From positions 1,922,001-1,986,000 of the forward strand of contig ML978126.1 of the NCBI GenBank assembly GCA_010015805.1: a DNA stretch of 64,000 bases, read 5' to 3'. Positions within the stretch are counted from its first letter, which is position 1, and each line of letters begins with the position of its first letter. Origin of the DNA: Rhizodiscina lignyota (taxonomy: Eukaryota). Shown in pieces: positions 1 through 64,000 of this stretch. The notes beneath the pieces were generated by a model. The model was not told the origin of the DNA, ran no database searches, and worked only from the letters and a program-made list of their open reading frames with translations. The position numbers were made by a program, and so were the translations under genes.

Positions 1-1005
1 TGCCAGTAAGCAATGTAGCCGTCGTCTCGCTGCCTGCCACTACGAGAGTGATGCCGTTTTCGTACAGCTCGGGTGGAGTGAGCTGATCTTCTTTGTTTTT
101 GTTTAGCAACAAATAATTGAACACATCGTTCCTGTCGGGAACGTAGCCCTGCTCGACGCGCTTGTCAACGAGTTCCTTGGTGTACTGATCCATGTCCAAT
201 TTCGGTTTCATGAACGACTTTGGTATCACAGGCTTGAGGAGCGACAAGATCCCGTACCATTCAAGCTGCTGCATCTGCAGACCAAGAGAGACACCGTCGA
301 AGACGGTCTTGACGAAAAAGTGATACTCGCCACCGCGGTCAAGGCAGTGAAATGCTTCTCCAAAGGCAAAGTCGCCTGTGAGATCGAACGTCGTGAAGTT
401 GAACCATGCCGACATATCTTGCACAGGGTTCTTCTGCACTACCGCCTTAAGCTGCGTGACCAGGAGATCTGCGTACTTCATGAGCATGGCTGCTTGCTCT
501 TCCACAGCTTTGGGCGTGAATGCTGGGCCATAGATCCTTCGCAGTCGAGCATGTTTAGCATCGTCGGCATGAATAATTCCGCTTTCAAAGCCCGGCTGTC
601 GCGGTGTATAGGCGTACGGGTCCTTCTGGTTCTGCACTCGACCGCTCTGCATCCCGTAAATGTCGTTCCAAGCGTGCGGGTCGGTAAATGCCAGCTCGTC
701 TGGGGCTATTCGCACGACTGGCCCATACTTGCGGTGGAATTCCAAGACCTTAAATGGGAGACGACCTCTGATATTGTTCAGCGCGAATGGAACGCGATAT
801 GCAGCCCATAGCTTGGGGCCAGGATAGCGACTCAGTGGGTGGAAGTAGGCGTGATAGATTCCCCACGAAAGTATCCAAATGAAGGCCTTAAGAGTAAATC
901 AGCTTGATTAACAAGACAGTTTATATGCATACGGCGTACGGCGAATGCCAAGAGCGCAATGGCGTTTAATGAATTAAGGCTATGCGAGAATCCCGTTATA
1001 GCCAT
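1..1005 (-). CDS. Cytochrome P450, CYP65/Tri11-like; 5' part only, runs off window start
   Basis: Manual translation: MAITGFSHSLNSLNAIALLAFA, intron 887-939 (GTACGC...AAG), then YFHPLSRYPGPKLW...HRKYGPVVRIAPDELAFTDPHAWNDIYG and I-helix ITLVVAGSETTATLL near base 1. Absent from the ORF track. Confidence 0.9.
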
Positions 1006-2374
1006 GTTGAAGTTTGCGTCTGCGGATTGTAGCTCGTTGTGGAGGTTTTAAAATAAGAGCAATGCGAAGAGGTGAAAAGTCCTCAACCCAATACTAGCAT
1101 CAGGATCAGCCAAGTTTTGTATAAAATAAGGCCTTGAGCGCTGTGTACACCCACTTTTAGTCATGCAGGTCAGCTCGGAGAGTTTCACTGACGAATTCAA
1201 GAGCATCTCCGATGCACAGTTGTGGGGTGCGTTTTTTACCTTACCTCAGGAGGTCCAGGATTGAAACGCCTGGGGGATTTGGGCACTAAGCCTATCTAAT
1301 ATCAATATACGATTAATAAGGAGCCTGATACGTAGAGTTAAACATTTCCACATGCAAGAGGCTTACTTACGTAAGCCCTTGAGCGACGACATGGACGGTG
1401 GGATTGATCCGTATAGGGCAAGCGAACTGATGAGCAATGTTCAAGTTGGGAAATCCGTTCGCTGGCCAAAACCATTTTACATATCTACTGAACGACGGAG
1501 AAAGAATGACAGGTACAGTACTTACTGGTACGAACTTGATATATACATTCTATGATAATTTGCCAGAAGTTAGCATTAGACAAAATAAAAGTGTCAGCTA
1601 CCTTCGGTGAACAGGGGAAATTTGAGAGGTGGAGATGACCCACCTTTTCGATGTTGCAGAGGCTTAACAGAGGATGCAAGGGCGGATGTATAGGCGGATT
1701 CTCAAGCCTGATACCCCACACGATATCTTTTCGCCATCATGTGCGCTGAGCTTAATTGGAGTTCATCAGAGAGGCCAGCGACAGATATGGAAAATGGTCA
1801 GTCGCTGAGCTCCTCAGGACGAGCGTGCGTGGTCTATTATGTATGGAAGTCGATGCAGGTTGCAGCACGCATCTACGGCCGTATTTATTGTTTCCCACCC
1901 CGCTCCTTTTCATCTTCTTCCGGAAGACAGACGAGCTTCGTCGGTTGGGTTTTCTCCACTTACGCAGCTTGCGTTTCCGCTTTTTTGCCTAGACTGATGA
2001 AGCAAGTCGATTTCTGTGTATCGATGCTAGATTTTCTGCCGACTCTACTCTTTTCTCCCACATGCATCGAACCACCAGCTCGACACGTTAGAATGTTACA
2101 TAAGCGTTCGCACCACAGGTTTTCGTTTTTTTGAAGGTTTCGTGTGATGCATTTGCCGCATCACATTCTTGCCTCTTTTCCCTGCATCAACTGGCGTATC
2201 ATGATGGGTCTTGCGTGTCATCTATTAAAAATTTAACAACCTTGGTCCAGAGTAGAGAGAAGTGTTGATACAGGAATATAGTAGCCGTGCGATTCGGAGA
2301 TCAAATCGAAAGCTCGAGGAGTGTTTGTCCTGCCCATCATGCAACCGTACTCTTACACCGGCGAAATATCCATT

Positions 2375-4033
2375 TCACCCCAAACACAGCGCTTGCCTCA
2401 TAGCATGCTCGAATTTGGCCTGATAATCGGGAGGCTGCCTCCTCTCGCGCCACGCCACAAAATCATCCGGACGCACAAGCAGAGCACCTCTCGAGGAGAT
2501 TCCTGCGGCAGATTCGAAAGTACCCTTCGGAGCAACAAGACCGCCTTCCGGTCCGACGCAGTATGCGGTAATCTCGACGCCTAGAACAGAAGACACTTCC
2601 TTCACAGCATTCAACCACTCTTTCCCATCCGCGCCAGCCAGTAGTACAAAGCTCTTTCCTAGTAGGTCAAGGGTTGAGATGCGTTTCCCTTGATGGTCAA
2701 CCCATACATGAGGCGCTCTCCTTCCAGGTCTTCCATCGATCGAGAGGAATAAGCTCGGTAAAGTCCATGGCCTCCAGGTTAATCCTCCAAGCGGAGAAGT
2801 GTCTTCCGCGCAAATCGCCCTGCTCGTATAACCATATCCAAACCCGGAAACCAAAGGCATGCTCCTCAACATGCTTATCACAAATGCCAGATTCCATTGT
2901 ACAGAGATGATTCCCTTCTCATCAGCAGCGCTTGCTGATACCTCAGCGGCCTCCCGTCCAACAGGGATCCTCTCCACATCATACGTCTCGAGTAACGTCT
3001 CATTGGCATGTCCATTCAGTACCGCAGCAAGCTTCCAGGCAAGGTTGTTAGCATCTCCAATTCCTGAATTCGCGCCCTGTCCTCTCCAAGGGGGCATCTG
3101 ATGCGCTGCGTCGCCGGCAAGGAAGATACGTCCGTTTTTTAAACGTTCTGCGATTCGTACAGACGGTTCCCAGGGAAGGATACTCTTAATATCAATCTCG
3201 ATGTCCGGTATACCCAATGCAATACGGAGCAATTCTTTGCATCTATCGGGTGTGAAATCCGAAGCCTTCTCGCCTTTGGACGGGTCGTATGAGAGCTGGA
3301 AGACCCAGCGATCGCTATTGTTGATTGATGCGAACAAGCCGGTCACTTCGGGCCGTTTGATGGCACATAGAGAGAATTCGCGTTGCTGAACAAGCTCTTT
3401 CAGGTCTGCGTGGAAGAGAATGTTCATTAAATGACCCATTGTCCCCTGCCCGGTTACTCGGACGCCGAGGTGAGCGCGGATGGGACTCTTTGCTCCATCT
3501 GCAGCAATGAGATAGTCTGCACGAACAATGGATGTAACACCGCTCTCTCGATCCCTCAAGGTTGCTGTGACACTGTCGCCATGTTGCTCAACCCCAACGC
3601 ATTCGATATAAAACCGGACGTCACCCCCATGTTGTCTTGCAGCGTCCACCAGAACTGGCTCAATCATGTCCTGAGTGACAAACGCGCCAGATACTGGACT
3701 TATGGTTGCAGATAGTCCGCGCAGTGGAAGCTTCCTGACACCTTTTGTGCGCTGTTTCGCTTCGATGACCTCTTTGAGAGATTGTCCAGTATGCATACCG
3801 AAAGTAGCTGACATTGAGGCACCTGCTTCGCGAACAAGATCGTCAATTCCAAGGTGGCGGAAAAGCTCCATAGTTCGTGCATTGACGCTCCGCGCGCGTG
3901 GATGAATTGATGTTCCCGAGTGGCGCTCTATGGCCAACGAATGGACGCCATGGCGCGAGAGACATAGCGAGGCCGAGAGCCCTACGATGCCGCCTCCAAT
4001 GATTAGGACGGGAACATGTGTTGGGAGGGTCAT
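2375..4033 (-). CDS. FAD-dependent aromatic monooxygenase (FAD_binding_3, PheA/TfdB-like), intronless
   Basis: 552 aa ORF with GGGIVG Rossmann motif, YLIAADGAKS, RIFLAGDAAHQMPP, NLAWKLA and C-terminal GALLVRPDDFVAWR. Confidence 0.92.
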   Translation of the reverse strand: MTLPTHVPVLIIGGGIVGLSASLCLSRHGVHSLAIERHSGTSIHPRARSVNARTMELFRHLGIDDLVREAGASMSATFGMHTGQSLKEVIEAKQRTKGVRKLPLRGLSATISPVSGAFVTQDMIEPVLVDAARQHGGDVRFYIECVGVEQHGDSVTATLRDRESGVTSIVRADYLIAADGAKSPIRAHLGVRVTGQGTMGHLMNILFHADLKELVQQREFSLCAIKRPEVTGLFASINNSDRWVFQLSYDPSKGEKASDFTPDRCKELLRIALGIPDIEIDIKSILPWEPSVRIAERLKNGRIFLAGDAAHQMPPWRGQGANSGIGDANNLAWKLAAVLNGHANETLLETYDVERIPVGREAAEVSASAADEKGIISVQWNLAFVISMLRSMPLVSGFGYGYTSRAICAEDTSPLGGLTWRPWTLPSLFLSIDGRPGRRAPHVWVDHQGKRISTLDLLGKSFVLLAGADGKEWLNAVKEVSSVLGVEITAYCVGPEGGLVAPKGTFESAAGISSRGALLVRPDDFVAWRERRQPPDYQAKFEHAMRQALCLG

Positions 4034-5377
4034 GATAGTTGAAATTTAGCGTAAAGGAGACAAGATGTGTGAACGAAAGGAAAGACGAGAAAGACTCTGT
4101 ATTTATCTTCCGGTCGCGGAATGTGGCTTCAGGCAGTGAGGCTTTCACCACGTAACCCTTCGTAACTTCAGCTCCATATCGTTACGACGGAAACGGTACT
4201 TGAAAATCGGGCCGGTACCGCTAAGGAATGGACAATACAGCGAAAGCTCGACAACTGTGTTTGGAAATTTGGGTTCGAGTACCGTGGTGCTAGAAGAAAG
4301 AGAGCGACGGGGGGCAAAACGGCACAGGTAATCGTGGGGGCGCATGTTGTTGTATGATGCGTACATACATCCCATCGGGTCGAAGGAGTAATAAGGATGC
4401 CAGCACGGGGGAAATTTGCATGACTAAGCAGCCAGCCACCGTTGCCCTATCAGTGCCTAACGAACAACTCTCCTCTTCTCCGGTGAGTCACGCTGTTCTC
4501 TACCTGCAGGTTTGACTGTGCTACGTCTTTAATGACAAGCTGCAATGAGCATCGGTGACGCGGCGAGCAGAACCTGCACAATCTAAACGTGCGCAGCCTT
4601 TGAACTTTCGTCATCTGGCGACATGAAGCCACTTAAGCAGAAGCGCATTGTTGATGCAGCGCATGCTATGCATCAAGTTGAGAATATTTCGATAAAGAGC
4701 TCAGTACTTTGACACCATGTGCCTGCATATAACTTGAGGTTGGGTGACCGAGAGCATTACGCGCCGTCAATATGGGTTGATATCCCTTGAATCTGTTTGA
4801 GGCCAAGTCTCCTGATGTTTGTCCATCAATAGTATCTCAGGAGGAGTTTTTATGCGGTTCGTTCTATAGAAAATGGCTTTCTCCCGTCCCACATTTTGCT
4901 GGTAACCGAGCATGCCAACGAATGTCTGGTCCGCAGCTTTCATCCAGCGGCCCAGCCTCACAGCATTCGAGCAGCAAGCACAACTCAGTGTGATACTACT
5001 CAATACAGAGTACGTAATCATTCCAACTTCAACATAACACAGAACAGAATTACGATAGCTCCAAAGATTATACAGACCGAAGTCATCCAATGCATCTATC
5101 CAATTGTATGATTAAAGCTCTTCAATGTGAGTGATCGAGACTGATACTGACGCGGACTCTAGAGTACTGAGATCAGTAATGACAATGGGAGCAGAATCTT
5201 GACATTTATAAGTATAGCACCTCTATAGACTCAAATGTGACCCGAATCGGCATTAGTCAAGATCGAGTCCACCGATTATCTAGTCGCTATTAGGCTCTCA
5301 TTCGACTATATATAAAACGTTGCCACGTGGTTACAAAAGGTCGACTACGCTAGGTAGAGTTCATGCTCCATGTAATG

Positions 5378-7203
5378 CTAGGGTATCAATTTAGGCAATA
5401 AGTCGCCTTGAGACTGCTTTTCCGTACCCTGCGACGCGTCTCTGGACTCTTCTGCAGGGCGTACCTTTCGCCCTTTGAATCTGATCCAGCGCTCAAACGT
5501 CGGCCACGAAATCAACCAGTATGGTGTTGTTATCTCATGATTCTTCGTAGCAAAAGCACGCTTCCAATCACCCTCTGTCTCTATCGTAGCGTTCGCGACA
5601 ATGAGTTTGAAAGCTAAGAAAATGTGCGCGCGAGGGTTGTCCATAATAGAGCGCTGCTCCAGCGAGAAGATTTGTTGGACAAGCTCTTGCGTTTCGCATT
5701 CCAGTTGAGGTCCTGACGCTGGTCGGAGAGCCGCAGCGAAACGATTCAGGATAACCATGTTAGTCATGTATATGCCCAATGACTCCATGCGCCGATCATA
5801 TTGAGCCATTGCCTCTCGCTCCGGAGCCTCAAGAACGATGGCGCGAGTGAGGCTGTCATAATATTCCCGCCAGGACTTCAGCTCAGAGCGCGCATGGTCT
5901 ACGCGTGCTATAAGGCTTGATAGTTTTTGAGAAGTCATTTGATTGGGCGAGCGGATGGCATCCTCGACGTCGTTGAAGAGGCGAGGAATCGAGACTATGC
6001 GTAACCACAGCGATATCAGGACCTCACTGCAGTATGAAAATGTCGTGTATTCCAGTACAGCCGACGAGACTACCGCCTTCCATTCGCTGTCGTCGAGGAA
6101 ACATGGTTCAGCGGATATAATCGACTCTGTCCACTACACGAGTATCAGCATTGCCAAGAAAAAGACGCCCAGCATCATGAATAACCAATTAACGTACTAT
6201 CGAGCCAGACAGACCAAGCAGGAGAGCTTTCTCGAAATCAGTTTGAAATCGCTCCGGGCCTCGTAGCTTTATCAGCGCGCTTGCACCAGCCACATGCTTA
6301 GTCCATGCACGAATGGACGAAAAGTCCAGTAACTGCGACACTAATGTGAGAATTCGGGGTACTACTTGCTTAAACGAGCGAGGTGGAAGAAAGTACCTCA
6401 TAGATTGCAAGGATCTCTGTGGCGCACAACACATCTGCATCAAGCCGCCGTTTAGGGTCGTCCAGGGAGGTCTGAAGAGTTCTCAATGCGGTCGTATAGA
6501 AGTGCATGACGGACTTATCGGGCACAACCACCGAGCCATTCACGTACTGCCGCACCCTGACAGCGATGCAATGGACAGCAGCATCCAAGCATGCGCTTTG
6601 CCCGTAGTGCACAGGCAAGTAATCAAAATAGGACCATTGACGACATTTCAGAACGTCCATGAGGCTCTGAGGCTTCTTCTTCAGAGCGTGAACGGCCGGC
6701 TGGCCGATATGAAAGCTGGTCAACGCGGAGAGGTCGAGGAGGTCAAAGTTATATTCAACCCTCATCATCTCATAGCCAATAACTGGGATGGGCCGTGGCA
6801 GCGCCATCGTGTGCTTGCAGAGTTGAAATACCTTCGCATACCCAATGAAATCACCTCCGAATTGCTTGCGATACTCTCCGAAATGGACTGCTAGAGGATC
6901 GCCGGGACTTGGCTCAGGAGCTTGTATTAAATGAGCATCGTTAGGGCTCTGGCTTGACGGATCGGTCTCGCCTTCTTTGGCACCCACAGGTTCGTCCGCT
7001 GCTACATCTTCTGGGAGCTGTCCCAGGTTCACTTTGCCGTAGTTCCCCTTTTCCTTTCGCGCAGACGCTGCCTTGCTCATTGCCTGCCGCCTGATTTGCT
7101 TACGGACCGTTCCGGATTTGGGGAACGTCGCGTTTGAAGAAGTAACGAAGAGCAATGGCGTTCCATTGGAGCCACCGTGACCGTTGATCTTGGTCGAGGG
7201 CAT
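5378..7203 (-). CDS. Fungal-specific transcription-factor-like protein with no Zn2Cys6 cluster visible; 3 exons
   Basis: Basic N-terminal RKQIRRQAMSK; YGQSACLDAAV, LCATEILAIYE / WTKHVAGASALIKLRGP / EPCFLDDSEW motifs. Introns 6333-6396 and about 6134-6197 join the ORF fragments in frame. Confidence 0.7.
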
Positions 7204-7958
7204 TCTGATGCGTAAGAAGAGGTGGTAAGACGGCAAGATGCCGCTTCGGTGGTAATACTAAAGAAAAGGGACGTCAACGCGGATTGAACTTATGAAAGAG
7301 CTCCGCAGTCTTTGACACATTTCGATGATACTCATGATGAGCTAATCCTCCGTAGCAGAGCCCCGTTGTGGCGAGTAATACACTACCTATGCCTCTGTCA
7401 GTCGGAAGGACTTGATGTCTCGAAGTTGGACGGGATCGACGTAATAGCCGAGCAGGGGCACTGACTGCTAAATTTGGCATAGCTCCATACCATTTCGAAC
7501 CTAGTGCGTCTGGCTTAACAAAGCTTCGCCTTGCGGCTGGATCAGATAAATGCATAATGGAAGGACCTTCCGCCGACTTTTGAGAATACTCCCAGCTCTC
7601 TTTGCTCTTCGATTACGAAACAAATGGGCGTAACCAAATATCGTCAATTGACAAGGCTACTGGCTACCTCGTGTAGCAATATTCGAAACCGGCAGAATCA
7701 AGCGAAGAGACGAAGAGACGAAATGCTCATCAACAACGTTACCAGCGTGGAGGATCATGCCAAATACTCTCAATTACTGTAGAATATCGAAGAGATGAAT
7801 CCACTGAACGCGAGCTATAAGTATGGCTTCGTCGGACCTCAAATTGATGTCTCGACCGGACAGCAAAGCATCAAGAGCAATCAGATCTCGAAACGCAACG
7901 AACCATAGGTATCCTCGGATCAAAGGTACGCCACGAGCGTCCAGAATCAGATCTCACA

Positions 7959-8646
7959 ATGGCCACGCCAACAACTATTGACGACCTCGTCGAACGCAAC
8001 AAAGAGCTTGCGAAGTCGTACACTCCAAGACCATTCTTCACTGAATTCGCAGCGATGGGCATCCCGATGCCGAAGATCCTCATTGTTACCTGCGCCGATC
8101 CGCGCTGTGTACCTGAGTCGTTCCTGGGGCTCAAGGGGGCCGAAGCTGCAGTGTTCCGCAACGTCTGCGGACATGTTGGCCCTGAGATGCACCACATTCT
8201 GGCGCTAGATACGATCATCAACTTCGACGAGATCATGATTGTGCATCACAATGGTGAGTAGTGCCACGCACCTTGTGGGGGCCGCCCCCGATTGGACGGA
8301 GGAACAGATGGAACGTGCTGACACAGCATTTGGTGATAGATTGTGGCGGCTTCTTGATCAACGACGAGCAAGTACGGAAGGTGTTGAAGGAGCGAGTGCC
8401 AGAGCACACTGCAGAGGTCGACAAATTTGCCACTTTTGGCGGTATCACGGAGTAAGCTCTTCGCTTCGACCCCAGCTGAGGCGTCAAATTTTGAGACTAA
8501 TTCCTTCATGCAGCTTGGAACAAAGCATCAGGGACGATATTGCTGTCCTCAAAGCCTCACCGCTTATGAGGAAGGATCTCGTCAATGCCACACGCGGATT
8601 TACCTTCGATATCAAGACGGGCATGCTGAACCCGTTGGACATCTGA
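7959..8646 (+). CDS. Beta-class carbonic anhydrase (short, clade D-like); 3 exons
   Basis: Zn ligands in TCADPR and, after splicing about 8254-8339, VHHNDCG. Second intron 8452-8513. C-terminal IRDDIAVLKASP...RGFTFDIKTG. Confidence 0.88.
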
Positions 8647-8901
8647 TGGTAGCTGTTCTGTTGAGCAGATATAGAAGCATGTAGTCAGATTTTGTATCGG
8701 AATACATGACACCTAAATTGGATACCGTTCTCTCGCCAATCCATGCAATATTTGGACCGATACACCATGTGCCGTTCCCCGCTTTACAATGCAATGCACC
8801 TCTCAGCTCTACCAGATCTAATATTCTTACCAATTCTTGGGTATAATCGGGCAATATCCTCTCCGACATGTTCACTCCCAGCTTGAAGCAGAGAAAAGGG
8901 G

Positions 8902-10849
8902 CTAAATAACATACCCAGCGGAAGCAGCTTGCCTTGGCTCTCCAGCAGCCTCAAAGGTCCCGTTTGGCAACATCCGGAGCGCCTGCACACTACTCAACCC
9001 AGGTCCCACGCGCGTGATGTTGTGGCCCTTTTCTTCCAGGAATTCAACAGTAGAGTTGTCATAGTCGTATTCCAGAAACATCAGATTCGGAATAAGCTGA
9101 TCATGTAGTCGCGGCTCCGCCAGTGCATCTCGCAGCGTGTATCCTTTCAGGTGCGGAGCGCGGTCAAGGACATGCCAGATGTTCATGATAGTAGACGTGA
9201 TGATTCGACTTCCCCCTGCAGCGCCTATGTTCAGGTACAGCGAGCCATTACTCAGATGATCGACAATGATCGGAGTAATGGATGACATGGGCCGCTTTCC
9301 CCCCCGAATGTAATTCGATGGCGATGGTGCATAGCCAAACTCGTTCTGCACATGCGGAATGCTGAAGTCGTTCATCTCATCGTTCATGATAATGCCGGTC
9401 TCCGGGACCAATACCATATTGCCGAAGATAAGATTGATTGTTGTCGTTAGTGATATGGACAGCCCTGACGCATCCGAAACGACCACGTGGCTAGTGCCGT
9501 GGTCATTGAGCGGCTCAATGCCGTCCGGATTGTAAGCAGAGACGTCCAGCGTGTGTGCATCAGATATCTTGGCACGAAGAAGAGTCGCGGTTTCAGGCTT
9601 GAGCATTTCGGCCTCATAGGCTGTGACGTTGGGCAGAAACGTCGGGTCTCCTAGACTAGTGCGCTGTCCTTGCGCAAAGCGGATTGCTTCATCAAAACGG
9701 TGCGTGGAGATGTTGAGTGCTGCGGGATGGCCGGCGTCGCTGAAACCTTCAAAGATCTTCATTGCACTCAGGGCAACACCACCGCCAGCAGGAGAGCCGC
9801 ATGAGGTCAGTTTGAAGTCGCGATACGTTATGCTGACTGGCTCTCTGATCTCGACTTTGTAATCTGCCAGGTCTTGCATAGTCATGGTACCGTTAGCAGC
9901 TTGTGTCGCCGCAACCATTGTCTCCGCAATGGGCCCGGTGTAAAAAGCATCTGCTCCATGCTCTGCAATCGTCTCCAGTGTATCCGCATATCGTTTCCGC
10001 GTGATCGTTTCATTAAGTTGCAGTCTTTTCCCATTGGGTGCAAAATCAATTGCCCAATTCGGATCGGCAGAAAGAAAGCCACCGTCTGTTGGACTCATAA
10101 AGTCCATGAATCGCACTAGGTCTCCTGAGACCGGGAATCCATATCGTGATACATAAACGGCAGGCATGACGACGTCTCTCCATGGCAACGATCCATATTT
10201 ATTATGCAGGTACTCCAATCCTCGGAGCTCTCCAGGAACGGCTGACGCCAGTCCGGTCCATATTGATCCATTTATATTATCTTTGTACATGTCTTCGTAC
10301 GCGGCGGCCGGCGCTGCTTCTCGGAAGTCGATATGCTCGTATGTACCGTTGGCGCTCCTGACGAGCATGAATCTAGCGAGCACGCGACAGTTAGCAAGGA
10401 TGTCGCAATCGCACGCAATCGTCCAAGATAAGAGAGTGCCGCAAAGTCCATATTCTTTCATTTATAGCCAGCATGTTCTTGCAGAAGAGATTCTCGACGT
10501 ACCCTCCGCCTCCAAGCCCACTGTGGTACATTCCTATCGTCCCGACACAGAGCACTGTCCCGACGAGTGCGTCCGCTGCATTGCCACCCGCCTTCAGCAG
10601 ATCGATGCCAATGTTCGTACAGATTGAATTCTCTGAAGCAACAGCGCCGAGTTTGCCAGCTTCATGCTGTCCGCCATCCGCGCTATATGATGCACGATGT
10701 GGTCCTGAGAGTGCAACTTGAGTCCCCAGCGCCGCAGTGAGGAAGTGAGATGCGTGTCGAATGCCTTCCACGACCCTCTGCTTGAGAGGAAGCCATGAGG
10801 GTGAGAGGTCGGCAGTATGGCGACTGAAGGTAGACAGATGAGGCGCCAT
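8902..10849 (-). CDS. Gamma-glutamyltranspeptidase; 2 exons
   Basis: GAVASE...GGNAADA...SGLGGGG, intron 10373-10502, FMLVR...IDFREAAP, autocleavage site HGTSHVVV, GIIMNDEMNDFS, KRPMSS, GAAGGSRI. Start codon uncertain. Confidence 0.92.
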
Positions 10850-11257
10850 CGTCGTTTACATCGATGGACACCTGTAAACGACGTAAAGGTAAGGCAGAGT
10901 CTGCTGAGGAATCCATTATGTCCTGCGCCGGCGAGGATTTGTCGTGCCGCTGCCGGAAGACAGCGAACTAAGCGGATAAGCTTAAAATGTTATCTCTCTT
11001 ATCACGTTTTACCCAATGCGGTTAGTAGTCTTTCTCGATCTCTATGCAAGAGAATTCAATTACGAAATAACAGAAGACTCTTTATACAAAGACCAAAAAA
11101 AAAATTACCAGTCACGGCATTTTGCCATTTCCATCCAAGTCGCTATTATCTCAAAATACCTCCCTCCTGTGTTACCAAAAATTTCAACCAGAGCGAACCA
11201 TCCACCGAGACCCAAAGGAAATGCGTACACATCTGATCTGATCTGATCGGATTAACA

Positions 11258-14178
11258 CTATGCTAACAATCTCTCGATATCCGCGAGGCCCTTCCTCCGC
11301 TTTTCCTTCTCCATCCTTTCCGCAAACGCCAGTGCCATCAGCTTCCTCTTATCCTCCTGGATGGACAATACTCTCTCCTCAATGCTGCCTTCCATGACGA
11401 GGCGCCAAACTCTGCACTCCCTCTTCTGCCCAAGCCTGTGTACTCGATCAACTGCTTGGTCCTCAATAGCCGGAGCCCACCAAGTGTCCATCATAATGAC
11501 TTGATTCGCAGCAGTCAAGTTCAAGCCGACGGAGCAGACACCAAGCGAGGCAAAGAGAATAGTGCAGGATGAATCATTCTCAAACCTCTCAAGCGCGGCA
11601 TCCCGAGCTAATGCAGGCATCGAACCGTCAATGCGTGTGAATTGGTAGGCCTTAGCAACCAGTTGAGCTTGTACGATGTCCAGGAATGAGGTCCACTGAG
11701 AGAAAATCACAGTTTTCTCGCCAGGATGCTTCTTCTCCGACGCCTTGAGAATGGAAAGCAGTGCTTCGATCTTGCTACTTGACGCGTCGACATCGATATC
11801 CGGCTTGGGGGCTTCCTTAGCCGGCTTCACTAAATTGTTGACATCACGAAGCTCTGATCGACACTGTGATTATCGTCAGTAGCGGATTAAGCTGAGCATA
11901 AGACCACTAGACGATAGAGAGCATTTACCATGGGACACTTGTGCTGCGTGTCGATGACTCTCTCAATGCAGCCGAAGCAGAAGATATGTGCACAAGTGGT
12001 GATGACAGGATCCTTCAGAGCATCAAGGCATACCGGGCAATCCTCCTGTGTGTCGATGCTGAGCTGCAACATTTCCTGAAGCGCAGCCTTATTTTCAGGC
12101 GTCAAGTCGATCGTACCGCCATTCTCAAGCAGATCCATGAGCTGCTGAACGCGCTTCTCACCAACGAGACGCCAATGATTGCAGCATTGGCGAATGCGGA
12201 GCAACACCTCCAGTAGATGTCGATATTCCTGAGCGGAGTCTTTGCTCTTCCCATGTCGGGTTCTATACAACTCAAGGGTACCCTTGGCTTCTGCCTCAAG
12301 AGCTTCGTACTTGTTCTTCTCGTGAGGCAGGAAATCGATCTTGTGGACATACTCGCTCAGCTCCGGAAGTTTCAGATCGACGAATTTCATCTCCTTCTTC
12401 CGCCTCAAACAGATACCGCGCATTAAAATTTGCAACAAGAAGCTACCATGCTCATTGGCTTGGTTGACAGGTCGAATTAGAGCCCCATTGAATATTTCGA
12501 ATCGATCGAGACCCCCGGACAAGCGCAAGAACTTGACAAGAGAATACAAGTCTTTAAGCGAATTGACAATTGGCGTGCCCGTTAGGACCCAGCGTGACTG
12601 GCTCATAAGCTGGCAAGCCGCAACGGCGCGCTTTGCGTTCGGATTACGAATGTTATGCCCTTCGTCAAGAACGAGGCGACGCCAGGTGACCGAGAATAAA
12701 CCGTCTTTGCGAGGGAGATTCGGCGATTTTTGCGAGAACCACTCAGACATAACTGTTTCGTAGGTGGTGACCACGACATCATAATTAGCTATTGTACCCG
12801 GGTTGATAGGCTGTTTCCTCGCGCCATGGTATGTCAGAACGTTCAGGGCGTGTTCCTCCTTGACATGCCTCTTGATCTGAGAGCTCCAATTCGACATAAC
12901 TGAAAGCGGCGCTAGTATAAGTGTAGCATTGCTAACCCCAGACGTATGCGGCTTATTGAGTGCTCGACCTGCCATGATGAGAGAGATGACTTGCACGGTC
13001 TTACCAAGACCCATATCATCACAGAGCAGAGCTCCACTAGCAAGTTCTGGAAGCTTGCCTTTGAGAGAGTAGTTGGAGACCACATTCGTGAACATATTGG
13101 CGTCGGTCGTCGAGCGCTTCCAGCATTGAGTGCAATCCTTCGAGCCAGGCGCCGGCAAGGTTGGGGATTCTTTCTCGAGCATCCACCGGAGACCCTGCAG
13201 CTGAAACGGAAGCAACTGTGCAGACAGTGCTGCAGGCTGTTCCGCCATGGGCATCGCTGCCAGATCATCCTCGGTGATGCCAAATTGTTCCACAACTTGC
13301 TCTACATTGCGTGGATTGAACTTGTCACTTCCAGTGACGAGTTCGTCGAAGCTCTGGCTGGGAATTCCAAGGCCACTTGAGCCTGCAGCATATTCACCTC
13401 CACCATGTTCCCACTGTTGTCCAGTCCCGCCACCCACTGCGACACCTCCATTCTTCGTGGCTTGCTTGGCAGCTTGTTTGGCAGCTTGTTGGGCAGCCTT
13501 CGCACGGTCGCGCTGCGTCTTTTCCCACCGTTTCCACTCATTCAAAGGCAGTTTGTCTGCCTTCATTTCTTCGCTGACAGCAATATGTTCGACAGGATCC
13601 GTTGGACCAAATAATTTAAGCTCGATAGGGCACTCGTACACGTCTTTAGGGGCGGTGATCGTGCCTTCGATATGCAACGAATGGTCGTCCATGTACTTTG
13701 CAAGTTTTGCAGCTAAGTTGCGTGGTATATGACCGATCTGGGCCCTCTGTACATTCTGTACCTGGATCGCATTCCGGTCGTATGGATTGTCGGGTTGGCG
13801 ACGGAGAACTATCATCTCTCCGCGCGTTGCGACGCCATTGTAGTATCGACAACCAACAATCTTGGCAGGCAGAGTACCGTATAGTTGATATGAGGCAAGT
13901 GCAGAGCTGCTGTATTCCTGCTGTGATAGTTCAACGAGCTCATCGAAGCCGTCATCGAAGCCGCCATCTTCATCGTCAACGCGTCTGTGTTGACTGCTAG
14001 GTATGCCATAATCGGGATGGGGCTGACTGCTGGTACCACTCGAAGAGGGCAGGCCATCGGAACGCCGTATCTTAGCAGGACGGTCGTTAGTCGATGGGCG
14101 ACTGGAAGATGGTGGAGTATTTTCTTGCGTCAGATCAATAAAATCGACTGGGGGCGCGGCGCGTTTTGGTGGCGCCAT
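11258..14178 (-). CDS. HIRAN + SNF2 helicase + RING ubiquitin ligase (Rad5/HLTF-like); 2 exons
   Basis: HIRAN (IVGCRYY, RQPDNPYDRNAI, IGHIPR), DDMGLGKT, LDEGH, LTGTP; RING CPVC...CAHIFCFGC...CPM|C split by intron 11864-11928; QAVDRVHRLGQ. Confidence 0.93.
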
Positions 14179-14632
14179 TGTCGCGAAGGAAGTGGAGGAA
14201 AGTTGAGAAAGAGGGGCTGCGCTGAAAAGTTGAGACCTTTTCTACAACATTTCCAATTGCTAGCACATGTGTAGCAATGATTGGCCCAAGGTGTGGATGG
14301 ACTGTGACAAGGCTGAGCCAGATTGTTGGGTGATTTGACGTAGGATATTTGTTTTCTTGGCAAACGCGCATCTGGAGCGCTTTCACGTGAGTGGCTTGTG
14401 ATGCCAAGGCTGGGTAGCTCACTGCCACTGTGAAGGTCCAAAATGAGAAGAACAATGATATTTCTTTGCATCGAACCTTCGATTCAAAGCATCTATCGCG
14501 ACAAAAGGAACTGCTAAAATTGACACTGTACATAAGGCTACATTGCCTTCCCTTTTTGGACGTGAGATAGTACAATCCCGCTCGATGATCAGGTCTAGAG
14601 ACTGATACAAGCGCACAACGTTCGATAGCTCC

Positions 14633-15924
14633 TTAACCGAATTTGCGGCCGCCACTAACGGGTGGGTTGTACACCAATTTCCTTGTCTTGACCGGTGACC
14701 ACTTGTACCTGTGACGATAATCAGTATGCATGCATCCATATGAAACAAAAAGTAGTTTGCACACCTCTTAACCCACACACTGATGCCCCAAAGAGCGAGG
14801 GTTGCAGCCAACACCTTCCAGCCCATCTTCTTGCGCTCATCTGCCTCCGGCTCCGCAGACCAATTCAGGAACTCAACCACATCCTTTGCCATCTGCGAAG
14901 ACGTCGCGGGCGTGCCATCTTCATATTCGACCAAGCCGTCATAGAGCACACGGGCCATGGCAATACCTGTTCCAGGGAAATAGGGATTAAAGTTGAGTCC
15001 CTCTTGTACAACTGCGCCTGCTGGAGGTTCTTCGGGGTATCCGGTCAACAAGCTGAAGATGTAGTTGCAGCCACCATGTCGTGCCTTCACCATCAAGCTC
15101 AAGTCTGGTGGGAGGGCACCCTGATTTGCCGCGCGAGCTGCTTCGTCGTTCTTGTATGGAGCTGGGATGTAATCCGAGAGCTTTCCAGGCCGCTTCTCGA
15201 TTTCTCCTTCATCGTTGGGATCCGTATCATATTCATTCTCCTCTGCTAGTTCTTTGGCCTCGTCTACCGTCAAGACTGTTCCGACAAGAGTGCGATAGGG
15301 AATGCGGTTGAGCGAGTGGCAGGCTGCGCAGACTTCGCGGTAGACTTGGAAACCCCGGCGGAGCCTAATGACATCGTGAGCTCATCCCTCAAGCATACTT
15401 GACAGAAATCATGCTCACGCTTGGTGGTCGAATGTCTTATGTAGCTTGACGTGTTCCCAAGGGTATTGAGTCGGGTGAAGGCTGTCAGTATCAAGTTAGC
15501 ACGGATGTCGCCATAAAGGGAATACCGTATCCTCTAAAATAGAGCGGTTTCTAGGTGGACGAGTGAACGTACCCTTCTTCGGCCGGAGTCATTGCATATG
15601 CCTTGGGCCCAAATGTGAGATAGCACCAGTAGGCAGTTCCAATTGCCGCCAATGTGGCAGTTGAGCCGGCAATCGCATTCGACCACATGTTGTTGGTTGC
15701 TTCTTCAGCGGAGGGAGCGGAGGAGGACGCGGCGCGCTGTATACTTCATCAGAAAGAGCTTTTAGACTTTTAAGTGAGTCACATTGAGTCGATCGCGAGC
15801 TTCCGAAGCTCGCCAAAAGGTTGATATGGGGTTTCTGGTGTTTTCGTACCGTTGCACGTCGGCCAGCCGTTCGGGCTGCAAAGCCCATCGGCCGTACTGA
15901 CCGCACGCACGCTCGCGACAGCAT
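14633..15924 (-). CDS. CYT1: Mitochondrial cytochrome c1, multi-exon
   Basis: Presequence MLSRACVRS, RRGFQVYREVCAACHSL (CxxCH), ANQGALPPDLSL, FNPYFPG, spliced C-terminus YKWSPVKTRKLVYNPP...FG*. Confidence 0.95.
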
Positions 15925-16192
15925 TGTGATGGCTGGAGCTGGCGAGCAAGGTGCGAGAACGAATGCAAGTTGGACCAAGAGTCAATTGGGGGTTGTCGGG
16001 TCTCCAGTTGTGCGAACGGGCGTAGGGTGAGGTTTCGGGAGACTTTGGAGGTCGACTTTCACGGCTTGGCGAAACTGACCAATGAGGAATAGCCATAATC
16101 AAAGTCTGCTCATCATCGATGACTGAGCTTCAAGCCTTTGAATATGTACTTTAAAACTACGGTCTTCCTAAAAGCCCAGCTATGCTTGATTC

Positions 16193-17298
16193 TCAATCCT
16201 CAGAGCACTCTTGAGTGAGCTTCTTGTGGCATTCTCGCGCCGTCACCGCGAATGCGTCCAACTGATAATCCCGTCCTTTCCCGTCTGGTCCGCCATCGAA
16301 TACTTCATAGGAAAACCAGCCCCGGAAACCGGTCTTGAGCACGCCCTTCGCTACCTCTACAACGGGAAGGTATCCACCATTGAATGGAAGTGGCCTGAAA
16401 TCATGACTCCACCGTCCTCTTGGTCTCAGCCCAGTTTCATCCGGCTCTTTGCTGAATGGCTGCTTCGGCTTGTAGGCATCTGAGATTTGTAGTAGGTAAA
16501 TTTTGCTGCTGGGCACAGTCTTACTGAGCTCTTCGAGGCTGTTGTGGAACCGCTTCTGTAGCTCTTCACTAGAGACGTCTTCGACTAACCCACTCTCCGT
16601 TGTGGGATCTGCCCATTCACCCCCTCCGGTTTGGAAGGTGTCCAGGCATAAACCTACATTTGACAGGCCGACTTCTTGGACAACTTGCCAGACATCTTTC
16701 CAATCCGGAGCGTGTGTCGACCAGCACCAATTCTCATACGCCAGTCGAAACTTGTGCTGTGCGAGCATCTGTCCGAGCTCTTTAATATCGCCAACCTTGG
16801 CTGCTCGATCCTTGGTAAGTTTGTTTGCCGGCGTATCAGTAGAGCCAACCTTCATTAGAGTATCAGCTATACAGGTAATTCTCATGTTGAGAACTGACTG
16901 TCTCATACTTGAAGCATATCTGTTCCGCAGGCTTCCATGATACGGATCCAACCTCGTGCCCTCTCAAACGCATCCTTTCTCTCTTGCGAACCTTCAGGCC
17001 AACCCTCGAAATTACTGAAGGGTTGCAGCATCATGATTTTCAACCCTTTTGTATCGCACATGGCCTTAACCACTTTTGCCACTGTGCACAGGTCATCATA
17101 CTCGTTCGATGCGACCTGGCGCTTCAAATATAGGTTCGCGAATGAAAGTAAGTCTGGCATTGAAAGCTCGATCCCCTGAAATCCAGCGGATGCTATTGCA
17201 TCGATTTTCTTCGGGAGAGTATGTTCATATTTGCAGCCAATTGAGCAGGTTGCGAAGCTGATTGGAATCGTAAGGAGAGAAGACAACTGCAATGTCAT
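16193..17298 (-). CDS. Xylose-isomerase-like TIM-barrel protein, 3-dehydroshikimate dehydratase (qa-4/QutC)-like; 2 exons
   Basis: HTLPKKIDAIASAGFQGIEL, LQPFSNFEGW, intron 16850-16908, LAYENWCW, GLCLDTFQ, LQISDA, WSHDFRPLP, GWFSYEVF. Confidence 0.75.
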
Positions 17299-17793
17299 GG
17301 TTATGAAAACTCTGATATCTTGTCTATGTTAAGAAATTGATTGGAAGATTGGGGTGAAGTTTGCAATCTTGCTAAGCAGATGGTTTCAACAGGTCCAAAA
17401 CCACAGCTTCTGACGTCAATATGAGATGTGAGAGGGGTGGCGGAAGGCTACATGTGAGAGTACACATAGTTACTCCAGAGGTGTGGAATTGTAGGGCACT
17501 CGTTTGATACATATTACCAAATGGCTTCATCTTGATGAATTTAAGTTAGGAATGCAGTATCTCCTTGTCGTAGTTTGACGTTTGTGGTGTGGTACCTGCG
17601 CATGTGCAAAAGGTCGAGAACCATTCGCTGCCAAATCCCTGCTCCACACCTACGGTGTTCACCGCTAGAGCATACATCATCTAAGCTCCAAAAATAAAAC
17701 TTTTGTAAACCATAATATTCTCGACAGCTGCACAATTGAAGGTTCAGAAATTTTTCTGCTGATATAGAAACGTAGAGGGGAACATTTAGCACG

Positions 17794-19072
<1,279 letters not shown>

Positions 19073-20077
19073 ACCGTATTGCTATTTTCATGAGTGGAGC
19101 TTTGGTGCATATCCGGACATCGGAGTAGTTGGCGTCCAAAAACATTACCATGGTCTGCACATTTTTATAGATCAAACAGCTAATGCAGAAAACTCTGGCC
19201 TCCTTCGATTCCCTAGTGCTCTAGTCTCGTGTTTCATATCTATAGAGTTCCCCGTTATCAGATGCTTCCGCTGCGATTTGTCTTGAACTAACCAAATCCT
19301 CGCGTTCTGTATTACCAACAGCGTATCAGCACCTTCATCGGATTGAACAACCCACAAGACATCGAACGTATGAACAGGTGCGTGACCTAATCGCGTCATG
19401 AGTCATGGCATTTAAGGTTATTTGATATCTGACACTGTTGTTCTGCCTAGCTTTGTCGATGAGTGGCTCGCTGTGACACTACCTCCCATCTCGTTGGCCT
19501 CACTTGGTGTCCATGCACTCCTCGGTCGATATCAGCACCCACGTTTTAGCTGCAGATAACACCAGAGTCTGCCGGACTATTGCCAGTATCCACGGTAGTT
19601 CCCGGCGTTGTCATTTCCTATGGCGTGCTCAATCCGATGTCCAGAATGCATCATCACAACGCTATTAACACCTACGCCTTATCCGCGGTCGTCTCTTTTA
19701 GAGATTGTTATACTTTTGATGAACTCTACAGCCGCATTGCGTGATTGCAATGACGCAGACAGTCAAAGTGTATAAAACAACCATGAACTTCGCAGCGCTC
19801 TTTACTGTTGGTCTTCATCCATATCAAAGTCCACGTACTACTCTACCTTACTTTCATGCTCACATCGCCCTCTGCTGCTCCAAAATTTCTCCCATCAACT
19901 GTACCGTATCCTTATTTCACATCCAATCCTATTACTTTCACTGGTCATTCTTGTGCCATCTTGATCTGTTAAACCGATCTGAGACCTTCACTGGGGTCTT
20001 GTTGTGTAAGTCGTAGTATTGACGCACCTCATGGCTCATCTTCAACTGAGTTTCATCAACAGGAGGGCTCTGGTAAA

Positions 20078-22113
20078 ATGAGTGTCAAGATATGGCTCCT
20101 CGCCATCCTGTACTTCTGCATGGCTTTGGCCGATTTGGAGGCTAGGTCGTACACCGCTGAGGAAGTGGATATTAAATGGCCGAACAACACAATACCCTGG
20201 TGCTACGTTCCACCTTCCTTCGACTTCAACCCTCCATGGCCCCATCCGGATTCGACTCCTGGGTCTCGACCGCAATGGAACAAGCACTTGAGGCATGGGG
20301 CGGCGGCAACGCCGGCCAAGCAAATCTAAAGCTTTCTGTTACCGGTGCATGTGCCAACCAGAAAAATACACTGCGAGTAGGCTTTTCCGTCAGGGGAAGC
20401 CAGTCATCTACTGCCCACGGATACCAAGCCCACGGAAACAACCAGATGAACATCGCCCTTGCACCACAGTTGGGCTGTTGGCTCAACGAGACAGACATTA
20501 ACACTGCAATGATGCACGAGCTAGGACATATCATGGGCTTCATTCACGAACATCAGCGACCTGATGCCGGTAATCACACCAAATTTGACTGCTCCAAGCT
20601 GTTTGATTTCCCTGTCTTCGTAGAGACCGTAGACAGCAGCAACCCTTTGAGCTCTCCATCGAAGTCCGTCCCGACCGACAAACAGGGCGCAATGTCGAAG
20701 TTAGGTGGTGATACCAGCAAATGGGACATCAAGCGACTTTGCACCGACGTCCAATATGCCGGTGCCGCCGGATTCAGCGGTGTGGTTTGGATTCCCCACT
20801 CGAGCGGAGGTGAATACGGGAGCGCATTTGACTCCGAGTCCATAATGATGTACAGCACTTACCAGAGCGGCTATAGAACGGATGATGACGGGAAAAATCG
20901 AGCTGAAGCACTCACATTCACCGACGGCAGTGCGATAGCCGCTCCGCAGAAACCTTCTGATACAGACAAGCAACGATTAGCGGAAATCTACAGCACGCAG
21001 CCCCCGAGCTCAAGGAACATAACGAATTTCGGTCAAATCGGTCTCGATCCTCTCTGGTGGAAGCCTAATGCGCCAAACGCAACGTCCTTCTCCCCGATTC
21101 CAGGCGGGCTTTCCACTATCCCCCATAACATTTCGCACCCTGGAGCGAGTTGCCCACATTCCTCTCGGGAACTGGACGAGGATGTGGAAAAGCGATACTA
21201 CACAATCAATCTGAATGAGCCTGTTTGGCCGAAGAATCAACAAGGAGAACACATCATGTACTGGTGTCTCTTCCACACAGACAACCTAGGTGGTGACGCC
21301 GATTGGCCTGCGCAGTTGGCGACATGGATTGAGGAAGCTCTGTCCTGGTGGGGAGGCGGCGACAATGGGCCCATCAACATCAAACAAAGCAATCTTGGCT
21401 GGTGCAACGACCAAATATTCGAAGGCTACCCCGACTGCCTGCGGATCTCTTTGAGCGAATCAGGAGAAGCATCGTCAACCATGGGCTTCGAGCCGGCGCA
21501 AGGTGCGTCGCGCGCAAACTCAATGATGATCGGAGCGCGGTACAAAGACACCCAATTGCAATTGAAGATCTACATCCACGAGATCGGCCACGTCCTGGGG
21601 TTCGAGCACGAGCACCAACGCCCCGAGTGCTGGACGGGCGACAATCCGCTTGTCATTGCTCCTCAGTGGGACGGGCCTCTCGCGCAGAGATTTTTCACCC
21701 AAGGAGCCGACAACCATCCCGTCATGAACAAGATCGAGGACCCCGAGCTGCGCGTCAGACTGGGCTTTGCCGCAGACGACGAAGAGGCGAGATACGACTA
21801 CGTGAAGCTGACGACGGATTGGTACTACGCGTACTACTGTTCATCGCCGAGTTGGGGCTACCTTCCGTTGCCGCCGAAAGAGGAGCTCGTCTCCAACGGC
21901 ATTCCGATTTACCCCAATCGACCACTCGCGCTTAGTCGCTCCAGAGACGTCGATTGGAACTCGATCATGTGCTATTCGACTTACGACACGGCTGGCGAGT
22001 TGAGGTTCCGAGACGGTACGGAAATCCCCGTAAATATGAAGCCATCGCAGCAGGACATAGTGAGACTGTCGAAATTGTATGGGTTCAAGCCTGGTAGAGC
22101 TTTGGGTTGTTAA
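20078..22113 (+). CDS. Secreted protein with two tandem astacin-like (metzincin) domains; 1-nt frameshift near 20240
   Basis: Signal peptide MSVKIWLLAILYFCMALA lies in one frame. HELGHIMGFIHEHQRPD + SIMMY and HEIGHVLGFEHEHQRPE + SIMCY lie in the long ORF 20176-22113. Confidence 0.8.
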
Positions 22114-22203
22114 AACGATGGAGATACTAGAACGGTGCGAAAGGTCAGAGGAATGTTCTGAGATTGGACGGAGAATGTTGGTCACGTAAGACTCGAGCAC
22201 ACA

Positions 22204-22380
22204 GGAGAGGCTGTGGATGAGAAACAAAGGTGAGATGGTCAAGAGTGTGACATTCATTTTGAAATTTTCATCCGTAATGACAGTATATCAACGCCGCAGA
22301 GGCGAAAAGGAGCATTGCTTGGAGAGGTGCTAAGAATGGAAGATGGTCGAGAGTATGACGTTCATTTTGGACTTTTAACC
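22204..22380. repeat. Imperfect direct repeat pair (about 38 bp core)
   Basis: agatggtcaagagtgtgacattcattttgaaattttca (about 22233) vs agatggtcgagagtatgacgttcattttggacttttaa (22341); each is preceded by a ggagagg motif. Confidence 0.7.
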
Positions 22381-23723
22381 GACAAAAGGCCCAATGTACC
22401 ATATTTACTCCGTAACTCCATACCATTCATAATGAAATCCAGTATCCGTACAGTACTCTAATCTCACACAAGCGTAAATAACTATCGCTCTGGTGGAGCC
22501 GAGATCGACAGAGCCTCTTTGAACAAGCTTTGGCTCGGGAAGCCATGTGATGCGCAAAGAAGTGATCGAGGCAGTGGCGAGTGCGTCGTATTGGCAAGAA
22601 GATGCGCAAGTGCATATCGAAAAGCTGCAGCTGGCGAGGCCGGAGGTTGGGGTCGATATGCCGCTAGTCCAATGCGGCGCATGGCGTCCCTTTAGCCGCA
22701 GGCGGGGTGCACGCCATTGGCCAATTGAAAGCTTGTTTTCATTTTGCGGCCCACTGTCTTCTGAGTGTGGAAGAGATGATGCAGCGCGCGGATGCATTGG
22801 ACAGGGCGACATGCGGCCAAGAACGCGCGGCGTGCATGCAAAGAGCTTCACCAGCCACGTCTGCCGCTGCAGCTCGAGAGAGGCGGGCAGCGGCGGATTG
22901 TCACGATGGAATGCTGCGGTGGACGAGCTGGACAAAGGGAACTGTCCTGCTGCCAATCTGCGTGCTCGTTTCAGGTGGAGCAGAAACGAATGGTCCGTGA
23001 TGAAGCCGGCGATCGATATCAGTCCACAGTTAACCGCCGCGCTGTCATCATGGATGGCCGGGGCTTGCTGGCGCATCAGAGGAATTGTTTCAGGCGCAAT
23101 TGCCTTTGCAATGGACGCTCACACTGCGCGCCACCTCATCTGCGCTATCGTGAGTTAGCTACGGTGTGCGGAGGACATGGCCTCTGCGTGGTGCATTGAT
23201 AAGCGTTGTCCCATCTCGCGGCCGGAGATGAGACTCTTGCTGTGTGATAGCGTGCCATAGCAACCGCAAGCGAATTGCAGCCCTTGCACCTTACCGACAC
23301 GAGCCAGCGGCGAAGCTCTGCCTGCCCGCTGCTTTTAATCTGCTACCTTCCCTGCCACTTCCCCAAAAACACCTGCTCCGAATCTCACGATATTTGTTGT
23401 CCGCACGGTCTCGCAACTTGTCCTCCTACAACAAACCAGCATTGCACACGCAAAGCAAGCTGCCAGCTGGAGAGCACGAAGCTTAGCTGCCACCGCGACC
23501 GGCTTCAAATATCATCACTTGCATGTAAGTCCCGCGGCAAATCAGAGAGCTCCACAGCTCTAGCTATCTTTGTCTCACCTTGCCTCCCCCACTCGCTTTC
23601 CGAACACGCGTTCTGACTGCTATCTCTCAATTGCGCAGACATCAAATAGCTCTCGAGCTTCACATCCATCTTTCGGCCCTCTTCCACTCTTCTTGCGCAT
23701 TTCCACGGAAAGCCGAAGCAACG

Positions 23724-24450
23724 ATGCTCGCCCGCACTCTGATCCTTGCGGTCTCCGCCCTCGCAAGCTTCTCCCTCGCCCAGTCCTTCGCCAATGCGAC
23801 GGATTGCTGCACTCTCAACCCCGGCTCCGTCACTCTGCAAATGAGACAATCATGGTGCATGGCAGAGCGCAATTCGTGCCCTCAAATTTGCGGTGGCCAG
23901 ACGAGCGCGAACGACTGTGATCCGGTAGGTGCTCTCACTCTCCGCTCTTTGCCGTAGCGCATACAGTTCTTTCTGCCCACACCCCCAATGATACACATTG
24001 CAGGCATGGCGTGTTACAGAGATCACAAGAGTTCCAGACTAACATATCGCGCAACAGAACCAGCTCACCTACAACTGCACCTGCTTCGGCCAGACAACCC
24101 CCAACATCTCCGACTACGGCCAGACTCTCCCATCCCTGCAGTGCCAGCAGTGGATCATCCAGTGCGTCAACAACCACCCGAACGACCTCGACGGCCAGAC
24201 ACTGTGCCACTCAATCAGCTGCGGCTCCAAGAACGCAACGGCTGTTGAGCAGCAGTCCTCTTCGTCCTCGTCCAGCGCTGCGAGCAGCAGCACAAGTGCC
24301 CCGAGCTCCAGCGCGAGTGGAAGTGCTAGTGCTGCTACGAGCGCGGCGCCGAGCTCTACCGGTGCGGCTATGGCGATGCACGTTGGCAAGGAGTATGGCA
24401 CTGGCATGGTCGGCGCCGTGCTTTTCGCGCTCTTCGGACTCGCGTTATAA
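23724..24450 (+). CDS. Cys-rich, Ser/Ala-rich, probably GPI-anchored secreted protein; 2 exons
   Basis: Signal MLARTLILAVSALASFSLA; WC...NSCPQIC...NDCDP, intron 23925-24057, YNCTC...QTLPSLQC; Ser/Ala stalk; hydrophobic tail VGAVLFALFGLAL*. Confidence 0.85.
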
Positions 24451-25285
24451 TTAACAGGACTCTAGGGTGGCAGCTGGAGATGCGCCGAGGAAGTAGAGGA
24501 GTAGCACTATTCCCAGGTGTGGTGGATGCGAGCTGAGGAGGTAATCTCGAGTTTTTAATGCTTCACACTGGCTTGAGTAGCATGATCAGAGGAGAAAAGC
24601 TCTTGTTGATTCTTGACGGCGGCACGATTAATGATTCAGCGGGGGTGTTCACGTTGGTTTGCTTTGCGTGCATGAGGTTGAAGTAGGAATGAAGTTAGGA
24701 GCAGCGAATAATGAAGTCCATCTCCCAGCCTTGTTTCAGCCTGCTGGATGCAAATCCTGATCCTGTCATTCGCCCAATTTGATAAGCTCTGAGAAACCTC
24801 GGGTCAATCACGTCCGGGGAACAACGGTGGTGCGATCGTTAAATGCACCTCGGAGCTTCCATGACCTATACATTCCTCTCCTGCCGAGAGACCTGAGAAC
24901 TCACCGCAAATTCATCTCCAGGTCCCATATGCCTCGGTCGCTCACCCACATGAGCCACCATGATCGCCCTCATCTGCCACCCCCCGCCACGAGCTGAAGC
25001 TTGGCATGCAATGACGTGGGGCAGCTGCCAGGAACCAGGACGTCAGCTGCAGCGCAAGTCCACCAACTCTCTCAACGCGTCTCGAGCCTGCGACCTCTGG
25101 CCCAACACGTGCCATAGCCAGTCAAGTCGCACATGCCACTTTGTCTCAGATTCACTTCTCCATCTACCTCTTCTCATCTTCTATCTCTTCCTTCTCGCTT
25201 CGTGAACCTTTCTCTCATCAAGCAGTGTCGAAAGGGTACCTGGATTTCTTCTACAGCTTCACTTGCTACGGATCAATCGCGTGCC

Positions 25286-26791
25286 ATGGCGACTTTGGGA
25301 GCACATAAGAAGCACAAGGTGACCGTGGTGGGATCGGGTAACTGGTGAATGTCTTTTCTTCTGTCGCCTACGTCGCTATCTCTATTCTATTCAACTCTGG
25401 CACTTCGGGCCTAACAATGTCACCTCTCCAGGGGCTCCACAATCGCCAAAGTCATCGCCGAAAATACCACCGCGAACCCCGACCTCTTCGAAGAAGAAGT
25501 GCAAATGTGGGTCTACGAAGAAGAGGTAAAGATCCCAAAAAAATCCCGCCATTTCCACCCGGGCGTCGGCAGCCTCGACGTCCCACATAAACTCTCCGCA
25601 CTTATCAATGAGATCCACGAGAACGTCAAGTACCTCCCCGACATCTCGCTCCCGCACAACGTCGTCGCGAACCCCTCCCTTGAAGACTCCGTCAAAGACG
25701 CCACAATCCTCATCTTCAACATGCCGCACCAGTTTATCCCCAACATCGCGAAACAGATCAAGGGCAAGATCATCCCCTACGCGCGGGGCATCTCATGCAT
25801 CAAGGGCATTGAGGTCAGCGAGAAGAGGGTGAGATTGTTCAGCGAGATGCTGGGCGAGGAGCTGGGCATATACTGTGGCGCGCTTTCTGGCGCGAACGTC
25901 GCCACGGGCGTGGCAATGGAGCGGTGGTGCGGAACGACGGTGGCGTACGACCCGCCGCCGGTGGACTCGAGACAGCCCACGCCGGAGCAAACGCCAGGCC
26001 ACTCCCCGCATGGGTCGACGATTGATCTTACCATGACGGCGGTAGATGGCACCGCGAAGACGCTGAAGAGCGTGAATGGGACAAAGTATTCGAAGAGGTT
26101 GCAGCCGCTGCCGAATGATTATCCGCCGCTGAGCCATGAGAATGTGAAGAAGCTGTTCCATCGGCCGTACTTCCATGTCAGTATGGTGAGCGATGTGGTT
26201 GCTGTCTCTCTAGGTGGCGCGCTCAAGAACATCGTCGCTCTCGCCGCTGGCTTCCTCTCCGGATTGGGTTGGGATTCAAACTCTCTGGCCGAGGTCATCA
26301 GGATCGGACTGAAGGAGGAAGTCAAGTTCGGCCTGATGTTCTTCGGTGACAAGGGCGTGAAAGCACAGACGTTCTTGGAAGAGAGTTGTGGTGTTGCCGA
26401 TATTATTACCAGCTGTATTGGTGGGAGGAACTTCCGCTGCGCGAAGATCAGTGTGGAGAAGAACGTGAGTGTCCCTGCCAATTGAATACTCAGTAAAACC
26501 AACTTCAGGTGAATTGTAGATGCCGATCGATGAGGTCGAGAGGATCGAGTTGAACGGACAGAAGCTACAGGGCACGAGCACGGCGTACGAGGTGCAGAAG
26601 TTCCTCACCAGCAGGAACCAGGGGTCGGAATTCCCACTGTTCACGGCTGTCTATGGTAGGTTTCTTCATGTTCTGTCTAGTTGGAGATCCCAGATTGGAG
26701 TACATAAAGACTGATGCAGGGTATAGGCATTCTTGAAGGGAAATATAAGCCTGACCAGATTCCGGAGTTGGTGGAGCCAAAGGATCCTTGA
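25286..26791 (+). CDS. GPD1: NAD-dependent glycerol-3-phosphate dehydrogenase; 4 exons
   Basis: [63 protein letters not shown]. Confidence 0.93.
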
Positions 26792-27741
26792 GGGGACATT
26801 TTCGGGTCTTTGTAATGTTCAAGGGACATGGCCTTTCTAGTGTCCGAGGGGAGGTGGACTGGCTCTAATGGCAGTAACAGCAGCATATGCAGCACGGCTT
26901 TTTGTGGATTTTGTCGTGCGATGATACACTGCAGCACGAAGCTCACGAGGTCACGAACATGACCGCTTTTCACCAGGGATACCAGCATAGATAGTGGAGC
27001 GAGTGTGTAGCAACGAAGCCGTACGAAGTTTCGGCGTAGCAGGCATGACAGGAGCAGTCACTTGATTCAAGACGTGCATGGTCAGAAAGGCGGCAAAAGC
27101 AAGTGGTGAAGCTCAACAAGAGCTACGGGCAGCATGTGTCCCCTGCGTCGTCTAGTGTCGCGACTTTCGTTGAACGGCTCCGAGCACGAGGTGACAACGG
27201 CAGCTGCAAGTTGACGTAGTGAGCCGAGCGGAAGCGGCATCCCTGTCCATGGGCAATTGACCGCCATGCAACTTCCATGATCGTGTAAGAAGCTCGAGCT
27301 TCCCACTCCCACAACTTCCTCCACACCTTGCTTCTGCTCTCGCGACTCCCCAGATCTGGTCGCAAGATCTGAATCTCGTTCGACCCCGAGGAGATTGGAA
27401 GCTGCGGCGGGAGGGCCTGTAAACACCGCTAATAAAGAGCTGAAGGAGACGACTTTCTTTTCTTCTTCTCTCTTTTTTGCTGCATAAGCACCTTTTACTT
27501 CGCATTTCTTCCCTGTTGATAACCTGGCATTCTAAAGACCTCAAAAGCTTCTTTCGAGTCCTATACAGATTCAGCCTGCATAGATTGGCATCAGCACAGC
27601 ACGCAAATCACCAAGCTAGAGACAAAGACCAGCGCTCTTCATCATACCTACGTGCACACGCATTCAATTGTACAACTCAGCACCCAATTGATCACACTGC
27701 AGTCCAATTGACTAGTCAGACTCACCGCGAGCACCCTCATC

Positions 27742-30700
27742 ATGGCCCCGCAGAAGCAGGATGTTTACGTGCTGCCATTGACTGATGGCGGCGCTCCTGA
27801 TGTCCCCGGCACCTACATATACCTACCGCCACCTGTCCCGGGGAAGGAGTATCTCATCAGATTTCAGATTGGCGGCGCCAGTTCGATATGTCGGCATGGC
27901 AGCTTGTGGTGCAACATCCCAGCGAAGGGCGAGAAATTTGTGAGGTCGAATTATCGGGAGTTCAAGTAAGTCTCGAATTAAGCAATTGCTAATTTATTCG
28001 TCTTGGCCATTCCAGACGGCCAATTAAGGCACATTACATTTCGGGGAATAGTACAGGACAATGGCTAACGTGCATGGCACACAGACTCGTACCGGACTTC
28101 AACAAAGCGATGGAAATCGACTTTCCCATCTACCAAGCCGGCTCCTTCGGATACTACATCACCTACTCTCCCCTCCCTGAACTCTCCACCGGAGCCGTCA
28201 CAAGGCCTCCCAAGGCTACGACACCGATATACTACATTGATGTCAGCCCACACCTCACGCTGAACGGCGAGTCCATGCCTCTCGACGCTATATCAGTTTG
28301 CTCCATACTCTCCAAATTCATGGGCCGGAATCCGGAGGATTGGGATAATCACCTTCGAGGCGTTGGTCAGAGAGGCTACAACATGGTGCACTTTACGCCA
28401 CTTGCTATACGTGGAGAGTCCAACTCGCCATACTCTATTTACGACCAACTGGCATTTGACCCGGCATATTTCCCGAATGGCGAGAGCGATATCGCGGATT
28501 TGGTCGGCAGGATGGAAAAGGAGTTTGGCTTGCTTGCCATGACTGATATTGTCCTGAATCATACGGCGAACAACAGCAAGTGGCTTGAGCACCACCCAGA
28601 GGCAGGTTACAACATTCTCACTGCACCTCACTTGGAGGCTGCTTTGGAGCTGGACACCGCTCTACTCGACTTCAGCGATAAGCTGGGCGAGTATGGCCTT
28701 CCAACTGAGTTCCATTCCATAGATGACTTGCTCAAGGTCATGGGCGAAGTCAAACCGAAGGTCATGTCCAAGATAAAGATGTGGGAGTACTATGTCCTCG
28801 ACATCGAGAGGGACACCGACAAAGTTGTAAAAGCCTGGGTTGAAGGTCAAGCGAAGTTTCCCGACAACTCATTTGGCAACGTCGGCATTCGCGGTATCGA
28901 CGAGGTCCGGAACTGGTCACTTAAGCAGAAGGCGGACTGGCTGATGGACCATGCTCTCTGCGGCGCTGATCGCATGGGCGAGCGCTTCCGACGATATATC
29001 GACCCAGCTATCGGTGCGGCAATGTGCTGTGCTCTGTTTGGCCGTTACGATTCAAGAACCCACAGTGAACCAGATGAGAGAACGGCACATGGTGCCATCC
29101 TCCGCCTGCTAGAGGAGTGCAATCTTCAGTTCTACCGAGAGTACGATACAGATGTCGGCGAGATCATGGAGCAGCTATTCAACCGCACTAAATATGTCCG
29201 CATCGATGACCACGGTCCTAAGCTCGGCCCAGTCAACAAAGCGAACCCGCTCATCGAGACGTACTTCACTCGACTACCGGTGAATGAGACGACCTCTCAA
29301 CATGACCCTCGCAGCATGTCTCTTGTCAATAATGGCTGGGTCTGGGCAGCCGACGCCATGCGCGACAACGCTGGTCCAAAGTCTCGTGCCTACCTTCGCC
29401 GCGAGGTTATTGTCTGGGGCGACTGCGTCAAGCTCAGATATGGTACCAGTAGAGATGATAACCCCTGGCTGTGGGATTACGTCTCCCAATATGTGCGTCT
29501 GATGGCCAAGTACTTCTGCGCCTTCCGCATTGACAACGCGCACTCTACTCCTATTGCGCTGGCAGAATACATGCTCGACGAAGCAAGATCAGTGAGACAT
29601 AATCTGGCCGTCTTTGCCGAACTGTTCACCGGCTCAGAGGAGATGGACTTTGTCTTCTGCAAGCGCCTTGGCATCAGCTGTCTCATCCGTGAGGCAATGC
29701 AGGCGTGGAGTACTCAGGAAATGTCGCGCCTCGTTCACCGGCACGGTGGCATTCCAATCGGCAGCTTTGATGTCGATGATGTGGTCAACGCAGGCCATGA
29801 TGCTGAGATGAACGGCACGGTCAGCAATGGCGACGTCAAAAATGAAGAGATCCGGGTGATCAGACAGAGCCCTGTGCATGCACTCTTCATGGATTGCACA
29901 CACGACAATGAGGTCCCAGCTCAGAAGCGCGATGCCAGAGATACCCTGCCGAACGCTGCACTGGTTGCGATGTGCGCGTCCGCCACTGGCTCAGTTATGG
30001 GTTACGACGAGATCTACCCGAAGCTGATCGAGCTCGTGCATGAGAAGAGACTGTACACATCGCCATACTCAACAGGCGGGCCAGTGCGGATTCAAGCTGG
30101 CGAGGGTGGCATTGGCGGTATCAAGAAGATGATGAACCAGATCCACACGCTCATGGGCCAGGACGGCTACGACGAGACATTTATCCATCACGACAATGAG
30201 TACATCACCGTGCACCGAGTACACCCGCGGACTCGCAAGGGCTACTTTCTCATCGCACACACAGCTTACCCTGGTTATGGCAACGGCAATGGTGGATTCC
30301 CACCTGTCCACCTCCCAGGAACTAAGGCGAAGTTAATGGGTGCTTGGTGTCTCGAAGTCGACCAAGGCTGGGAGACGAAGCAGGCAGCGATCAATGACAA
30401 GGTCTTGAGGGGTCTTCCGAGTCGCACGAAAGAGATTCATGGCATCAACATGCAGCAGCGTGGAAATGAAACGGTCATCTCGGTGCCGGATAGCTTCCCA
30501 CCCGGCAGTATTGCCATGTTCGAGACTTGGATTCCAGGAGCTGAGCACTCGGAAGGTGTGGATAAGTTTGTTACTAGCGGTGCGAAACAGGCGTTCAAGG
30601 ACTGTGATCTGATCGACCTCAACCTCGTCTTGTACCGATGCGATCCTGAGGAGCGGGACCTCTCAAAAGGACAAGACGGCTGCTACGATGTTCCCAACTT

Positions 30701-32595
30701 CGGACCTCTTGTCTACGCTGGTCTGCAGGGCTGGTACTCTCCACTCAAGGGTATTATTCGCGAGAATAATCTCGGTCACCCACTGTGCAATCATCTGCGT
30801 GACGGACCATGGGCGATGGACTACTGTGTCGGCCGTCTTGAGCGTCTGTCTCGTTTCAAGAAGTACGCTCATCTGCGATCGGTCGTGGTCTGGATGCGCG
30901 ATCGCTTTGACGCTGTCAAGAAGATGCCGTCATTCCTGTGGCCGCGCTACTTCGCTATGATAATACAGACGTGTTACAACGCCGCTGTGGAGCGCTCGCT
31001 CCAGCTCATGAGCCAGACTGTTCGGGATGGCCAGGCGTTCCTCAAGAGCCTGAGTTTGGTGTCGACGCAGATGACTGGATACATGAACAACTGCTCTCTG
31101 TGGCCTGATAAGTCTGTTCCACTGATGTCCGCTGGTCTCCCCCATTTCTCTTCTGATTGGGCGCGGTGCTGGGGTCGTGACACTTTCATCTCTCTTCGTG
31201 GTCTGTACCTTGGTACTGGTCGATATACAGATGCGCGCGAGCACATCCTTGCGTTCGCAAGTGTGCTCAAGCATGGCATGATTCCCAATCTCCTTTCCTC
31301 AGGAAAGCTGCCCAGATACAACTCGCGAGACTCAATTTGGTTCTTCCTCCAGAACATCCAGGACTACACCAAGATCTGCCCAGACGGCCTGTCTCTTTTG
31401 CAAGAGTCCGTGAGACGGCGCTTCTTGCCATATGATGATGAATGGTTCCCGTGGGACGACAAGCGGGCGTACAGCCAGTCTAGCACGATCGAGGACATCA
31501 TACAAGAAGCACTCCAGCGCCATGCAGAGGGCATGAGCTTCCGCGAGTACAACGCCGGCCCGAACCTCGACAGCCAGATGAAATCTGAAGGCTTCCAGAT
31601 CGACATCCATCCCGACTGGGAAACTGGCATCATCTTTGGTGGCAACCAGTCCAACTGCGGTACGTGGATGGACAAGATGGGCGAGAGCGAAAAAGCGGGC
31701 AACAAAGGCGTCCCCGGCACACCGCGTGATGGCGCGGCCGTCGAGATCACCGGCATGCTCTACTCTACGCTCAAATGGGTCGACCAGCTCAACAAAGACG
31801 GCAAGTACAAGTACAGCGATGTCTCCATTGGTAATGGGAAGCGAATCACCTTCGCCGACTGGGCCGCCAAGATCAAGGCCAACTTCGAGCGCTGCTACTA
31901 CGTCCCACGCGAACCAACTGCTGATTCGCAATATGACATGAATCCCAAGGTCGTCAACCGCCGCGGCATCTACAAGGACCTGTACCGCAGCGGAAAGGAG
32001 TACGAAGACTACCAGCTGCGGCCCAACTACACGATTGCCATGTGCGTTGCGCCCGATCTGTTCGACACAGAGCATGCATACTATGCGCTGTGGATGACGG
32101 ACAAGTATCTTCGTGGACCTACGGGTATGGCCACGCTCGACCCGTCCGACTACAACTACCGTCCGAATTACATCAACAGCGATGATAGTACGGACTTCCA
32201 CACCGCGAAGGGACGGAACTATCACAATGGTCCGGAGTGGCTGTGGCCCACTGGCTTCTTCCTCCGCGCGCTGTTGAGGATGGGCTTGAGGAGGGCCAAG
32301 AGCGAGGATGAGAGGACGGAGTGCTATCAGCAGGTCACGAAGAGGCTTGCCGGATGCGTGGCGGCGATTCAGGAGAGTGCGTGGGCGGGGCTGACGGAGT
32401 TGACGAACCAGAATGGGAGCTACTGTGCTGATTCGGTATGTTCTCTACTCATCTCTTTCTGCTGACGTTCTATTCATGACGGCATGATGCTAACGTATGG
32501 GTGAATAGTCGCCGACGCAGGCTTGGTCAGCGGGCTGCTTGATTGACTTGTACCACGATGCGGCGGAGTTCCAGCAGGAGTATGGCGATGCCTAG
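27742..32595 (+). CDS. GDB1: Glycogen debranching enzyme; 3 exons
   Basis: RREVIVWGDCVKLRYG, FRIDNAHSTP, MDCTHDNE, WARCWGRDTFI, YHNGPEW, spliced C-terminal TQAWS. Introns 27966-28084 and about 32436-32508. Confidence 0.96.
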
Positions 32596-33248
32596 ACTCT
32601 CTCATCCGCGTCACTCTGTTTCTTCTCTTCTTGAAATTACTTCTTCTGACGATTCGCACGTGCAAAGGACTGCGCGTTCGATGAGCGTTCAAGCGCCCGC
32701 GCAGGCGAATGGATATTTGAGACTGCTTTGATTGTTTGATGGCAAGCACCTGGTTCTGGTAGACAAGACAGTTCTTAGAGCGGATGATTTTGCGTGGTGC
32801 TGGATTACATGAGTAGATGTACGCTGTTTGCATGACTTTGGATGGGATTACGAAGAGCGAGCAGGCGCTTATGGTACATCATAATGAACTTTTTCAATTC
32901 AACCTTCGTCTTGCATGCTTTGGCGCTATCGACGTGCTCTTGCATTCGTCCGAGCTGGTGTAACTCTATCGTCTTCGAATGAAGACGTGAACACGCTATC
33001 TTCAAGCTAAGATGCCTTGGTCTACGAGCTGCACATCCCATCTGACATGCCTATTCGACTTGACTGTCGTTTTTGTGTCCATCCCGCATCTTAGCAATGC
33101 CTGGCAACGCGACGCTGGGCATTTTTTTTCGCTGCAGGGCTCGTCTCTCGTTCTTCCCAGGAGCAGCCTCATCACATCCCCAGTAGTCCTGCATCCAGCC
33201 CAGTAGCAGCGCAATAAATCCAAATGTCCTCATCATATTCTTCTCCCC

Positions 33249-33666
33249 TCAAGCCCTCACCAACCCGTAAAACAGCGTCCACGTCAACACAAACCCCATC
33301 ATGTTCCCCACGGAATCGCCCACCCACAGATCCATCATCGGCCGGTAGAAGTACAAATTTGCTCCGTCTTTCGATCCCGTGCTTTGGCTCTCGGGCGCCA
33401 CGCGCAGCAGGTAGATGAGCGAGGACACGACGAATGTCCCGAGCAGGTAGAACGCGAAACCGGGATAGGACTCGAGGCCGAGGATGCCGGCCCCGACGCC
33501 GAATAGCGAGGCTGTTAGAGCGCGTATGTTGGAGAGGGTCTGGCAGTTATCAGTATGAGGTAGTTGACAGCTAAGAAACAAGTTGCGGAGGAGGGCGCAC
33601 TTGTGCATTGTGTCGGACGGAGTCTTGCACGATTGGGTTGATTGCTAGTTCGCGCTCGTCGATCAT
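33249..33666 (-). CDS. EMC6: ER membrane protein complex subunit 6; 2 exons
   Basis: MIDERELAINPIVQDSVRHNAQ, intron 33540-33600, TLSNIRALTASLFGVGAGILGLESYPGF...GFVLTWTLFYGLVRA. Confidence 0.9.
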
Positions 33667-34299
33667 TGTGGTAATTGTGAAAGTAAGGTGCGATAAATCG
33701 TTGGGAGACTAAAGAGTAGCTCGGAGGTGGCAGTTTGGGCGAATGGACACAGTCAAGGTGCTGTTGGAAGTGGATTTGATGTGGATCGCGGAAGACATGC
33801 GGCTCTGCGATCTCAGAAGATGGCTTGGCGGTGGAACTATGGTTCGTTCCTTGGGCGCCACAGGTGTTGAATGGCGTACCCAGTTTGGGTGGCCTGCACC
33901 GAAAGATGGGTACCCAGACCACCTAGACCCGGATGATCTTCGGTGCCTCCTGTTTACAATCGATCAACTTTCCTTCGCATTTCCCCTTCATCCTTGTCCT
34001 TTATTGTTACATCAACCTTTCCATTGTAGCGCCGGACTGCCACGGTCGTACTCTAAGTCCATGTCATGCTTGGTTTGACGATGATATTCACTTAAAATGA
34101 GCGCCCATAAGCAACACCCAAGGGTAAGATGTGTGAACACCCTAAGTTTTTCACGCATTGAATGTGTTGGGTGAATTGAGACTATCCATATGTATATCTT
34201 CTACTTCCTTCTTTCTTCTCTTTCTTCCCTTTCCATGTTCACTGCATTGGTCCTCTATCGATCGAACATTTCCATCAAGATGCGGGCGATCTCGCGCAA

Positions 34300-35247
34300 G
34301 AACTTCAAGAAGCTGTTCCAGACCGAAATATCCCTAGTTCGGCCCAAAATTCAGCCTCCCCATTGTTAAAGCTTCCTACGGAGGTATTCGACCAAATTGC
34401 GGAGGAATCGAATCCAGAGTCGACAGCACTCGCAGTTCCTTGCAAACAGACCCTCAACATCCTCAGCCCAAAAGTTTTGGACCTTCGACGGAGTCCTTGT
34501 ACAAGGTCTAAGCTGCTCAAACACATCAAAAAGACGATCCAACTGTTTCTATTGCTTCACCTACAATAAGTTACACCAAAGCAACTCGATCTTCGTATGG
34601 CGCATCAGTGACTGCGAACCACCCGAGCTTTCAAACTTACCGTGTCAAACATTTCAAAGAAACTTCACAAATGAGCCGGGTTGGAAGCTCTACGAAGATA
34701 ATATACTTGTTCGGTCCATGCATGTTCGCCTGCTCATGTTATAATACCACTACGGAACCGAGTTCAGCCTCCCTCTTGACATCTTTATATGGCAGTCGAA
34801 ACCATGTGGCCCGGGTTGCGAATGTGAGTTCTGCAGCCACCTCGGACACGACCACCCCTGGATTTGAGCTTCACGCCTCGCATTACCAACGGCCGGCTGC
34901 TCATGCAGCGCTCATTTGGGTTCTCCAGCAAAACCTAAGAAGCGATGAGGGCCAATCGTCGAGAGGCCACGAGACGCTGTTAGCGCGGTCTGGAAATTCG
35001 CCAACACGTCGACTTCACCGGTGCTGGGAATAACACTTCTGTAACAGAATATCTCACTAAAGCGATGAGCGGTGCGTATGCTGGCCATAACAATTGTCCG
35101 TGCATGAGGTGCCCATCATATCTCACCGAGTTTGCGGTCGAGATGGCATCTGACGGCTCTCGTCTACTTCTGTATGTCTGGCAAGACCTTGGCGAGGATA
35201 TGACGCCAGTGGATGAAGCGTGGGTAGCTGTGACAATGTTGCACTGA
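34300..35247 (+). pseudogene. Frameshifted F-box-domain gene remnant
   Basis: F-box-like PLLKLPTEVFDQIAEE; further fragments in other frames (YCFTYNKLH; RCPSYLTEF...VWQDLG...PVDEAW) resemble fungal F-box hypothetical proteins; no continuous ORF. Confidence 0.55.
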
Positions 35248-35665
35248 CATTTTAAGGCGAAGATAGGATTCGAAGATGCATCCGAGGCCCTGGGCGGCAT
35301 ACAAATCGTCAGGAACAGACGAAACAGGAACATCCAATAAACAACATGGTCAAGTTGTTTTGCCAAAACCTTACAGAAAATAATCCGTGAGGGGTCTTGG
35401 ATTCGAGAATAATTACTTGATGTAGAAATAATAGAAGTTGAAACAACGCCATGCCAGAGGGGTTGTTTGACCTTGACTCCCCTCTGGTTTTTATGCAATG
35501 CAAAATGCAAATAGAGGCCAACGAGCGAGGGCGAATGGGCCGAAGCCCTTGTTGCCGTCACATCCATATCGGCCCCAAGGCAGCGAAATAGATCGCCACC
35601 AAAACTGTTCTCCCAGAACGCCTTACCTTTTCCGCGCTGACCCATGCAACATAGAGAAGCCAGGA

Positions 35666-36500
35666 CTAGTGTCCATGCCCATGACCGTGTCCATGGTCTT
35701 GCTCGACTGGGAGAGCGTTTTGCTCAAGGAGCTTGAAGAGCTTGTTTGGATCTCTACAAGTGCGAACGTCTTGTTCGCCGTTGATCAAGTCGCCGGTCGG
35801 GGATGTCTCGATAGTTCCATCCGCATAGCACAGAAGGGTCTGCGTAATGGTGTCATGTTAATCACTCGCATTGGGCGGTATGGGGATGGCAGGGGAATTC
35901 TCACCTCAAAAAGATAATCCATGCAATGAGGCCAATGAATATTGTCGTGGTGGTCCAGTCCAATGTCTTTTCCATCTCTCGACTCTTGTAGAGCCTTACG
36001 TAGTGATCCAAGGCAGTGTAGTTGATGCATCCTGCGCATATATGTTAGAGTTTGCCTTCTACTTTTGCTGGCGTGCAGGGTCCAAGCCACTCCAGTGACA
36101 ATAGACAGCGTTTTCGAAAGGGCGCATACATGCTGATACCACCAACAACCTCTTTGGTTTGACCCTCCGGCACAAGCTTAACGCCTCCCCAGCCTGGAGT
36201 TAACACTTCTTCCCACACGTAGTCGTACCCGTGATCAAGGCTCATACGGTCCTCGTTTCTGCCATATTTCGAGTGGACAATCTCATCGCCGAGAGCACAT
36301 GAGCTCGCGGCGGGTTGTGACGGTGAGAGCATAGTGATCCACAAGAGTGCGAGGGTTGAGAGCAAAGTCGTTGCCGAAAGAATCAGGAGCGCGATGGTCG
36401 ACCGAGCCGGCCACCGTGATCTTGGACGAATGTATGCCTTCTCATCTCCAGAGGAGGAACCTTCTTGGCCCTCCTCTGCGAGAAGTCTGTGGTAGTCCAT
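35666..36500 (-). CDS. DUF3328 / UstYa-family oxidase; 3 exons
   Basis: N-terminal TM helix; intron 36032-36129 gives ISMMHQLHCL; second motif HWPHCMDYL; intron 35840-35904 gives TLLCYADGTIE...RTCRD...DHGHGHGHGH*. Confidence 0.9.
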
Positions 36501-36649
36501 GATGGATATCGATGGTGTTCAAGAGTAAGAGTTTCCAACTGGTGTAGCTTCCAGTATCTGACTTGAGGAAGTTCTGGTAGCGGAACGGAGTTAGATCTCA
36601 CAAATGGTGCTCGCCCCTGAGCATATATTATGATCTCGAGCGGCGTGAG

Positions 36650-38500
36650 CGGCCTATTAGATAAGGCAAAGATCGATTTTCCAGGGATATTCTTGGTAGC
36701 TGCTGTCTTTCAAGGTGGGTTGGAGACTGGCCCTAGACCTTTCAGGTTTCCCGAAATAGTAGCGCAAACAGCGTTTTCGAAAAAGGTCACTGCCACAGGT
36801 AAGATGTTTCGCCTGCAATGCTGACCCCCTGCCGCCTGAGCGATGCAGCATATTGCGTATTTTGGAACCGATATGTTTCTCTGACATCAGCTCGTCTCTT
36901 CGAAAAGGCGGGGAAGTGGAATCCGTCGTCTTCACCAAGTCCAAGTTATGTACCGCGAGGACTCGATTCTCCATAGTGTTCCATTCAGTATGCCGATTCC
37001 AGCTCAAAACAATTCTGTAGCTGTGGTACAGCTGAAGAAAAAAAACGCCAAGGTAAGCCGGCTGAATCTCGAATAGACATCCAGTAAAGGGTGCAGAAGG
37101 TGCTGATGTGTTGATCTTCGGTTCGTGTCGGATGGCACGATGCTCCTGTAGAATTCGATTTTTTCTTCTTTATTTGATAGCCCAATCAAGGGTCGGTCTC
37201 ATTTCCAATCATACATGGGAATCGTTGCCAGCGCGTGTAATTACGTACACTGCGCCTGTGCCGGTGAGATTCTTCAAGAGGTGGCCTCGTGCTGAAAATG
37301 CGCAGTCGTTCTATTTCGGTAGCAGCCCTTTTTAAGGCGACCCCACATTGGCACATTGCTTACCTGGCTTGGCTAGATCTTTCTCCCGACCTCTCATGTC
37401 CTCGAAGGTTCTAAAAGGTGTCATTTGACCGAATCAAGTCTCAGGTATTTTCCTTCGAGAGTGGTAACGCCTGCAGCATACACGCCGTTATGGTGAAAGA
37501 GGAGAATGGCATATGTATGATTTTCGTAGGTGGAGACTGGGGCAGGTTTCTCGCATTCGTGCTGCGGCAGGGTGGCATTTCCTGTGATGGTACTTTTCGC
37601 ATGTAAACTCTTTTAGGACTAAAAAGTACTCTTAACATATAGCTTTTTCAAGAGGAAAGGGGGTACTCAAGGTCTTTGATGAGGCATAAGGCAATAGAAG
37701 TTTATTATAAAAAATTGAAGAAGCGCGACAATTAGGGCGTAGCGAAGAGCTTTGAGCCAAATCTTGGCCGGAACTAACACCCTTAACCACGATTTAATTA
37801 AAGTAAGAACAGCCTAGAAGGGTGCCAAAAGCGCTATAGAATGAGATATGAAAAGTTATAGAGCAACTGTTATGAAATTATAAATTTTGGTGGAAAAGAA
37901 AGCCTTACCTTTTTTCACAAGCAATCGTACCAAACGGCACCCTACCGCAGAAAAGATCGAAAAATGACCCAAGCTCAGAAATGACTGAATGAACGATGAA
38001 GAATCCGTGCCATGTATACTCCAAGGCGGTCCACCTCCGATTCCATGGGGTCTTCGGTGGGAAAAAGACATGTCTTGAAAGTTTGAGCCCAATGTTTTTA
38101 TCACTCGAGCCCACCACCGACCCAGAGTCACTGTCAAGCGGGCTTTCATTGACAGCCGAAGTTTTTCCGAGGTTGGCGGGAGGAGCGAAATTTCAGGTGG
38201 AACAAGCCTATAAGGTCGTGAAAGGGTGATTTGAAAGAATTCAAAGATGAGGCGAGGTTGAAATAGAATTCAAGAGTAGATGTTCCCAAATCTCCAACAG
38301 GGGGGCTTGTTCGGCGACCAATTCGCGATTCTCGCACGAGATGGATTTTAGTTGACAGGAACTGCGAGTTTCTTCCGATTGGTTGAGCGGCGATTGAAGG
38401 TTAATGATCCACATCACGTCTACGACGAGCTTGAGGTTCATTGATAGCCCGGATTTTAGGCACAACAAGATGTAGATGGGTGGGCAATGGGTGGTTTGCA
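36650..38500 (-). pseudogene. Degraded unidentified gene or element with an AT/TpA-rich patch (about 37600-37900)
   Basis: Protein-like fragments broken by stops and frame changes; an intron-like GTAAGC...TAG near 37311-37363; many TpA dinucleotides locally. Confidence 0.3.
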
Positions 38501-38961
38501 AGAACGAAAGAAGAGGCGAAGTTGAAATTGAAGTTAGGAATAGTTGTTGTCAGGACCCCAATAAGGAATAGATTTGATGGTACAAAAATCGCCGCTTTGG
38601 CCGGTTCGGGAGTCTAATAACTCAACCTCCACTGATGGATACCACGTCGAAGATCCATATCACGTGTCGGGTGAATAGACACCTTATTATGACCCACCAA
38701 CAACATCTGTGCAGCTTCCTCCTGAAAAATCATGTCTTTTATCGAAGGCTCAAGTCTGGAAATATCATAACTGCCTATGTTACCCGTCGACAACAGGCTC
38801 GAGCTTGAGTGATAGCCCGAATTTTTCGGGGCTTGAGCGAGAAACTCCCGAGTCTCTCACCACCATGTGAAGTCTCAATATTCTGTCATTCAAGTGCTAA
38901 TATTGCATTTCAGTGCCTCCGCGACCATATGTACAATCACACAACATCATTGCATTACACA

Positions 38962-41574
38962 TCATCTCAACTCAAAGACTTTCGCTTTGTACTTCCCACC
39001 ATCGTCTTCTTGATGCTGATTTTGGAACTTGATGGCTTCGTTATCCATCATCCCATGGACGTAGCATTCTCCAATGACCTTGTAGTAGTATCGTTCGTCA
39101 TCGTTGTTTCTAAGCTGTGGCCGTCGAATGCGTGCCTTTGCGAGAGAAGAACCAAATGTGACCACGAGGCGGATCATCGCCAAGATGGCCAGCGTGGCAC
39201 CAGCCACGAGTAGCACTTCGAGACGGCCGTCCTCGGAGGGGAGAGTGCCCGCCAACATCCAGTACGTAATGAAGAACATCGGGACGGCGATGGCTGCATA
39301 GTACTGGTATATATTCTTCCAATATAGGAAACGCTTCGTAAAGCTCTTGAGATTCAACCAAAGCTCCAGTCGGATATGAGCATACTCATTTGCGAGTTGA
39401 TCGGCGAAATGGTGTTGCGCAGCGCTCAATGCCTGGCGAGGATTTCGGAATTGCAGTAGACTTCTTTTCAGTTCCAGACGTTCTTCTTTAAGATTTTCGG
39501 CATTTTCTCGGTCTCGCTGGAGCCTCTCCTGCTGCAGTCGACGCCTTTGCGCCCTTCTCTCTCTGGTCGCTAAATAACTTCGCTGGATGGTGATTGCTGC
39601 CTCTTCCCTCTCTGCCTGTTGGTCCTCTTCCCGCTCCATCTGCAGTTGTTCATCGCTCTTCTTTACTTTCTGGAGGATGACGGGGACAGTACAGCCATAA
39701 AGGATGCATATGAGATGCCCTGGCTCGGTGTCCTCCCGTCCAAGTCCGAGCCTTCCAGCTGCTGTCCGCATTAACCGCCTGTTTGTGATCACAGCTTCTA
39801 CTCTCCGCATAAATTCAGCAACGATAGAGCATTGCATTTCGTGGATGAGAGTTTTTGCTTCCACCGTCCCACCATGGAGGCCTTTGGCAATTGCCTCTCT
39901 GCACGCAGTTGGGTAGAACGCAGGAGCGTTGCGCCCGTGAGGTCCTCTGCCTGCGACTATGGTCCTCCAAAATTCCTCTGGAGGGTCTTTCTTCGTGTTA
40001 AGCCAGCCTCCAAGAGCAAACCAGTTCTCTGGAATATTGCCCTTCCGAGCCACTTCCTGGACTTGGTCGACTTCGTCCAGAACAAAGCCCTCGACATATA
40101 TGCTACAGTGTTTCTTCCTCGTCTTGAACTTGAGTTGTTTGAGATTGACTGGCCTTGTCCCTGCCGCACTGTAGTTGCGATGCCCAGTCATTGGCAATCC
40201 AACCAGAGGATCCGCATTAGCGCGCGCCATTTTGCGGTCCCACATGGTGAATGCTGCGTCTTTCAGACTCGGAATCCAGGACGGTAGCTCTTCGAGGTGG
40301 ATATTCCACTGCCGTCGGCCGGCTCCTGTGTGGCCTTCCATTGGTGGCGGCGGCCTCTCGGAGGATATCGGTGGTGCCCAGGGATGGCAAAGAATGTCCA
40401 AGGCTCTATTGGGCTCAGTCTGGTGGATTGAGAATTCGACGAATTCCCGGCAGAGTTCAGGATACGGCTGTTCGTAATCAACGTAAAATGTTTTGGATGC
40501 AATGTTCTCCCCCCAAGCACTGAGCTCCCGCCGAGCAGAAACGGAGAAGTCTTTCACGCGCAGACTGGCGGCTCGGGGAGTCGCGTCGCTAGCAATTGAG
40601 AGCAGCGCATAAATAGTATCGTGTGGCCGGCCTGCCTGGAAGACGGTAAGGGTTGAAACAAGGTGCTCTAAAGTAAGGAGAGGCTCTTCAAACTTGTCCA
40701 CTGATCTGCGAAAGAGGTTATTGAGATTCTCAACCAGGATAGTGGCACCAAGAGCAGGAACATGGCCGAAGAAGTCGGGGATATGGTTCGTTCGCACGTC
40801 CTTCTTCATGACCTCTGACAGTCGATGTGTTGCAGTCTCGACTTCAACAAAGAGAGATACGGCATCGGAAAACTGTTTCCACGTAATCTTCTCGTCTCCG
40901 CAATACAGTAAGCCCTCTTTAGCCAGAGCGATCTCTTGAACGACCCATCTTCTAGAGAACCAGGGGACATTCATCAATCCAATAAGCGCTCTCCATTTTT
41001 CCGGGATGCTCAGATTCTCGCAGAGACGGTCGAATCCCCAAATGTCGAGGACCTCGTTCTTGATGAAATCCATAGCAATCTTTGGTCCACCAGTAACCTC
41101 CACGCCCTCTCCAAGCCATACACAGACTCTTAAGCAATTCCCATACACGTCGGACATCATCGGCACCTGGTGATTCTTCTCATCATAGTCTTTTTGGTTG
41201 ATGCTAATAGCGTCCACCCAGAGCACGCGTGGTATGTTCTCATACCGCAAGGCCTTTAAAGCTGCTGCCAGATTTGGTTTGATGTCGAATTTGAAGGCCT
41301 CCCAAGTCGGGTTCTGCTTACAGATGATACGAATCGGCACCATCTCTCCCACGTCTCCCCAAGTCCACGACAAAGCTTCGTAGCTCTCTTGCAACTGCCA
41401 TGGGCCGTGCTCTTGTTCCCCTAGTTTCCTTTCGCTGGGAGGTACAGTAAATAGCTCACATTCGATTCCGCTTTCTTTGCTTTCGGCCGGATGCAGCCGA
41501 AGAAGGCGGAGAGCGTTGGGGTGCGGTAATGGGACGTCGGTGTACCGAAAATCCCGAACAGTTGTACCAGCCAT
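38962..41574 (-). CDS. HET-domain protein (het-6-like) with C-terminal coiled-coil/TM insertion (HET1)
   Basis: LRLLRLHP, YEALSWTWG, LWVDAISINQKD, QVPMMSDVY, WFSRRWVVQE, LPSWIP, LYGCTVPVIL, IGECYVHGMMDNEA. Confidence 0.92.
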   Translation of the reverse strand: MAGTTVRDFRYTDVPLPHPNALRLLRLHPAESKESGIECELFTVPPSERKLGEQEHGPWQLQESYEALSWTWGDVGEMVPIRIICKQNPTWEAFKFDIKPNLAAALKALRYENIPRVLWVDAISINQKDYDEKNHQVPMMSDVYGNCLRVCVWLGEGVEVTGGPKIAMDFIKNEVLDIWGFDRLCENLSIPEKWRALIGLMNVPWFSRRWVVQEIALAKEGLLYCGDEKITWKQFSDAVSLFVEVETATHRLSEVMKKDVRTNHIPDFFGHVPALGATILVENLNNLFRRSVDKFEEPLLTLEHLVSTLTVFQAGRPHDTIYALLSIASDATPRAASLRVKDFSVSARRELSAWGENIASKTFYVDYEQPYPELCREFVEFSIHQTEPNRALDILCHPWAPPISSERPPPPMEGHTGAGRRQWNIHLEELPSWIPSLKDAAFTMWDRKMARANADPLVGLPMTGHRNYSAAGTRPVNLKQLKFKTRKKHCSIYVEGFVLDEVDQVQEVARKGNIPENWFALGGWLNTKKDPPEEFWRTIVAGRGPHGRNAPAFYPTACREAIAKGLHGGTVEAKTLIHEMQCSIVAEFMRRVEAVITNRRLMRTAAGRLGLGREDTEPGHLICILYGCTVPVILQKVKKSDEQLQMEREEDQQAEREEAAITIQRSYLATRERRAQRRRLQQERLQRDRENAENLKEERLELKRSLLQFRNPRQALSAAQHHFADQLANEYAHIRLELWLNLKSFTKRFLYWKNIYQYYAAIAVPMFFITYWMLAGTLPSEDGRLEVLLVAGATLAILAMIRLVVTFGSSLAKARIRRPQLRNNDDERYYYKVIGECYVHGMMDNEAIKFQNQHQEDDGGKYKAKVFELR

Positions 41575-42504
41575 CGCGTAATTAGATCATTCGTTTCCTG
41601 AAGAGTAAGAGACCGAGCGCATGTCTCAAGTAATGCGCCCGACAGCGTGCACGCGAACCGTTTCGCATCTTCGGACGGGCATTCTTCGCCCCTTTTAAAC
41701 AAGCATTTTGAGGCTCAAATCCAAGCATTTATTGGCAAAGGTTGAGGCCGCCGGCCGCGACCAGGTGCGGCCTCGAGATGCATGATGGCGTTCAGCTGGT
41801 TGCTGTCTTTAGCGAATCTCGCCCTCGGTCGCCCTTTTTGACATGGGGATCGTCTGCAGCCAGGCTTGTTGGAGTTAACCTCTTCCGTCTCCGCACGGAT
41901 CGCTTCGATCATTGGGAGGGCGGGAAACGAATCGCGTTGGCCGAGGCAACTGAAGCGCAAGCTGCGTGAGTCGAGAAAAGGCAACTGAAAAGTTCGTCTG
42001 CCTTCCGAGGAATAATAAGAAGATGAAAAGGGGCGGGGGAGTGTGGCGTCCCCTGTTATCGTCGGCACGATGTTCGGGCCGGTCCTGAGTCCCAGCCCCC
42101 TTGCGGCTCTGCGGCTCCTTATTAGGCGCTCTCTGACCCTAACCCTCACACCCTGAATATTAAGGTCACCCCATGAAGGTGTGCTGCGCAACTCTCTTGG
42201 AATGGTTTCGTCTCTTTTTCTTTGGGCTGAAGGAACACACGAGCGTCGCGATGGAGGCAGGACAGAAAAGCGTTCCGCTAACCACGCCTTGATACTTTCA
42301 GCTTGCGGATACTCTAACGCATTTCGGGCGGTCCAGCAAGGCTCAGAGCCTCAGCCCTCGTTAGTTCCGACCAGTGAGAGGAGTCTGTCTTAGGCCTCCG
42401 ATTTAGCGGTTAAGCAGGTAAACCGATTAAAACTTTCAACTCCGTTGCTTTGATATTTGCAGTACTCTCAAGCGTTCTCTGAAGCATACTCTTCTCCATC
42501 AACT

Positions 42505-43986
42505 ATGGCAGCGTTCTCTTCAAACGGCAACCCAAGCTTCGGTTCTCTCAATTTGGCTCCGTTCTTCGAACTCCCTGCTCTTCCAAATATCGTCGCAGAG
42601 TGGGCAGCCATTATTCCATTGGTCTGCCATCTGGCCAGCTACAGACGAGACTACAGAACGTTGGGAGACGTCGCGCTTCTTGGTTGTATCAGCCTCAGCC
42701 TGTTCCCCAAGTTGGGCACTTTGGCTGGTCTCAGTCGTTTGTTACGTCGAGGCCCCGAATTTTTCGATGAGGCCAGTACACGAGGCGGCGCCACATGCAC
42801 AGTGTGGGACGTACGTTGGGGTAGTGTTTTTCCCTGCGCAAACGGCGCTGCTTGCGAGTTCGTGAAGGACTTTTTCCGGCGTCGCAGGTCTACGCCAGCC
42901 GTAACAATGCCAGAGTCTGTACAAGAAGCTGGTTCTAAAAGCCGTCCAATGTCGTGCCCAATAGAAAAGAGTCCGGATGAAAAGGGCACCCTGAGAACTC
43001 AAGCAAGCGAAACACTGCAGGCTTCAGAGAGAGCTCGAGCCCACCAGGAAATCCATGCCGGAGAGGAGTCCCAAGAAGCCACAAAAATATGTACAAGCAG
43101 TAGTTCGGACTCAGCAACGCGGCATGGAAATTGTGTCTTTCGACGATATCAGACTCTCCACGTTCTGCGAGCTCGGTTCACTACCAAGCGCAAGCGCTCT
43201 ATGTTCGACGGTGCCCGCCGTACAATCAATTTCGTAGGAATCGCGGCCATGCCTATTCTCTCAATTCTCCTGGTTTCGGTTCTCGCCATGTGTGGCGCTT
43301 ATGGGACAGCGGTTATTGTCCTTTGCAGCATGATCTCTCAAATTGCAGCTAAAAACACCATCATCCGACGGCCTCCTGGGTACCTTCAGTCTAATGAATC
43401 ATGTGAAGATGCATGTATGCTTATGGCACCGCACCAGAATGCTCAAGAGTGGACTTTGTTCATCGGAGACCGCGGCATAGTGGATACTCTGCTCAACAAA
43501 CCAATGATCATGGTCCAGGATTGCAGAGCAAACTCAGTAGCCGCAGCGTGGTTCACTGCAGCTAACCTCTTACAGCTTCTGGCTATGACATTTGTTGCCG
43601 GTCAGAAGGGGTGGGACGGTGTCTGCCTTGTGATACTCATGACAGCTGAATTTGCTTTTCAGTGGCGTACTCAGAGCATCAGGCTAGCGAAGGCATGGGT
43701 AGCTGAAGCTGGAATCGATGCACAGGTCAATTCGTTTCAATTTGGCAGCCGAATGATCATGTTGGGGGCTATTGAAAAATTCCTTGGTTGCAAGAGAACA
43801 GTTTGGATGGACCAAATTATTCCACCCCATCCCAGACGCGAGGCTTGGCTCTGTAATCTTTTCGAGGAGCCGTTTGATGAAGCTAGCTTCATACCGTCTG
43901 ACATTGCCTGGATAAAGTTGAGCGGTGCCTTGGCCACTCTCTCGGCCAACATATTACAAAGAACCACGATGGCCGACGAGGTTTGA
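42505..43986 (+). CDS. Uncharacterised multi-pass membrane protein
   Basis: Long intronless ORF (first ATG at 42505) with several hydrophobic segments (IAAMPILSILLVSVLAMCGAYGTAVIVLC; AAAWFTAANLLQLLAMTFVAG; GVCLVILMTAEFAF). Confidence 0.8.
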   Translation: MAAFSSNGNPSFGSLNLAPFFELPALPNIVAEWAAIIPLVCHLASYRRDYRTLGDVALLGCISLSLFPKLGTLAGLSRLLRRGPEFFDEASTRGGATCTVWDVRWGSVFPCANGAACEFVKDFFRRRRSTPAVTMPESVQEAGSKSRPMSCPIEKSPDEKGTLRTQASETLQASERARAHQEIHAGEESQEATKICTSSSSDSATRHGNCVFRRYQTLHVLRARFTTKRKRSMFDGARRTINFVGIAAMPILSILLVSVLAMCGAYGTAVIVLCSMISQIAAKNTIIRRPPGYLQSNESCEDACMLMAPHQNAQEWTLFIGDRGIVDTLLNKPMIMVQDCRANSVAAAWFTAANLLQLLAMTFVAGQKGWDGVCLVILMTAEFAFQWRTQSIRLAKAWVAEAGIDAQVNSFQFGSRMIMLGAIEKFLGCKRTVWMDQIIPPHPRREAWLCNLFEEPFDEASFIPSDIAWIKLSGALATLSANILQRTTMADEV

Positions 43987-44050
43987 CGGTGTCTGGAGAT
44001 TCCTTCACCTGAGAACAATGATGAGAGCGATACATGTCACACAATGCCGC

Positions 44051-46630
44051 CTACACGATCAGCATCTCACCTCCTTCGAAAAATGAAATATTTTCATCAA
44101 CCCATTTAAAGACACCTAACCAATGCCAGGAGCGTCCTTGGTCCTTACTAGCGGTTATTGCTGCAACCGCACCAGTATAGTCCCCACGATCGTCTCCGCC
44201 AATGTACAGAGACCGGCCGTCGTCAGCTGCTGGCTTCAATACGCGGACACGAGCGTCTCCTAAAATCTCAGCGATCGTTTCAAAAGCCAGAGCAGCATCA
44301 GGAAAACCATAAACCTCTGCGTCTTCTGGAATATCTTGCCCTGTATCGGGAGCCTGGCCGAATTTAATATCCCATTCCGCGGGGTAACGCTCACAAAGAC
44401 GCTCTCGGTACTCTTCCAAAAGACTGGCATCGAACTCTGTGTACATCCAAACACTCAGGAGGCCACTGTCCGTAATGCGACCCTCGTAGCTTCCGTATCC
44501 ATCGTAACTATGGTATCGGGCGGTGTAAGCTTGTTCGATTTCATCGCATCGTATGTGTCGAGCTTGTGGCAAAATCGTTGGAGTCGACGGAGCCCAGCCA
44601 AAGCCTCGAGCATTCTGAATTCTAGGCGCGCTGGACATCAAGTATGCCGTTTTCACGGTCCTTTGGTCTTTCCAAAGGTTGAGAACATCACCCAGATTCT
44701 TGGAATTGTTCAACAATCCCCAAATTATGACATCATCACCAGGTCTTGAGGCATGTCGCTGACTCAAGATATATCCTGCCTCTTCTGCCGTCTTGCGTTG
44801 CGTTTCGTCGAGCGTCGGAATCAAATGCCCTGCGCTGCCTATGAGTGTCGCCAATGATATCGAACCATCCTCCCAGACACGGCGGGTGAGGTCCACGAGT
44901 GATATCGTCTCATCTCCCTTGCACAAAATATGTACAGCTTGGTTACCTCGTGTGGCTTCAAGCATTGTCCAAGCGCGAACATTCCAGTCACAAACCAAGA
45001 GCACCGACAAGACTGTCTCAAGGCTGCCAATATCACCATTCGCCAGATCTACAGATTGCACGTCCTGGTCGCTAACCAAAACGGCTTTGCTGGTAGCGAA
45101 AATCGTGTTGATCTTCGCAATCGCTTCTTTCCGCAGTCTGTCGTCTGTAGGAATGCATGTGGAGTCGATCCAGTACGAGTCACATTCATGCTTTGTAGCC
45201 AGGTCGGAATAACGTGCGTGAAGGCAGCGGTTTATACCGTCTTCAGGTCTTCCACCTTGTCCATGGGCCCAGACGTGCGATATTGCAAGAGTCTGCTCTG
45301 AAGCAACACAGTATTGCAGGTCCTTTTTGCTGCTGTCAACACGCACGGCGCGGGGGCTCTCCACCTTGAGATACGATGCTTCATTCCAGAAAATCCTGCC
45401 ACAGGTTGAATCGCAAGATGGGATGTGGGCCGATTGTGCCAATGTTTCTGCCCCGGTGAACCGCTGGCAAGAACTCGGATCATCGCCCAGGCATGATTTG
45501 CTCGACGATTTGCTACAGCGGCCCGGGCGATCGCCGAAATGGCTCGTAAATCTCTCCAATAGACAGCGGAAATCCAGGCCGATGGCGGTTCTACTCCGTC
45601 GCAGCAGTTCTAAAGCCCAATTGCAGAGATATTGGGAGGTGCTAGCGCCTCGATAATCAATATCCATAAGACGAGAGTCACTGAGTTCCTCGAGCCTTCC
45701 TACACCGCGTACAGCAACTAAGTCATTCCAATCCGCTGAAGAACCATGATGGAGTTGCGCGCCGACTATACCGTACAAGTGCAACATCGTGGAACGCTGC
45801 CACGCGCCCCATAAGAAGGTTCTGACTACATTCAGTCTCTGCGGGTCATTAATCGGAACATCCCCTTCGGGAAAATATATTGTAGAATGCGGTAGCTCGC
45901 CTGTCGTATGACAGAAAGCGATGTAGTCAGTGAAGATTTCGAATTCGTTTAACAGTTGCGCAAGGGTGTCCACGTATTTGTAGGTCGCATACGAAAATTC
46001 CGGACTGAGTTGGGTTTTTTGTGAAGCGAGCATGACCAGCAGTGCAACTGAATTGTCGTCTATGTGATTTGTGACGATAAGATCGCCCCATATGTCCTGC
46101 GTCGTGTATTTCAGCATCTCCAACTCTGACTCTGACAGTGCCTCAGAGTTAGACATCTGGCTGTTAGATGAAAGCTTGTGGCGAGCATCATCGATAAGCC
46201 ACTCTGGAGACCATTGAGCTCTTCTCATTCTTTGCGCTATCGTATCTGTCTGTGCTTGTGGATTTCGCCCTGCAATACGGAAAGCGAGCAGTTTCATGGG
46301 AGTGGGAGGTAGTCGACGTAATATGTGTGATGCTCTCTGAAAGACTGTCTTCTCTAGATTCTCTCCGTCCATACAACTCGATCCTCCAAGCATCAAATTA
46401 GGAAGCAAACTGGAGAGTCGTTTGTTGAGCTGGACCAGATGCTCCGTAGGGTTCGAGATCGCCTGGAACAGCTGGACACACAGTGGAGCTAGCTGCTCAT
46501 GCCTTTGAATCTCATCAACTTCACTAGCCATTGGGCAGTGTAGACCCGATCCCCAGTCTTCGTTAACGCGCCTCACGATTGTGTTCAGAGAAAGGCGAGG
46601 TTTTGGCGATGATTGCGTTGATAGATCCAT
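44051..46630 (-). CDS. Divergent HET-domain protein with a long N-terminal extension and a Cys-rich segment (HET2)
   Basis: LAISHVWAHGQGG, YWIDSTCIP, AIAKINTIFATSKAVLV, DWNVRAWTMLE, SQRHASRPGD, GFGWAP. Confidence 0.85.
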   Translation of the reverse strand: MDLSTQSSPKPRLSLNTIVRRVNEDWGSGLHCPMASEVDEIQRHEQLAPLCVQLFQAISNPTEHLVQLNKRLSSLLPNLMLGGSSCMDGENLEKTVFQRASHILRRLPPTPMKLLAFRIAGRNPQAQTDTIAQRMRRAQWSPEWLIDDARHKLSSNSQMSNSEALSESELEMLKYTTQDIWGDLIVTNHIDDNSVALLVMLASQKTQLSPEFSYATYKYVDTLAQLLNEFEIFTDYIAFCHTTGELPHSTIYFPEGDVPINDPQRLNVVRTFLWGAWQRSTMLHLYGIVGAQLHHGSSADWNDLVAVRGVGRLEELSDSRLMDIDYRGASTSQYLCNWALELLRRSRTAIGLDFRCLLERFTSHFGDRPGRCSKSSSKSCLGDDPSSCQRFTGAETLAQSAHIPSCDSTCGRIFWNEASYLKVESPRAVRVDSSKKDLQYCVASEQTLAISHVWAHGQGGRPEDGINRCLHARYSDLATKHECDSYWIDSTCIPTDDRLRKEAIAKINTIFATSKAVLVSDQDVQSVDLANGDIGSLETVLSVLLVCDWNVRAWTMLEATRGNQAVHILCKGDETISLVDLTRRVWEDGSISLATLIGSAGHLIPTLDETQRKTAEEAGYILSQRHASRPGDDVIIWGLLNNSKNLGDVLNLWKDQRTVKTAYLMSSAPRIQNARGFGWAPSTPTILPQARHIRCDEIEQAYTARYHSYDGYGSYEGRITDSGLLSVWMYTEFDASLLEEYRERLCERYPAEWDIKFGQAPDTGQDIPEDAEVYGFPDAALAFETIAEILGDARVRVLKPAADDGRSLYIGGDDRGDYTGAVAAITASKDQGRSWHWLGVFKWVDENISFFEGGEMLIV

Positions 46631-47141
46631 CGTATGCCGAAGGAATTTGGAGAGAGCTACTGTTGGCGGCTGCGAAGGAAGTGTGATGCGCTTTTGACTT
46701 CTCGACTTAGTTTGCTAATGATTGGCAACATAACTAAGTACAGTAGTGTTGTCAGCCTTGCTCCCAACAGGAAGCGCGGGCACAAGGCTGACGCACCTGA
46801 AGATTCGTGAGGTTCATAACCACTCACTGATGCCTGGAGCTGCAGCACAAGGGCGACACGAAGACCGAGAGTTTGCCGACAAGCTGCCGATAGCATTTTG
46901 TATCGATAGAGTATGCTTATACTCTGATCGAACTAAAATTGATTGCTGGAGAAATTTAAGGTAAGATACAAGCCTCAGAAAAATGACGTTTCTGATCTAT
47001 GCGCAAAACTGAATAGCACCGATGGACCAGCTACGAACGCCTGTTGGATTGACCGCTTTTCCATATCGCCATTCTAATAAATCCAGATACGCCCCTTCTC
47101 ACACGATTACGCTCGCATTCCATATAGTGTTCTAATCAGCA

Positions 47142-48788
47142 TCAAGGTATGCTCTCCTCGCTGCCCCTCACTTTACTCTCATTCTCGCTCGACTCCTCAC
47201 TGCCCCTCACTTTACCCTCTTTATCGCTTCCCTCCTCTCTGGCTTCCACATTCTTTACCCCGTGGTGCCAACGCAGGATCTTCGGACGATTTGGCACGAT
47301 CAGCTGCCGGATCTTGATGTTCGCGACGTGCATTACGGCTGCGGCGTGTCTAGGGCCCGGCACACCGTCTGGAAAGATGATATACAGCCCAGATTGCAGT
47401 GACGTGTCTGGCCGGAACTTGTCATGGTATGCCTTCTTTCCACCAACGGGGAGGGCGCGGAATGTACGCTGGTAGGCTGAACGGGAAAGGCTGGAAACAA
47501 ATTTTGGCATGCCGACTATCTCACCGAGGTTGGGCATTGGCTCATAGCCCAGGCTGAGATAGGAGATGCCCGCGCGGTTGAGGAGGGCCATGGCGGAGAA
47601 GATGAGGAGGTCGGTAACACCTCGCGGAGCGTCATGGGTGGCGATACAAGGGTCGATATGGAAACCGCTGTTGGCACCGAGTTTTCTGAGTGCGGCGAAC
47701 CCGTTGGGCCTGCCATCCGGACCTCTAGTGTAGATGTAGATCATCAGTTCAGGGAGAGCAAAGGGGTTGTAGACGGTGATAAAGGCCTGGAGCTTGCCGT
47801 TGTACTGGCGGTTCCGCTCTTCGCGCCAAGTTTCGTAGATATCCATCAGCTGTTTTTGCAGGATGGGGTTTGTTCCAGTGGCGGGACTGTACACTTCGAC
47901 GCTGATGTTTCCTTTGTTAGGATCGAGAAGCTGCTTGTTCTGGCTGATTATGCGCTTGCCTGCGCTCTCGAAAAGGACGGGATTTGTCGCCGGATTGAGA
48001 ACGCATTCCTCCCCGAAGTGCATCGTGACCCATCCTTGCTCCCGGGCGAAGCTCGCGAGCTGTCCACTGGCCCCTAAGAATGCGATGCCCAATCCTTTCT
48101 TCTTTCGATACCTCTTGAATTCTTCCAAGACTGCCGGATATTCGTCAGGGCGGCAGAGTGGATCCCCGCCGACGACAGCGATTTTGTTCTCGACCTTGAA
48201 GTAGAGTGCCGCATCCATGGTACTACTAAGGAAGAAACTGTAGCTCTGATCCAATATTCCCATGTGTGATACTCGCCCATAGCGCTCAATGAGCGACTCT
48301 AGAGCAGCCATGGCGGCGAAATCACCTAGTGAGAAGATATTGTTGCCCCTCTTCCACTTTGGAACTGGACTTGAGCGCGTATAGTTAGGGGAAGAGACGT
48401 GTATATGGGAACCCGTGAAATGGAGTAGGGTTTGAGGGTTTGGGCGAACTGTTTCCGAACTTCCCGTAGTGGTTCCCGGGCTTCCCGTAGTGGTCCCAGA
48501 GCTCCCCATAGTGGTCCCCGAACTTCCCATAGTTGTAGTCATCGAAGCTGAGCTTGACAGCGTTGTCGACCACTGTGTAACGATCAAATGCCGCGCTAAA
48601 TCGAGGGGGTCCGGAACGTTCTGAAAGGTGTAAAGGAGCGCATCTGCCATGTTGTTTCCCACGCGCTGGAACAAATACTCGCGAGCTGTAGATTGGGTAC
48701 ATTTAGCTTCCAACTGTCTCTTCGTCTCTTCTCCTCCCGCATCTGCCCTGGGGCCGTTTATCCTTGCATTCTTGGGTTTTCGAGCCAT
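47142..48788 (-). CDS. Stand-alone DUF2156 (MprF/LPG-synthase C-terminal-like) tRNA-dependent aminoacyltransferase, ErgS-like
   Basis: RYGRVSHMGILD, AVVGGDPLC, FGEECVLNP, GFAALR, APRGVTDLL, YLSLGYEP, KKAYHDKFRPD; no synthetase domain fused. Confidence 0.8.
   Translation of the reverse strand: MARKPKNARINGPRADAGGEETKRQLEAKCTQSTAREYLFQRVGNNMADALLYTFQNVPDPLDLARHLIVTQWSTTLSSSASMTTTMGSSGTTMGSSGTTTGSPGTTTGSSETVRPNPQTLLHFTGSHIHVSSPNYTRSSPVPKWKRGNNIFSLGDFAAMAALESLIERYGRVSHMGILDQSYSFFLSSTMDAALYFKVENKIAVVGGDPLCRPDEYPAVLEEFKRYRKKKGLGIAFLGASGQLASFAREQGWVTMHFGEECVLNPATNPVLFESAGKRIISQNKQLLDPNKGNISVEVYSPATGTNPILQKQLMDIYETWREERNRQYNGKLQAFITVYNPFALPELMIYIYTRGPDGRPNGFAALRKLGANSGFHIDPCIATHDAPRGVTDLLIFSAMALLNRAGISYLSLGYEPMPNLGEIVGMPKFVSSLSRSAYQRTFRALPVGGKKAYHDKFRPDTSLQSGLYIIFPDGVPGPRHAAAVMHVANIKIRQLIVPNRPKILRWHHGVKNVEAREEGSDKEGKVRGSEESSENESKVRGSEESIP
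48457..48540 (-). repeat. In-frame 21-bp tandem repeat (about 4 copies) encoding TT(M/T)GS(S/P)G
   Basis: Protein reads TTMGSSGTTMGSSGTTTGSPGTTTGSSE; DNA units such as gaacttcccgtagtggttccc. Confidence 0.85.
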
Positions 48789-49439
48789 TTCAGTCCTGTT
48801 TCCACTGGAAAATACTAGTTATGGAAAGGCAAGCCTGATGTGCAGAAGAGTGCGTATGACAAAAAGGAGTAATGTTTGAAGTGCCCAGGCGGAACGAACA
48901 GAGAGCGACCATCATTTAAAGAAATTGGAAGAGAAATAAAACCACAAAGTTGCTTGCAAAGCATTGTACACGTAGAGATTGCGCCTCAGTCCGCGATATT
49001 CGCTATGAAGATGCGTCAGACCACCTACTCTGCTCCCAAGTTGGCCTTTGTGCCTTCGCGTCACTTCCCCTATTTGGCTGAGCATGCGATCTCCGCCATG
49101 CTGATTACGACATGCCCTCGTCAGAAGCACGTGACTTGCTCTACAGGAGGAAGCCCGCGGTATCTCGTCCGGCATTGTGGGAATCGAGGTGGAATTGACG
49201 CTTGAACACCTGTCTGTGTACTCTGTAAGGGAGAGAAAATACAGAGTTTTGCACCCTGGCCGCGTGGCACTCTTGCACTGCCAAGACGCTATTCCAAGTT
49301 TGGATAATATACCACAGCCGAGGCAGCTAAGCCCACTTCACAGACAGGATACTATGCAGACCCGAATAATGCAACCCGATCGAGCTCGACATTTGTCCAG
49401 CCTCACTAGGATCTTGTGGTGCTTGTTTGAACGCGCATC

Positions 49440-49820
49440 GTCATCGTATCATCTCAAGCTCGTACCAATTCGCAATTGAGTGCTTTCGCATCATACCCCA
49501 ATCTCATACCAGTCGCAGCTCGGACTTTACATGTCAAACGCAGCTCGTGTTACTCGTCGCTCACTTCCGTTGGTCACTTACATATCATTCGCTGGCTCGT
49601 AACGACCCGCAATTAGCATTCACGTACCATTTCTTATGTTTCTCGTTCTCGTCCATAGCTCATACCATTTCCTAGCACCCGTTTATTCCATATCATCTCT
49701 AAGCTCACACTCATCCTTAGTTTAGGAGCTGCGGATCATTACGAGCTATGAAATCGCATGGACTGAGGAACAATGCGTAATAGCGAATAGTACGCACTGC
49801 AGACGAATACGAGCTGGAGA
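49440..49820. repeat. Degenerate direct and inverted repeat array (AGCTCGTA core)
   Basis: gctcgtaacgacccgca (49595-49611) is inverted at 49730-49746 (15/17 match); core at 49457 and 49542, inverted at 49808; tatcatctc(t)aagctc occurs twice. Confidence 0.5.
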
Positions 49821-49907
49821 ATAATACGGAAAGGCTCAACAACGGAGTGATACCTCGGAGACGGTTTCTATCCTCTGGGTTTGCATTTTTCTTTGTTGAA
49901 GTTTTAC

Positions 49908-52042
49908 CTAAATGATTCTAATTCTCCGAAAACTTAACGCATCATCCCAATTCGCACTTTCTTGAACACACGCAAAATAATCCTCGATGTAGAAATACCC
50001 AGCTCGTTTGTAGACGCCACCTGCCGCAGACTCCAGTACTAGGCCTTTTATTTCATGATTGAAGCCTGGAGTATGTAAGGCAGACAACTCAAGAAGCCAG
50101 TATTCGTGACAAGAAGTCCTTCGGCTCCCCGACCAGAGCCCTCCATCTCCAGACCCCGCCGATCGGAAACAAGCAGGAAGCGCCGCTCCAGCGTCTAGGT
50201 ATATTGCAGTAGACGAACACTCGTCATCACCCTTCTGTCGGTGCATCTCTGCTAATTCACCGCAGTCGACCCTCCGAACCGGCGCATAGAGCTCCAAGAA
50301 TCCACTCTTGATAGCGCACAAAGGAGCCTTATTAGATACTGGGACAATCTCCACAGATTGAACCTCCGCTCTTGTGTCGTGCTGCATAGTGGAGTTGTGA
50401 AAGTCAACAGGCCCGTCGACGCTAGCCCATGACCAGCTCGGGGCACGATATTGTGCTGGACGGCCGAGTGGTACAGAGGCTTTGTAAAGGGACCACCGGC
50501 TACCCTGGCACCAGAGCAAGCTTGGTATTAGATTGCTTTTCCAGATCCCAGCGAGGTACATGTCCTTCGCATAGAAAGCAAGCTCTGTCGCTATCGCAGA
50601 TATTGAGGGGAGCTTGTCCTGTCCCACTGTCAGATGCCGTGATGTGACTTCATGCACTATATCGGCCCAGCGTAGGTGTGCCATCTGCCGTGTTTGATGA
50701 AGTGTATCGTCATCCCTTGGCTCATCATCGGTGGCATCTGTCTCGGATATCGTGGAGTTTCTGATGGGTCCGATGGTGCCATACACAGCTGAGAGCCTCT
50801 CCCAAGGAGCGCAGTGTCCATCAGCAGAAGTGCCCGAGATGCAGCGCCAGAGCGTCTGACTGGAGCTGAATATTATGGAGCGGGGAGAGAGCAAAGATTC
50901 CTGGAAAGTCCATGCGCGAAAGTCAATTGGTTCCTTCGGACTGCTTTCGCGGCGCATCTCTGCTAGAAAGATGTCATCTAAGTAGCCATCTGGGCAGCGA
51001 AAGGACAGCTTAAAGGCTCGCTTCATCCACGAGATGACAAGGTCGTTGTCGTGGAGAAATCCATCTTGACACGTCCGCGATCGGGCGGCGGAGAGAGTGA
51101 CTGCCGCGTTTTTGTAGATTCCACTCATGTTCCCAATCTCGGTATATTTATCGTTGCTGTCATCTTGAATAATGCAGAGAGCGTCGACCCACAAGTACCG
51201 AATGCCTAACTGTTTCGTAAACAATATTGCATCTCGTATGGACTTTGCTAAGGCCTCTAGCTTTATCTGCCTGCAATTCGCAGAATAATTCATTGACGTT
51301 GTCATGAATTGTGACGAACCCCAGCAGTAGCTTAAAGCCGCATAGGATCCTGACCTTCCCATCGTCTCGAGAAGTTTGATGTTGGTGAGGTTGTTTAGGT
51401 TGTTTGAGTCCAAGTCAAGAACCCGAGTCGGCAGTGGAGCAGCTGACAGCTTAGGGCATCTCTCATGTTTCTCGGAACATTTTGCGATCCAGGATCGAGC
51501 AGTACGAACAGTATTACTAGACGCTGGAAACGGGTTGGCTGGCGAGGATTCGACGTATTGCGACAGTTTGGAGCCTGCCATGCTCAGGCCAAATGAGATT
51601 GAGCACAGCTATAATGACAGCAAATGGAAATGATAGAGAGTACTGACTCACCGGGGAGCGCAAATGCGTTGAAGTACGTCAGCTGGGTCGTCCTCTTGTC
51701 GTGGTGCTCAACGAGGAACTGGGCTGTAATGCTGCCTCTGAATTGTTGGAAGATCCTTGCGCCCCAGTCAAGTTGGAGCTTTATCGACGCAGATGAATCA
51801 GAGATGTCAGACTCTGACAGCTTGCTAGCGAGCTGGGCCGCAAAGCCGCAGGCCCGGATGTCGTTCAGCTTGGATACGCTGCATAGTGGTGTCCCTTTCC
51901 CCAATTGAATGTCCCATCGCTCATCCAAATTTTGAAAGACTGTACAGATCGGGCATACATTGCAACAGGTGGACTCAATACCAGCGATGTTAAAGTCAGC
52001 ATCATGGAATGTCGAAAGCGGCAATTTGCGAAAATCTTGCAT
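49908..52042 (-). CDS. HET-domain protein (pin-c/tol-like type); 2 exons (HET3)
   Basis: WIAKCSEKHERC, LPTRVLD, YAALSYCWG, YLWVDALCIIQDD, RAWTFQESLLSPR, DKLPSISAIA, YRAPSWSWASVDG. Intron 51575-51651 joins the upstream exon in frame. Confidence 0.92.
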
Positions 52043-52595
52043 GGCTTCAAGACTTCGTGGAACTGGCGTTTACGGGTGTGGAGAGGTGAAGTCCAACATT
52101 TGAGCTGTCATCGTATAGCAGAGACATTGATGCTATCTCGGACATGAGCATGTCAACGTAAGAAAGGAGGGCAAAAGCATTTCTGGCTGGAAAGCTACTG
52201 ATGTTAAGCGTGAGCGTACGTGAGGTTCGAACGGCAGTTCAGGGGAACGCTAAACCCCGATCCTTGCCGGTGTTCGGCTTCTCCCACAGTGCCATTCGTG
52301 AGCCGAGCGCCGACTTCACCCCTGCATGTGGCGCAGCCGCAAGGGCCAAAACCATTTTGGTGGTGACACGAACTGGCAAGCACACCCACTTACTCCATCG
52401 CTCTCTACACTTGCCGCGTCAAACTCTGTCCTCTGGAACATTGCCAAATGGCTGCCTGCGATTCTGAAGAACTTGCGAGTTGGCTCGCCGAAAGAGATCG
52501 CAGGTGCGGGCAGGTAAGCCACCGTAAACATGTCGCGACATCGACGCGTTTTGTTCCCTCGACCACCAGTCAAATCTTGACCACAACCACGCGCA

Positions 52596-55409
52596 ATGAA
52601 CGCGTCAGTTCTTGATTTTTGGCTCGGCCATGTCATCCTTTTGTACGCAAGTACATTGATTGCTGGTATCTACGATGCGATCATTGTCACCGCTGTCGAA
52701 TTGCCCATCAGCTATCTTCTCGGCGACTACTCCAACAAGAGCTCGTTCATTATCCGAAAACTCGGGGGTTTGCTGCTTATCTGGTGGTGGTGTCATCCGT
52801 GTGCCGGTGCAGCCGATATCCTCGCAGACTTCTCGAAATGGGCGTCTCATGATGCTCCCAATGGACCGCCCGTGGCTACCAAAACCTCGATTGCGCATGC
52901 AACAGTCTTCTTCGTCTCGGCCATATGGACAGCACTGGATTGGCAACATTTTCTACGTACGATGATCTGCATGTTTAAACCAATTAGCCACCAATTTGTA
53001 ATTGCTGTCACCGGTATGCTGTTGCCCCAAACAGCAATCCTTGAGCATGGAACAGCTACTGCATATTGGATCTGCGGAATGGCACCATATTCCACGTGCT
53101 GGGGAGCCCTAGCCTACATCGCGGCCTTGCGGTATAGATCTCCATATGTACTGGATGTCTACTTCCTGGTGTGTTTCATACTCGACATTACTTGGTCTCG
53201 CACGAGCATTCGGAGTCGCACAATCGGAAGATTTTGCATCGTTATGCCATGGAGCATCATGAAAGCGTTGATTACTCTACCTTTTGCGAATATTTGGGTG
53301 TTTAGGCAGTCGCTCAAAGCATTGTATTGGCAGGCACGACATCTCGTCAGGCAAAAATGGCTCTCCAGCCATCATAAGCAATCCAAACGAAGAATGAGAG
53401 AAGACTTCAAATACAGACCTCTCCAACCCGGCCAAATACGCCTCTTGGAGGTGATGCGAAACCCGAGAAATCTCGAAATAGAATGCAGGCTGCGGCACGT
53501 TCATCTATCAAAGGCTAGCGAGTACGACGCGATTTCTTATACCTGGGGAGCAGAGTCTCCAACGCACGGTGTTGATGTCGATGGTCAATGGATCAAAGTC
53601 AGAACGAATGCATACGAGCTACTTCAAGACCGGGCAGTCATCAACGAGACGAGGGTCATCTGGATGGACTGTCTGTGTATTAATCAAAGAGATCATGACG
53701 AAAAGAGATTGCAGATTCCTATGATGCCCAGGATCTACCGAAAAGCCAAGCGAACAATCATATGGCTGGGTAATATCAAATACGCTGAGCAATGTCTGTC
53801 GTTGTTTCGAGATCTGGTAGACCGTCCTTGGGATTTCTATGCCCCGGAAGAGATACCGGAGGCAGTGAAAGCTCCCCCGAAGTGGCAAAAGAAAAGGCCG
53901 ATTCGTTTCTCTATGGTGGAAGGACTTGACCTCCGATTTCGGGCACTGGCGAGGATCTTAGAGCATGCCTGGTTCTGTCGAATCTAGGTGCTTCAAGAAG
54001 TTATCTTCTCCGACACAATCCACATCCGTGCTGATGGAGTCTGGATAGACTGGGAACTCTTCACTTCTACCATGAAGCTGTTTTCTGACCCAGAGCCGTA
54101 TATGCTCTGTGGTCGAGAGACACTGTATCTTAACATGAAGGATATCAAAGTTCTGGCCAAGATCTTTCTGTTAACACAGGCGAAAGATGTCGAGCGAGCT
54201 CGGTTTCTGAACAGTCGACCGAGGCCGAAGCTGGTCAATCTCCTCTCGAACCTCTGGATCGCAGAGTCGTCCGATGCTCGAGACGTGATTTACGGCCTGC
54301 TGAACCTTTGCTCTGACGGCAGAGATGAATGTCTAGTTCTAGATTATCGCAATGAATCGACCACCGAGTCTCTCTATATCAAGTATGGAGAACTTTGCGT
54401 GCAACGAAATGAAATCCAGGAAATCTTGTACCTGGCAGGAATTGGGTATCCCCGAAAGCTGTCCATTCCCTCTTGGAGTCCAGACTGGACCTCAATTCCG
54501 ACGGTGCCGACACTCCGAAAGAGGCATTACAATGCGTCCGGTGAAAATCAAGGCAATTTCATGCTCGTTTCATCGACAATGCTTTCTGTCAGCGCGGTAT
54601 TGGTCGACAATATCATACAGATCGCGGACAAAGCTTTTACATCGGCCAATTTCACCTACAGGAGTCTACCTAATATGTCTACACTTGCGCAGAGTCGGAT
54701 AGAAGTTGACTCGCAGAACATGGCGAAGTCTTTACCCGACGAGTATGACGGTGGTAAGCATCATGGCTTGCAATCCCGCGACGAAGCATTCTGGCGAACG
54801 CTCATTGGAGACACGGAAGCCCTTTCCTCGCGCACACATTCTAGGACCGACTGCACAACACCAACGATACAATCTCCGTACAACTTCGAACTGAGATATG
54901 AACGTCCGGCGTCGCCAGAATATGGCAGACTCTTCAACACTGAATGTGCGCTTCGAGATCAGCGCCTTTCCAGCCTAACACCCAAGTCAAATCCGGCGAA
55001 GAGCAAGAGTCTCTGGGCCAGAGCTCAATGCGAGTCTAAAGAGGATCCTGATCTCGTGGCCGCTTGGAGACGCGGGTACCAGAAGGTGCCCGATAACCCA
55101 GCAGTGATTCTAGACAGCGACATGCGGTTTACGGATGCTTTTGTCACCTGTGCCAGTGGCCGGAAGTTTGCCATAACGGAGAATCCAGTCACCGGAAGAA
55201 AGCGAATGGCGCTGGTTCCACCTGAAGCGCAGGTCGGAGACAATGTCTATGTTATTCATGGTATGGAGGTACCGTTTGTGATGAGGCGCTCGACGAATCC
55301 TTTCCCCGAGTATTGGCTCAAGATGGTTGGCGAGTGCTTTGTACATGGAATTATGGATGGCGAAGCAGTGCACAACGGGGCGGTTACAGAGCTGATATAC
55401 GTCTACTGA
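52596..55409 (+). CDS. Membrane-anchored HET-domain protein interrupted by one in-frame TAG at 53985-53987 (HET4); edited/readthrough gene or pseudogene
   Basis: ORFs 52596-53987 and 53988-55409 are contiguous and in the same frame: YDAISYTWG, IWMDCLCINQRD, WFCRI*VLQE, DARDVIYGLL, PSWSPDW, VGECFVHGIMDGEA. N-terminus is hydrophobic; an upstream exon (52326-52503) is possible. Confidence 0.88.
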
Positions 55410-55700
55410 ACGACTTACAAGGTACGCCTCTGTTTACCGACTTTTGATCCAAGAAGCACCAGGAGGTTGTAAATACATGTCTCCGCTGACGTAACGTATG
55501 CGGTGTTCAGTCGACAAACGTTATTGCTTGGCAGATGTCTTGTTCTCAAAACCGCCATGTTCCATGGCTTCTCTCTTCAAAGCCTACACGCATCTTTCAG
55601 TGAACGCAATTGGAACTGCAATATCAAGTTGAAAGTTCCGCAGGCCATTAAAATGATTTGATCAATGCTGGCATTGCAATTTACAGTGTCCATATCCCTC

Positions 55701-56027
55701 CTAGTCCGCAACAACGACTTGATACGAGCTCCAAGGCCCTCCAACTAAACAAACAGTGTCTCCAAAAACCTCGCACGCGTCTTCGTCGCTACAGCCAGCG
55801 GATGCTGGTGGAGTACACAGCGTCACGAACGCTTCTTGATTATCAGGAAAGAATTCGAATGCGGTAGCCGCCGTGTCCGTGATTGCCGTGCAAGGGGTTG
55901 TGTCGGATCCTGTGATTGTGATGCCACCGCTAATGCACTCGGACCCAGGGGGATAGAGAGTTAAGCTCCAGCAATTGGACTTGGAGAAGAGCGCGAGAAG
56001 CGTGCAACAGAGAAGAGAGTATTTCAT
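55701..56027 (-). CDS. Small secreted Cys-rich protein (108 aa), effector-like
   Basis: Signal MKYSLLCCTLLALFSKSNC; acidic mature part with 6 Cys, ending WSSYQVVVAD. Confidence 0.75.
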   Translation of the reverse strand: MKYSLLCCTLLALFSKSNCWSLTLYPPGSECISGGITITGSDTTPCTAITDTAATAFEFFPDNQEAFVTLCTPPASAGCSDEDACEVFGDTVCLVGGPWSSYQVVVAD

Positions 56028-57206
56028 GTTGGATTGAGGCATTGAGCTTGTGAGACGTTGGAGAATATTTTGATTGAGATGTCTGTGTTTGGACGTCAAG
56101 CCTTTTTCAACTTTGAGGCGCTCGCTTCAAATTCACTCCGGATATTGCCTGATTTTATACCCATCGACAGCTCTCGTTCGTGCAAAGCTGATTGCGGACC
56201 ACGAGAATTTTGAAATTTCGATCTGACTGACAGCGCTGACATGATCAGATCTTCATAATTCCCATCAAAAGTTGACGTAGAACCCGGTTTAGATCCATTG
56301 CGGCCCCACGTTGGTGCGTAGATTGCCAAAGATTGGTTATTTCTTGAATGTACTCAATTTGGATTGTCTACATCCTGCAGATCTTCGCTGACACCAATTA
56401 TGTACCATATCAAACTGCAGAGCCGTATCCGCGCGGAATCTAGTGGGATTTCCTAGGCTGGGTAGTTGTGTGAGACCACAAGTGATAACAATTCCGGCGC
56501 CGTACGAGACGATTTTTGCAATTTCATGCATAAGCATCCTCGTAACGCTCCCCGCATTGAGACCCATCTCTAACTCGACGGTAACATTTTAGCGTTAAAG
56601 GCGGAGAATTATTAGAGCTCTAGCCTCTATCGAATTCGCTATAACCAAGAAGCTAATTATAACAGGCTGCTAGTTTAGATTTAAGCTCAAAATAGTTATC
56701 TATGTCTGTAGTAGAGAAGTAAATAATTACGTGACATTGCGTGTTTAATTTCCTTCTGGTCCTTTGTGTAATTGTGTGTTTGCCTTGCCTTTTTGTTTAT
56801 CGATCGAAGTGTTTCCGGAGAAACGTGAGGTCAGTAAGAACCTCGTATTACTCTAGTGCATAAACCAACAAGTGCGCGCCTAATAACTCTGTTTACAGCT
56901 ATTTGTTTAGTGAGGTTGTTTGGTATTTGACCTAGATTGCTTGGTAAACGTTCGGCCCGCTTACCACACTGAAGGTATGCGCCTGCGATGCCACCGAGCT
57001 TTGAATTTCCGGTTATTCTTAGATACATTGTCATGGAGAACATCCTTCTGCAAATATGTGTGAGACACGAGGATCTCCGTTCACGGAGCTGGAGTACTTA
57101 AGAAGCAACATTCCTTACCTTATATATAATGGTCAGACTAGTGCGGAAGAAATGCTTCAAGCCACCTCACCACAAGCCTTCTTAACTAGATTGCCACACT
57201 CTGAAA

Positions 57207-57613
57207 ATGAAGTTCAATCTCGTTGTCCTCTTGCCGATGGCCCTAGCTGTCTTAGCATATTCACCTGTTGGTGTTAGCAAGGGCTCACTGATCGGCCGGG
57301 CTAACGGTGGCGTAAGTTGATTCGTTCTCCATATCATCCTCTGCATCGAAATGTTGCGCTTCGTAGAAAGTTGTTCAAGAGCTGTTGCTAACACCCATAT
57401 ATAGCCTACCGGTCCGTTGAAATGCGAGGGAGCAGGAACATGTATCAGCTCTTTTACTTGCGGGCTGGTCAACGGGGCTGGTGGAACATGTGCCTGCGAC
57501 ATCTCTAGTTGCCCAATCGGCTCAAAGTGCCAGTGGTATTTCCTCTCAACTATTTCCGAAAATCGTCAGAGACTCAGAGTTTTGATAAAGTGACTCTTTA
57601 CAGTGCACCTTAA
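57207..57613 (+). CDS. Small secreted 8-Cys peptide (81 aa); 3 exons
   Basis: Exons 57207-57311, 57405-57535, 57604-57613 with GT-AG introns give MKFNLVVLLPMALAVLAYSPVGVSKGSLIGRANGGPTGPLKCEGAGTCISSFTCGLVNGAGGTCACDISSCPIGSKCQCAP*. Confidence 0.8.
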
Positions 57614-58722
57614 GACTGTGTTGATCGTCTTCGATGAGATCTTAGGAGGGGGCAAGTGCAGACGATGACGGCCAGGAGAATTTAGAAAGCGAGCAATGTG
57701 ATGTCAAGTTAGAAATTACCGAGGTGCTGATAAAATAGAGGATATGGATACATTTGATATCCTTGTATTGCTACTTCAAAAGCCAAATATAAGTGATGAG
57801 AGTTTGAGCGTGAACGACTCTGCCAGCTGCATTCTTTCCTTGCAGAACAACGTGGACGGGTCAAACTGGAGGTTTTTGGACGGCCCTATGCTTTGCGCTA
57901 CTAGAATCCCCAAGTCTGCTGCCGCAATCTGAATATCCTGCATGCCGAACCCATTCAGCGCATCCAGAGGCATGTTAGTCGCAGTTGACGAAGATATACT
58001 GTACGAAGTACGGAGTAGCGAGATGAGGATTCTACAAGGTCCAGAGGTCGCGCTCATATCAGATCCGCGGCCTGTATGATGATATTGCGCTAGTCCCCTT
58101 TAGGATAAGCCGCCGTAAGTATTATCCGATGCCTGCACCTGCGTCTCGCAACATCATTCATCCATCCTCATCACAGACCGGCCACTATGCATGCATCTGA
58201 CATACTCCTATTCCATTAACACTATTAGAATGCTAGCGATAGTCCCGTCTAATACTGTAGCAGCAGGTCTTATTCGAATGCATAGATGTATCCGCATAGC
58301 CTCCTTTGGCAGTTGGCTCCGCAGTTCAGGCCTTTCGTACCGTTCCTCAACTCACGTTATCCCCACTCGTACTATTTCACTGCTCACTGATTCATTTATT
58401 CCCGAGTCTGCTTTTCGACCCCTTTCTCCTGTCTAATCTTCGCAATGGTCTCAGCTAGACGCTTGAGGCGGGTGCTTGATTCCCTGCCCCCTCAACCCTA
58501 TCAGACCCTGCTGCTGGCTGCCGGCTACCGGGCCGTTGCAGTTCCCTAGCTCCCACCAATAACGCACCAGTAAAGGTTCCTCAACTGCCGTTATACATGT
58601 ACCAGTCAAGAATTCCATGTGGGGTAAATCAGTTTTTATCTTTTCCGTCTTCTCTCTAATTCTGCCATATTATAAAGTTCGCTCCCGTTAATCTACCCTG
58701 CAGCGTAGAGACAATTGCAGCC

Positions 58723-60625
58723 ATGTCGAAGGAGGTGACATTCAATGTCAGGAGCGAAGAGATGGGCGTGACGGCCAAGTGGCGGGGTACTGCTGGCGAT
58801 CAGCGCGATATGGAGAAGTTGCAGCTCGCTCAGCAAGTACGAGTGAGTGATTCTCATCAGATGGCTCTGGAATGGCCTCTCGTATAATGATTCTGTCTAG
58901 CGCAACTTCGGCCGGACGGCTATGTTTGGCTTTTCGTCGACGCTGATTTGCACGTGGGAAATCACTCTCGGGTGTGTTGATACTGTTCCGCTCCCATACT
59001 TCTCAGCATCCTGAAGCGCAAAGCACAACAGATCGTTGGGCCTCACTTTGATGAATGGAGGAACAGCTGGACTGTTCTGGAACTATGTCGTTGTGGTGAT
59101 TGGCTTCACATTCGTCTATCTCAGTATTGCTGAATTAGGTTCTATGTAAGTGATCCATGTAACTTTTGAACGTAGCTATAATGCCAGTTCTAATTTGTTC
59201 CCGCCAGTATCCCGACCGCAGGCGGACAATACTACTGGGTGTCAGTCTTGTCTCCTCCAAAATCTCAACGATATCTTAGCTACGTTACCGGTAAACCAAA
59301 ATCTCCAAACTTGGCAGCATCCTCACTGATCGGTATCTCCAGGTTGGCTTTGCGCGACCGCATGGCAGACAGGAATCTGCTCTAGCGCCTTCCTTGCGGG
59401 AACGATCATCCAAGGCCTCCTGATATTGAACAAACCCGACTACGTGCCACATCCTTACCAAGGTACTCTATTCGTGTGGATGATTGTCGCCGTCGCCATC
59501 TTCTTCAACACTGCCCTTGCCAAAAAGTTGCCTATATTCGAAATCCTGATTGTTCTGGTTCATCTCCTGGGTGCCCTGATCATCATTCCTCTCTGGGTAT
59601 TGGCCCCGCGGAACAGCGCACACAATGCACTTCTACAATTTACTAACGATGGCGGGTGGAGTACCACGGGCACTTCAACCATGGTCGGCATGCTCTCAGT
59701 TGTACTTTCCCTGCTAGGTCTGGATTGCTCAGTACATATGGGTGCGCTTCCAAACTGCAACTACAAACAGTATCTATTACTGACCTGTCGCAGCCGAGGA
59801 AATCAAAGACTCATCGATCAATCTGCCAATGGCACTGCTCATTGGTTTCGGCATCAACGGACTGTTGGGATTCCTCGTTGTGGTAACGGCTTGCTTCACC
59901 GTGGTAGACGTTGATGACATCTTGTCTTCGCCAACAGGATACCTATTCCTACAATACTTTTACAGCACTACCAAAAGCTTCGCTGGGACAAATGTAATGG
60001 CTGCGATCATGGTCATAAAATCTCACGGCCAGCTCGATCGCCGTACTTGCAACTGCCTCTTGGCAAATGTGGTCTTTCGCTCGTAACAAAGGAGTACCAT
60101 TTTCCTCGTGGCTTGCTCCAGTAAGCCGATGACCCACATATTACCTGAGAAAGTCGATCTAATACTGCACAGTCCAAACTCGCCCATGATGTCCCACTCA
60201 ACGCGCTCGGCGTATCTGTCGTAATCTCGATCCTGCTCTCGCTCATTAACATTGGCTCCACCGCTGCACTGAATGCCATCTTCTCCCTGAACACTGCGAG
60301 TCTCCTGACGTCATATATGATCACTATCGGGAGCATGCTACTGTGGCGCCTGCGAGGCAAGCCAATTCCGCGATCACGGTGGACTCTTGGCCGTTACGGT
60401 TTCGCTAACGTAGGAGCAATGTGCTATCTGTTGCCCGTGTTCGTCTTCAGCTTCTTCCCTTCCGTCACCCCGCCAACGCCCGAGACGATGAACTGGGGCG
60501 TCGTCATGTACTCAGGTGTCATAATCTTTTCGACAGTCTACTACATCCTCTATGGAAGGCATCATTACCAACCGCCGACGAGGGATGTAGGGTCCCGGCT
60601 TGTGATGGATAATTTAGATATCTAA
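58723..60625 (+). CDS. APC-family amino-acid (GABA/choline-type) permease, multi-exon, apparent +1 frameshift at 60017-60020
   Basis: DQRDMEKL, CTWE, MNGGTAGLFW, SIAELGSM|YPTAGGQYYWVS, DCSVHM|AEE, WSFARNKGVPFS, INIGSTAALNAI, TMNW. Confidence 0.85.
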
Positions 60626-60935
60626 GCTTGAGTTGTGGCAAAGCTCGTACCTTTCAATCGACATTGCTCTACACAAACGAGATGGGGCTACGTCGATCAT
60701 AGAGTACTTTATCTGATTCTGCCAACGTTATGCTGCGAGCTAGTACCGATTGGGAATGGTACGGACTAACCAGCAGGGGAAGTTTCAGACGTAACTTATA
60801 CTCCTTCTACGCGTCATAAGTGAGGATCAAGGACTTTCGACTCGTGGTCTTTAAATTTCCGTCTCTCCGCTCGACCTCAATTCTTCTAGTTGGCTTTCCG
60901 CTTGTCAATTGGTCGGCGCGCTTCAGGATGCAATT

Positions 60936-60956
60936 CCCCGCCGCCAGAAGGCGGGG
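60936..60956. promoter_or_regulatory. Inverted pair of CreA/Mig1-type SYGGRG sites (CCCCGCC-N7-GGCGGGG)
   Basis: Perfect 7-bp inverted repeat about 300 bp upstream of the epimerase ATG; each arm contains GCGGGG. Confidence 0.35.
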
Positions 60957-61251
60957 GTGACCGAACGCGATGGATATCTACAACCCGAACGAACTCCTAT
61001 CCACATGCGACTGACGCAGCAATTCTAGTCTATCAACTAAGGGCTATCAAGACTTACTGTACAAGTCCCAATGAGTTGACTTTTATCCGCGTTCAGCCTC
61101 TTTGAGAATAATATTACTGACACTAAACGTAAACTCGAAGAGATATTTCTGTCTACAGTTTCCGATATTCAAGTAACTCTCATCGTCTATGATACCATGG
61201 GACTGTCACACTAACACAACATAGTCATTAACGAGAGGTTACAAATCTACA

Positions 61252-62238
61252 ATGGCCAACAAGCGCTTCCTCGTCGTGGGTGGAACGAGCTTAGTCGGAA
61301 GCCATCTCGCAGAGGTCCTCCTGCAGCGTGGGACTGACGAAGTCGTCCTCTTCGATAACTTCAGCTTGAGCAGCCCGGAAGTGATCCGCTCCTTGGAGGC
61401 GCGACCAGGCGTGCGTGTAGTACGAGGCGATGCTCTCAAGCTCGCTCAAGTTATTGATGCGATGCGGGATGTCGATGGTGTTTTCATGCTAGCCGCATTC
61501 CTAACGCTGCCGCTATCGCAAAATCCGCCTGCCGGTGCCGAAGTCAACGTTATGGGCTTGGTCAATGTGCTTGAAGCTGCGCGATTGCTAGGTGGCAAGA
61601 AGGTCGTGCTAGCCTCATCAATCGCAGTATATGGCACCAATATCGATGATGTGGTCGACGAATCTACCGCCTTTGGGTCGGCCGGACTGTCGCCAGCCTT
61701 CGGTGCATACGCGGCTTCGAAGCTCATGGGCGAGAACCTTGGAGGACTGTATGCGCAGAAGTATGCAGTCGAATTCTGCAGCGTGCGCTTCTCTACCGTC
61801 TACGGCGAGAATCAGCACAGTCGCGGCGTGAACGCGCTCTACATCCTCGAAGCCCTGAAAGATGTGTGTGCTGGTCGAGCGCCGCGCATTCGTGGCGATG
61901 GCACAGAAGCACACGACTACATCCACGCCGCCGATGCTGCACTTGGGATGGCAATGGCTATGGAGAAGGGCGGTGTAGGGGAGCGCTACAACTTGTCCAC
62001 CTTCCGCGCAACGTCAGTGAAGGAGATTGTCGACCTTGTGTTGAAAGAGTACGATAGCAGTCTCACACCAGAGACCGTCACCGATACGCGTGATGTGCGA
62101 TCCACACACCACGCGGACCTGCGCATATCGAATGAGAAGGCACGACGTGAACTCGGGTGGACACCAACTACATCGATCGCGGATGGCATTGGTCGACTGC
62201 GTCGCTGGATCGAATCAACTCAGAATGACAATAATTAG
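61252..62238 (+). CDS. NAD-dependent epimerase/dehydratase (extended SDR), intronless
   Basis: VVGGTSLVGSH, NVLEAAR, ASSIAVYG, YAASK (YxxxK), RFSTVYGE, GDGTEAHDYIHAAD, KARRELGW. Confidence 0.92.
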   Translation: MANKRFLVVGGTSLVGSHLAEVLLQRGTDEVVLFDNFSLSSPEVIRSLEARPGVRVVRGDALKLAQVIDAMRDVDGVFMLAAFLTLPLSQNPPAGAEVNVMGLVNVLEAARLLGGKKVVLASSIAVYGTNIDDVVDESTAFGSAGLSPAFGAYAASKLMGENLGGLYAQKYAVEFCSVRFSTVYGENQHSRGVNALYILEALKDVCAGRAPRIRGDGTEAHDYIHAADAALGMAMAMEKGGVGERYNLSTFRATSVKEIVDLVLKEYDSSLTPETVTDTRDVRSTHHADLRISNEKARRELGWTPTTSIADGIGRLRRWIESTQNDNN

Positions 62239-62287
62239 GCCGCTAGCCGCAATCTCTTAGTTTCTTCGAATATTCCTACTCATATGT

Positions 62288-63307
62288 CTAGTCATTCGTC
62301 TGATTGTCCCACACCAAAAGCATCCTCGCCTCGACACTCTGTCTTGTAGGGCCTTCGTCCTCATCGCACACAAAAGCCGTATGCGGTGTGCGTTTCGCCA
62401 CGCCCGTTCGCTTGGAATCGAACTGCTTAAACAAGATGCCTTCCTGAGGGGTCAGTTTCGAGCAATAATACCACCGATGCGCCTCCGCATTGGCATTGAC
62501 TGCCCATAATTCAATGCTCTTGCTCTTCGACGTCCAATTCCATCCGTTCGGCCGGGAACTCTTCCCCGGCTGCGGAATATCGCCCTTCAGAGGGACGAGC
62601 TCGCTGTCGTCGACTGAGCGTGCATCGCAGAGCGCCAGATTGTCACGCGTCACGGTATTTACGAGCGGACGCCAGACGTTGACGAGTGCCCAGCGTTTCT
62701 GCGCGATCTTTTCGGCTTCATCGGGGAACTGGGCGCTGAGAATATTGCGTGCGTGATCGTAGGACTGATCCACGTGGACTAAAGTACAAAGTTAACGATC
62801 GTGTCTCACTCCAGAGCTAAATTGGCTGCACAAACCAGCACGGTTGTAAGTCGGAGCAGTGACAGCCTGGTTGTCGTCCATGTCCTTCTCCGCTGCCATC
62901 ACCTGATTGAAGTCTTTCCGGCGAGCCATATGCGAAACCGACTTCGCACGGCTCGCGCCGGTACTGCGACATGAAGAAGTCAGCTGTAGATTGATGCGCG
63001 CGTGAGACACTAGCAGCGGCACTGCTCACATCTTCTTCACCTGCTCCATGATGTCCTCGAAATACTCTCCCTTCCAATCTGCATCTTTCTCAACATCCTG
63101 GACCGAAGTAGCTAATTGAATGATTTGAAACCCTTGCTTGTCGAGTTTGAATTCATCTTCTCGTCCACGAATATCGGTAACATGAACTTTTTGCACGTCG
63201 TGAGGTCGCCGCTTGTCACTGACAGCGCCGGGCTGATATATTGTTGTGCCACCTTGTGCTGGCGACAAATAGTAGTTTAACGTGGTATTGACAACGTGTT
63301 GTTGCAT
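62288..63307 (-). CDS. AsaB/CmcJ-like hydroxylase/desaturase; 3 exons
   Basis: DIRGREDEFKLDKQGF, spliced VHVDQS, NVWRPL, LALCDARSV, KQFDS, TPHTAF, RQSVEAR. Confidence 0.85.
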
Positions 63308-63584
63308 CGCCTCAACCGTTCCGGCGTTAATACGTGATCAAGATGAAGTGCTGCTGGAATTGTGCGGTCTATAGATTTCTTTTAAATGTACGATACTCGG
63401 GTCATCAATTTGAATGTTGCATATAGTTATCAATGTTAAGAACTTCCTATCTAGGTAATTGTTACTAACTCAGAAGTAAACATGCTCCAATTTTCAAAAC
63501 GGGGCTTCCGTTCCGATCCACCCTTCCTGTCACGTGATCCTTACCTGGCAATTCTGCAGATGATTCCACAGGAGCCTGTTCTAT

Positions 63585-64000
63585 CTATTGAGATAGAACA
63601 GTCGGGGCGGCCGGAACACCTTGTGTGGCCGTGTCGTTCACTGTTGCGGTCTTCGAAGTAATTGTCACGTCGAAATTCAGTGGCTTAATGAACCATGCGT
63701 TACGTAGCTTAAGCTCCGCATCAGGGTTGACGAGGTGGATCTGGAAACGATGGTATGTTAGTTGATCGCTATAACTGACAGAGACCTCAGGGGCATGTTG
63801 CCTACATCGAAGTTCCGTAGAAAGCTCGGAATGATCTTGTACATCTCTAGCAAAGAGATGTATCGACCAAGGCATGATCGAGCCCCAGCGCCGAAGTGGA
63901 ATAACGTCGAGGACATTTTGTTTATGCGAGCCTCCTCGTCTGCACGGTTTTTCTGCGGATCGATAAACCACCGCTCCGGTCGGTAAGTATCGACGTCGTC
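63585..64000 (-). CDS. Cytochrome P450, 3' end only (enters from window end)
   Basis: Manual translation YRPERW...FHFGAGARSCLGRYISLLEMYK (heme Cys motif), intron about 63741-63805, last exon LRNAWFIKP...*. Confidence 0.9.
   Translation of the reverse strand, partial: RRRYLPTGAVVYRSAEKPCRRGGSHKQNVLDVIPLRRWGSIMPWSIHLFARDVQDHSELSTELRCRQHAPEVSVSYSDQLTYHRFQIHLVNPDAELKLRNAWFIKPLNFDVTITSKTATVNDTATQGVPAAPTVLSQ

Follow-up and report, generated by a model that had tools for sequence, protein, structure and literature searches.

The HET domain ranks with the commonest in filamentous fungi, and a partner is known for few of the genes that encode it (PMC10890737; PMC12881547). The locus described here raises the question of whether four HET genes lying within 16.5 kb form one allorecognition or defence island kept together by selection. 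The window analysed is a stretch of 64,000 nucleotides (C6:1922001-1986000) from the 33.4-Mb genome of a filamentous ascomycete. The initial annotation had placed four HET-type genes in it, and all are present: HET1 (38962-41574, minus strand; single exon, 870 aa), HET2 (44051-46630, minus strand; 859 aa), HET3 (49908-52042, minus strand; two exons, 685 aa) and HET4 (52596-55409, plus strand). HET1, HET3 and HET4 score above the curated PF06985 cut-off of 22.5 bits (93.9, 100.5 and 78.3 bits, respectively). The Cys-rich HET2 falls just below it, at 21.6 bits, with a paralogue on contig C2 at 23.0 bits, and its AISHVW, YWIDxxCI and WxxRxWTxxE motifs align with those of the other three genes. 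Pairwise identity between the four HET domains is 18.5–28.9%, and DNA comparison of the genes revealed nothing beyond chance seeds of 13–31 nt; the four are, thus, old subtypes, as had been proposed, rather than recent duplicates.

The four different architectures attributed to these genes are for the most part borne out. HET1 has, towards its C-terminus, a helical insert that is charged, an IQ-like stretch and a hydrophobic hairpin of two segments (residues 761-779 and 788-806), and a similar hairpin is found in a paralogue with 44% identity (C14:450984-453536). HET2 has a Cys/His cluster, and HET3, the first exon of which (52042-51652, followed by a predicted intron at 51651-51575) was hidden in the list of open reading frames, has the PSWSW motif tied to the TOL and PIN-C class (PMC10890737). 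The N-terminal segments of HET4 were described as membrane-spanning, but its first 260 residues are weakly hydrophobic (KD peaks of 1.65–1.68). This gene is, moreover, a probable pseudogene: an in-frame TAG (53985-53987) lies within the last conserved HET motif, at the usual Trp position of WxxRxWxxQE. Rescue by an intron was considered and rejected, as none of the 12 candidate introns that would keep the frame has a consensus donor. The letters of the stop are identical in a 154x Logan contig from the sole run listed for this DNA, which is probably the source sample; no RNA run was listed for it. No other flanking pseudogene was confirmed among those that had been suspected.

The surroundings of the genes partly match what had been claimed for them. 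The absence of NACHT/NLR genes stands: PF05729 has no match in the window, the open reading frames scanned include no NLR family, and the closest NACHT match listed on the same contig is about 150 kb outside the window. Two secreted-type, Cys-rich genes do lie at 55.7–57.6 kb: a small open reading frame with a signal-peptide-like start and no Pfam match (55701-56027, minus strand), considered a bystander, and a second small gene (57207-57560, end approximate, plus strand) with an intron near position 57311. The AT-rich patches amount to two dips of 300–450 bp with a GC content of 0.36–0.39; both are single-copy and nothing stands out in the 1-kb indices, leaving an origin by RIP or from transposons unsupported. 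The open reading frames at 41715-42350, 38241-38549 and 57776-58099 have no Pfam match.

Two further genes lie among the HET genes. The first (42505-43986, plus strand), referred to here as the partner gene, encodes a 493-aa protein assigned to no Pfam family and predicted to form a five-helix membrane bundle. The second (47142-48788, minus strand) is a free-standing DUF2156 gene (PF09924, 108.9 bits). Genes of this kind have been described as ergosteryl-glycine synthases (PMC8913301) and, like them, 47142-48788 has a PF09924 domain and no synthetase domain; it is a putative ErgS-like aminoacyl-tRNA-dependent lipid transferase and a bystander. Neither of these two genes, nor the stop in HET4, figured in the initial annotation.

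Whether the four HET genes cluster more tightly than the genome background would predict depends on how such genes are distributed. At least 151 PF06985 matches were obtained from 217 candidates genome-wide; 150 were scored and listed, HET2 not being in the list. Neighbouring HET pairs within 13 kb number 12 among the 150 listed, against 8.6 expected under uniform placement, and triples within 13 kb number two among the matches listed, the window's own and one at C10:1269228-1281558. No denser HET cluster than that of the window occurs among the matches listed; its local density is about 40–50 times the genome mean, but this figure is a maximum chosen post hoc. If the genome is taken as a single line and the genes are placed uniformly, the probability of finding four HET genes in 16.5 kb somewhere is 0.012, 0.038 or 0.058 for 151, 217 or 250 genes, and confining HET genes to half of the genome raises it to 0.07–0.23, or to a third of the genome to 0.19–0.55. 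The case for a four-gene island is therefore weak, as the chance of such a cluster somewhere in the genome is 1–6% under uniform placement and 7–55% if HET genes are confined to half or a third of it.

The composition of the cluster was compared with that of 67 metagenome loci retrieved with a HET2 alignment. One of them (L026) also pairs a HET1-type gene with a Cys-rich HET gene (39–46% identity over three stretches), which argues for an island, as does the report that HET genes can lie on both flanks of the partner in the case of PII-like genes (PMC10890737). However, no HET3-type or DUF2156 gene adjoins the Cys-rich HET at any of the 67 loci, no other neighbour from the window recurs, and the gene set as a whole is repeated at no other related locus; the DUF2156 gene was accordingly rejected as a third member of any module around HET2. 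HET4 is broken, the lipid-enzyme gene interrupts the series, and another triple exists on C10 in a genome with at least 151 HET matches, so the single island of the initial annotation is not supported. According to published accounts, moreover, het genes make up only four of the 132 HET genes of Podospora (PMC10890737), and lineage-specific clusters are common for HET genes (PMC10684091). The four genes probably do not constitute one unit, and an island selected as a whole for allorecognition or defence is improbable. The 16.5-kb stretch is best explained as HET genes of unrelated subtypes, including one dead gene, gathered into a loose cluster specific to the lineage. In a genome where HET matches exceed 150, such a cluster is little out of the ordinary.

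A smaller association within the stretch recurs far more widely. The partner gene and HET2 are convergent, with 64 nt between their stop codons. When the 67 loci retrieved with HET2 were scanned with a profile of the partner, the partner was the immediate neighbour of the HET gene (estimated gap below 1 kb) at 18 loci, or 15 of the 48 groups formed at 90% DNA identity; short contigs carry many of the loci, family membership is doubtful for two, and at L043 the partner is a fragment. Where at least 3 kb was available on both flanks, the partner adjoins the HET gene at nine of 22 loci and in eight of 15 groups. The chance of such adjacency is about 1e-4 per locus, by arithmetic from two partner copies in 33.4 Mb. 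Both partner copies of the genome studied here adjoin a Cys-rich HET gene; the second pair, at C2:916-920 kb, is in tandem, with 41% identity (HET core) and 44% identity (partner) to the pair in the window. Consecutive locus tags provide further pairs in named fungi: SUNI508_04802/04803 (Seiridium), BP5796_12717/12716 (Coleophoma), EPUS_07173/07172 (Endocarpon), PAC_19238/19237 (Phialocephala) and CHGG_10924/10923 (Chaetomium), five genera that we take to span Sordariomycetes, Leotiomycetes and Eurotiomycetes. The HET2 family and the partner family are, thus, linked. The pair is a real and apparently undescribed variant of HET-partner loci: no description was found in the literature searched, which included searches on six locus tags and covered a minority of subscription papers. 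The S3 Table of PMC10890737, devoted to the HET neighbours of PII-like genes, may bear on this novelty.

The HET gene also occurs unpaired. In the genome studied here, the surrounding 15 kb contains no partner at three of the five places with a Cys-rich HET gene, and the HET gene at one of these places has an open frame of 839 aa; elsewhere, seven of the 15 fully flanked groups, including the apparently intact L033, are partnerless. A linked partner is therefore not always needed by the HET gene. In the reverse direction, inspection by eye gave a HET match for 14 of the 119 partner homologues listed, most Xylariales copies having no visible HET gene; the homologue lists behind this check are the best 120 of 165 and the best 120 of 562. 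Searches for the partner itself yielded 230 homologues, and 400 in the 50% library. Prokaryote genomes and viral contigs yielded no relative of it. HET1 lies head-to-head with the partner gene across a gap of 930 nt, an arrangement that does not in itself place it in the same module.

Such patchy presence is what would be expected if the two genes were neighbours only by inheritance, or as cargo of a mobile element, with no common function. The divergence of the two families bears on this. Twenty-eight pairs were compared (14 obtained from DNA, five named, six paired only by matching contig sizes and three fusions), and HET distances were found to correlate with partner distances (Mantel r of 0.69; 0.48 when the three fusions are left out and 25 pairs remain; p 0.0002), a positive correlation that linkage alone would be expected to produce. 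The two gene trees have only three of 24 splits in common, and with 22 pairs either alignment rejects the tree of the other (on fast trees and few AU replicates), which argues against lock-and-key co-evolution; strict co-speciation of the pair was rejected on these trees. The C2 HET protein and its Endocarpon counterpart are 75% identical and their partners 42%, whereas L016 and Coleophoma have partners 64% identical and HET proteins 46% identical. These comparisons show linkage to have been kept while the partners were, judging from the sequences, partly exchanged between lineages. The WxxRxWTxxE motif is retained in 27 of the 28 paired HET proteins.

Adjacency has survived replacement of the partner, it persists in all four orientations (divergent in seven groups, convergent in five, tandem-upstream in two and tandem-downstream in one) while other neighbours differ, and in one clade it turns into fusion; linkage without common function is improbable on these grounds. 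The fusions are three predicted proteins joining a divergent HET to the partner: P0288, P0291 (CHGG_10924) and P0303 (ASPCAL00269). In each of them, an extra hydrophobic segment lies 34–40 residues ahead of the first helix motif of the partner, and a stretch longer than 50 residues precedes that motif in only five of the 96 free partners. These fusions are possibly merged gene models, because the extra segment could be a signal peptide, although P0288 occupies 2919 of the 3105 bases of its contig, leaving little space for an intron. As the two genes are found side by side or fused in many distant fungi, they probably form one working unit, and we consider it highly likely that HET2 and its partner work together.

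What the partner might do was explored on its AlphaFold model (pLDDT 86.8, pTM 0.83; residues 158-203 disordered). In this model, helices 28-43, 234-262, 266-283, 341-367 and 370-387 probably constitute the membrane bundle; strong hydrophobicity is confined to one of them (family mean 2.38), with 1.0–1.4 in the rest. Basic residues flank the helices at 215-238, 284-296 and 386-402 and are missing from the 260-267 loop, a distribution that would place the large conserved domain in the cytosol. The invariant polar residues N113, R214, Q216, D327, N331, K332, R416 and R444 suggest a binding or catalytic pocket. Whole-protein queries brought no clear relative: 29 of 30 family members have no Pfam match and the remaining one has a sub-threshold EccD match, none of the 30 matches Het-C, and the partner, a 493-aa helical bundle, has no PII-like Pfam match. 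Foldseek against the PDB gave nothing at E<=0.001, VIA gave generic helical bundles (best Z 6.4), BFVD, PDB sequences and PADLOC contained no match and Atlas only unnamed fungal clusters. Judged on such queries and on the model, the family appears to have neither a Pfam entry nor a clear structural match. The idea of an NLR-independent, membrane-associated HET biology, already present in the initial annotation, is supported by the pairing of the Cys-rich HET with a conserved, probably membrane-bound partner and by the hairpin that HET1 has in common with its paralogue.

The HET2 model (pLDDT 87.7, pTM 0.91) consists of an N-terminal helical domain (residues ~1-300), a Cys/His cluster (336-410), the HET domain (~445-605) and a beta-rich C-terminus. 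The invariant residues of the cluster (C336, C372, C380, C388, H402 and C410) probably bind metal. Fold searches with whole HET2 gave no clear match, and residues ~441-607 resemble TIR domains and nucleoside deoxyribosyltransferase weakly (Z 2.3–4.0), the resemblance being confined to that domain; TIR chains align over residues 441-606 at Z 2.3–3.6, among them SARM1 (9mw2; Z 3.6, rmsd 3.9, 102 residues aligned), TIR-APAZ (8qlp; Z 3.5) and ThsB (8btn; Z 3.1). E558 is invariant across 96 aligned homologues, and we infer from its position and from PMC9153377 that it may correspond to the TIR catalytic glutamate. No NADase assay of a HET protein was found in the literature searched, and a 2025 review gives HET biochemistry, enzymatic activity and structure as not determined (PMC12881547). 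A complex of HET2 331-859 with partner 22-490, predicted from single sequences with the first 330 residues of HET2 excluded, scored 0.07.

We tentatively favour, at somewhat less than even chances, an inferred mechanism in which the HET protein is the executioner and the partner stands upstream of it, the two genes forming an NLR-free module with a membrane sensor controlling a TIR-like enzyme. The partner would sit in the membrane with its N-terminus outside and its conserved domain in the cytosol, and would sense a lipid, a metabolite or a foreign protein, or be itself the guarded target. Contact with the partner would then activate the HET protein, with the helical N-terminal region and the metal-binding Cys/His region as the probable route; the TIR-like domain would cleave NAD+ through E558, and this cleavage would start regulated cell death without an NLR. 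A similar order, from partner to HET executioner, has been proposed for het-c/pin-c (PMC2988816) and for Bh/Bp (PMC10890737).

The main rival reverses this order, in the manner of type II Thoeris: the HET protein would be a sensor-enzyme making an NAD-derived signal, which the partner would bind with its conserved cytosolic domain before damaging the membrane. The exchange of partners between lineages fits this reading, since a diffusible signal would allow it, and so do the invariant polar residues, as a putative pocket for the signal; in type II Thoeris, ThsA is described as a transmembrane and Macro effector downstream of the TIR protein (10.1101/2024.01.03.573942). Against this, the predicted fusions suggest that proximity matters, and overexpression of the HET domain is reported to be sufficient for cell death (PMC10197012; PMC2988816; PMC12881547), so that a separate effector may be unnecessary. 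Such a relay is unlikely, though with a real chance. Its most specific form, a fungal Thoeris-like circuit in which a metal-binding, TIR-like HET protein makes an NAD-derived messenger gating a membrane effector of new fold, is a slightly longer shot; if true, it would supply the missing HET biochemistry and the first dedicated downstream effector of HET. The tight linkage could also reflect addiction or spore killing, the partner being an antidote that restrains a constitutively toxic HET protein; both genes are fragmented together at L052, and several unpaired HET genes are in pieces (L053, L060 and L068). Intact HET copies with no linked partner nevertheless argue against such an antidote, and partner swapping and conflicting trees are ill-suited to a cognate one, making this an improbable explanation. 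Both the antidote and simple synteny fit less well than the sensor controlling an executioner or the messenger relay. The module, which is conserved, mostly intron-poor and predicted to exist in a naturally fused form, offers a small system for studying how HET proteins are switched on and kill, whether they cleave NAD and in which direction the signal runs.

Several known systems resemble parts of this locus. The whole 16.5-kb region fits the clusters of HET and lineage-specific genes described in Neurospora, in which unrelated HET genes lie amid young genes in non-syntenic patches (PMC10684091); these clusters are typically near telomeres, and about 186 kb separates the region here from the end of its 2.16-Mb contig. 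In type II Thoeris, the gene for a TIR-fold enzyme lies beside that for a membrane protein with a soluble domain, as in the pair; Thoeris is, however, bacterial, with a Macro domain and a defined messenger (10.1101/2024.01.03.573942). In het-c/pin-c of Neurospora crassa, a membrane protein gene likewise adjoins a non-NLR HET gene, presumed to be the death effector (PMC2988816). HET-C is a glycine-rich, single-pass protein, and its linkage is reported to have arisen in the ancestor of Sordaria and Neurospora (PMC2988816); the partner described here, by contrast, is predicted to be multi-pass and has no Pfam family, HET2 falls outside the PIN-C class and its pairing with the partner extends over several classes of fungi. 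In Podospora anserina, het-B (Bh/Bp) and the related PII-like/HET pairs also form NLR-free two-gene loci, with a partner that recurs beside HET genes across Pezizomycotina (PMC10890737). Bp belongs to the small, soluble PII-like proteins, and only about 5% of the genes for such proteins are reported to adjoin a HET gene, from several HET lineages (PMC10890737), whereas the partner described here accompanies one HET subfamily in roughly half of its fully flanked groups and is predicted to be fused to HET in some fungi.

The left end of the interval is marked by EMC6 (window 33252-33644, minus strand), which the initial annotation had taken as its anchor, and this assignment is borne out by a PF07019 match of 86.3 bits. 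A UstYa/DUF3328 gene (PF11807; 35785-36518, minus strand) lies about 2.4 kb away from the stop codon of HET1. Elsewhere in the window, a 645-aa ORF on the plus strand (20176-22113) contains two astacin-like metalloprotease stretches (PF01400). The free-standing ErgS-like gene (47142-48788, minus strand) encodes an N-terminal part with a Thr/Gly/Ser repeat tract, and a short, repeated acidic tail. A second cluster is present in the same genome, at C10:1269228-1282076 (L004 and L005), where another three HET genes lie within 13 kb, with ordinary genes between them.

The closest paralogue of HET1 (38962-41574, minus strand) is encoded on contig C14 of this genome (450984-455333; L082:1485-5834). 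It contains an IQ calmodulin-binding motif (PF00612) scoring 20.2 bits, just below the cut-off of 20.3, and this match opens the insert that the paralogue shares with HET1. A similar IQ-like stretch is present in HET1 itself, without any Pfam match to the IQ motif. The HET1 subfamily may be regulated by calcium/calmodulin. The C14 paralogue is also longer at the N-terminus, by about 600 residues, which have motifs resembling those of a trypsin-type protease; this part of the protein has no Pfam match. The C14 gene may, thus, encode a protease-HET fusion.

The HET1/HET2 neighbourhood of the window has a single echo among the 48 groups of related metagenome loci: in L026 (2097-8554), a HET1-type gene directly follows a Cys-rich HET gene, with just 1.3 kb of sequence available upstream. 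Within HET2 (44051-46630, minus strand), several short contig variants were found at 44862-44930 in run X1, the only sequencing run containing this DNA, at depths of 2-15 versus 108-154, and are probably sequencing noise.

Cys-rich HET genes form tandem arrays of three copies in L016 and two each in L028 and L035, and the homologue FGSG_13410 (P0090) has a doubled HET gene model. In L010 and L015 (4191-6335), the gene for the partner, the probable membrane protein adjoining HET2 in the window, is interrupted by a stretch of about 800 bp that separates profile positions 346 and 344, with the HET gene intact; the stretch may be either an insertion or an intron. The partner gene is present in two tandem copies in L027, in which a relative of a NACHT-like ORF adjoins the HET-partner pair. 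In L021, L051, L058, L059 and L063, the NACHT-like ORF (P-loop region judged by eye) is found on the upstream side of a Cys-rich HET gene that is truncated.

What the first reader, a model, noticed from the sequence alone, without database searches (positions are those of the whole stretch)
42505..46630. Tail-to-tail membrane protein and HET gene, 64 bp apart: possible two-component module
Seen: an uncharacterised multi-TM ORF converges on HET2 with only 64 bp (43987-44050) between stop codons, so 3' UTRs very likely overlap. It is also transcribed divergently from HET1. Established: het-c/pin-c and vic6/pix6 are linked HET plus partner pairs. Inference: an undescribed sensor-effector or toxin-antidote pair.
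Basis: inference. Interest (0 to 1): 0.7.

Follow-up and report, generated by a model that had tools for sequence, protein, structure and literature searches.

The report
Fungal HET-enzyme and membrane partner module
An unstudied fungal membrane protein of unknown fold is kept next to, or fused to, a HET (TIR-like cell-death) gene in many fungi, even when the type of HET gene changes, which makes it a candidate for the unknown partner through which some HET proteins act.

Summary
The 493-aa membrane protein has no Pfam family and no solved fold match. It has a HET neighbour in both own-genome copies and in 18 of 36 metagenome loci (15 of 19 independent loci with informative flanks; background about 4-5%). 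It also has one in 18 named-genome pairs with consecutive tags or accessions (one two apart). Three records fuse the two proteins. Orientation varies (convergent, divergent, tandem, fused), so the 64-bp gap is incidental, and the HET1 link was not seen elsewhere. One clade has swapped its partner for a HET-E-like protein only 24% identical to HET2, yet the membrane protein's core is unchanged. All 44 partners examined keep the W..R.W...E glutamate. Best guess (0.4): a Thoeris-like pair in which the HET/TIR enzyme makes a nucleotide signal and the membrane protein responds. Sensor/scaffold and antidote roles remain open; binding, enzyme activity and expression are untested. One natural insertion that disrupts the membrane gene beside an intact HET gene argues against an obligate antidote. 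Ten paper searches and this scan's notes showed no description of this family.

The parts
42505..43986 (+). Gene for a 493-aa polytopic membrane protein of an unnamed ascomycete family; no Pfam family, no solved fold match
   Evidence: 230 homologues; 401 representatives at E<=0.001; pLDDT 86.9, pTM 0.83
42586..42636 (+). Predicted TM1 (res 28-44) with conserved E32, W33, P38, L39; N-terminus inferred to face the lumen/outside
   Evidence: helix H28-42; family hydropathy 1.44, K+R 0.9 before and 3.2 after; conservation
42976..43101 (+). Disordered, variable insert (res 158-199)
   Evidence: pLDDT <50; unconserved in consensus
43225..43353 (+). Predicted TM2-TM3 hairpin (res 241-283) after a strongly basic, inferred cytosolic stretch
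   Evidence: helices H234-262, H266-283; hydropathy peak 2.37, mean K+R 7.25 in res 211-240 and 0 in the loop
43465..43506 (+). Most conserved soluble motif G321-M334 (G321, R323, D327, N331, K332); with R214, Q216, E298, H310, N312, N113, R416, R444 a candidate ligand pocket (inferred; not checked in 3D)
   Evidence: >=88% conserved over 91 sequences covering all partner types; invariant columns
43537..43668 (+). Predicted TM4-TM5 hairpin (res 345-388) with conserved Q357, T362, A365 and the GWDG loop
   Evidence: helices H341-367, H370-387; hydropathy 1.18 and 1.3; conservation
43987..44050 (.). 64-bp spacer between the two stop codons; not a conserved feature (30, 53, 110 and 329 bp in the four other independent convergent pairs)
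44051..46630 (-). HET2: 859-aa soluble protein with an N-terminal helical domain, a Cys/His-rich region, a HET/TIR-like domain and a C-terminal beta domain (the database's gene call for this locus is 826 aa, probably from the next Met)
   Evidence: 165 homologues; pLDDT 88.8, pTM 0.92; no hydrophobic window >1.6
44810..45298 (-). HET/TIR-like domain (res 445-607); invariant E558 in WNVRAWTMLE (codon 44957-44959), taken to be the TIR-type catalytic glutamate (equivalence recalled/inferred, not superposed residue by residue)
   Evidence: TIR, SEFIR, ThsB, SARM1, nucleoside deoxyribosyltransferase entries on this range at Z 3.9-4.7, below the tool's trust level
45401..45625 (-). Cys/His-rich region (C336, C372, C388, H402, C406, C410), probable zinc site (inferred)
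   Evidence: >=90% conserved in 20 partners including fusions
38962..41574 (-). HET1, divergent neighbour of another HET type; not part of the conserved module in the loci examined
   Evidence: Pfam HET E 1.5e-26; no tblastn hit in 38 loci L016-L053

Best explanation
A conserved two-gene (sometimes fused) immune or cell-death module of filamentous ascomycetes. SHOWN: the membrane gene travels with a HET-domain gene across many fungi, in every orientation, as a fusion, and with at least two barely related HET protein types. INFERRED, most likely: it works like a bacterial Thoeris pair. The HET protein senses a trigger through its variable accessory domains. Its TIR-like domain, which keeps the presumed catalytic glutamate, turns NAD+ (or a related nucleotide) into a small signal. 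The signal binds the conserved, polar, cytosolic domain of the roughly five-helix membrane protein, which then opens or disturbs a membrane. Confidence that the genes are functionally coupled is about 0.93; the figure given is for this specific mechanism.
For: Linkage: both own-genome copies lie beside a HET2-type gene (chance for the second copy about 7e-4). 16 of 36 metagenome loci carry a HET2-type gene and 2 more a HET-E-like gene; background 3.5-5%. 28 of 59 named homologues share a contig length with a listed HET protein; 18 of these have consecutive locus tags or accessions (8 by tags; 10 of 10 tested by accession, one of them two apart in one assembly and consecutive in another). Fusion: P0290, P0293 (CHGG_10924) and P0305 (ASPCAL00269) join a HET2-like part to a full membrane domain, with an extra hydrophobic segment between them as the inferred topology requires. 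Partner swap: a 26-row clade (SH-aLRT 98) holds both loci with HET-E-like partners; the prediction that its named members have that partner was borne out. The two partner types are 24% identical over 160 aa, E 0.014, yet only 2 membrane-protein positions are fixed differently between the groups, and deep co-phylogeny is absent (r 0.14, p 0.15, 12 pairs). This fits a diffusible product better than a lock-and-key interface. The W..R.W...E motif is intact in 20 of 20 HET2-type and 24 of 24 HET-E-like partners. Precedent: TIR genes beside SLATT, ion-channel and other TM effector genes in bacteria (10.64898/2025.12.03.692087, passages). How HET kills is stated to be unknown (PMC10890737, passages).
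Against: No biochemical or expression evidence. NADase activity of HET domains is not established (PMC10197012, passages; 'ND' in Table 1 of PMC12881547). The TIR-fold matches are weak (Z 3.9-4.7). The membrane protein resembles no known nucleotide-binding domain or channel, and the pocket is inferred from conservation only. A HET domain alone suffices for death when overexpressed, and this genome has 2 membrane genes against at least 151 HET matches, so this cannot be the dedicated partner of HET domains in general. 4 of 19 independent informative loci lack a HET neighbour (L021, L026, L031, L042/L046/L053; two of the four carry broken membrane genes). 31 of 59 named homologues were unmatched (lists capped at 120 rows, so not proof of absence), including three organisms where both protein types occur on contigs of different length (P0028/P0386, P0078/P0389, P0082/P0465). 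The fusions are gene-call records whose DNA I could not read; L045, in the same clade, has the two frames separate, 43 bp apart.
Confidence: 0.4

Rival explanations
1. The membrane protein acts upstream, as a sensor, guarded protein or membrane scaffold that binds the HET/TIR domain directly and switches it on; the HET domain is the killer (for example by NAD+ depletion).
For: Fusions tether HET to the membrane. A HET domain alone can kill. In het-B a linked non-HET partner triggers the HET protein (PMC10890737). Both proteins place their conserved parts in the cytosol (inferred).
Against: The same membrane core serves partners 24% identical to each other, and deep co-phylogeny is absent. The membrane protein's outward loops are only a few residues long and its core is conserved (dN 0.18 against dS about 2.1 for L030 vs L031), unlike a diversifying sensor.
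Confidence: 0.25
2. Toxin-antidote or damping: the membrane protein removes, exports or degrades the HET product, or holds the HET protein inactive.
For: Intact membrane genes nearly always have a HET neighbour. Conserved His/Asp/Glu/Arg residues could be an enzyme site. A shared small-molecule substrate would also explain the partner swap.
Against: L032/L033 (identical sequences, one case): an 804-bp insertion with about 108-bp direct terminal repeats and a 5-bp target duplication interrupts the membrane gene while the HET gene is an intact 874-codon frame; another copy elsewhere in that genome is not excluded. 2 of the 4 close HET2-type loci of this genome have no partner within about 7 kb, one of them with a frame break. 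The dependence looks one-way: membrane gene on HET, not HET on membrane gene.
Confidence: 0.15
3. A heterokaryon-incompatibility locus of the het-c/pin-c, vic6/pix6 or het-B kind, in which alleles of the two genes from different individuals trigger death on fusion.
For: Linked HET-plus-partner het loci exist (het-B, PMC10890737; het-c/pin-c seen as a reference title only; vic6/pix6 recalled). L031 and L032, 98-99% identical upstream, differ at the position of the HET gene.
Against: Only 4 of 132 HET genes in P. anserina are incompatibility genes. The one near-identical allele pair compared, L022/L023, differs little (pN 0.007, pS 0.018). The HET-E-like-partnered pair has stayed together at about 55-61% mean identity across several orders.
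Confidence: 0.12
4. No functional link: the genes hitch-hike together in HET-rich variable regions.
For: This window holds four HET genes; HET genes are reported as non-randomly distributed (PMC10197012); many loci are related by descent.
Against: 15 of 27 independent loci are paired even counting short contigs as misses (P 5e-5 at an assumed 20% background, loci treated as independent). Linkage survives inversion into four arrangements, fusion, and replacement of the partner by another HET type. HET1, also adjacent here, is not retained.
Confidence: 0.05

Closest known systems
Bacterial Thoeris systems with membrane effectors (type II TM-Macro; SLATT type VII; ion-channel type X; 10.64898/2025.12.03.692087, passages; PMC11204291, listing only)
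   Same: A TIR-fold protein gene kept beside a gene for a membrane protein with a cytosolic domain; modular re-pairing of TIR and partner.
   Different: Eukaryotic; HET rather than canonical TIR; the membrane protein matches no PADLOC model, no Pfam family convincingly and no solved structure. No signal molecule or defence phenotype is shown. Here one partner family takes several HET types, whereas the paper describes one TIR cluster with several effectors.
Podospora anserina het-B (Bh HET-lectin protein and Bp PII-like protein; PMC10890737, passages)
   Same: Two adjacent genes, one with a non-NLR HET domain; the partner's family are nucleotide sensors in bacteria.
   Different: Bp is a small soluble PII-like protein; this partner is a 450-500 aa polytopic membrane protein. 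Balanced incompatible alleles are not shown here.
Neurospora het-c/pin-c and Cryphonectria vic6/pix6 (het-c/pin-c: reference title only; details of both recalled)
   Same: HET gene linked to a non-HET partner; Neurospora HET-C is a membrane protein (recalled).
   Different: No Het-C or other convincing Pfam match in the window's protein or 40 other family members; partner replacement and fusion are seen here; allorecognition untested.
Fungal two-gene immune clusters: gasdermin plus protease, NWD2 plus HET-S (PMC10197012, PMC12881547, passages)
   Same: Activator and membrane-acting protein encoded side by side.
   Different: No gasdermin, HeLo, NLR or protease domain was detected in either protein; the proposed link is a HET-made small molecule, not proteolysis or amyloid templating.

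Membership tests
HET-domain proteins (PF06985) | HET2 carries a HET domain | tested here: met
   E 2.9e-4, 21.6 bits, just under the cut-off for P0002; relatives L020 and L016 pass it; conserved SHVW, YWID and W..R.W...E blocks
HET-domain proteins (PF06985) | TIR-like fold | tested here: inconclusive
   res 444-611 align with TIR, SEFIR, ThsB, SARM1 and deoxyribosyltransferase chains at Z 3.9-4.7, rmsd 3.8-5.7, 89-118 aligned; below the tool's trust level but all on one range; Foldseek found nothing at E<=0.001
Thoeris-type TIR signalling systems | TIR-fold gene stably linked to a distinct effector-like gene | tested here: met
Thoeris-type TIR signalling systems | Catalytic glutamate retained | tested here: inconclusive
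   E558 invariant, motif present in 44 of 44 partners; its equivalence to the TIR catalytic Glu is recalled, not shown by superposition
Thoeris-type TIR signalling systems | TIR makes an NAD-derived signal that activates the effector | not testable with these tools
   needs biochemistry
Thoeris-type TIR signalling systems | Homology to ThsA/ThsB or other catalogued defence proteins | tested here: not met
   0 PADLOC v2.0.0 (2023) families at E<=1 for 6 proteins; that library predates types V-XI, which were not tested
het-c/pin-c type allorecognition locus | Partner has a Het-C domain | tested here: not met
   no Het-C hit in P0001 or 40 other members; only two sub-cut-off hits (EccD, DUF5313) in single members; that Pfam holds a Het-C model is recalled
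Two-gene het/vic loci (het-B, het-c/pin-c, vic6/pix6) | Divergent balanced alleles and death on fusion of unlike strains | not testable with these tools
   no population data; L022/L023 nearly identical, L031/L032 differ at the HET position
Toxin-antidote pair | Loss of the antidote not tolerated while the toxin gene is intact | tested here: inconclusive
   one counter-example, L032/L033, and unpartnered HET2-type genes; supply from another copy not excluded
Known fungal pore formers (gasdermin, HeLo/MLKL-like) | Sequence or fold match | tested here: inconclusive
   no Pfam hit; best structural match Z 6.2, rmsd 8.5, 149 aligned to an ABC transporter, the rest generic helical bundles; whole-protein search only

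The most novel reading that the evidence does not exclude
This family is a dedicated receptor-effector for a HET-made nucleotide signal: a Thoeris-like TIR-to-membrane signalling system native to fungi, built on a new membrane fold, which can be re-wired to unrelated HET sensors because only the small molecule links them.
Probability: 0.35. Interest if true: 0.9.

Novelty: new variant of a known kind. Interest (0 to 1): 0.72.

Why it matters
[quoted passage not shown] A partner family tied to HET genes by linkage, fusion and partner exchange gives a concrete two-gene system, including single-chain fusions, in which HET enzyme activity, its product and its target can be tested together. If the signalling model holds, it extends TIR small-molecule signalling, known from bacteria and plants, to fungi and adds a membrane effector of new fold. 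If the protein is instead a regulator, it is still a new, widespread HET partner family.

Tried and rejected
Complex prediction of the two proteins was not available, so direct binding is untested. No RNA holder was listed, so expression and 3' UTR overlap are untested. Fold searches of the membrane protein gave nothing clear: Foldseek PDB 0 at E<=0.001, VIA-align best Z 6.2 and none at Z>=8, viral library 0 at E<=0.001, PDB sequence profile best E 1.1. Single domains were not folded separately, so a known sub-fold is not excluded. ESM Atlas returned only unnamed clusters, nearly all ascomycete; two more distant clusters at TM 0.46-0.62 hint at a larger superfamily and were not followed. The EccD hit in one member (19.5 bits, cut-off 30) was rejected as hydrophobicity. 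UTR overlap or antisense control as the mechanism was rejected because orientation is not conserved. HET1 as partner was rejected. Strict co-evolution was rejected: Mantel r 0.80 (20 pairs) and 0.62 (16) fall to 0.14, p 0.15, with one member per close cluster (12 of 20 pairs); r 0.83 for 24 HET-E-like pairs is expected from shared descent. L031 was not counted as a proven loss: an AT-rich block of at least 7.7 kb follows the gene and the HET gene may lie beyond it. Paper searches (six locus tags, 0 papers) showed no description of this family; subscription journals are mostly missing and no supplements were read. A word search of 10.64898/2026.04.20.719644 found no mention of fungi or HET; passages of 10.64898/2026.10.12.758604 concern another question.
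Full report
1. Observation. The window is fungal. ORF 42505-43986 (+) encodes 493 aa (P0001) and ORF 46630-44051 (-) encodes 859 aa (P0002). Their stops are 64 bp apart. HET1 (41574-38962, -) is divergent. P0001 has no Pfam hit; P0002 has a weak HET hit just under the cut-off. The window holds four HET genes and the genome at least 151 HET matches (217 candidates, 150 scored), so adjacency in this window alone means little.

2. The membrane protein. It belongs to a family of 230 homologues and 401 representatives at 50% identity; Atlas clusters are unnamed and ascomycete. AlphaFold2 on 110 sequences is confident (pLDDT 86.9, pTM 0.83). No solved or viral structure matches. Helices 28-42, 234-262, 266-283, 341-367 and 370-387 coincide with family hydropathy (peaks 1.44, 2.37 for the TM2-TM3 pair, 1.18, 1.3; a further peak of 1.16 at res 62-80 may be re-entrant). 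Lys+Arg is high on one side (7.25 per sequence in res 211-240) and low in the two short loops, which implies N-out, C-in and a cytosolic alpha/beta domain (inferred). In agreement, three of five members with longer N-termini, and the three fusions, have an extra hydrophobic segment before TM1. Polar residues N113, R214, Q216, E298, H310, N312, D327, N331, K332, R416 and R444, and E32, Q357 and D371 in or near the helices, are at least 88% conserved in 91 sequences. One divergent pair shows purifying selection (dN 0.18, dS about 2.1).

3. The HET protein. The model (pLDDT 88.8, pTM 0.92) shows a helical N-terminal part, a Cys/His-rich region, the HET domain and a beta-rich C-terminal part. Residues 444-611 align with TIR, SEFIR, ThsB, SARM1 and deoxyribosyltransferase chains at Z 3.9-4.7. 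That is weak alone but agrees with the published HET-TIR relationship (PMC10197012, PMC10890737; passages). E558 is invariant.

4. Linkage. (a) Own genome: the only other copy of the membrane gene (G000:C2:918762-920213) lies in tandem with a HET2-type gene; chance about 7e-4. Conversely, two of the four close HET2-type loci have no partner within about 7 kb. (b) Metagenomes: of 36 loci, 16 carry a HET2-type gene and 2 a HET-E-like gene. Collapsing near-duplicates by tree and sequence (grouping mine) leaves 27: 15 paired, 4 unpaired with informative flanks (L021, L026, L031, L042/46/53; two of these broken), 8 too short on at least one side. A background of 3.5-5% gives P about 1e-13 to 1e-15 for 15 of 27, and 20% gives 5e-5 (relatedness ignored). 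The 15 are convergent (4), tandem with the membrane gene first (3), tandem with HET first (1) and divergent (7). (c) Named genomes: of 59 named homologues among the 120 rows shown, 28 share a contig length with a listed HET protein. Eight have consecutive locus tags (SUNI508_04802/3, BP5796_12716/7, CHGG_10923/4, NUW58_g3538/9, ANO14919_085370/80, G7054_g8017/8, PFICI_11264/5, PG995_004240/1). Ten of ten further pairs tested have consecutive accessions, one being two apart in one assembly. Ten rest on contig length only. The 31 unmatched are undecided, since each list stops at 120 rows; in three organisms both types sit on contigs of different length. The pairs span Sordariomycetes, Leotiomycetes and Eurotiomycetes (class assignments recalled).

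5. Fusion and partner swap. P0290, P0293 (CHGG_10924) and P0305 (ASPCAL00269) carry a HET2-like part followed by a full membrane domain and fall in one clade. P0290 is 973 aa on a 3105-bp contig, which leaves little room for introns, but I could not read the DNA, and L045 of the same clade has two separate frames 43 bp apart. Loci L024 and L039 have a HET-E-like neighbour and fall in a 26-row clade (SH-aLRT 98; quick tree, 90 rows). I predicted that named members of that clade have the same partner, and the search with P0378 bore this out (24 same-contig pairs). That partner is 24% identical to HET2 over 160 aa (E 0.014). Only positions 317 and 359 of the membrane protein are fixed differently between the groups. 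All 44 partners examined keep W..R.W...E. Co-phylogeny exists within recent clades but not among deep lineages (r 0.80 for 20 pairs; 0.14, p 0.15 for 12). The constant element of the partnership is therefore the HET catalytic domain, not the accessory domains, the orientation or a fixed lineage.

6. Natural losses. In L032/L033 an 804-bp element with direct terminal repeats and a 5-bp target duplication interrupts the membrane gene while the HET frame is intact. L031, 98-99% identical upstream, has an intact membrane gene followed by at least 7.7 kb of AT-rich DNA where L032 has the HET gene. Single cases, but neither gene looks indispensable to the other's survival.

7. Mechanism. Shown: stable coupling, fusion records, partner exchange, conserved Glu, conserved polar core. 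Inferred: cytosolic topology, NAD-type activity, a ligand pocket, membrane disruption. I favour a Thoeris-like signal-effector pair (0.4), because a small molecule best explains one conserved receptor serving very different HET proteins, and bacterial TIR genes are known to pair with membrane effectors (10.64898/2025.12.03.692087, passages). Against it: HET enzyme activity is unproven, HET alone can kill when overexpressed, and two membrane genes cannot be the linked partners of 151 HET genes. Rivals are an upstream sensor or scaffold (0.25), an antidote or damper (0.15), an allorecognition locus (0.12) and hitch-hiking (0.05).

8. What is known. It works like Thoeris, het-B or the gasdermin-protease clusters, but is not a member by homology. 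Ten paper searches showed no description; subscription papers and supplements were not seen. This scan's notes hold no look-alike sequence and nothing near this place; one note, e1-7565767, reports a different HET-plus-membrane pair in the same genome (not checked).

9. Verdict. Real, conserved and apparently undescribed; a new variant of the TIR/HET-plus-partner kind with a membrane protein of unmatched fold. Interest 0.72.

Noticed in passing
L064:3425-9079 (G000:C14 about 41425-47079): A distant HET gene (859-codon frame) lies head-to-head, about 250 bp away, with a 943-codon frame bearing a P-loop-like motif and TPR repeats, a likely NLR-HET pair.
   Followed up: no
window 47142-48818 (-): Frame with a phosphatidylglycerol lysyltransferase C-terminal domain (PF09924, E 3e-31), a mostly bacterial domain (recalled), directly upstream of HET2; it has short T/S/G tandem repeats near the N-terminus.
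   Followed up: no
window 49908-51608 (-) and 52581-55409 (+): Two more HET genes. The second has a long hydrophobic N-terminal region before its HET domain and an in-frame stop or intron at 53985-53987.
   Followed up: no
window 20176-22113 (+): 645-codon frame with two HExxHxxGxxHEH motifs, a doubled astacin-like metalloprotease by eye (label recalled).
   Followed up: no
L032/L033:8964-9767: 804-bp insertion with about 108-bp direct terminal repeats and a GGTAT target duplication, a small non-autonomous LTR-like element.
   Followed up: partly
L020 and L021: Two copies of the membrane gene in one locus: tandem in L020 (with a HET2-type gene upstream and a NACHT/TPR gene downstream), convergent in L021 with no HET found.
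   Followed up: partly
P0212 (FGSG_13410): 1007-aa record that appears to join the C-terminal half of one HET2-type gene to the N-terminal half of a second, probably two tandem genes merged by annotation.
   Followed up: no
G000:C10:34824-38520: Broken HET2-type pieces with stops and frame changes, interrupted by another gene; no membrane partner nearby.
   Followed up: partly
ESM Atlas structure rows 2-3: Two further unnamed ascomycete clusters (344 and 492 aa) share the fold at TM 0.46-0.62, hinting at a larger superfamily whose gene neighbours are unexamined.
   Followed up: no

Follow-up and report, generated by a model that had tools for sequence, protein, structure and literature searches.

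A single in-frame TAG interrupts an otherwise intact HET-domain gene in the window (the 64-kb stretch of DNA analysed here), and the most probable explanation is that this gene is a young loss-of-function allele or unitary pseudogene. The gene would consist of one exon whose product begins with a hydrophobic helical region, continues into a HET/TIR-like domain, and ends in a C-terminal domain labeled PF26639 in the protein database. A single G>A transition would have created the stop from the codon for the invariant Trp in R-x-W-x-x-Q-E (Table 1). The mutation would be recent, and the gene either a null allele at the level of a strain or species or a unitary pseudogene whose decay has only just begun.

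The reading frame opens with an ATG at 52596 and closes with a TGA at 55407-55409. Re-reading it confirmed the 463 and 473 open codons on either side of the TAG, and the local translation WFCRI*VLQE, that had been reported in a first-pass annotation of this DNA. The same annotation had described a HET gene intact save for one TAG, which is borne out by the frame, the Pfam match, and the full-length relatives presented below. From stop to stop, the two ORFs span 52581-53987 (468 aa) and 53988-55409 (473 aa), and they form the sole genuine pair of ORFs (at least 120 aa each) split by one stop within the window. Two further single-stop pairs proved to be antisense frames of real genes.

Table 1 Features of the interrupted HET-domain gene (positions within the window).
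Feature	Position	Strand	Remarks
HET-domain gene, whole frame	52596..55409	+	937 codons plus terminal TGA; intron-less; single interruption
N-terminal region, ~260 residues	52596..53375	+	All-helical, hydrophobic; putative membrane anchor
TIR-like alpha/beta core, residues ~307-532	53514..54191	+	From structure comparison; weak, fold-level
Pfam HET (PF06985), residues 310-468	53523..53999	+	Runs across the TAG to Gln-Glu
In-frame TAG, codon 464 of 938	53985..53987	+	A at 53986; replaces invariant Trp
Open downstream part, 473 codons	53988..55406	+	Remainder of the HET fold and C-terminal PF26639 domain
Codons CAA GAA, invariant Gln467-Glu468	53994..53999	+	Directly 3' of the stop; Q and E each in 120/120 homologues

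Comparison with homologues identified the residue lost to the stop. Trp occupies the TAG column in 120 of 120 homologues (and in 12 of 12 close homologues), and R462, Q467, and E468 are each present in all 120. The ancestral codon was therefore TGG, and since this is the only Trp codon, the stop arose by one G>A transition (C>T at CpA on the other strand). The HET blocks SYxWG, W-D-x-x-C-I-N-Q, and R-x-W-x-x-Q-E are all present in the alignment, with only the Trp of the last block replaced by TAG, three codons ahead of the invariant Gln-Glu. This agrees with the earlier statement that the stop falls just before the conserved Glu. Likewise, the Trp previously noted in other HET genes of the window was found both in the neighboring gene at 38962-41586, whose WFSRRWVVQE aligns to the interrupted motif, and in the gene at 49908-51608, which carries RAWTFQE.

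The two halves clearly belong to one gene. The best matches to the protein reach 41-49% identity over 99-100% coverage (49% for the nearest relative), and full-length relatives of 916-972 aa cover both halves. Because these homologues align gap-free across the stop, the match of both halves to one gene is far beyond chance. The gene keeps 81 of 91 family-conserved positions, and intact relatives keep 0.66-0.95 of theirs. An intron removing the TAG was rejected as well, because the homologues align without gaps through WFCRI-X-VLQE. The existing gene call nevertheless splits the locus into P0242 (463 aa) and P0243 (445 aa), and each half has its own database cluster with one member on one contig. 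Taken at face value, these separate entries would describe two working genes, namely a 463-aa membrane/HET stub and a 445-aa C-terminal protein starting at an internal Met, and a few database proteins do consist of the C-terminal domain alone (P0244, P0247, P0249). Such an arrangement is very unlikely, as all 12 close relatives are continuous and gap-free across the junction, the stop falls inside a single confidently modeled domain, and P0243 would need a promoter within coding sequence. In addition, P0244 lacks an initial Met and thus looks like a fragment, although P0247 and P0249 do begin with Met. A search for shorter proteins yielded only the gene's own two halves and fragments, and none of the C-terminal-only database matches begins next to the Trp.

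Domain predictions placed the stop within the HET domain. Read through with the TAG as X, the protein matches PF06985 over the entire profile (1-146 of 146; E 2e-22, 80.5 bits against a cut-off of 22.5), and the 463-aa stub alone covers profile positions 1-101 with a score of 78.3 bits. The structural model of residues 270-620 is of high confidence (pLDDT 91.3, pTM 0.89), and in it a helix (model positions 197-202) and strands (206-216) follow directly after the stop position. When this domain model was compared to known structures with VIA-align, the best Z was only 4.0, with model ranges of ~38-263. Among the 50 rows returned, 14 were named TIR, TIR-1, TIRAP, or SARM1, 4 were ThsB, and 7 were deoxyribosyltransferases; the TIR superpositions had Z of 3-4, which is below the tool's telling level, and rmsd of 3-4 Å over ~100 aligned residues. 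Foldseek, queried with the full model, retrieved no PDB entry with an E of 0.001 or less, and a profile search of solved structures gave 0 matches at E up to 10. The predicted structure thus weakly suggests, at the level of the fold only, that the HET domain is TIR-like. This list agrees with the first-pass description of HET as a TIR-related domain, a remote homology that is stated in the available portion of PMC10890737, where the mode of action of the HET domain is also called unknown.

By this model, the TAG would leave roughly the first two thirds of the TIR-like core. The unedited product, which had been proposed to be inactive, would accordingly be missing the end of the core and the entire C-terminal domain. 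Upstream of the HET domain, the N-terminal region has no Pfam match and is modeled as helices only, at low pLDDT (35-65), with Kyte-Doolittle segments of at least 1.6 at residues 12-34 and 213-231. This extension is common to some relatives (P0002, P0004, P0005, P0006, P0011, P0014).

Because one base decides between an intact and an interrupted gene, and because the change corresponds on the opposite strand to C>T at CpA, the classic RIP dinucleotide, the TAG could in principle be an artifact of sequencing or assembly, or a product of RIP. Either origin is hardly credible here. A check of the base against raw reads had been proposed, and the TAG letters are confirmed in the reads-based contig that Logan built from the only public run containing this sequence. 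That contig is 24,210 nt long, has a word depth of 154, and shows 0 differences over 52400-55600. The run could itself be the source of the window and does not represent an independent strain, so that the identical letters in a re-assembled contig exclude an assembly slip but do not speak against a mutation that the sample picked up in culture. As for RIP, which the first-pass annotation had raised as a caveat, no signature was detected at the gene in its indices, its GC content, or as a similar second copy within the window. The TpA/ApT and (CpA+TpG)/(ApC+GpT) indices are 0.55 and 1.33 (0.63 and 1.30 for the window), GC content is ~0.50, and the HET paralogues in the window share only 24-26% protein identity with the interrupted gene. 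No repeats surround the gene: between 47 and 61 kb, the only one detected was a 39-nt tandem pair lying well away from it. An Rfam scan of the window returned 0 families.

A recent knock-out would have straightforward consequences. Translation of the DNA as it stands would end after residue 463, and the product, without the Gln-Glu, the last third of the core, and the C-terminal domain, should not do the full protein's job. The mRNA, with ~1.4 kb beyond the stop, would also be a likely target of nonsense-mediated decay. We infer that the allele is null and recent, and that its loss was neutral or favored. HET genes are cell-death inducers, and losing them can relieve self-incompatibility. The position of the lesion is unremarkable: among transition routes to nonsense in this gene, TGG>stop accounts for 60 of 108 (counted over the 30 other Trp codons), and of the 31 Trp positions, 9 reach a conservation of ≥90%, so that loss of a conserved Trp by this commonest route needs no special explanation. 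When neutral substitutions were simulated, the downstream half was still open with a P of 0.59 at 1% divergence, 0.34 at 2%, and 0.07 at 5%. Its intactness therefore limits the age of the stop only to roughly <5% neutral divergence, and a null allele of recent origin would be just as likely to have a lesion-free downstream half. The total absence of other defects would equally fit a maintained, conditionally expressed gene.

Some full-length protein might also arise if ribosomes read through the UAG or if the stop is suppressed, since the frame past the stop is intact and any stop codon leaks a little. We consider this most improbable as an account of the locus. The context UAG-G-U-G is, to our knowledge, not among the known leaky ones, and the amino acids inserted by near-cognate decoding of UAG are Gln, Tyr, or Lys, at a site where Trp is universal among the 120 homologues. 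TAG also closes other Pfam-supported ORFs in the window (e.g., 49908-51608, 8902-10461, and 61225-62238).

The central idea of the first-pass annotation was that RNA editing gates this gene. Stage-specific deamination would convert UAG to UIG, which is read as UGG (Trp), and full-length HET protein would be made only then, e.g., during sexual development, the genomic stop shielding vegetative cells from a cell-death inducer. Although we regard this as unlikely, a UAG at an invariant Trp in a gene otherwise flawless is what it would predict. The sequence around the TAG (C-U-A-G-G-U-G, in-frame, with U at -1) matches 5 of 6 positions of the Fusarium graminearum consensus (-2 C, -1 U, +1 G, +2 G, and +4 G preferred, +3 U depleted), two of the matched positions being fixed by the UAG codon itself. 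An editable stop in this Fusarium-type context fits a simple knock-out less comfortably. The precedents cited earlier are indeed in print, as far as the available parts of these sources extend: UAG>UGG correction occurs in Fusarium (PMC10776026, PMC11156358), where F. graminearum has 71 stop-corrected "pseudogenes", mostly TGG>TAG in origin (PMC10776026), and rfk-1 of the Neurospora spore killer Sk-2 provides another case of stop-correcting editing.

A second possible instance of the same stop came from metagenomes. The relative P0280, on a contig of 5,586 nt, ends exactly one residue before the same Trp. It was found among the best 150 of 39,402 matches (E up to 0.001) to the 463-aa stub; among the 35 short matches (≤260 aa) read as sequence, only P0280 stops exactly there, the 114 other listed matches (the query's own entry left out) being judged by length and range only. 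By a rough estimate, ~0.2 such cases are expected by chance per 150 matches. Judged from its sequence, P0280 hints at a recurrent stop at this Trp codon, which would favor editing and speak against a knock-out. Scans of metagenome contigs with the downstream half of the gene and with P0280 as queries found no relative locus.

The taxonomic placement of the host weighs against editing. The best named matches of the glycogen debranching enzyme are all from Dothideomycetes, which places the host in this class and thus outside the lineages with demonstrated sexual-stage mRNA editing. In the portions of the literature available, A-to-I mRNA editing of this kind has been demonstrated for Sordariomycetes and for a single Pezizomycete (Pyronema) only, with none reported from Aspergillus nidulans or from Botrytis cinerea; the Ame1-Tad3 interaction underlying it is placed as arising within Sordariomycetes. 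The same portions report no editing for Dothideomycetes, a class that is unexamined there, and a 2020 review, so far as available, lists pseudothecium-forming fungi as still unexamined, which leaves room for editing; the placement therefore lowers the probability of editing without excluding it. RNA folding points in the same direction. The edited A lies in a hairpin loop at >62% of F. graminearum sites according to the available text, which is a preference, but here A 53986 is paired with U in a stem in all three predicted folds (41, 61, and 101 nt), folds that are themselves no better than shuffles (z -0.6 to -1.4). Nor does a HET gene appear among known corrected genes as far as one supplementary file of the 71-gene study (PMC10776026) goes, where the terms HET, Heterokaryon, PF06985, and incompatibility do not occur at all, and the available passages of two papers touching on both HET genes and A-to-I editing draw no link between HET genes and stop correction. 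The sole public run containing this gene consists of DNA-like contigs, and the collections searched yielded no RNA run, second strain, or close orthologue.

Taken together, the host class, the stem-paired A, these negative searches for RNA, strains, and orthologues, and an intact downstream half that also fits a null allele leave the idea of editing as the gate unsupported. Most weight therefore falls on the caveats that had accompanied it: a possible lack of editing in this fungus, now strengthened by its placement in the Dothideomycetes, and an ordinary nonsense change both stand, while a RIP-type change is hardly credible. That a Dothideomycete uses stage-specific UAG-to-UGG editing to switch on a putatively membrane-anchored HET/TIR-like cell-death protein is, as a complete scenario, quite unlikely. 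Were it so, Dothideomycetes would have their first report of mRNA editing, no HET cell-death effector would have been known before to be gated by stop-codon correction, and the possible stop of P0280 at the same Trp would be a sign of recurrent design. Correction of this stop in RNA would add a new class to the fungi with mRNA editing and tie such editing to the control of a cell-death domain. As a recent knock-out, by comparison, the locus records an ordinary event, a member of a large and fast-turning-over fungal cell-death family caught just after its loss. Its value is then for annotation, as the two recorded gene calls would be halves of one disabled gene.

The interrupted gene can be compared with several known systems. 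In domain order and full-length alignment, it resembles the PF06985 and PF26639 genes of filamentous ascomycetes, whose named members include hypothetical or HET proteins of Elasticomyces elasticus and Endocarpon pusillum and a "heterokaryon incompatibility protein 6, OR allele". Compared to these relatives, it keeps all invariant residues except the Trp replaced by the stop, and carries the hydrophobic extension of ~260 residues found in only some of them. TIR domains (SARM1, MyD88, ThsB, SpbK) and nucleoside 2'-deoxyribosyltransferases head the structural list for its domain model, albeit with Z of only 3-4 and no sequence match to solved chains. Like the "pseudogenes" with premature stop codons of F. 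graminearum and Neurospora (PUK1, AMD1), which the available text describes as restored by A-to-I editing via Tad2-Tad3-Ame1, it has one UAG derived from TGG, an otherwise intact frame, and favorable neighboring letters; unlike them, it belongs to another fungal class, has its A in a predicted stem, and is known from DNA alone. Finally, the part of PMC13449251 at hand describes pseudogenized, strain-polymorphic cell-death/NLR genes in Podospora (HNWD/NWD and others), some HET-bearing, which are disabled by stops in some strains and intact in others. The present gene is similarly disabled by a stop, but whereas the Podospora genes are often RIP-marked and near transposons in that account, it carries a clean single transition with no repeats around it.

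The HET-domain gene reads as one plus-strand frame from an ATG at 52596 to a TGA at 55407–55409, open except for a single TAG (53985–53987) with 463 codons upstream and 473 downstream. This frame reading bears out the first-pass annotation, which had described two open stretches around the local peptide WFCRI*VLQE. Nowhere else in the 64-kb window does one stop genuinely split two long same-frame ORFs; the two other pairs detected lie antisense to the genes for glycogen debranching enzyme and glycerol-3-phosphate dehydrogenase. With the stop read as X in a 937-residue protein, Pfam HET matches residues 310–468 (E 2e-22). A search with residues 260–937 returned 609 homologues, the top ones 916–972 aa long with 41–49% identity over 99–100% of the query. 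All 12 homologues aligned carry Trp at the X column and no gap across it, which excludes an intron removing the TAG. In a 121-row alignment this Trp is found in 120/120 sequences, as are R462, Q467 and E468, confirming that the stop falls at a conserved Trp just before a conserved Glu. Since Trp has a single codon, TGG stood here ancestrally, and one G>A transition accounts for the lesion. The feature is real, and the first-pass annotation described it cleanly.

We consider a young loss-of-function allele of this HET-domain gene a highly probable account, and the most likely one. No decay of the downstream half was seen when conserved positions were counted against intact relatives: of the positions conserved across the family, the gene keeps 54/57 before the stop and 81/91 after it, and intact relatives keep 0.66–0.95 of their downstream ones. 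In a neutral simulation (transition/transversion ratio 2, no indels), the probability that 473 codons stay open was 0.59 at 1% divergence, 0.34 at 2%, 0.07 at 5% and 0.016 at 8%, so that either the age of the stop corresponds to less than about 5% neutral divergence or the half has been maintained. A recent null allele fits the intact downstream half as well as a gated gene does. The mutational route is likewise ordinary: the gene has 30 other TGG codons, TGG>TAG/TGA changes account for 60 of its 108 transition routes to stop, and 9 of 31 Trp positions show conservation of at least 90%, so a nonsense mutation at a conserved Trp is often to be expected.

Other origins of the stop fared worse. 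TGG>TAG corresponds to C>T at CpA on the opposite strand, as RIP would produce, but dinucleotide indices, GC, paralogues and repeats gave no RIP signature in the gene: TpA/ApT is 0.55 and (CpA+TpG)/(ApC+GpT) 1.33, the same as for the whole window (0.63 and 1.30), GC is ~0.50, no repeats flank the gene, and the window's other HET genes share 24–26% protein identity with it. As to error, a Logan contig of the single public run found to contain this DNA (24,210 nt, word depth 154) equals window 52400–55600 with 0 differences, TAG letters included; this rules out an assembly slip but, as the run may be the assembly's own source, is compatible with a culture-specific mutation. The genome annotation splits the frame at the TAG into P0242 (463 aa) and P0243 (445 aa), as two separate genes would be, each alone in its cluster (one member, one contig); the 12 aligned homologues are continuous across this junction. 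We regard error or RIP, two separate genes, and read-through of the otherwise flawless frame as each extremely improbable.

The first-pass annotation had proposed that A-to-I editing of UAG to UGG gates a full-length cell-death protein, which we now judge very unlikely. The points in its favour are limited to an otherwise flawless gene, the UAG context and one metagenome fragment; weighing against it are the taxon, the predicted base-pairing of the A, and the finding of neither an RNA run listed with the gene's DNA nor a close orthologue in the collections searched. For the glycogen debranching enzyme encoded in the window, the best named matches come from Dothideomycetes (64–71% identity), including Coniosporium apollinis, Coniothyrium, Patellaria, Lojkania and Didymella; the top match overall, which carries no name, reaches 82%. 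The HET gene's best named relative is from Elasticomyces elasticus; Dothideomycete lineage was confirmed for this name and two of the debranching-enzyme matches. According to the available parts of PMC11087585 and PMC11156358, A-to-I mRNA editing at the sexual stage is widespread among Sordariomycetes and present in Pyronema, went undetected in Aspergillus nidulans and Botrytis cinerea, and is conferred by an Ame1-Tad3 interaction that arose in Sordariomycetes; for Pezizomycetes a separate origin is proposed. Pseudothecium-forming fungi had not yet been examined as of 2020 (PMC7306014, available part), and the accessible portions of further editing literature name Dothideomycetes in comparative analyses only. 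Editing in this fungus is therefore a priori unlikely.

Cis features are, taken together, neutral to mildly unfavourable. Fusarium graminearum sites prefer C/U at -2, U at -1, A/G at +1, G at +2 and A/G at +3 and +4, and predicted hairpin loops hold >62% of them (PMC9600606, available part). The stop context C-U-A-G-G-U-G satisfies 5/6 of these preferences, a consensus from another fungal class, with -1 and +1 dictated by the TAG codon itself. The A is placed in a stem, opposite a U of an upstream CCUGG, in all three predicted folds (41, 61 and 101 nt), none of which outscores shuffled sequence (z -1.15, -1.38 and -0.62). The accessible literature on HET or heterokaryon incompatibility and A-to-I editing yielded no link between HET genes and stop correction, and HET, Heterokaryon, PF06985 and incompatibility have 0 occurrences in one supplement of the F. 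graminearum study of 71 stop-corrected pseudogenes (PMC10776026).

The fragment, P0280 (122 aa, on a 5,586-nt metagenome contig), emerged when 1.84 billion representatives were searched with the 463-aa upstream product, which gave at least 150 matches; 35 short ones were inspected as sequences. P0280 is 46% identical to residues 343–463 and ends at the residue immediately before the same invariant Trp, and a stop may therefore occupy this codon in it as well. Ordinary nonsense mutations would by rough estimate yield ~0.2 such coincidences per 150 matches, making P0280 a lead rather than evidence. Three short HET proteins (P0295, P0303 and P0316) lose similarity directly after the Trp, as though some family members had an intron following this codon.

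The gene closes a cluster of HET-type genes at 38962–55409. In the 141-aa ORF beyond it, a hydrophobic, signal-peptide-like stretch follows an internal Met, and the two permease pieces are probably exons of one gene.

Features of the HET-type cluster, its surroundings and the read-through protein
Feature	Position	Strand	Remarks
HET gene	38962–41586	-	HET E 1.5e-26
510-aa ORF	42454–43986	+	no Pfam match
HET-type gene	44051–46714	-	sub-threshold HET, 21.6 bits (cut-off 22.5)
Two tandem 39-nt copies	47154–47231		82% alike; within ORF bearing LPG_synthase_C domain
HET gene	49908–51608	-	HET E 1.4e-28; divergent from gene studied
N-terminal region	residues 1–260, 52596–53375	+	helical, hydrophobic; no family match
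Domain around the HET match	residues 270–620		one confident modelled domain, pLDDT 91.3, pTM 0.89
141-aa ORF	55701–56126	-	no Pfam match
Amino-acid permease (AA_permease_2)	59330–60625	+	two ORF pieces; downstream of HET gene

About half of the close relatives also have a hydrophobic, all-helical part of ~260 residues before the HET domain, and HET proteins with such helices may be membrane-anchored. Foldseek with the full model gave no match at E up to 0.001, and the sequences of solved structures gave none in a profile search (E up to 10). Against 48,161 solved chains, the domain model's matches covered model residues ~38–263 (protein residues 307–532), placing the stop, model residue 195, within the core; a helix, two strands, the helices after these and the whole C-terminal domain (labelled PF26639 in the protein database) are lost. 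The earlier suggestion that the product as encoded would be inactive is, on this model, reasonable. TIR domains and nucleoside 2'-deoxyribosyltransferases head the structural list (among the best 50 rows, 14 are named TIR, TIR-1, TIRAP or SARM1, 4 ThsB and 7 nucleoside 2'-deoxyribosyltransferases), yet scores are weak (best Z 4.0). The list is in weak, fold-level agreement with the remote HET-TIR homology published in PMC10890737 (available part), short of proof. As for the proposed young loss-of-function allele, known systems include Podospora, in which cell-death and NLR genes are pseudogenised and strain-polymorphic (PMC13449251, available part).
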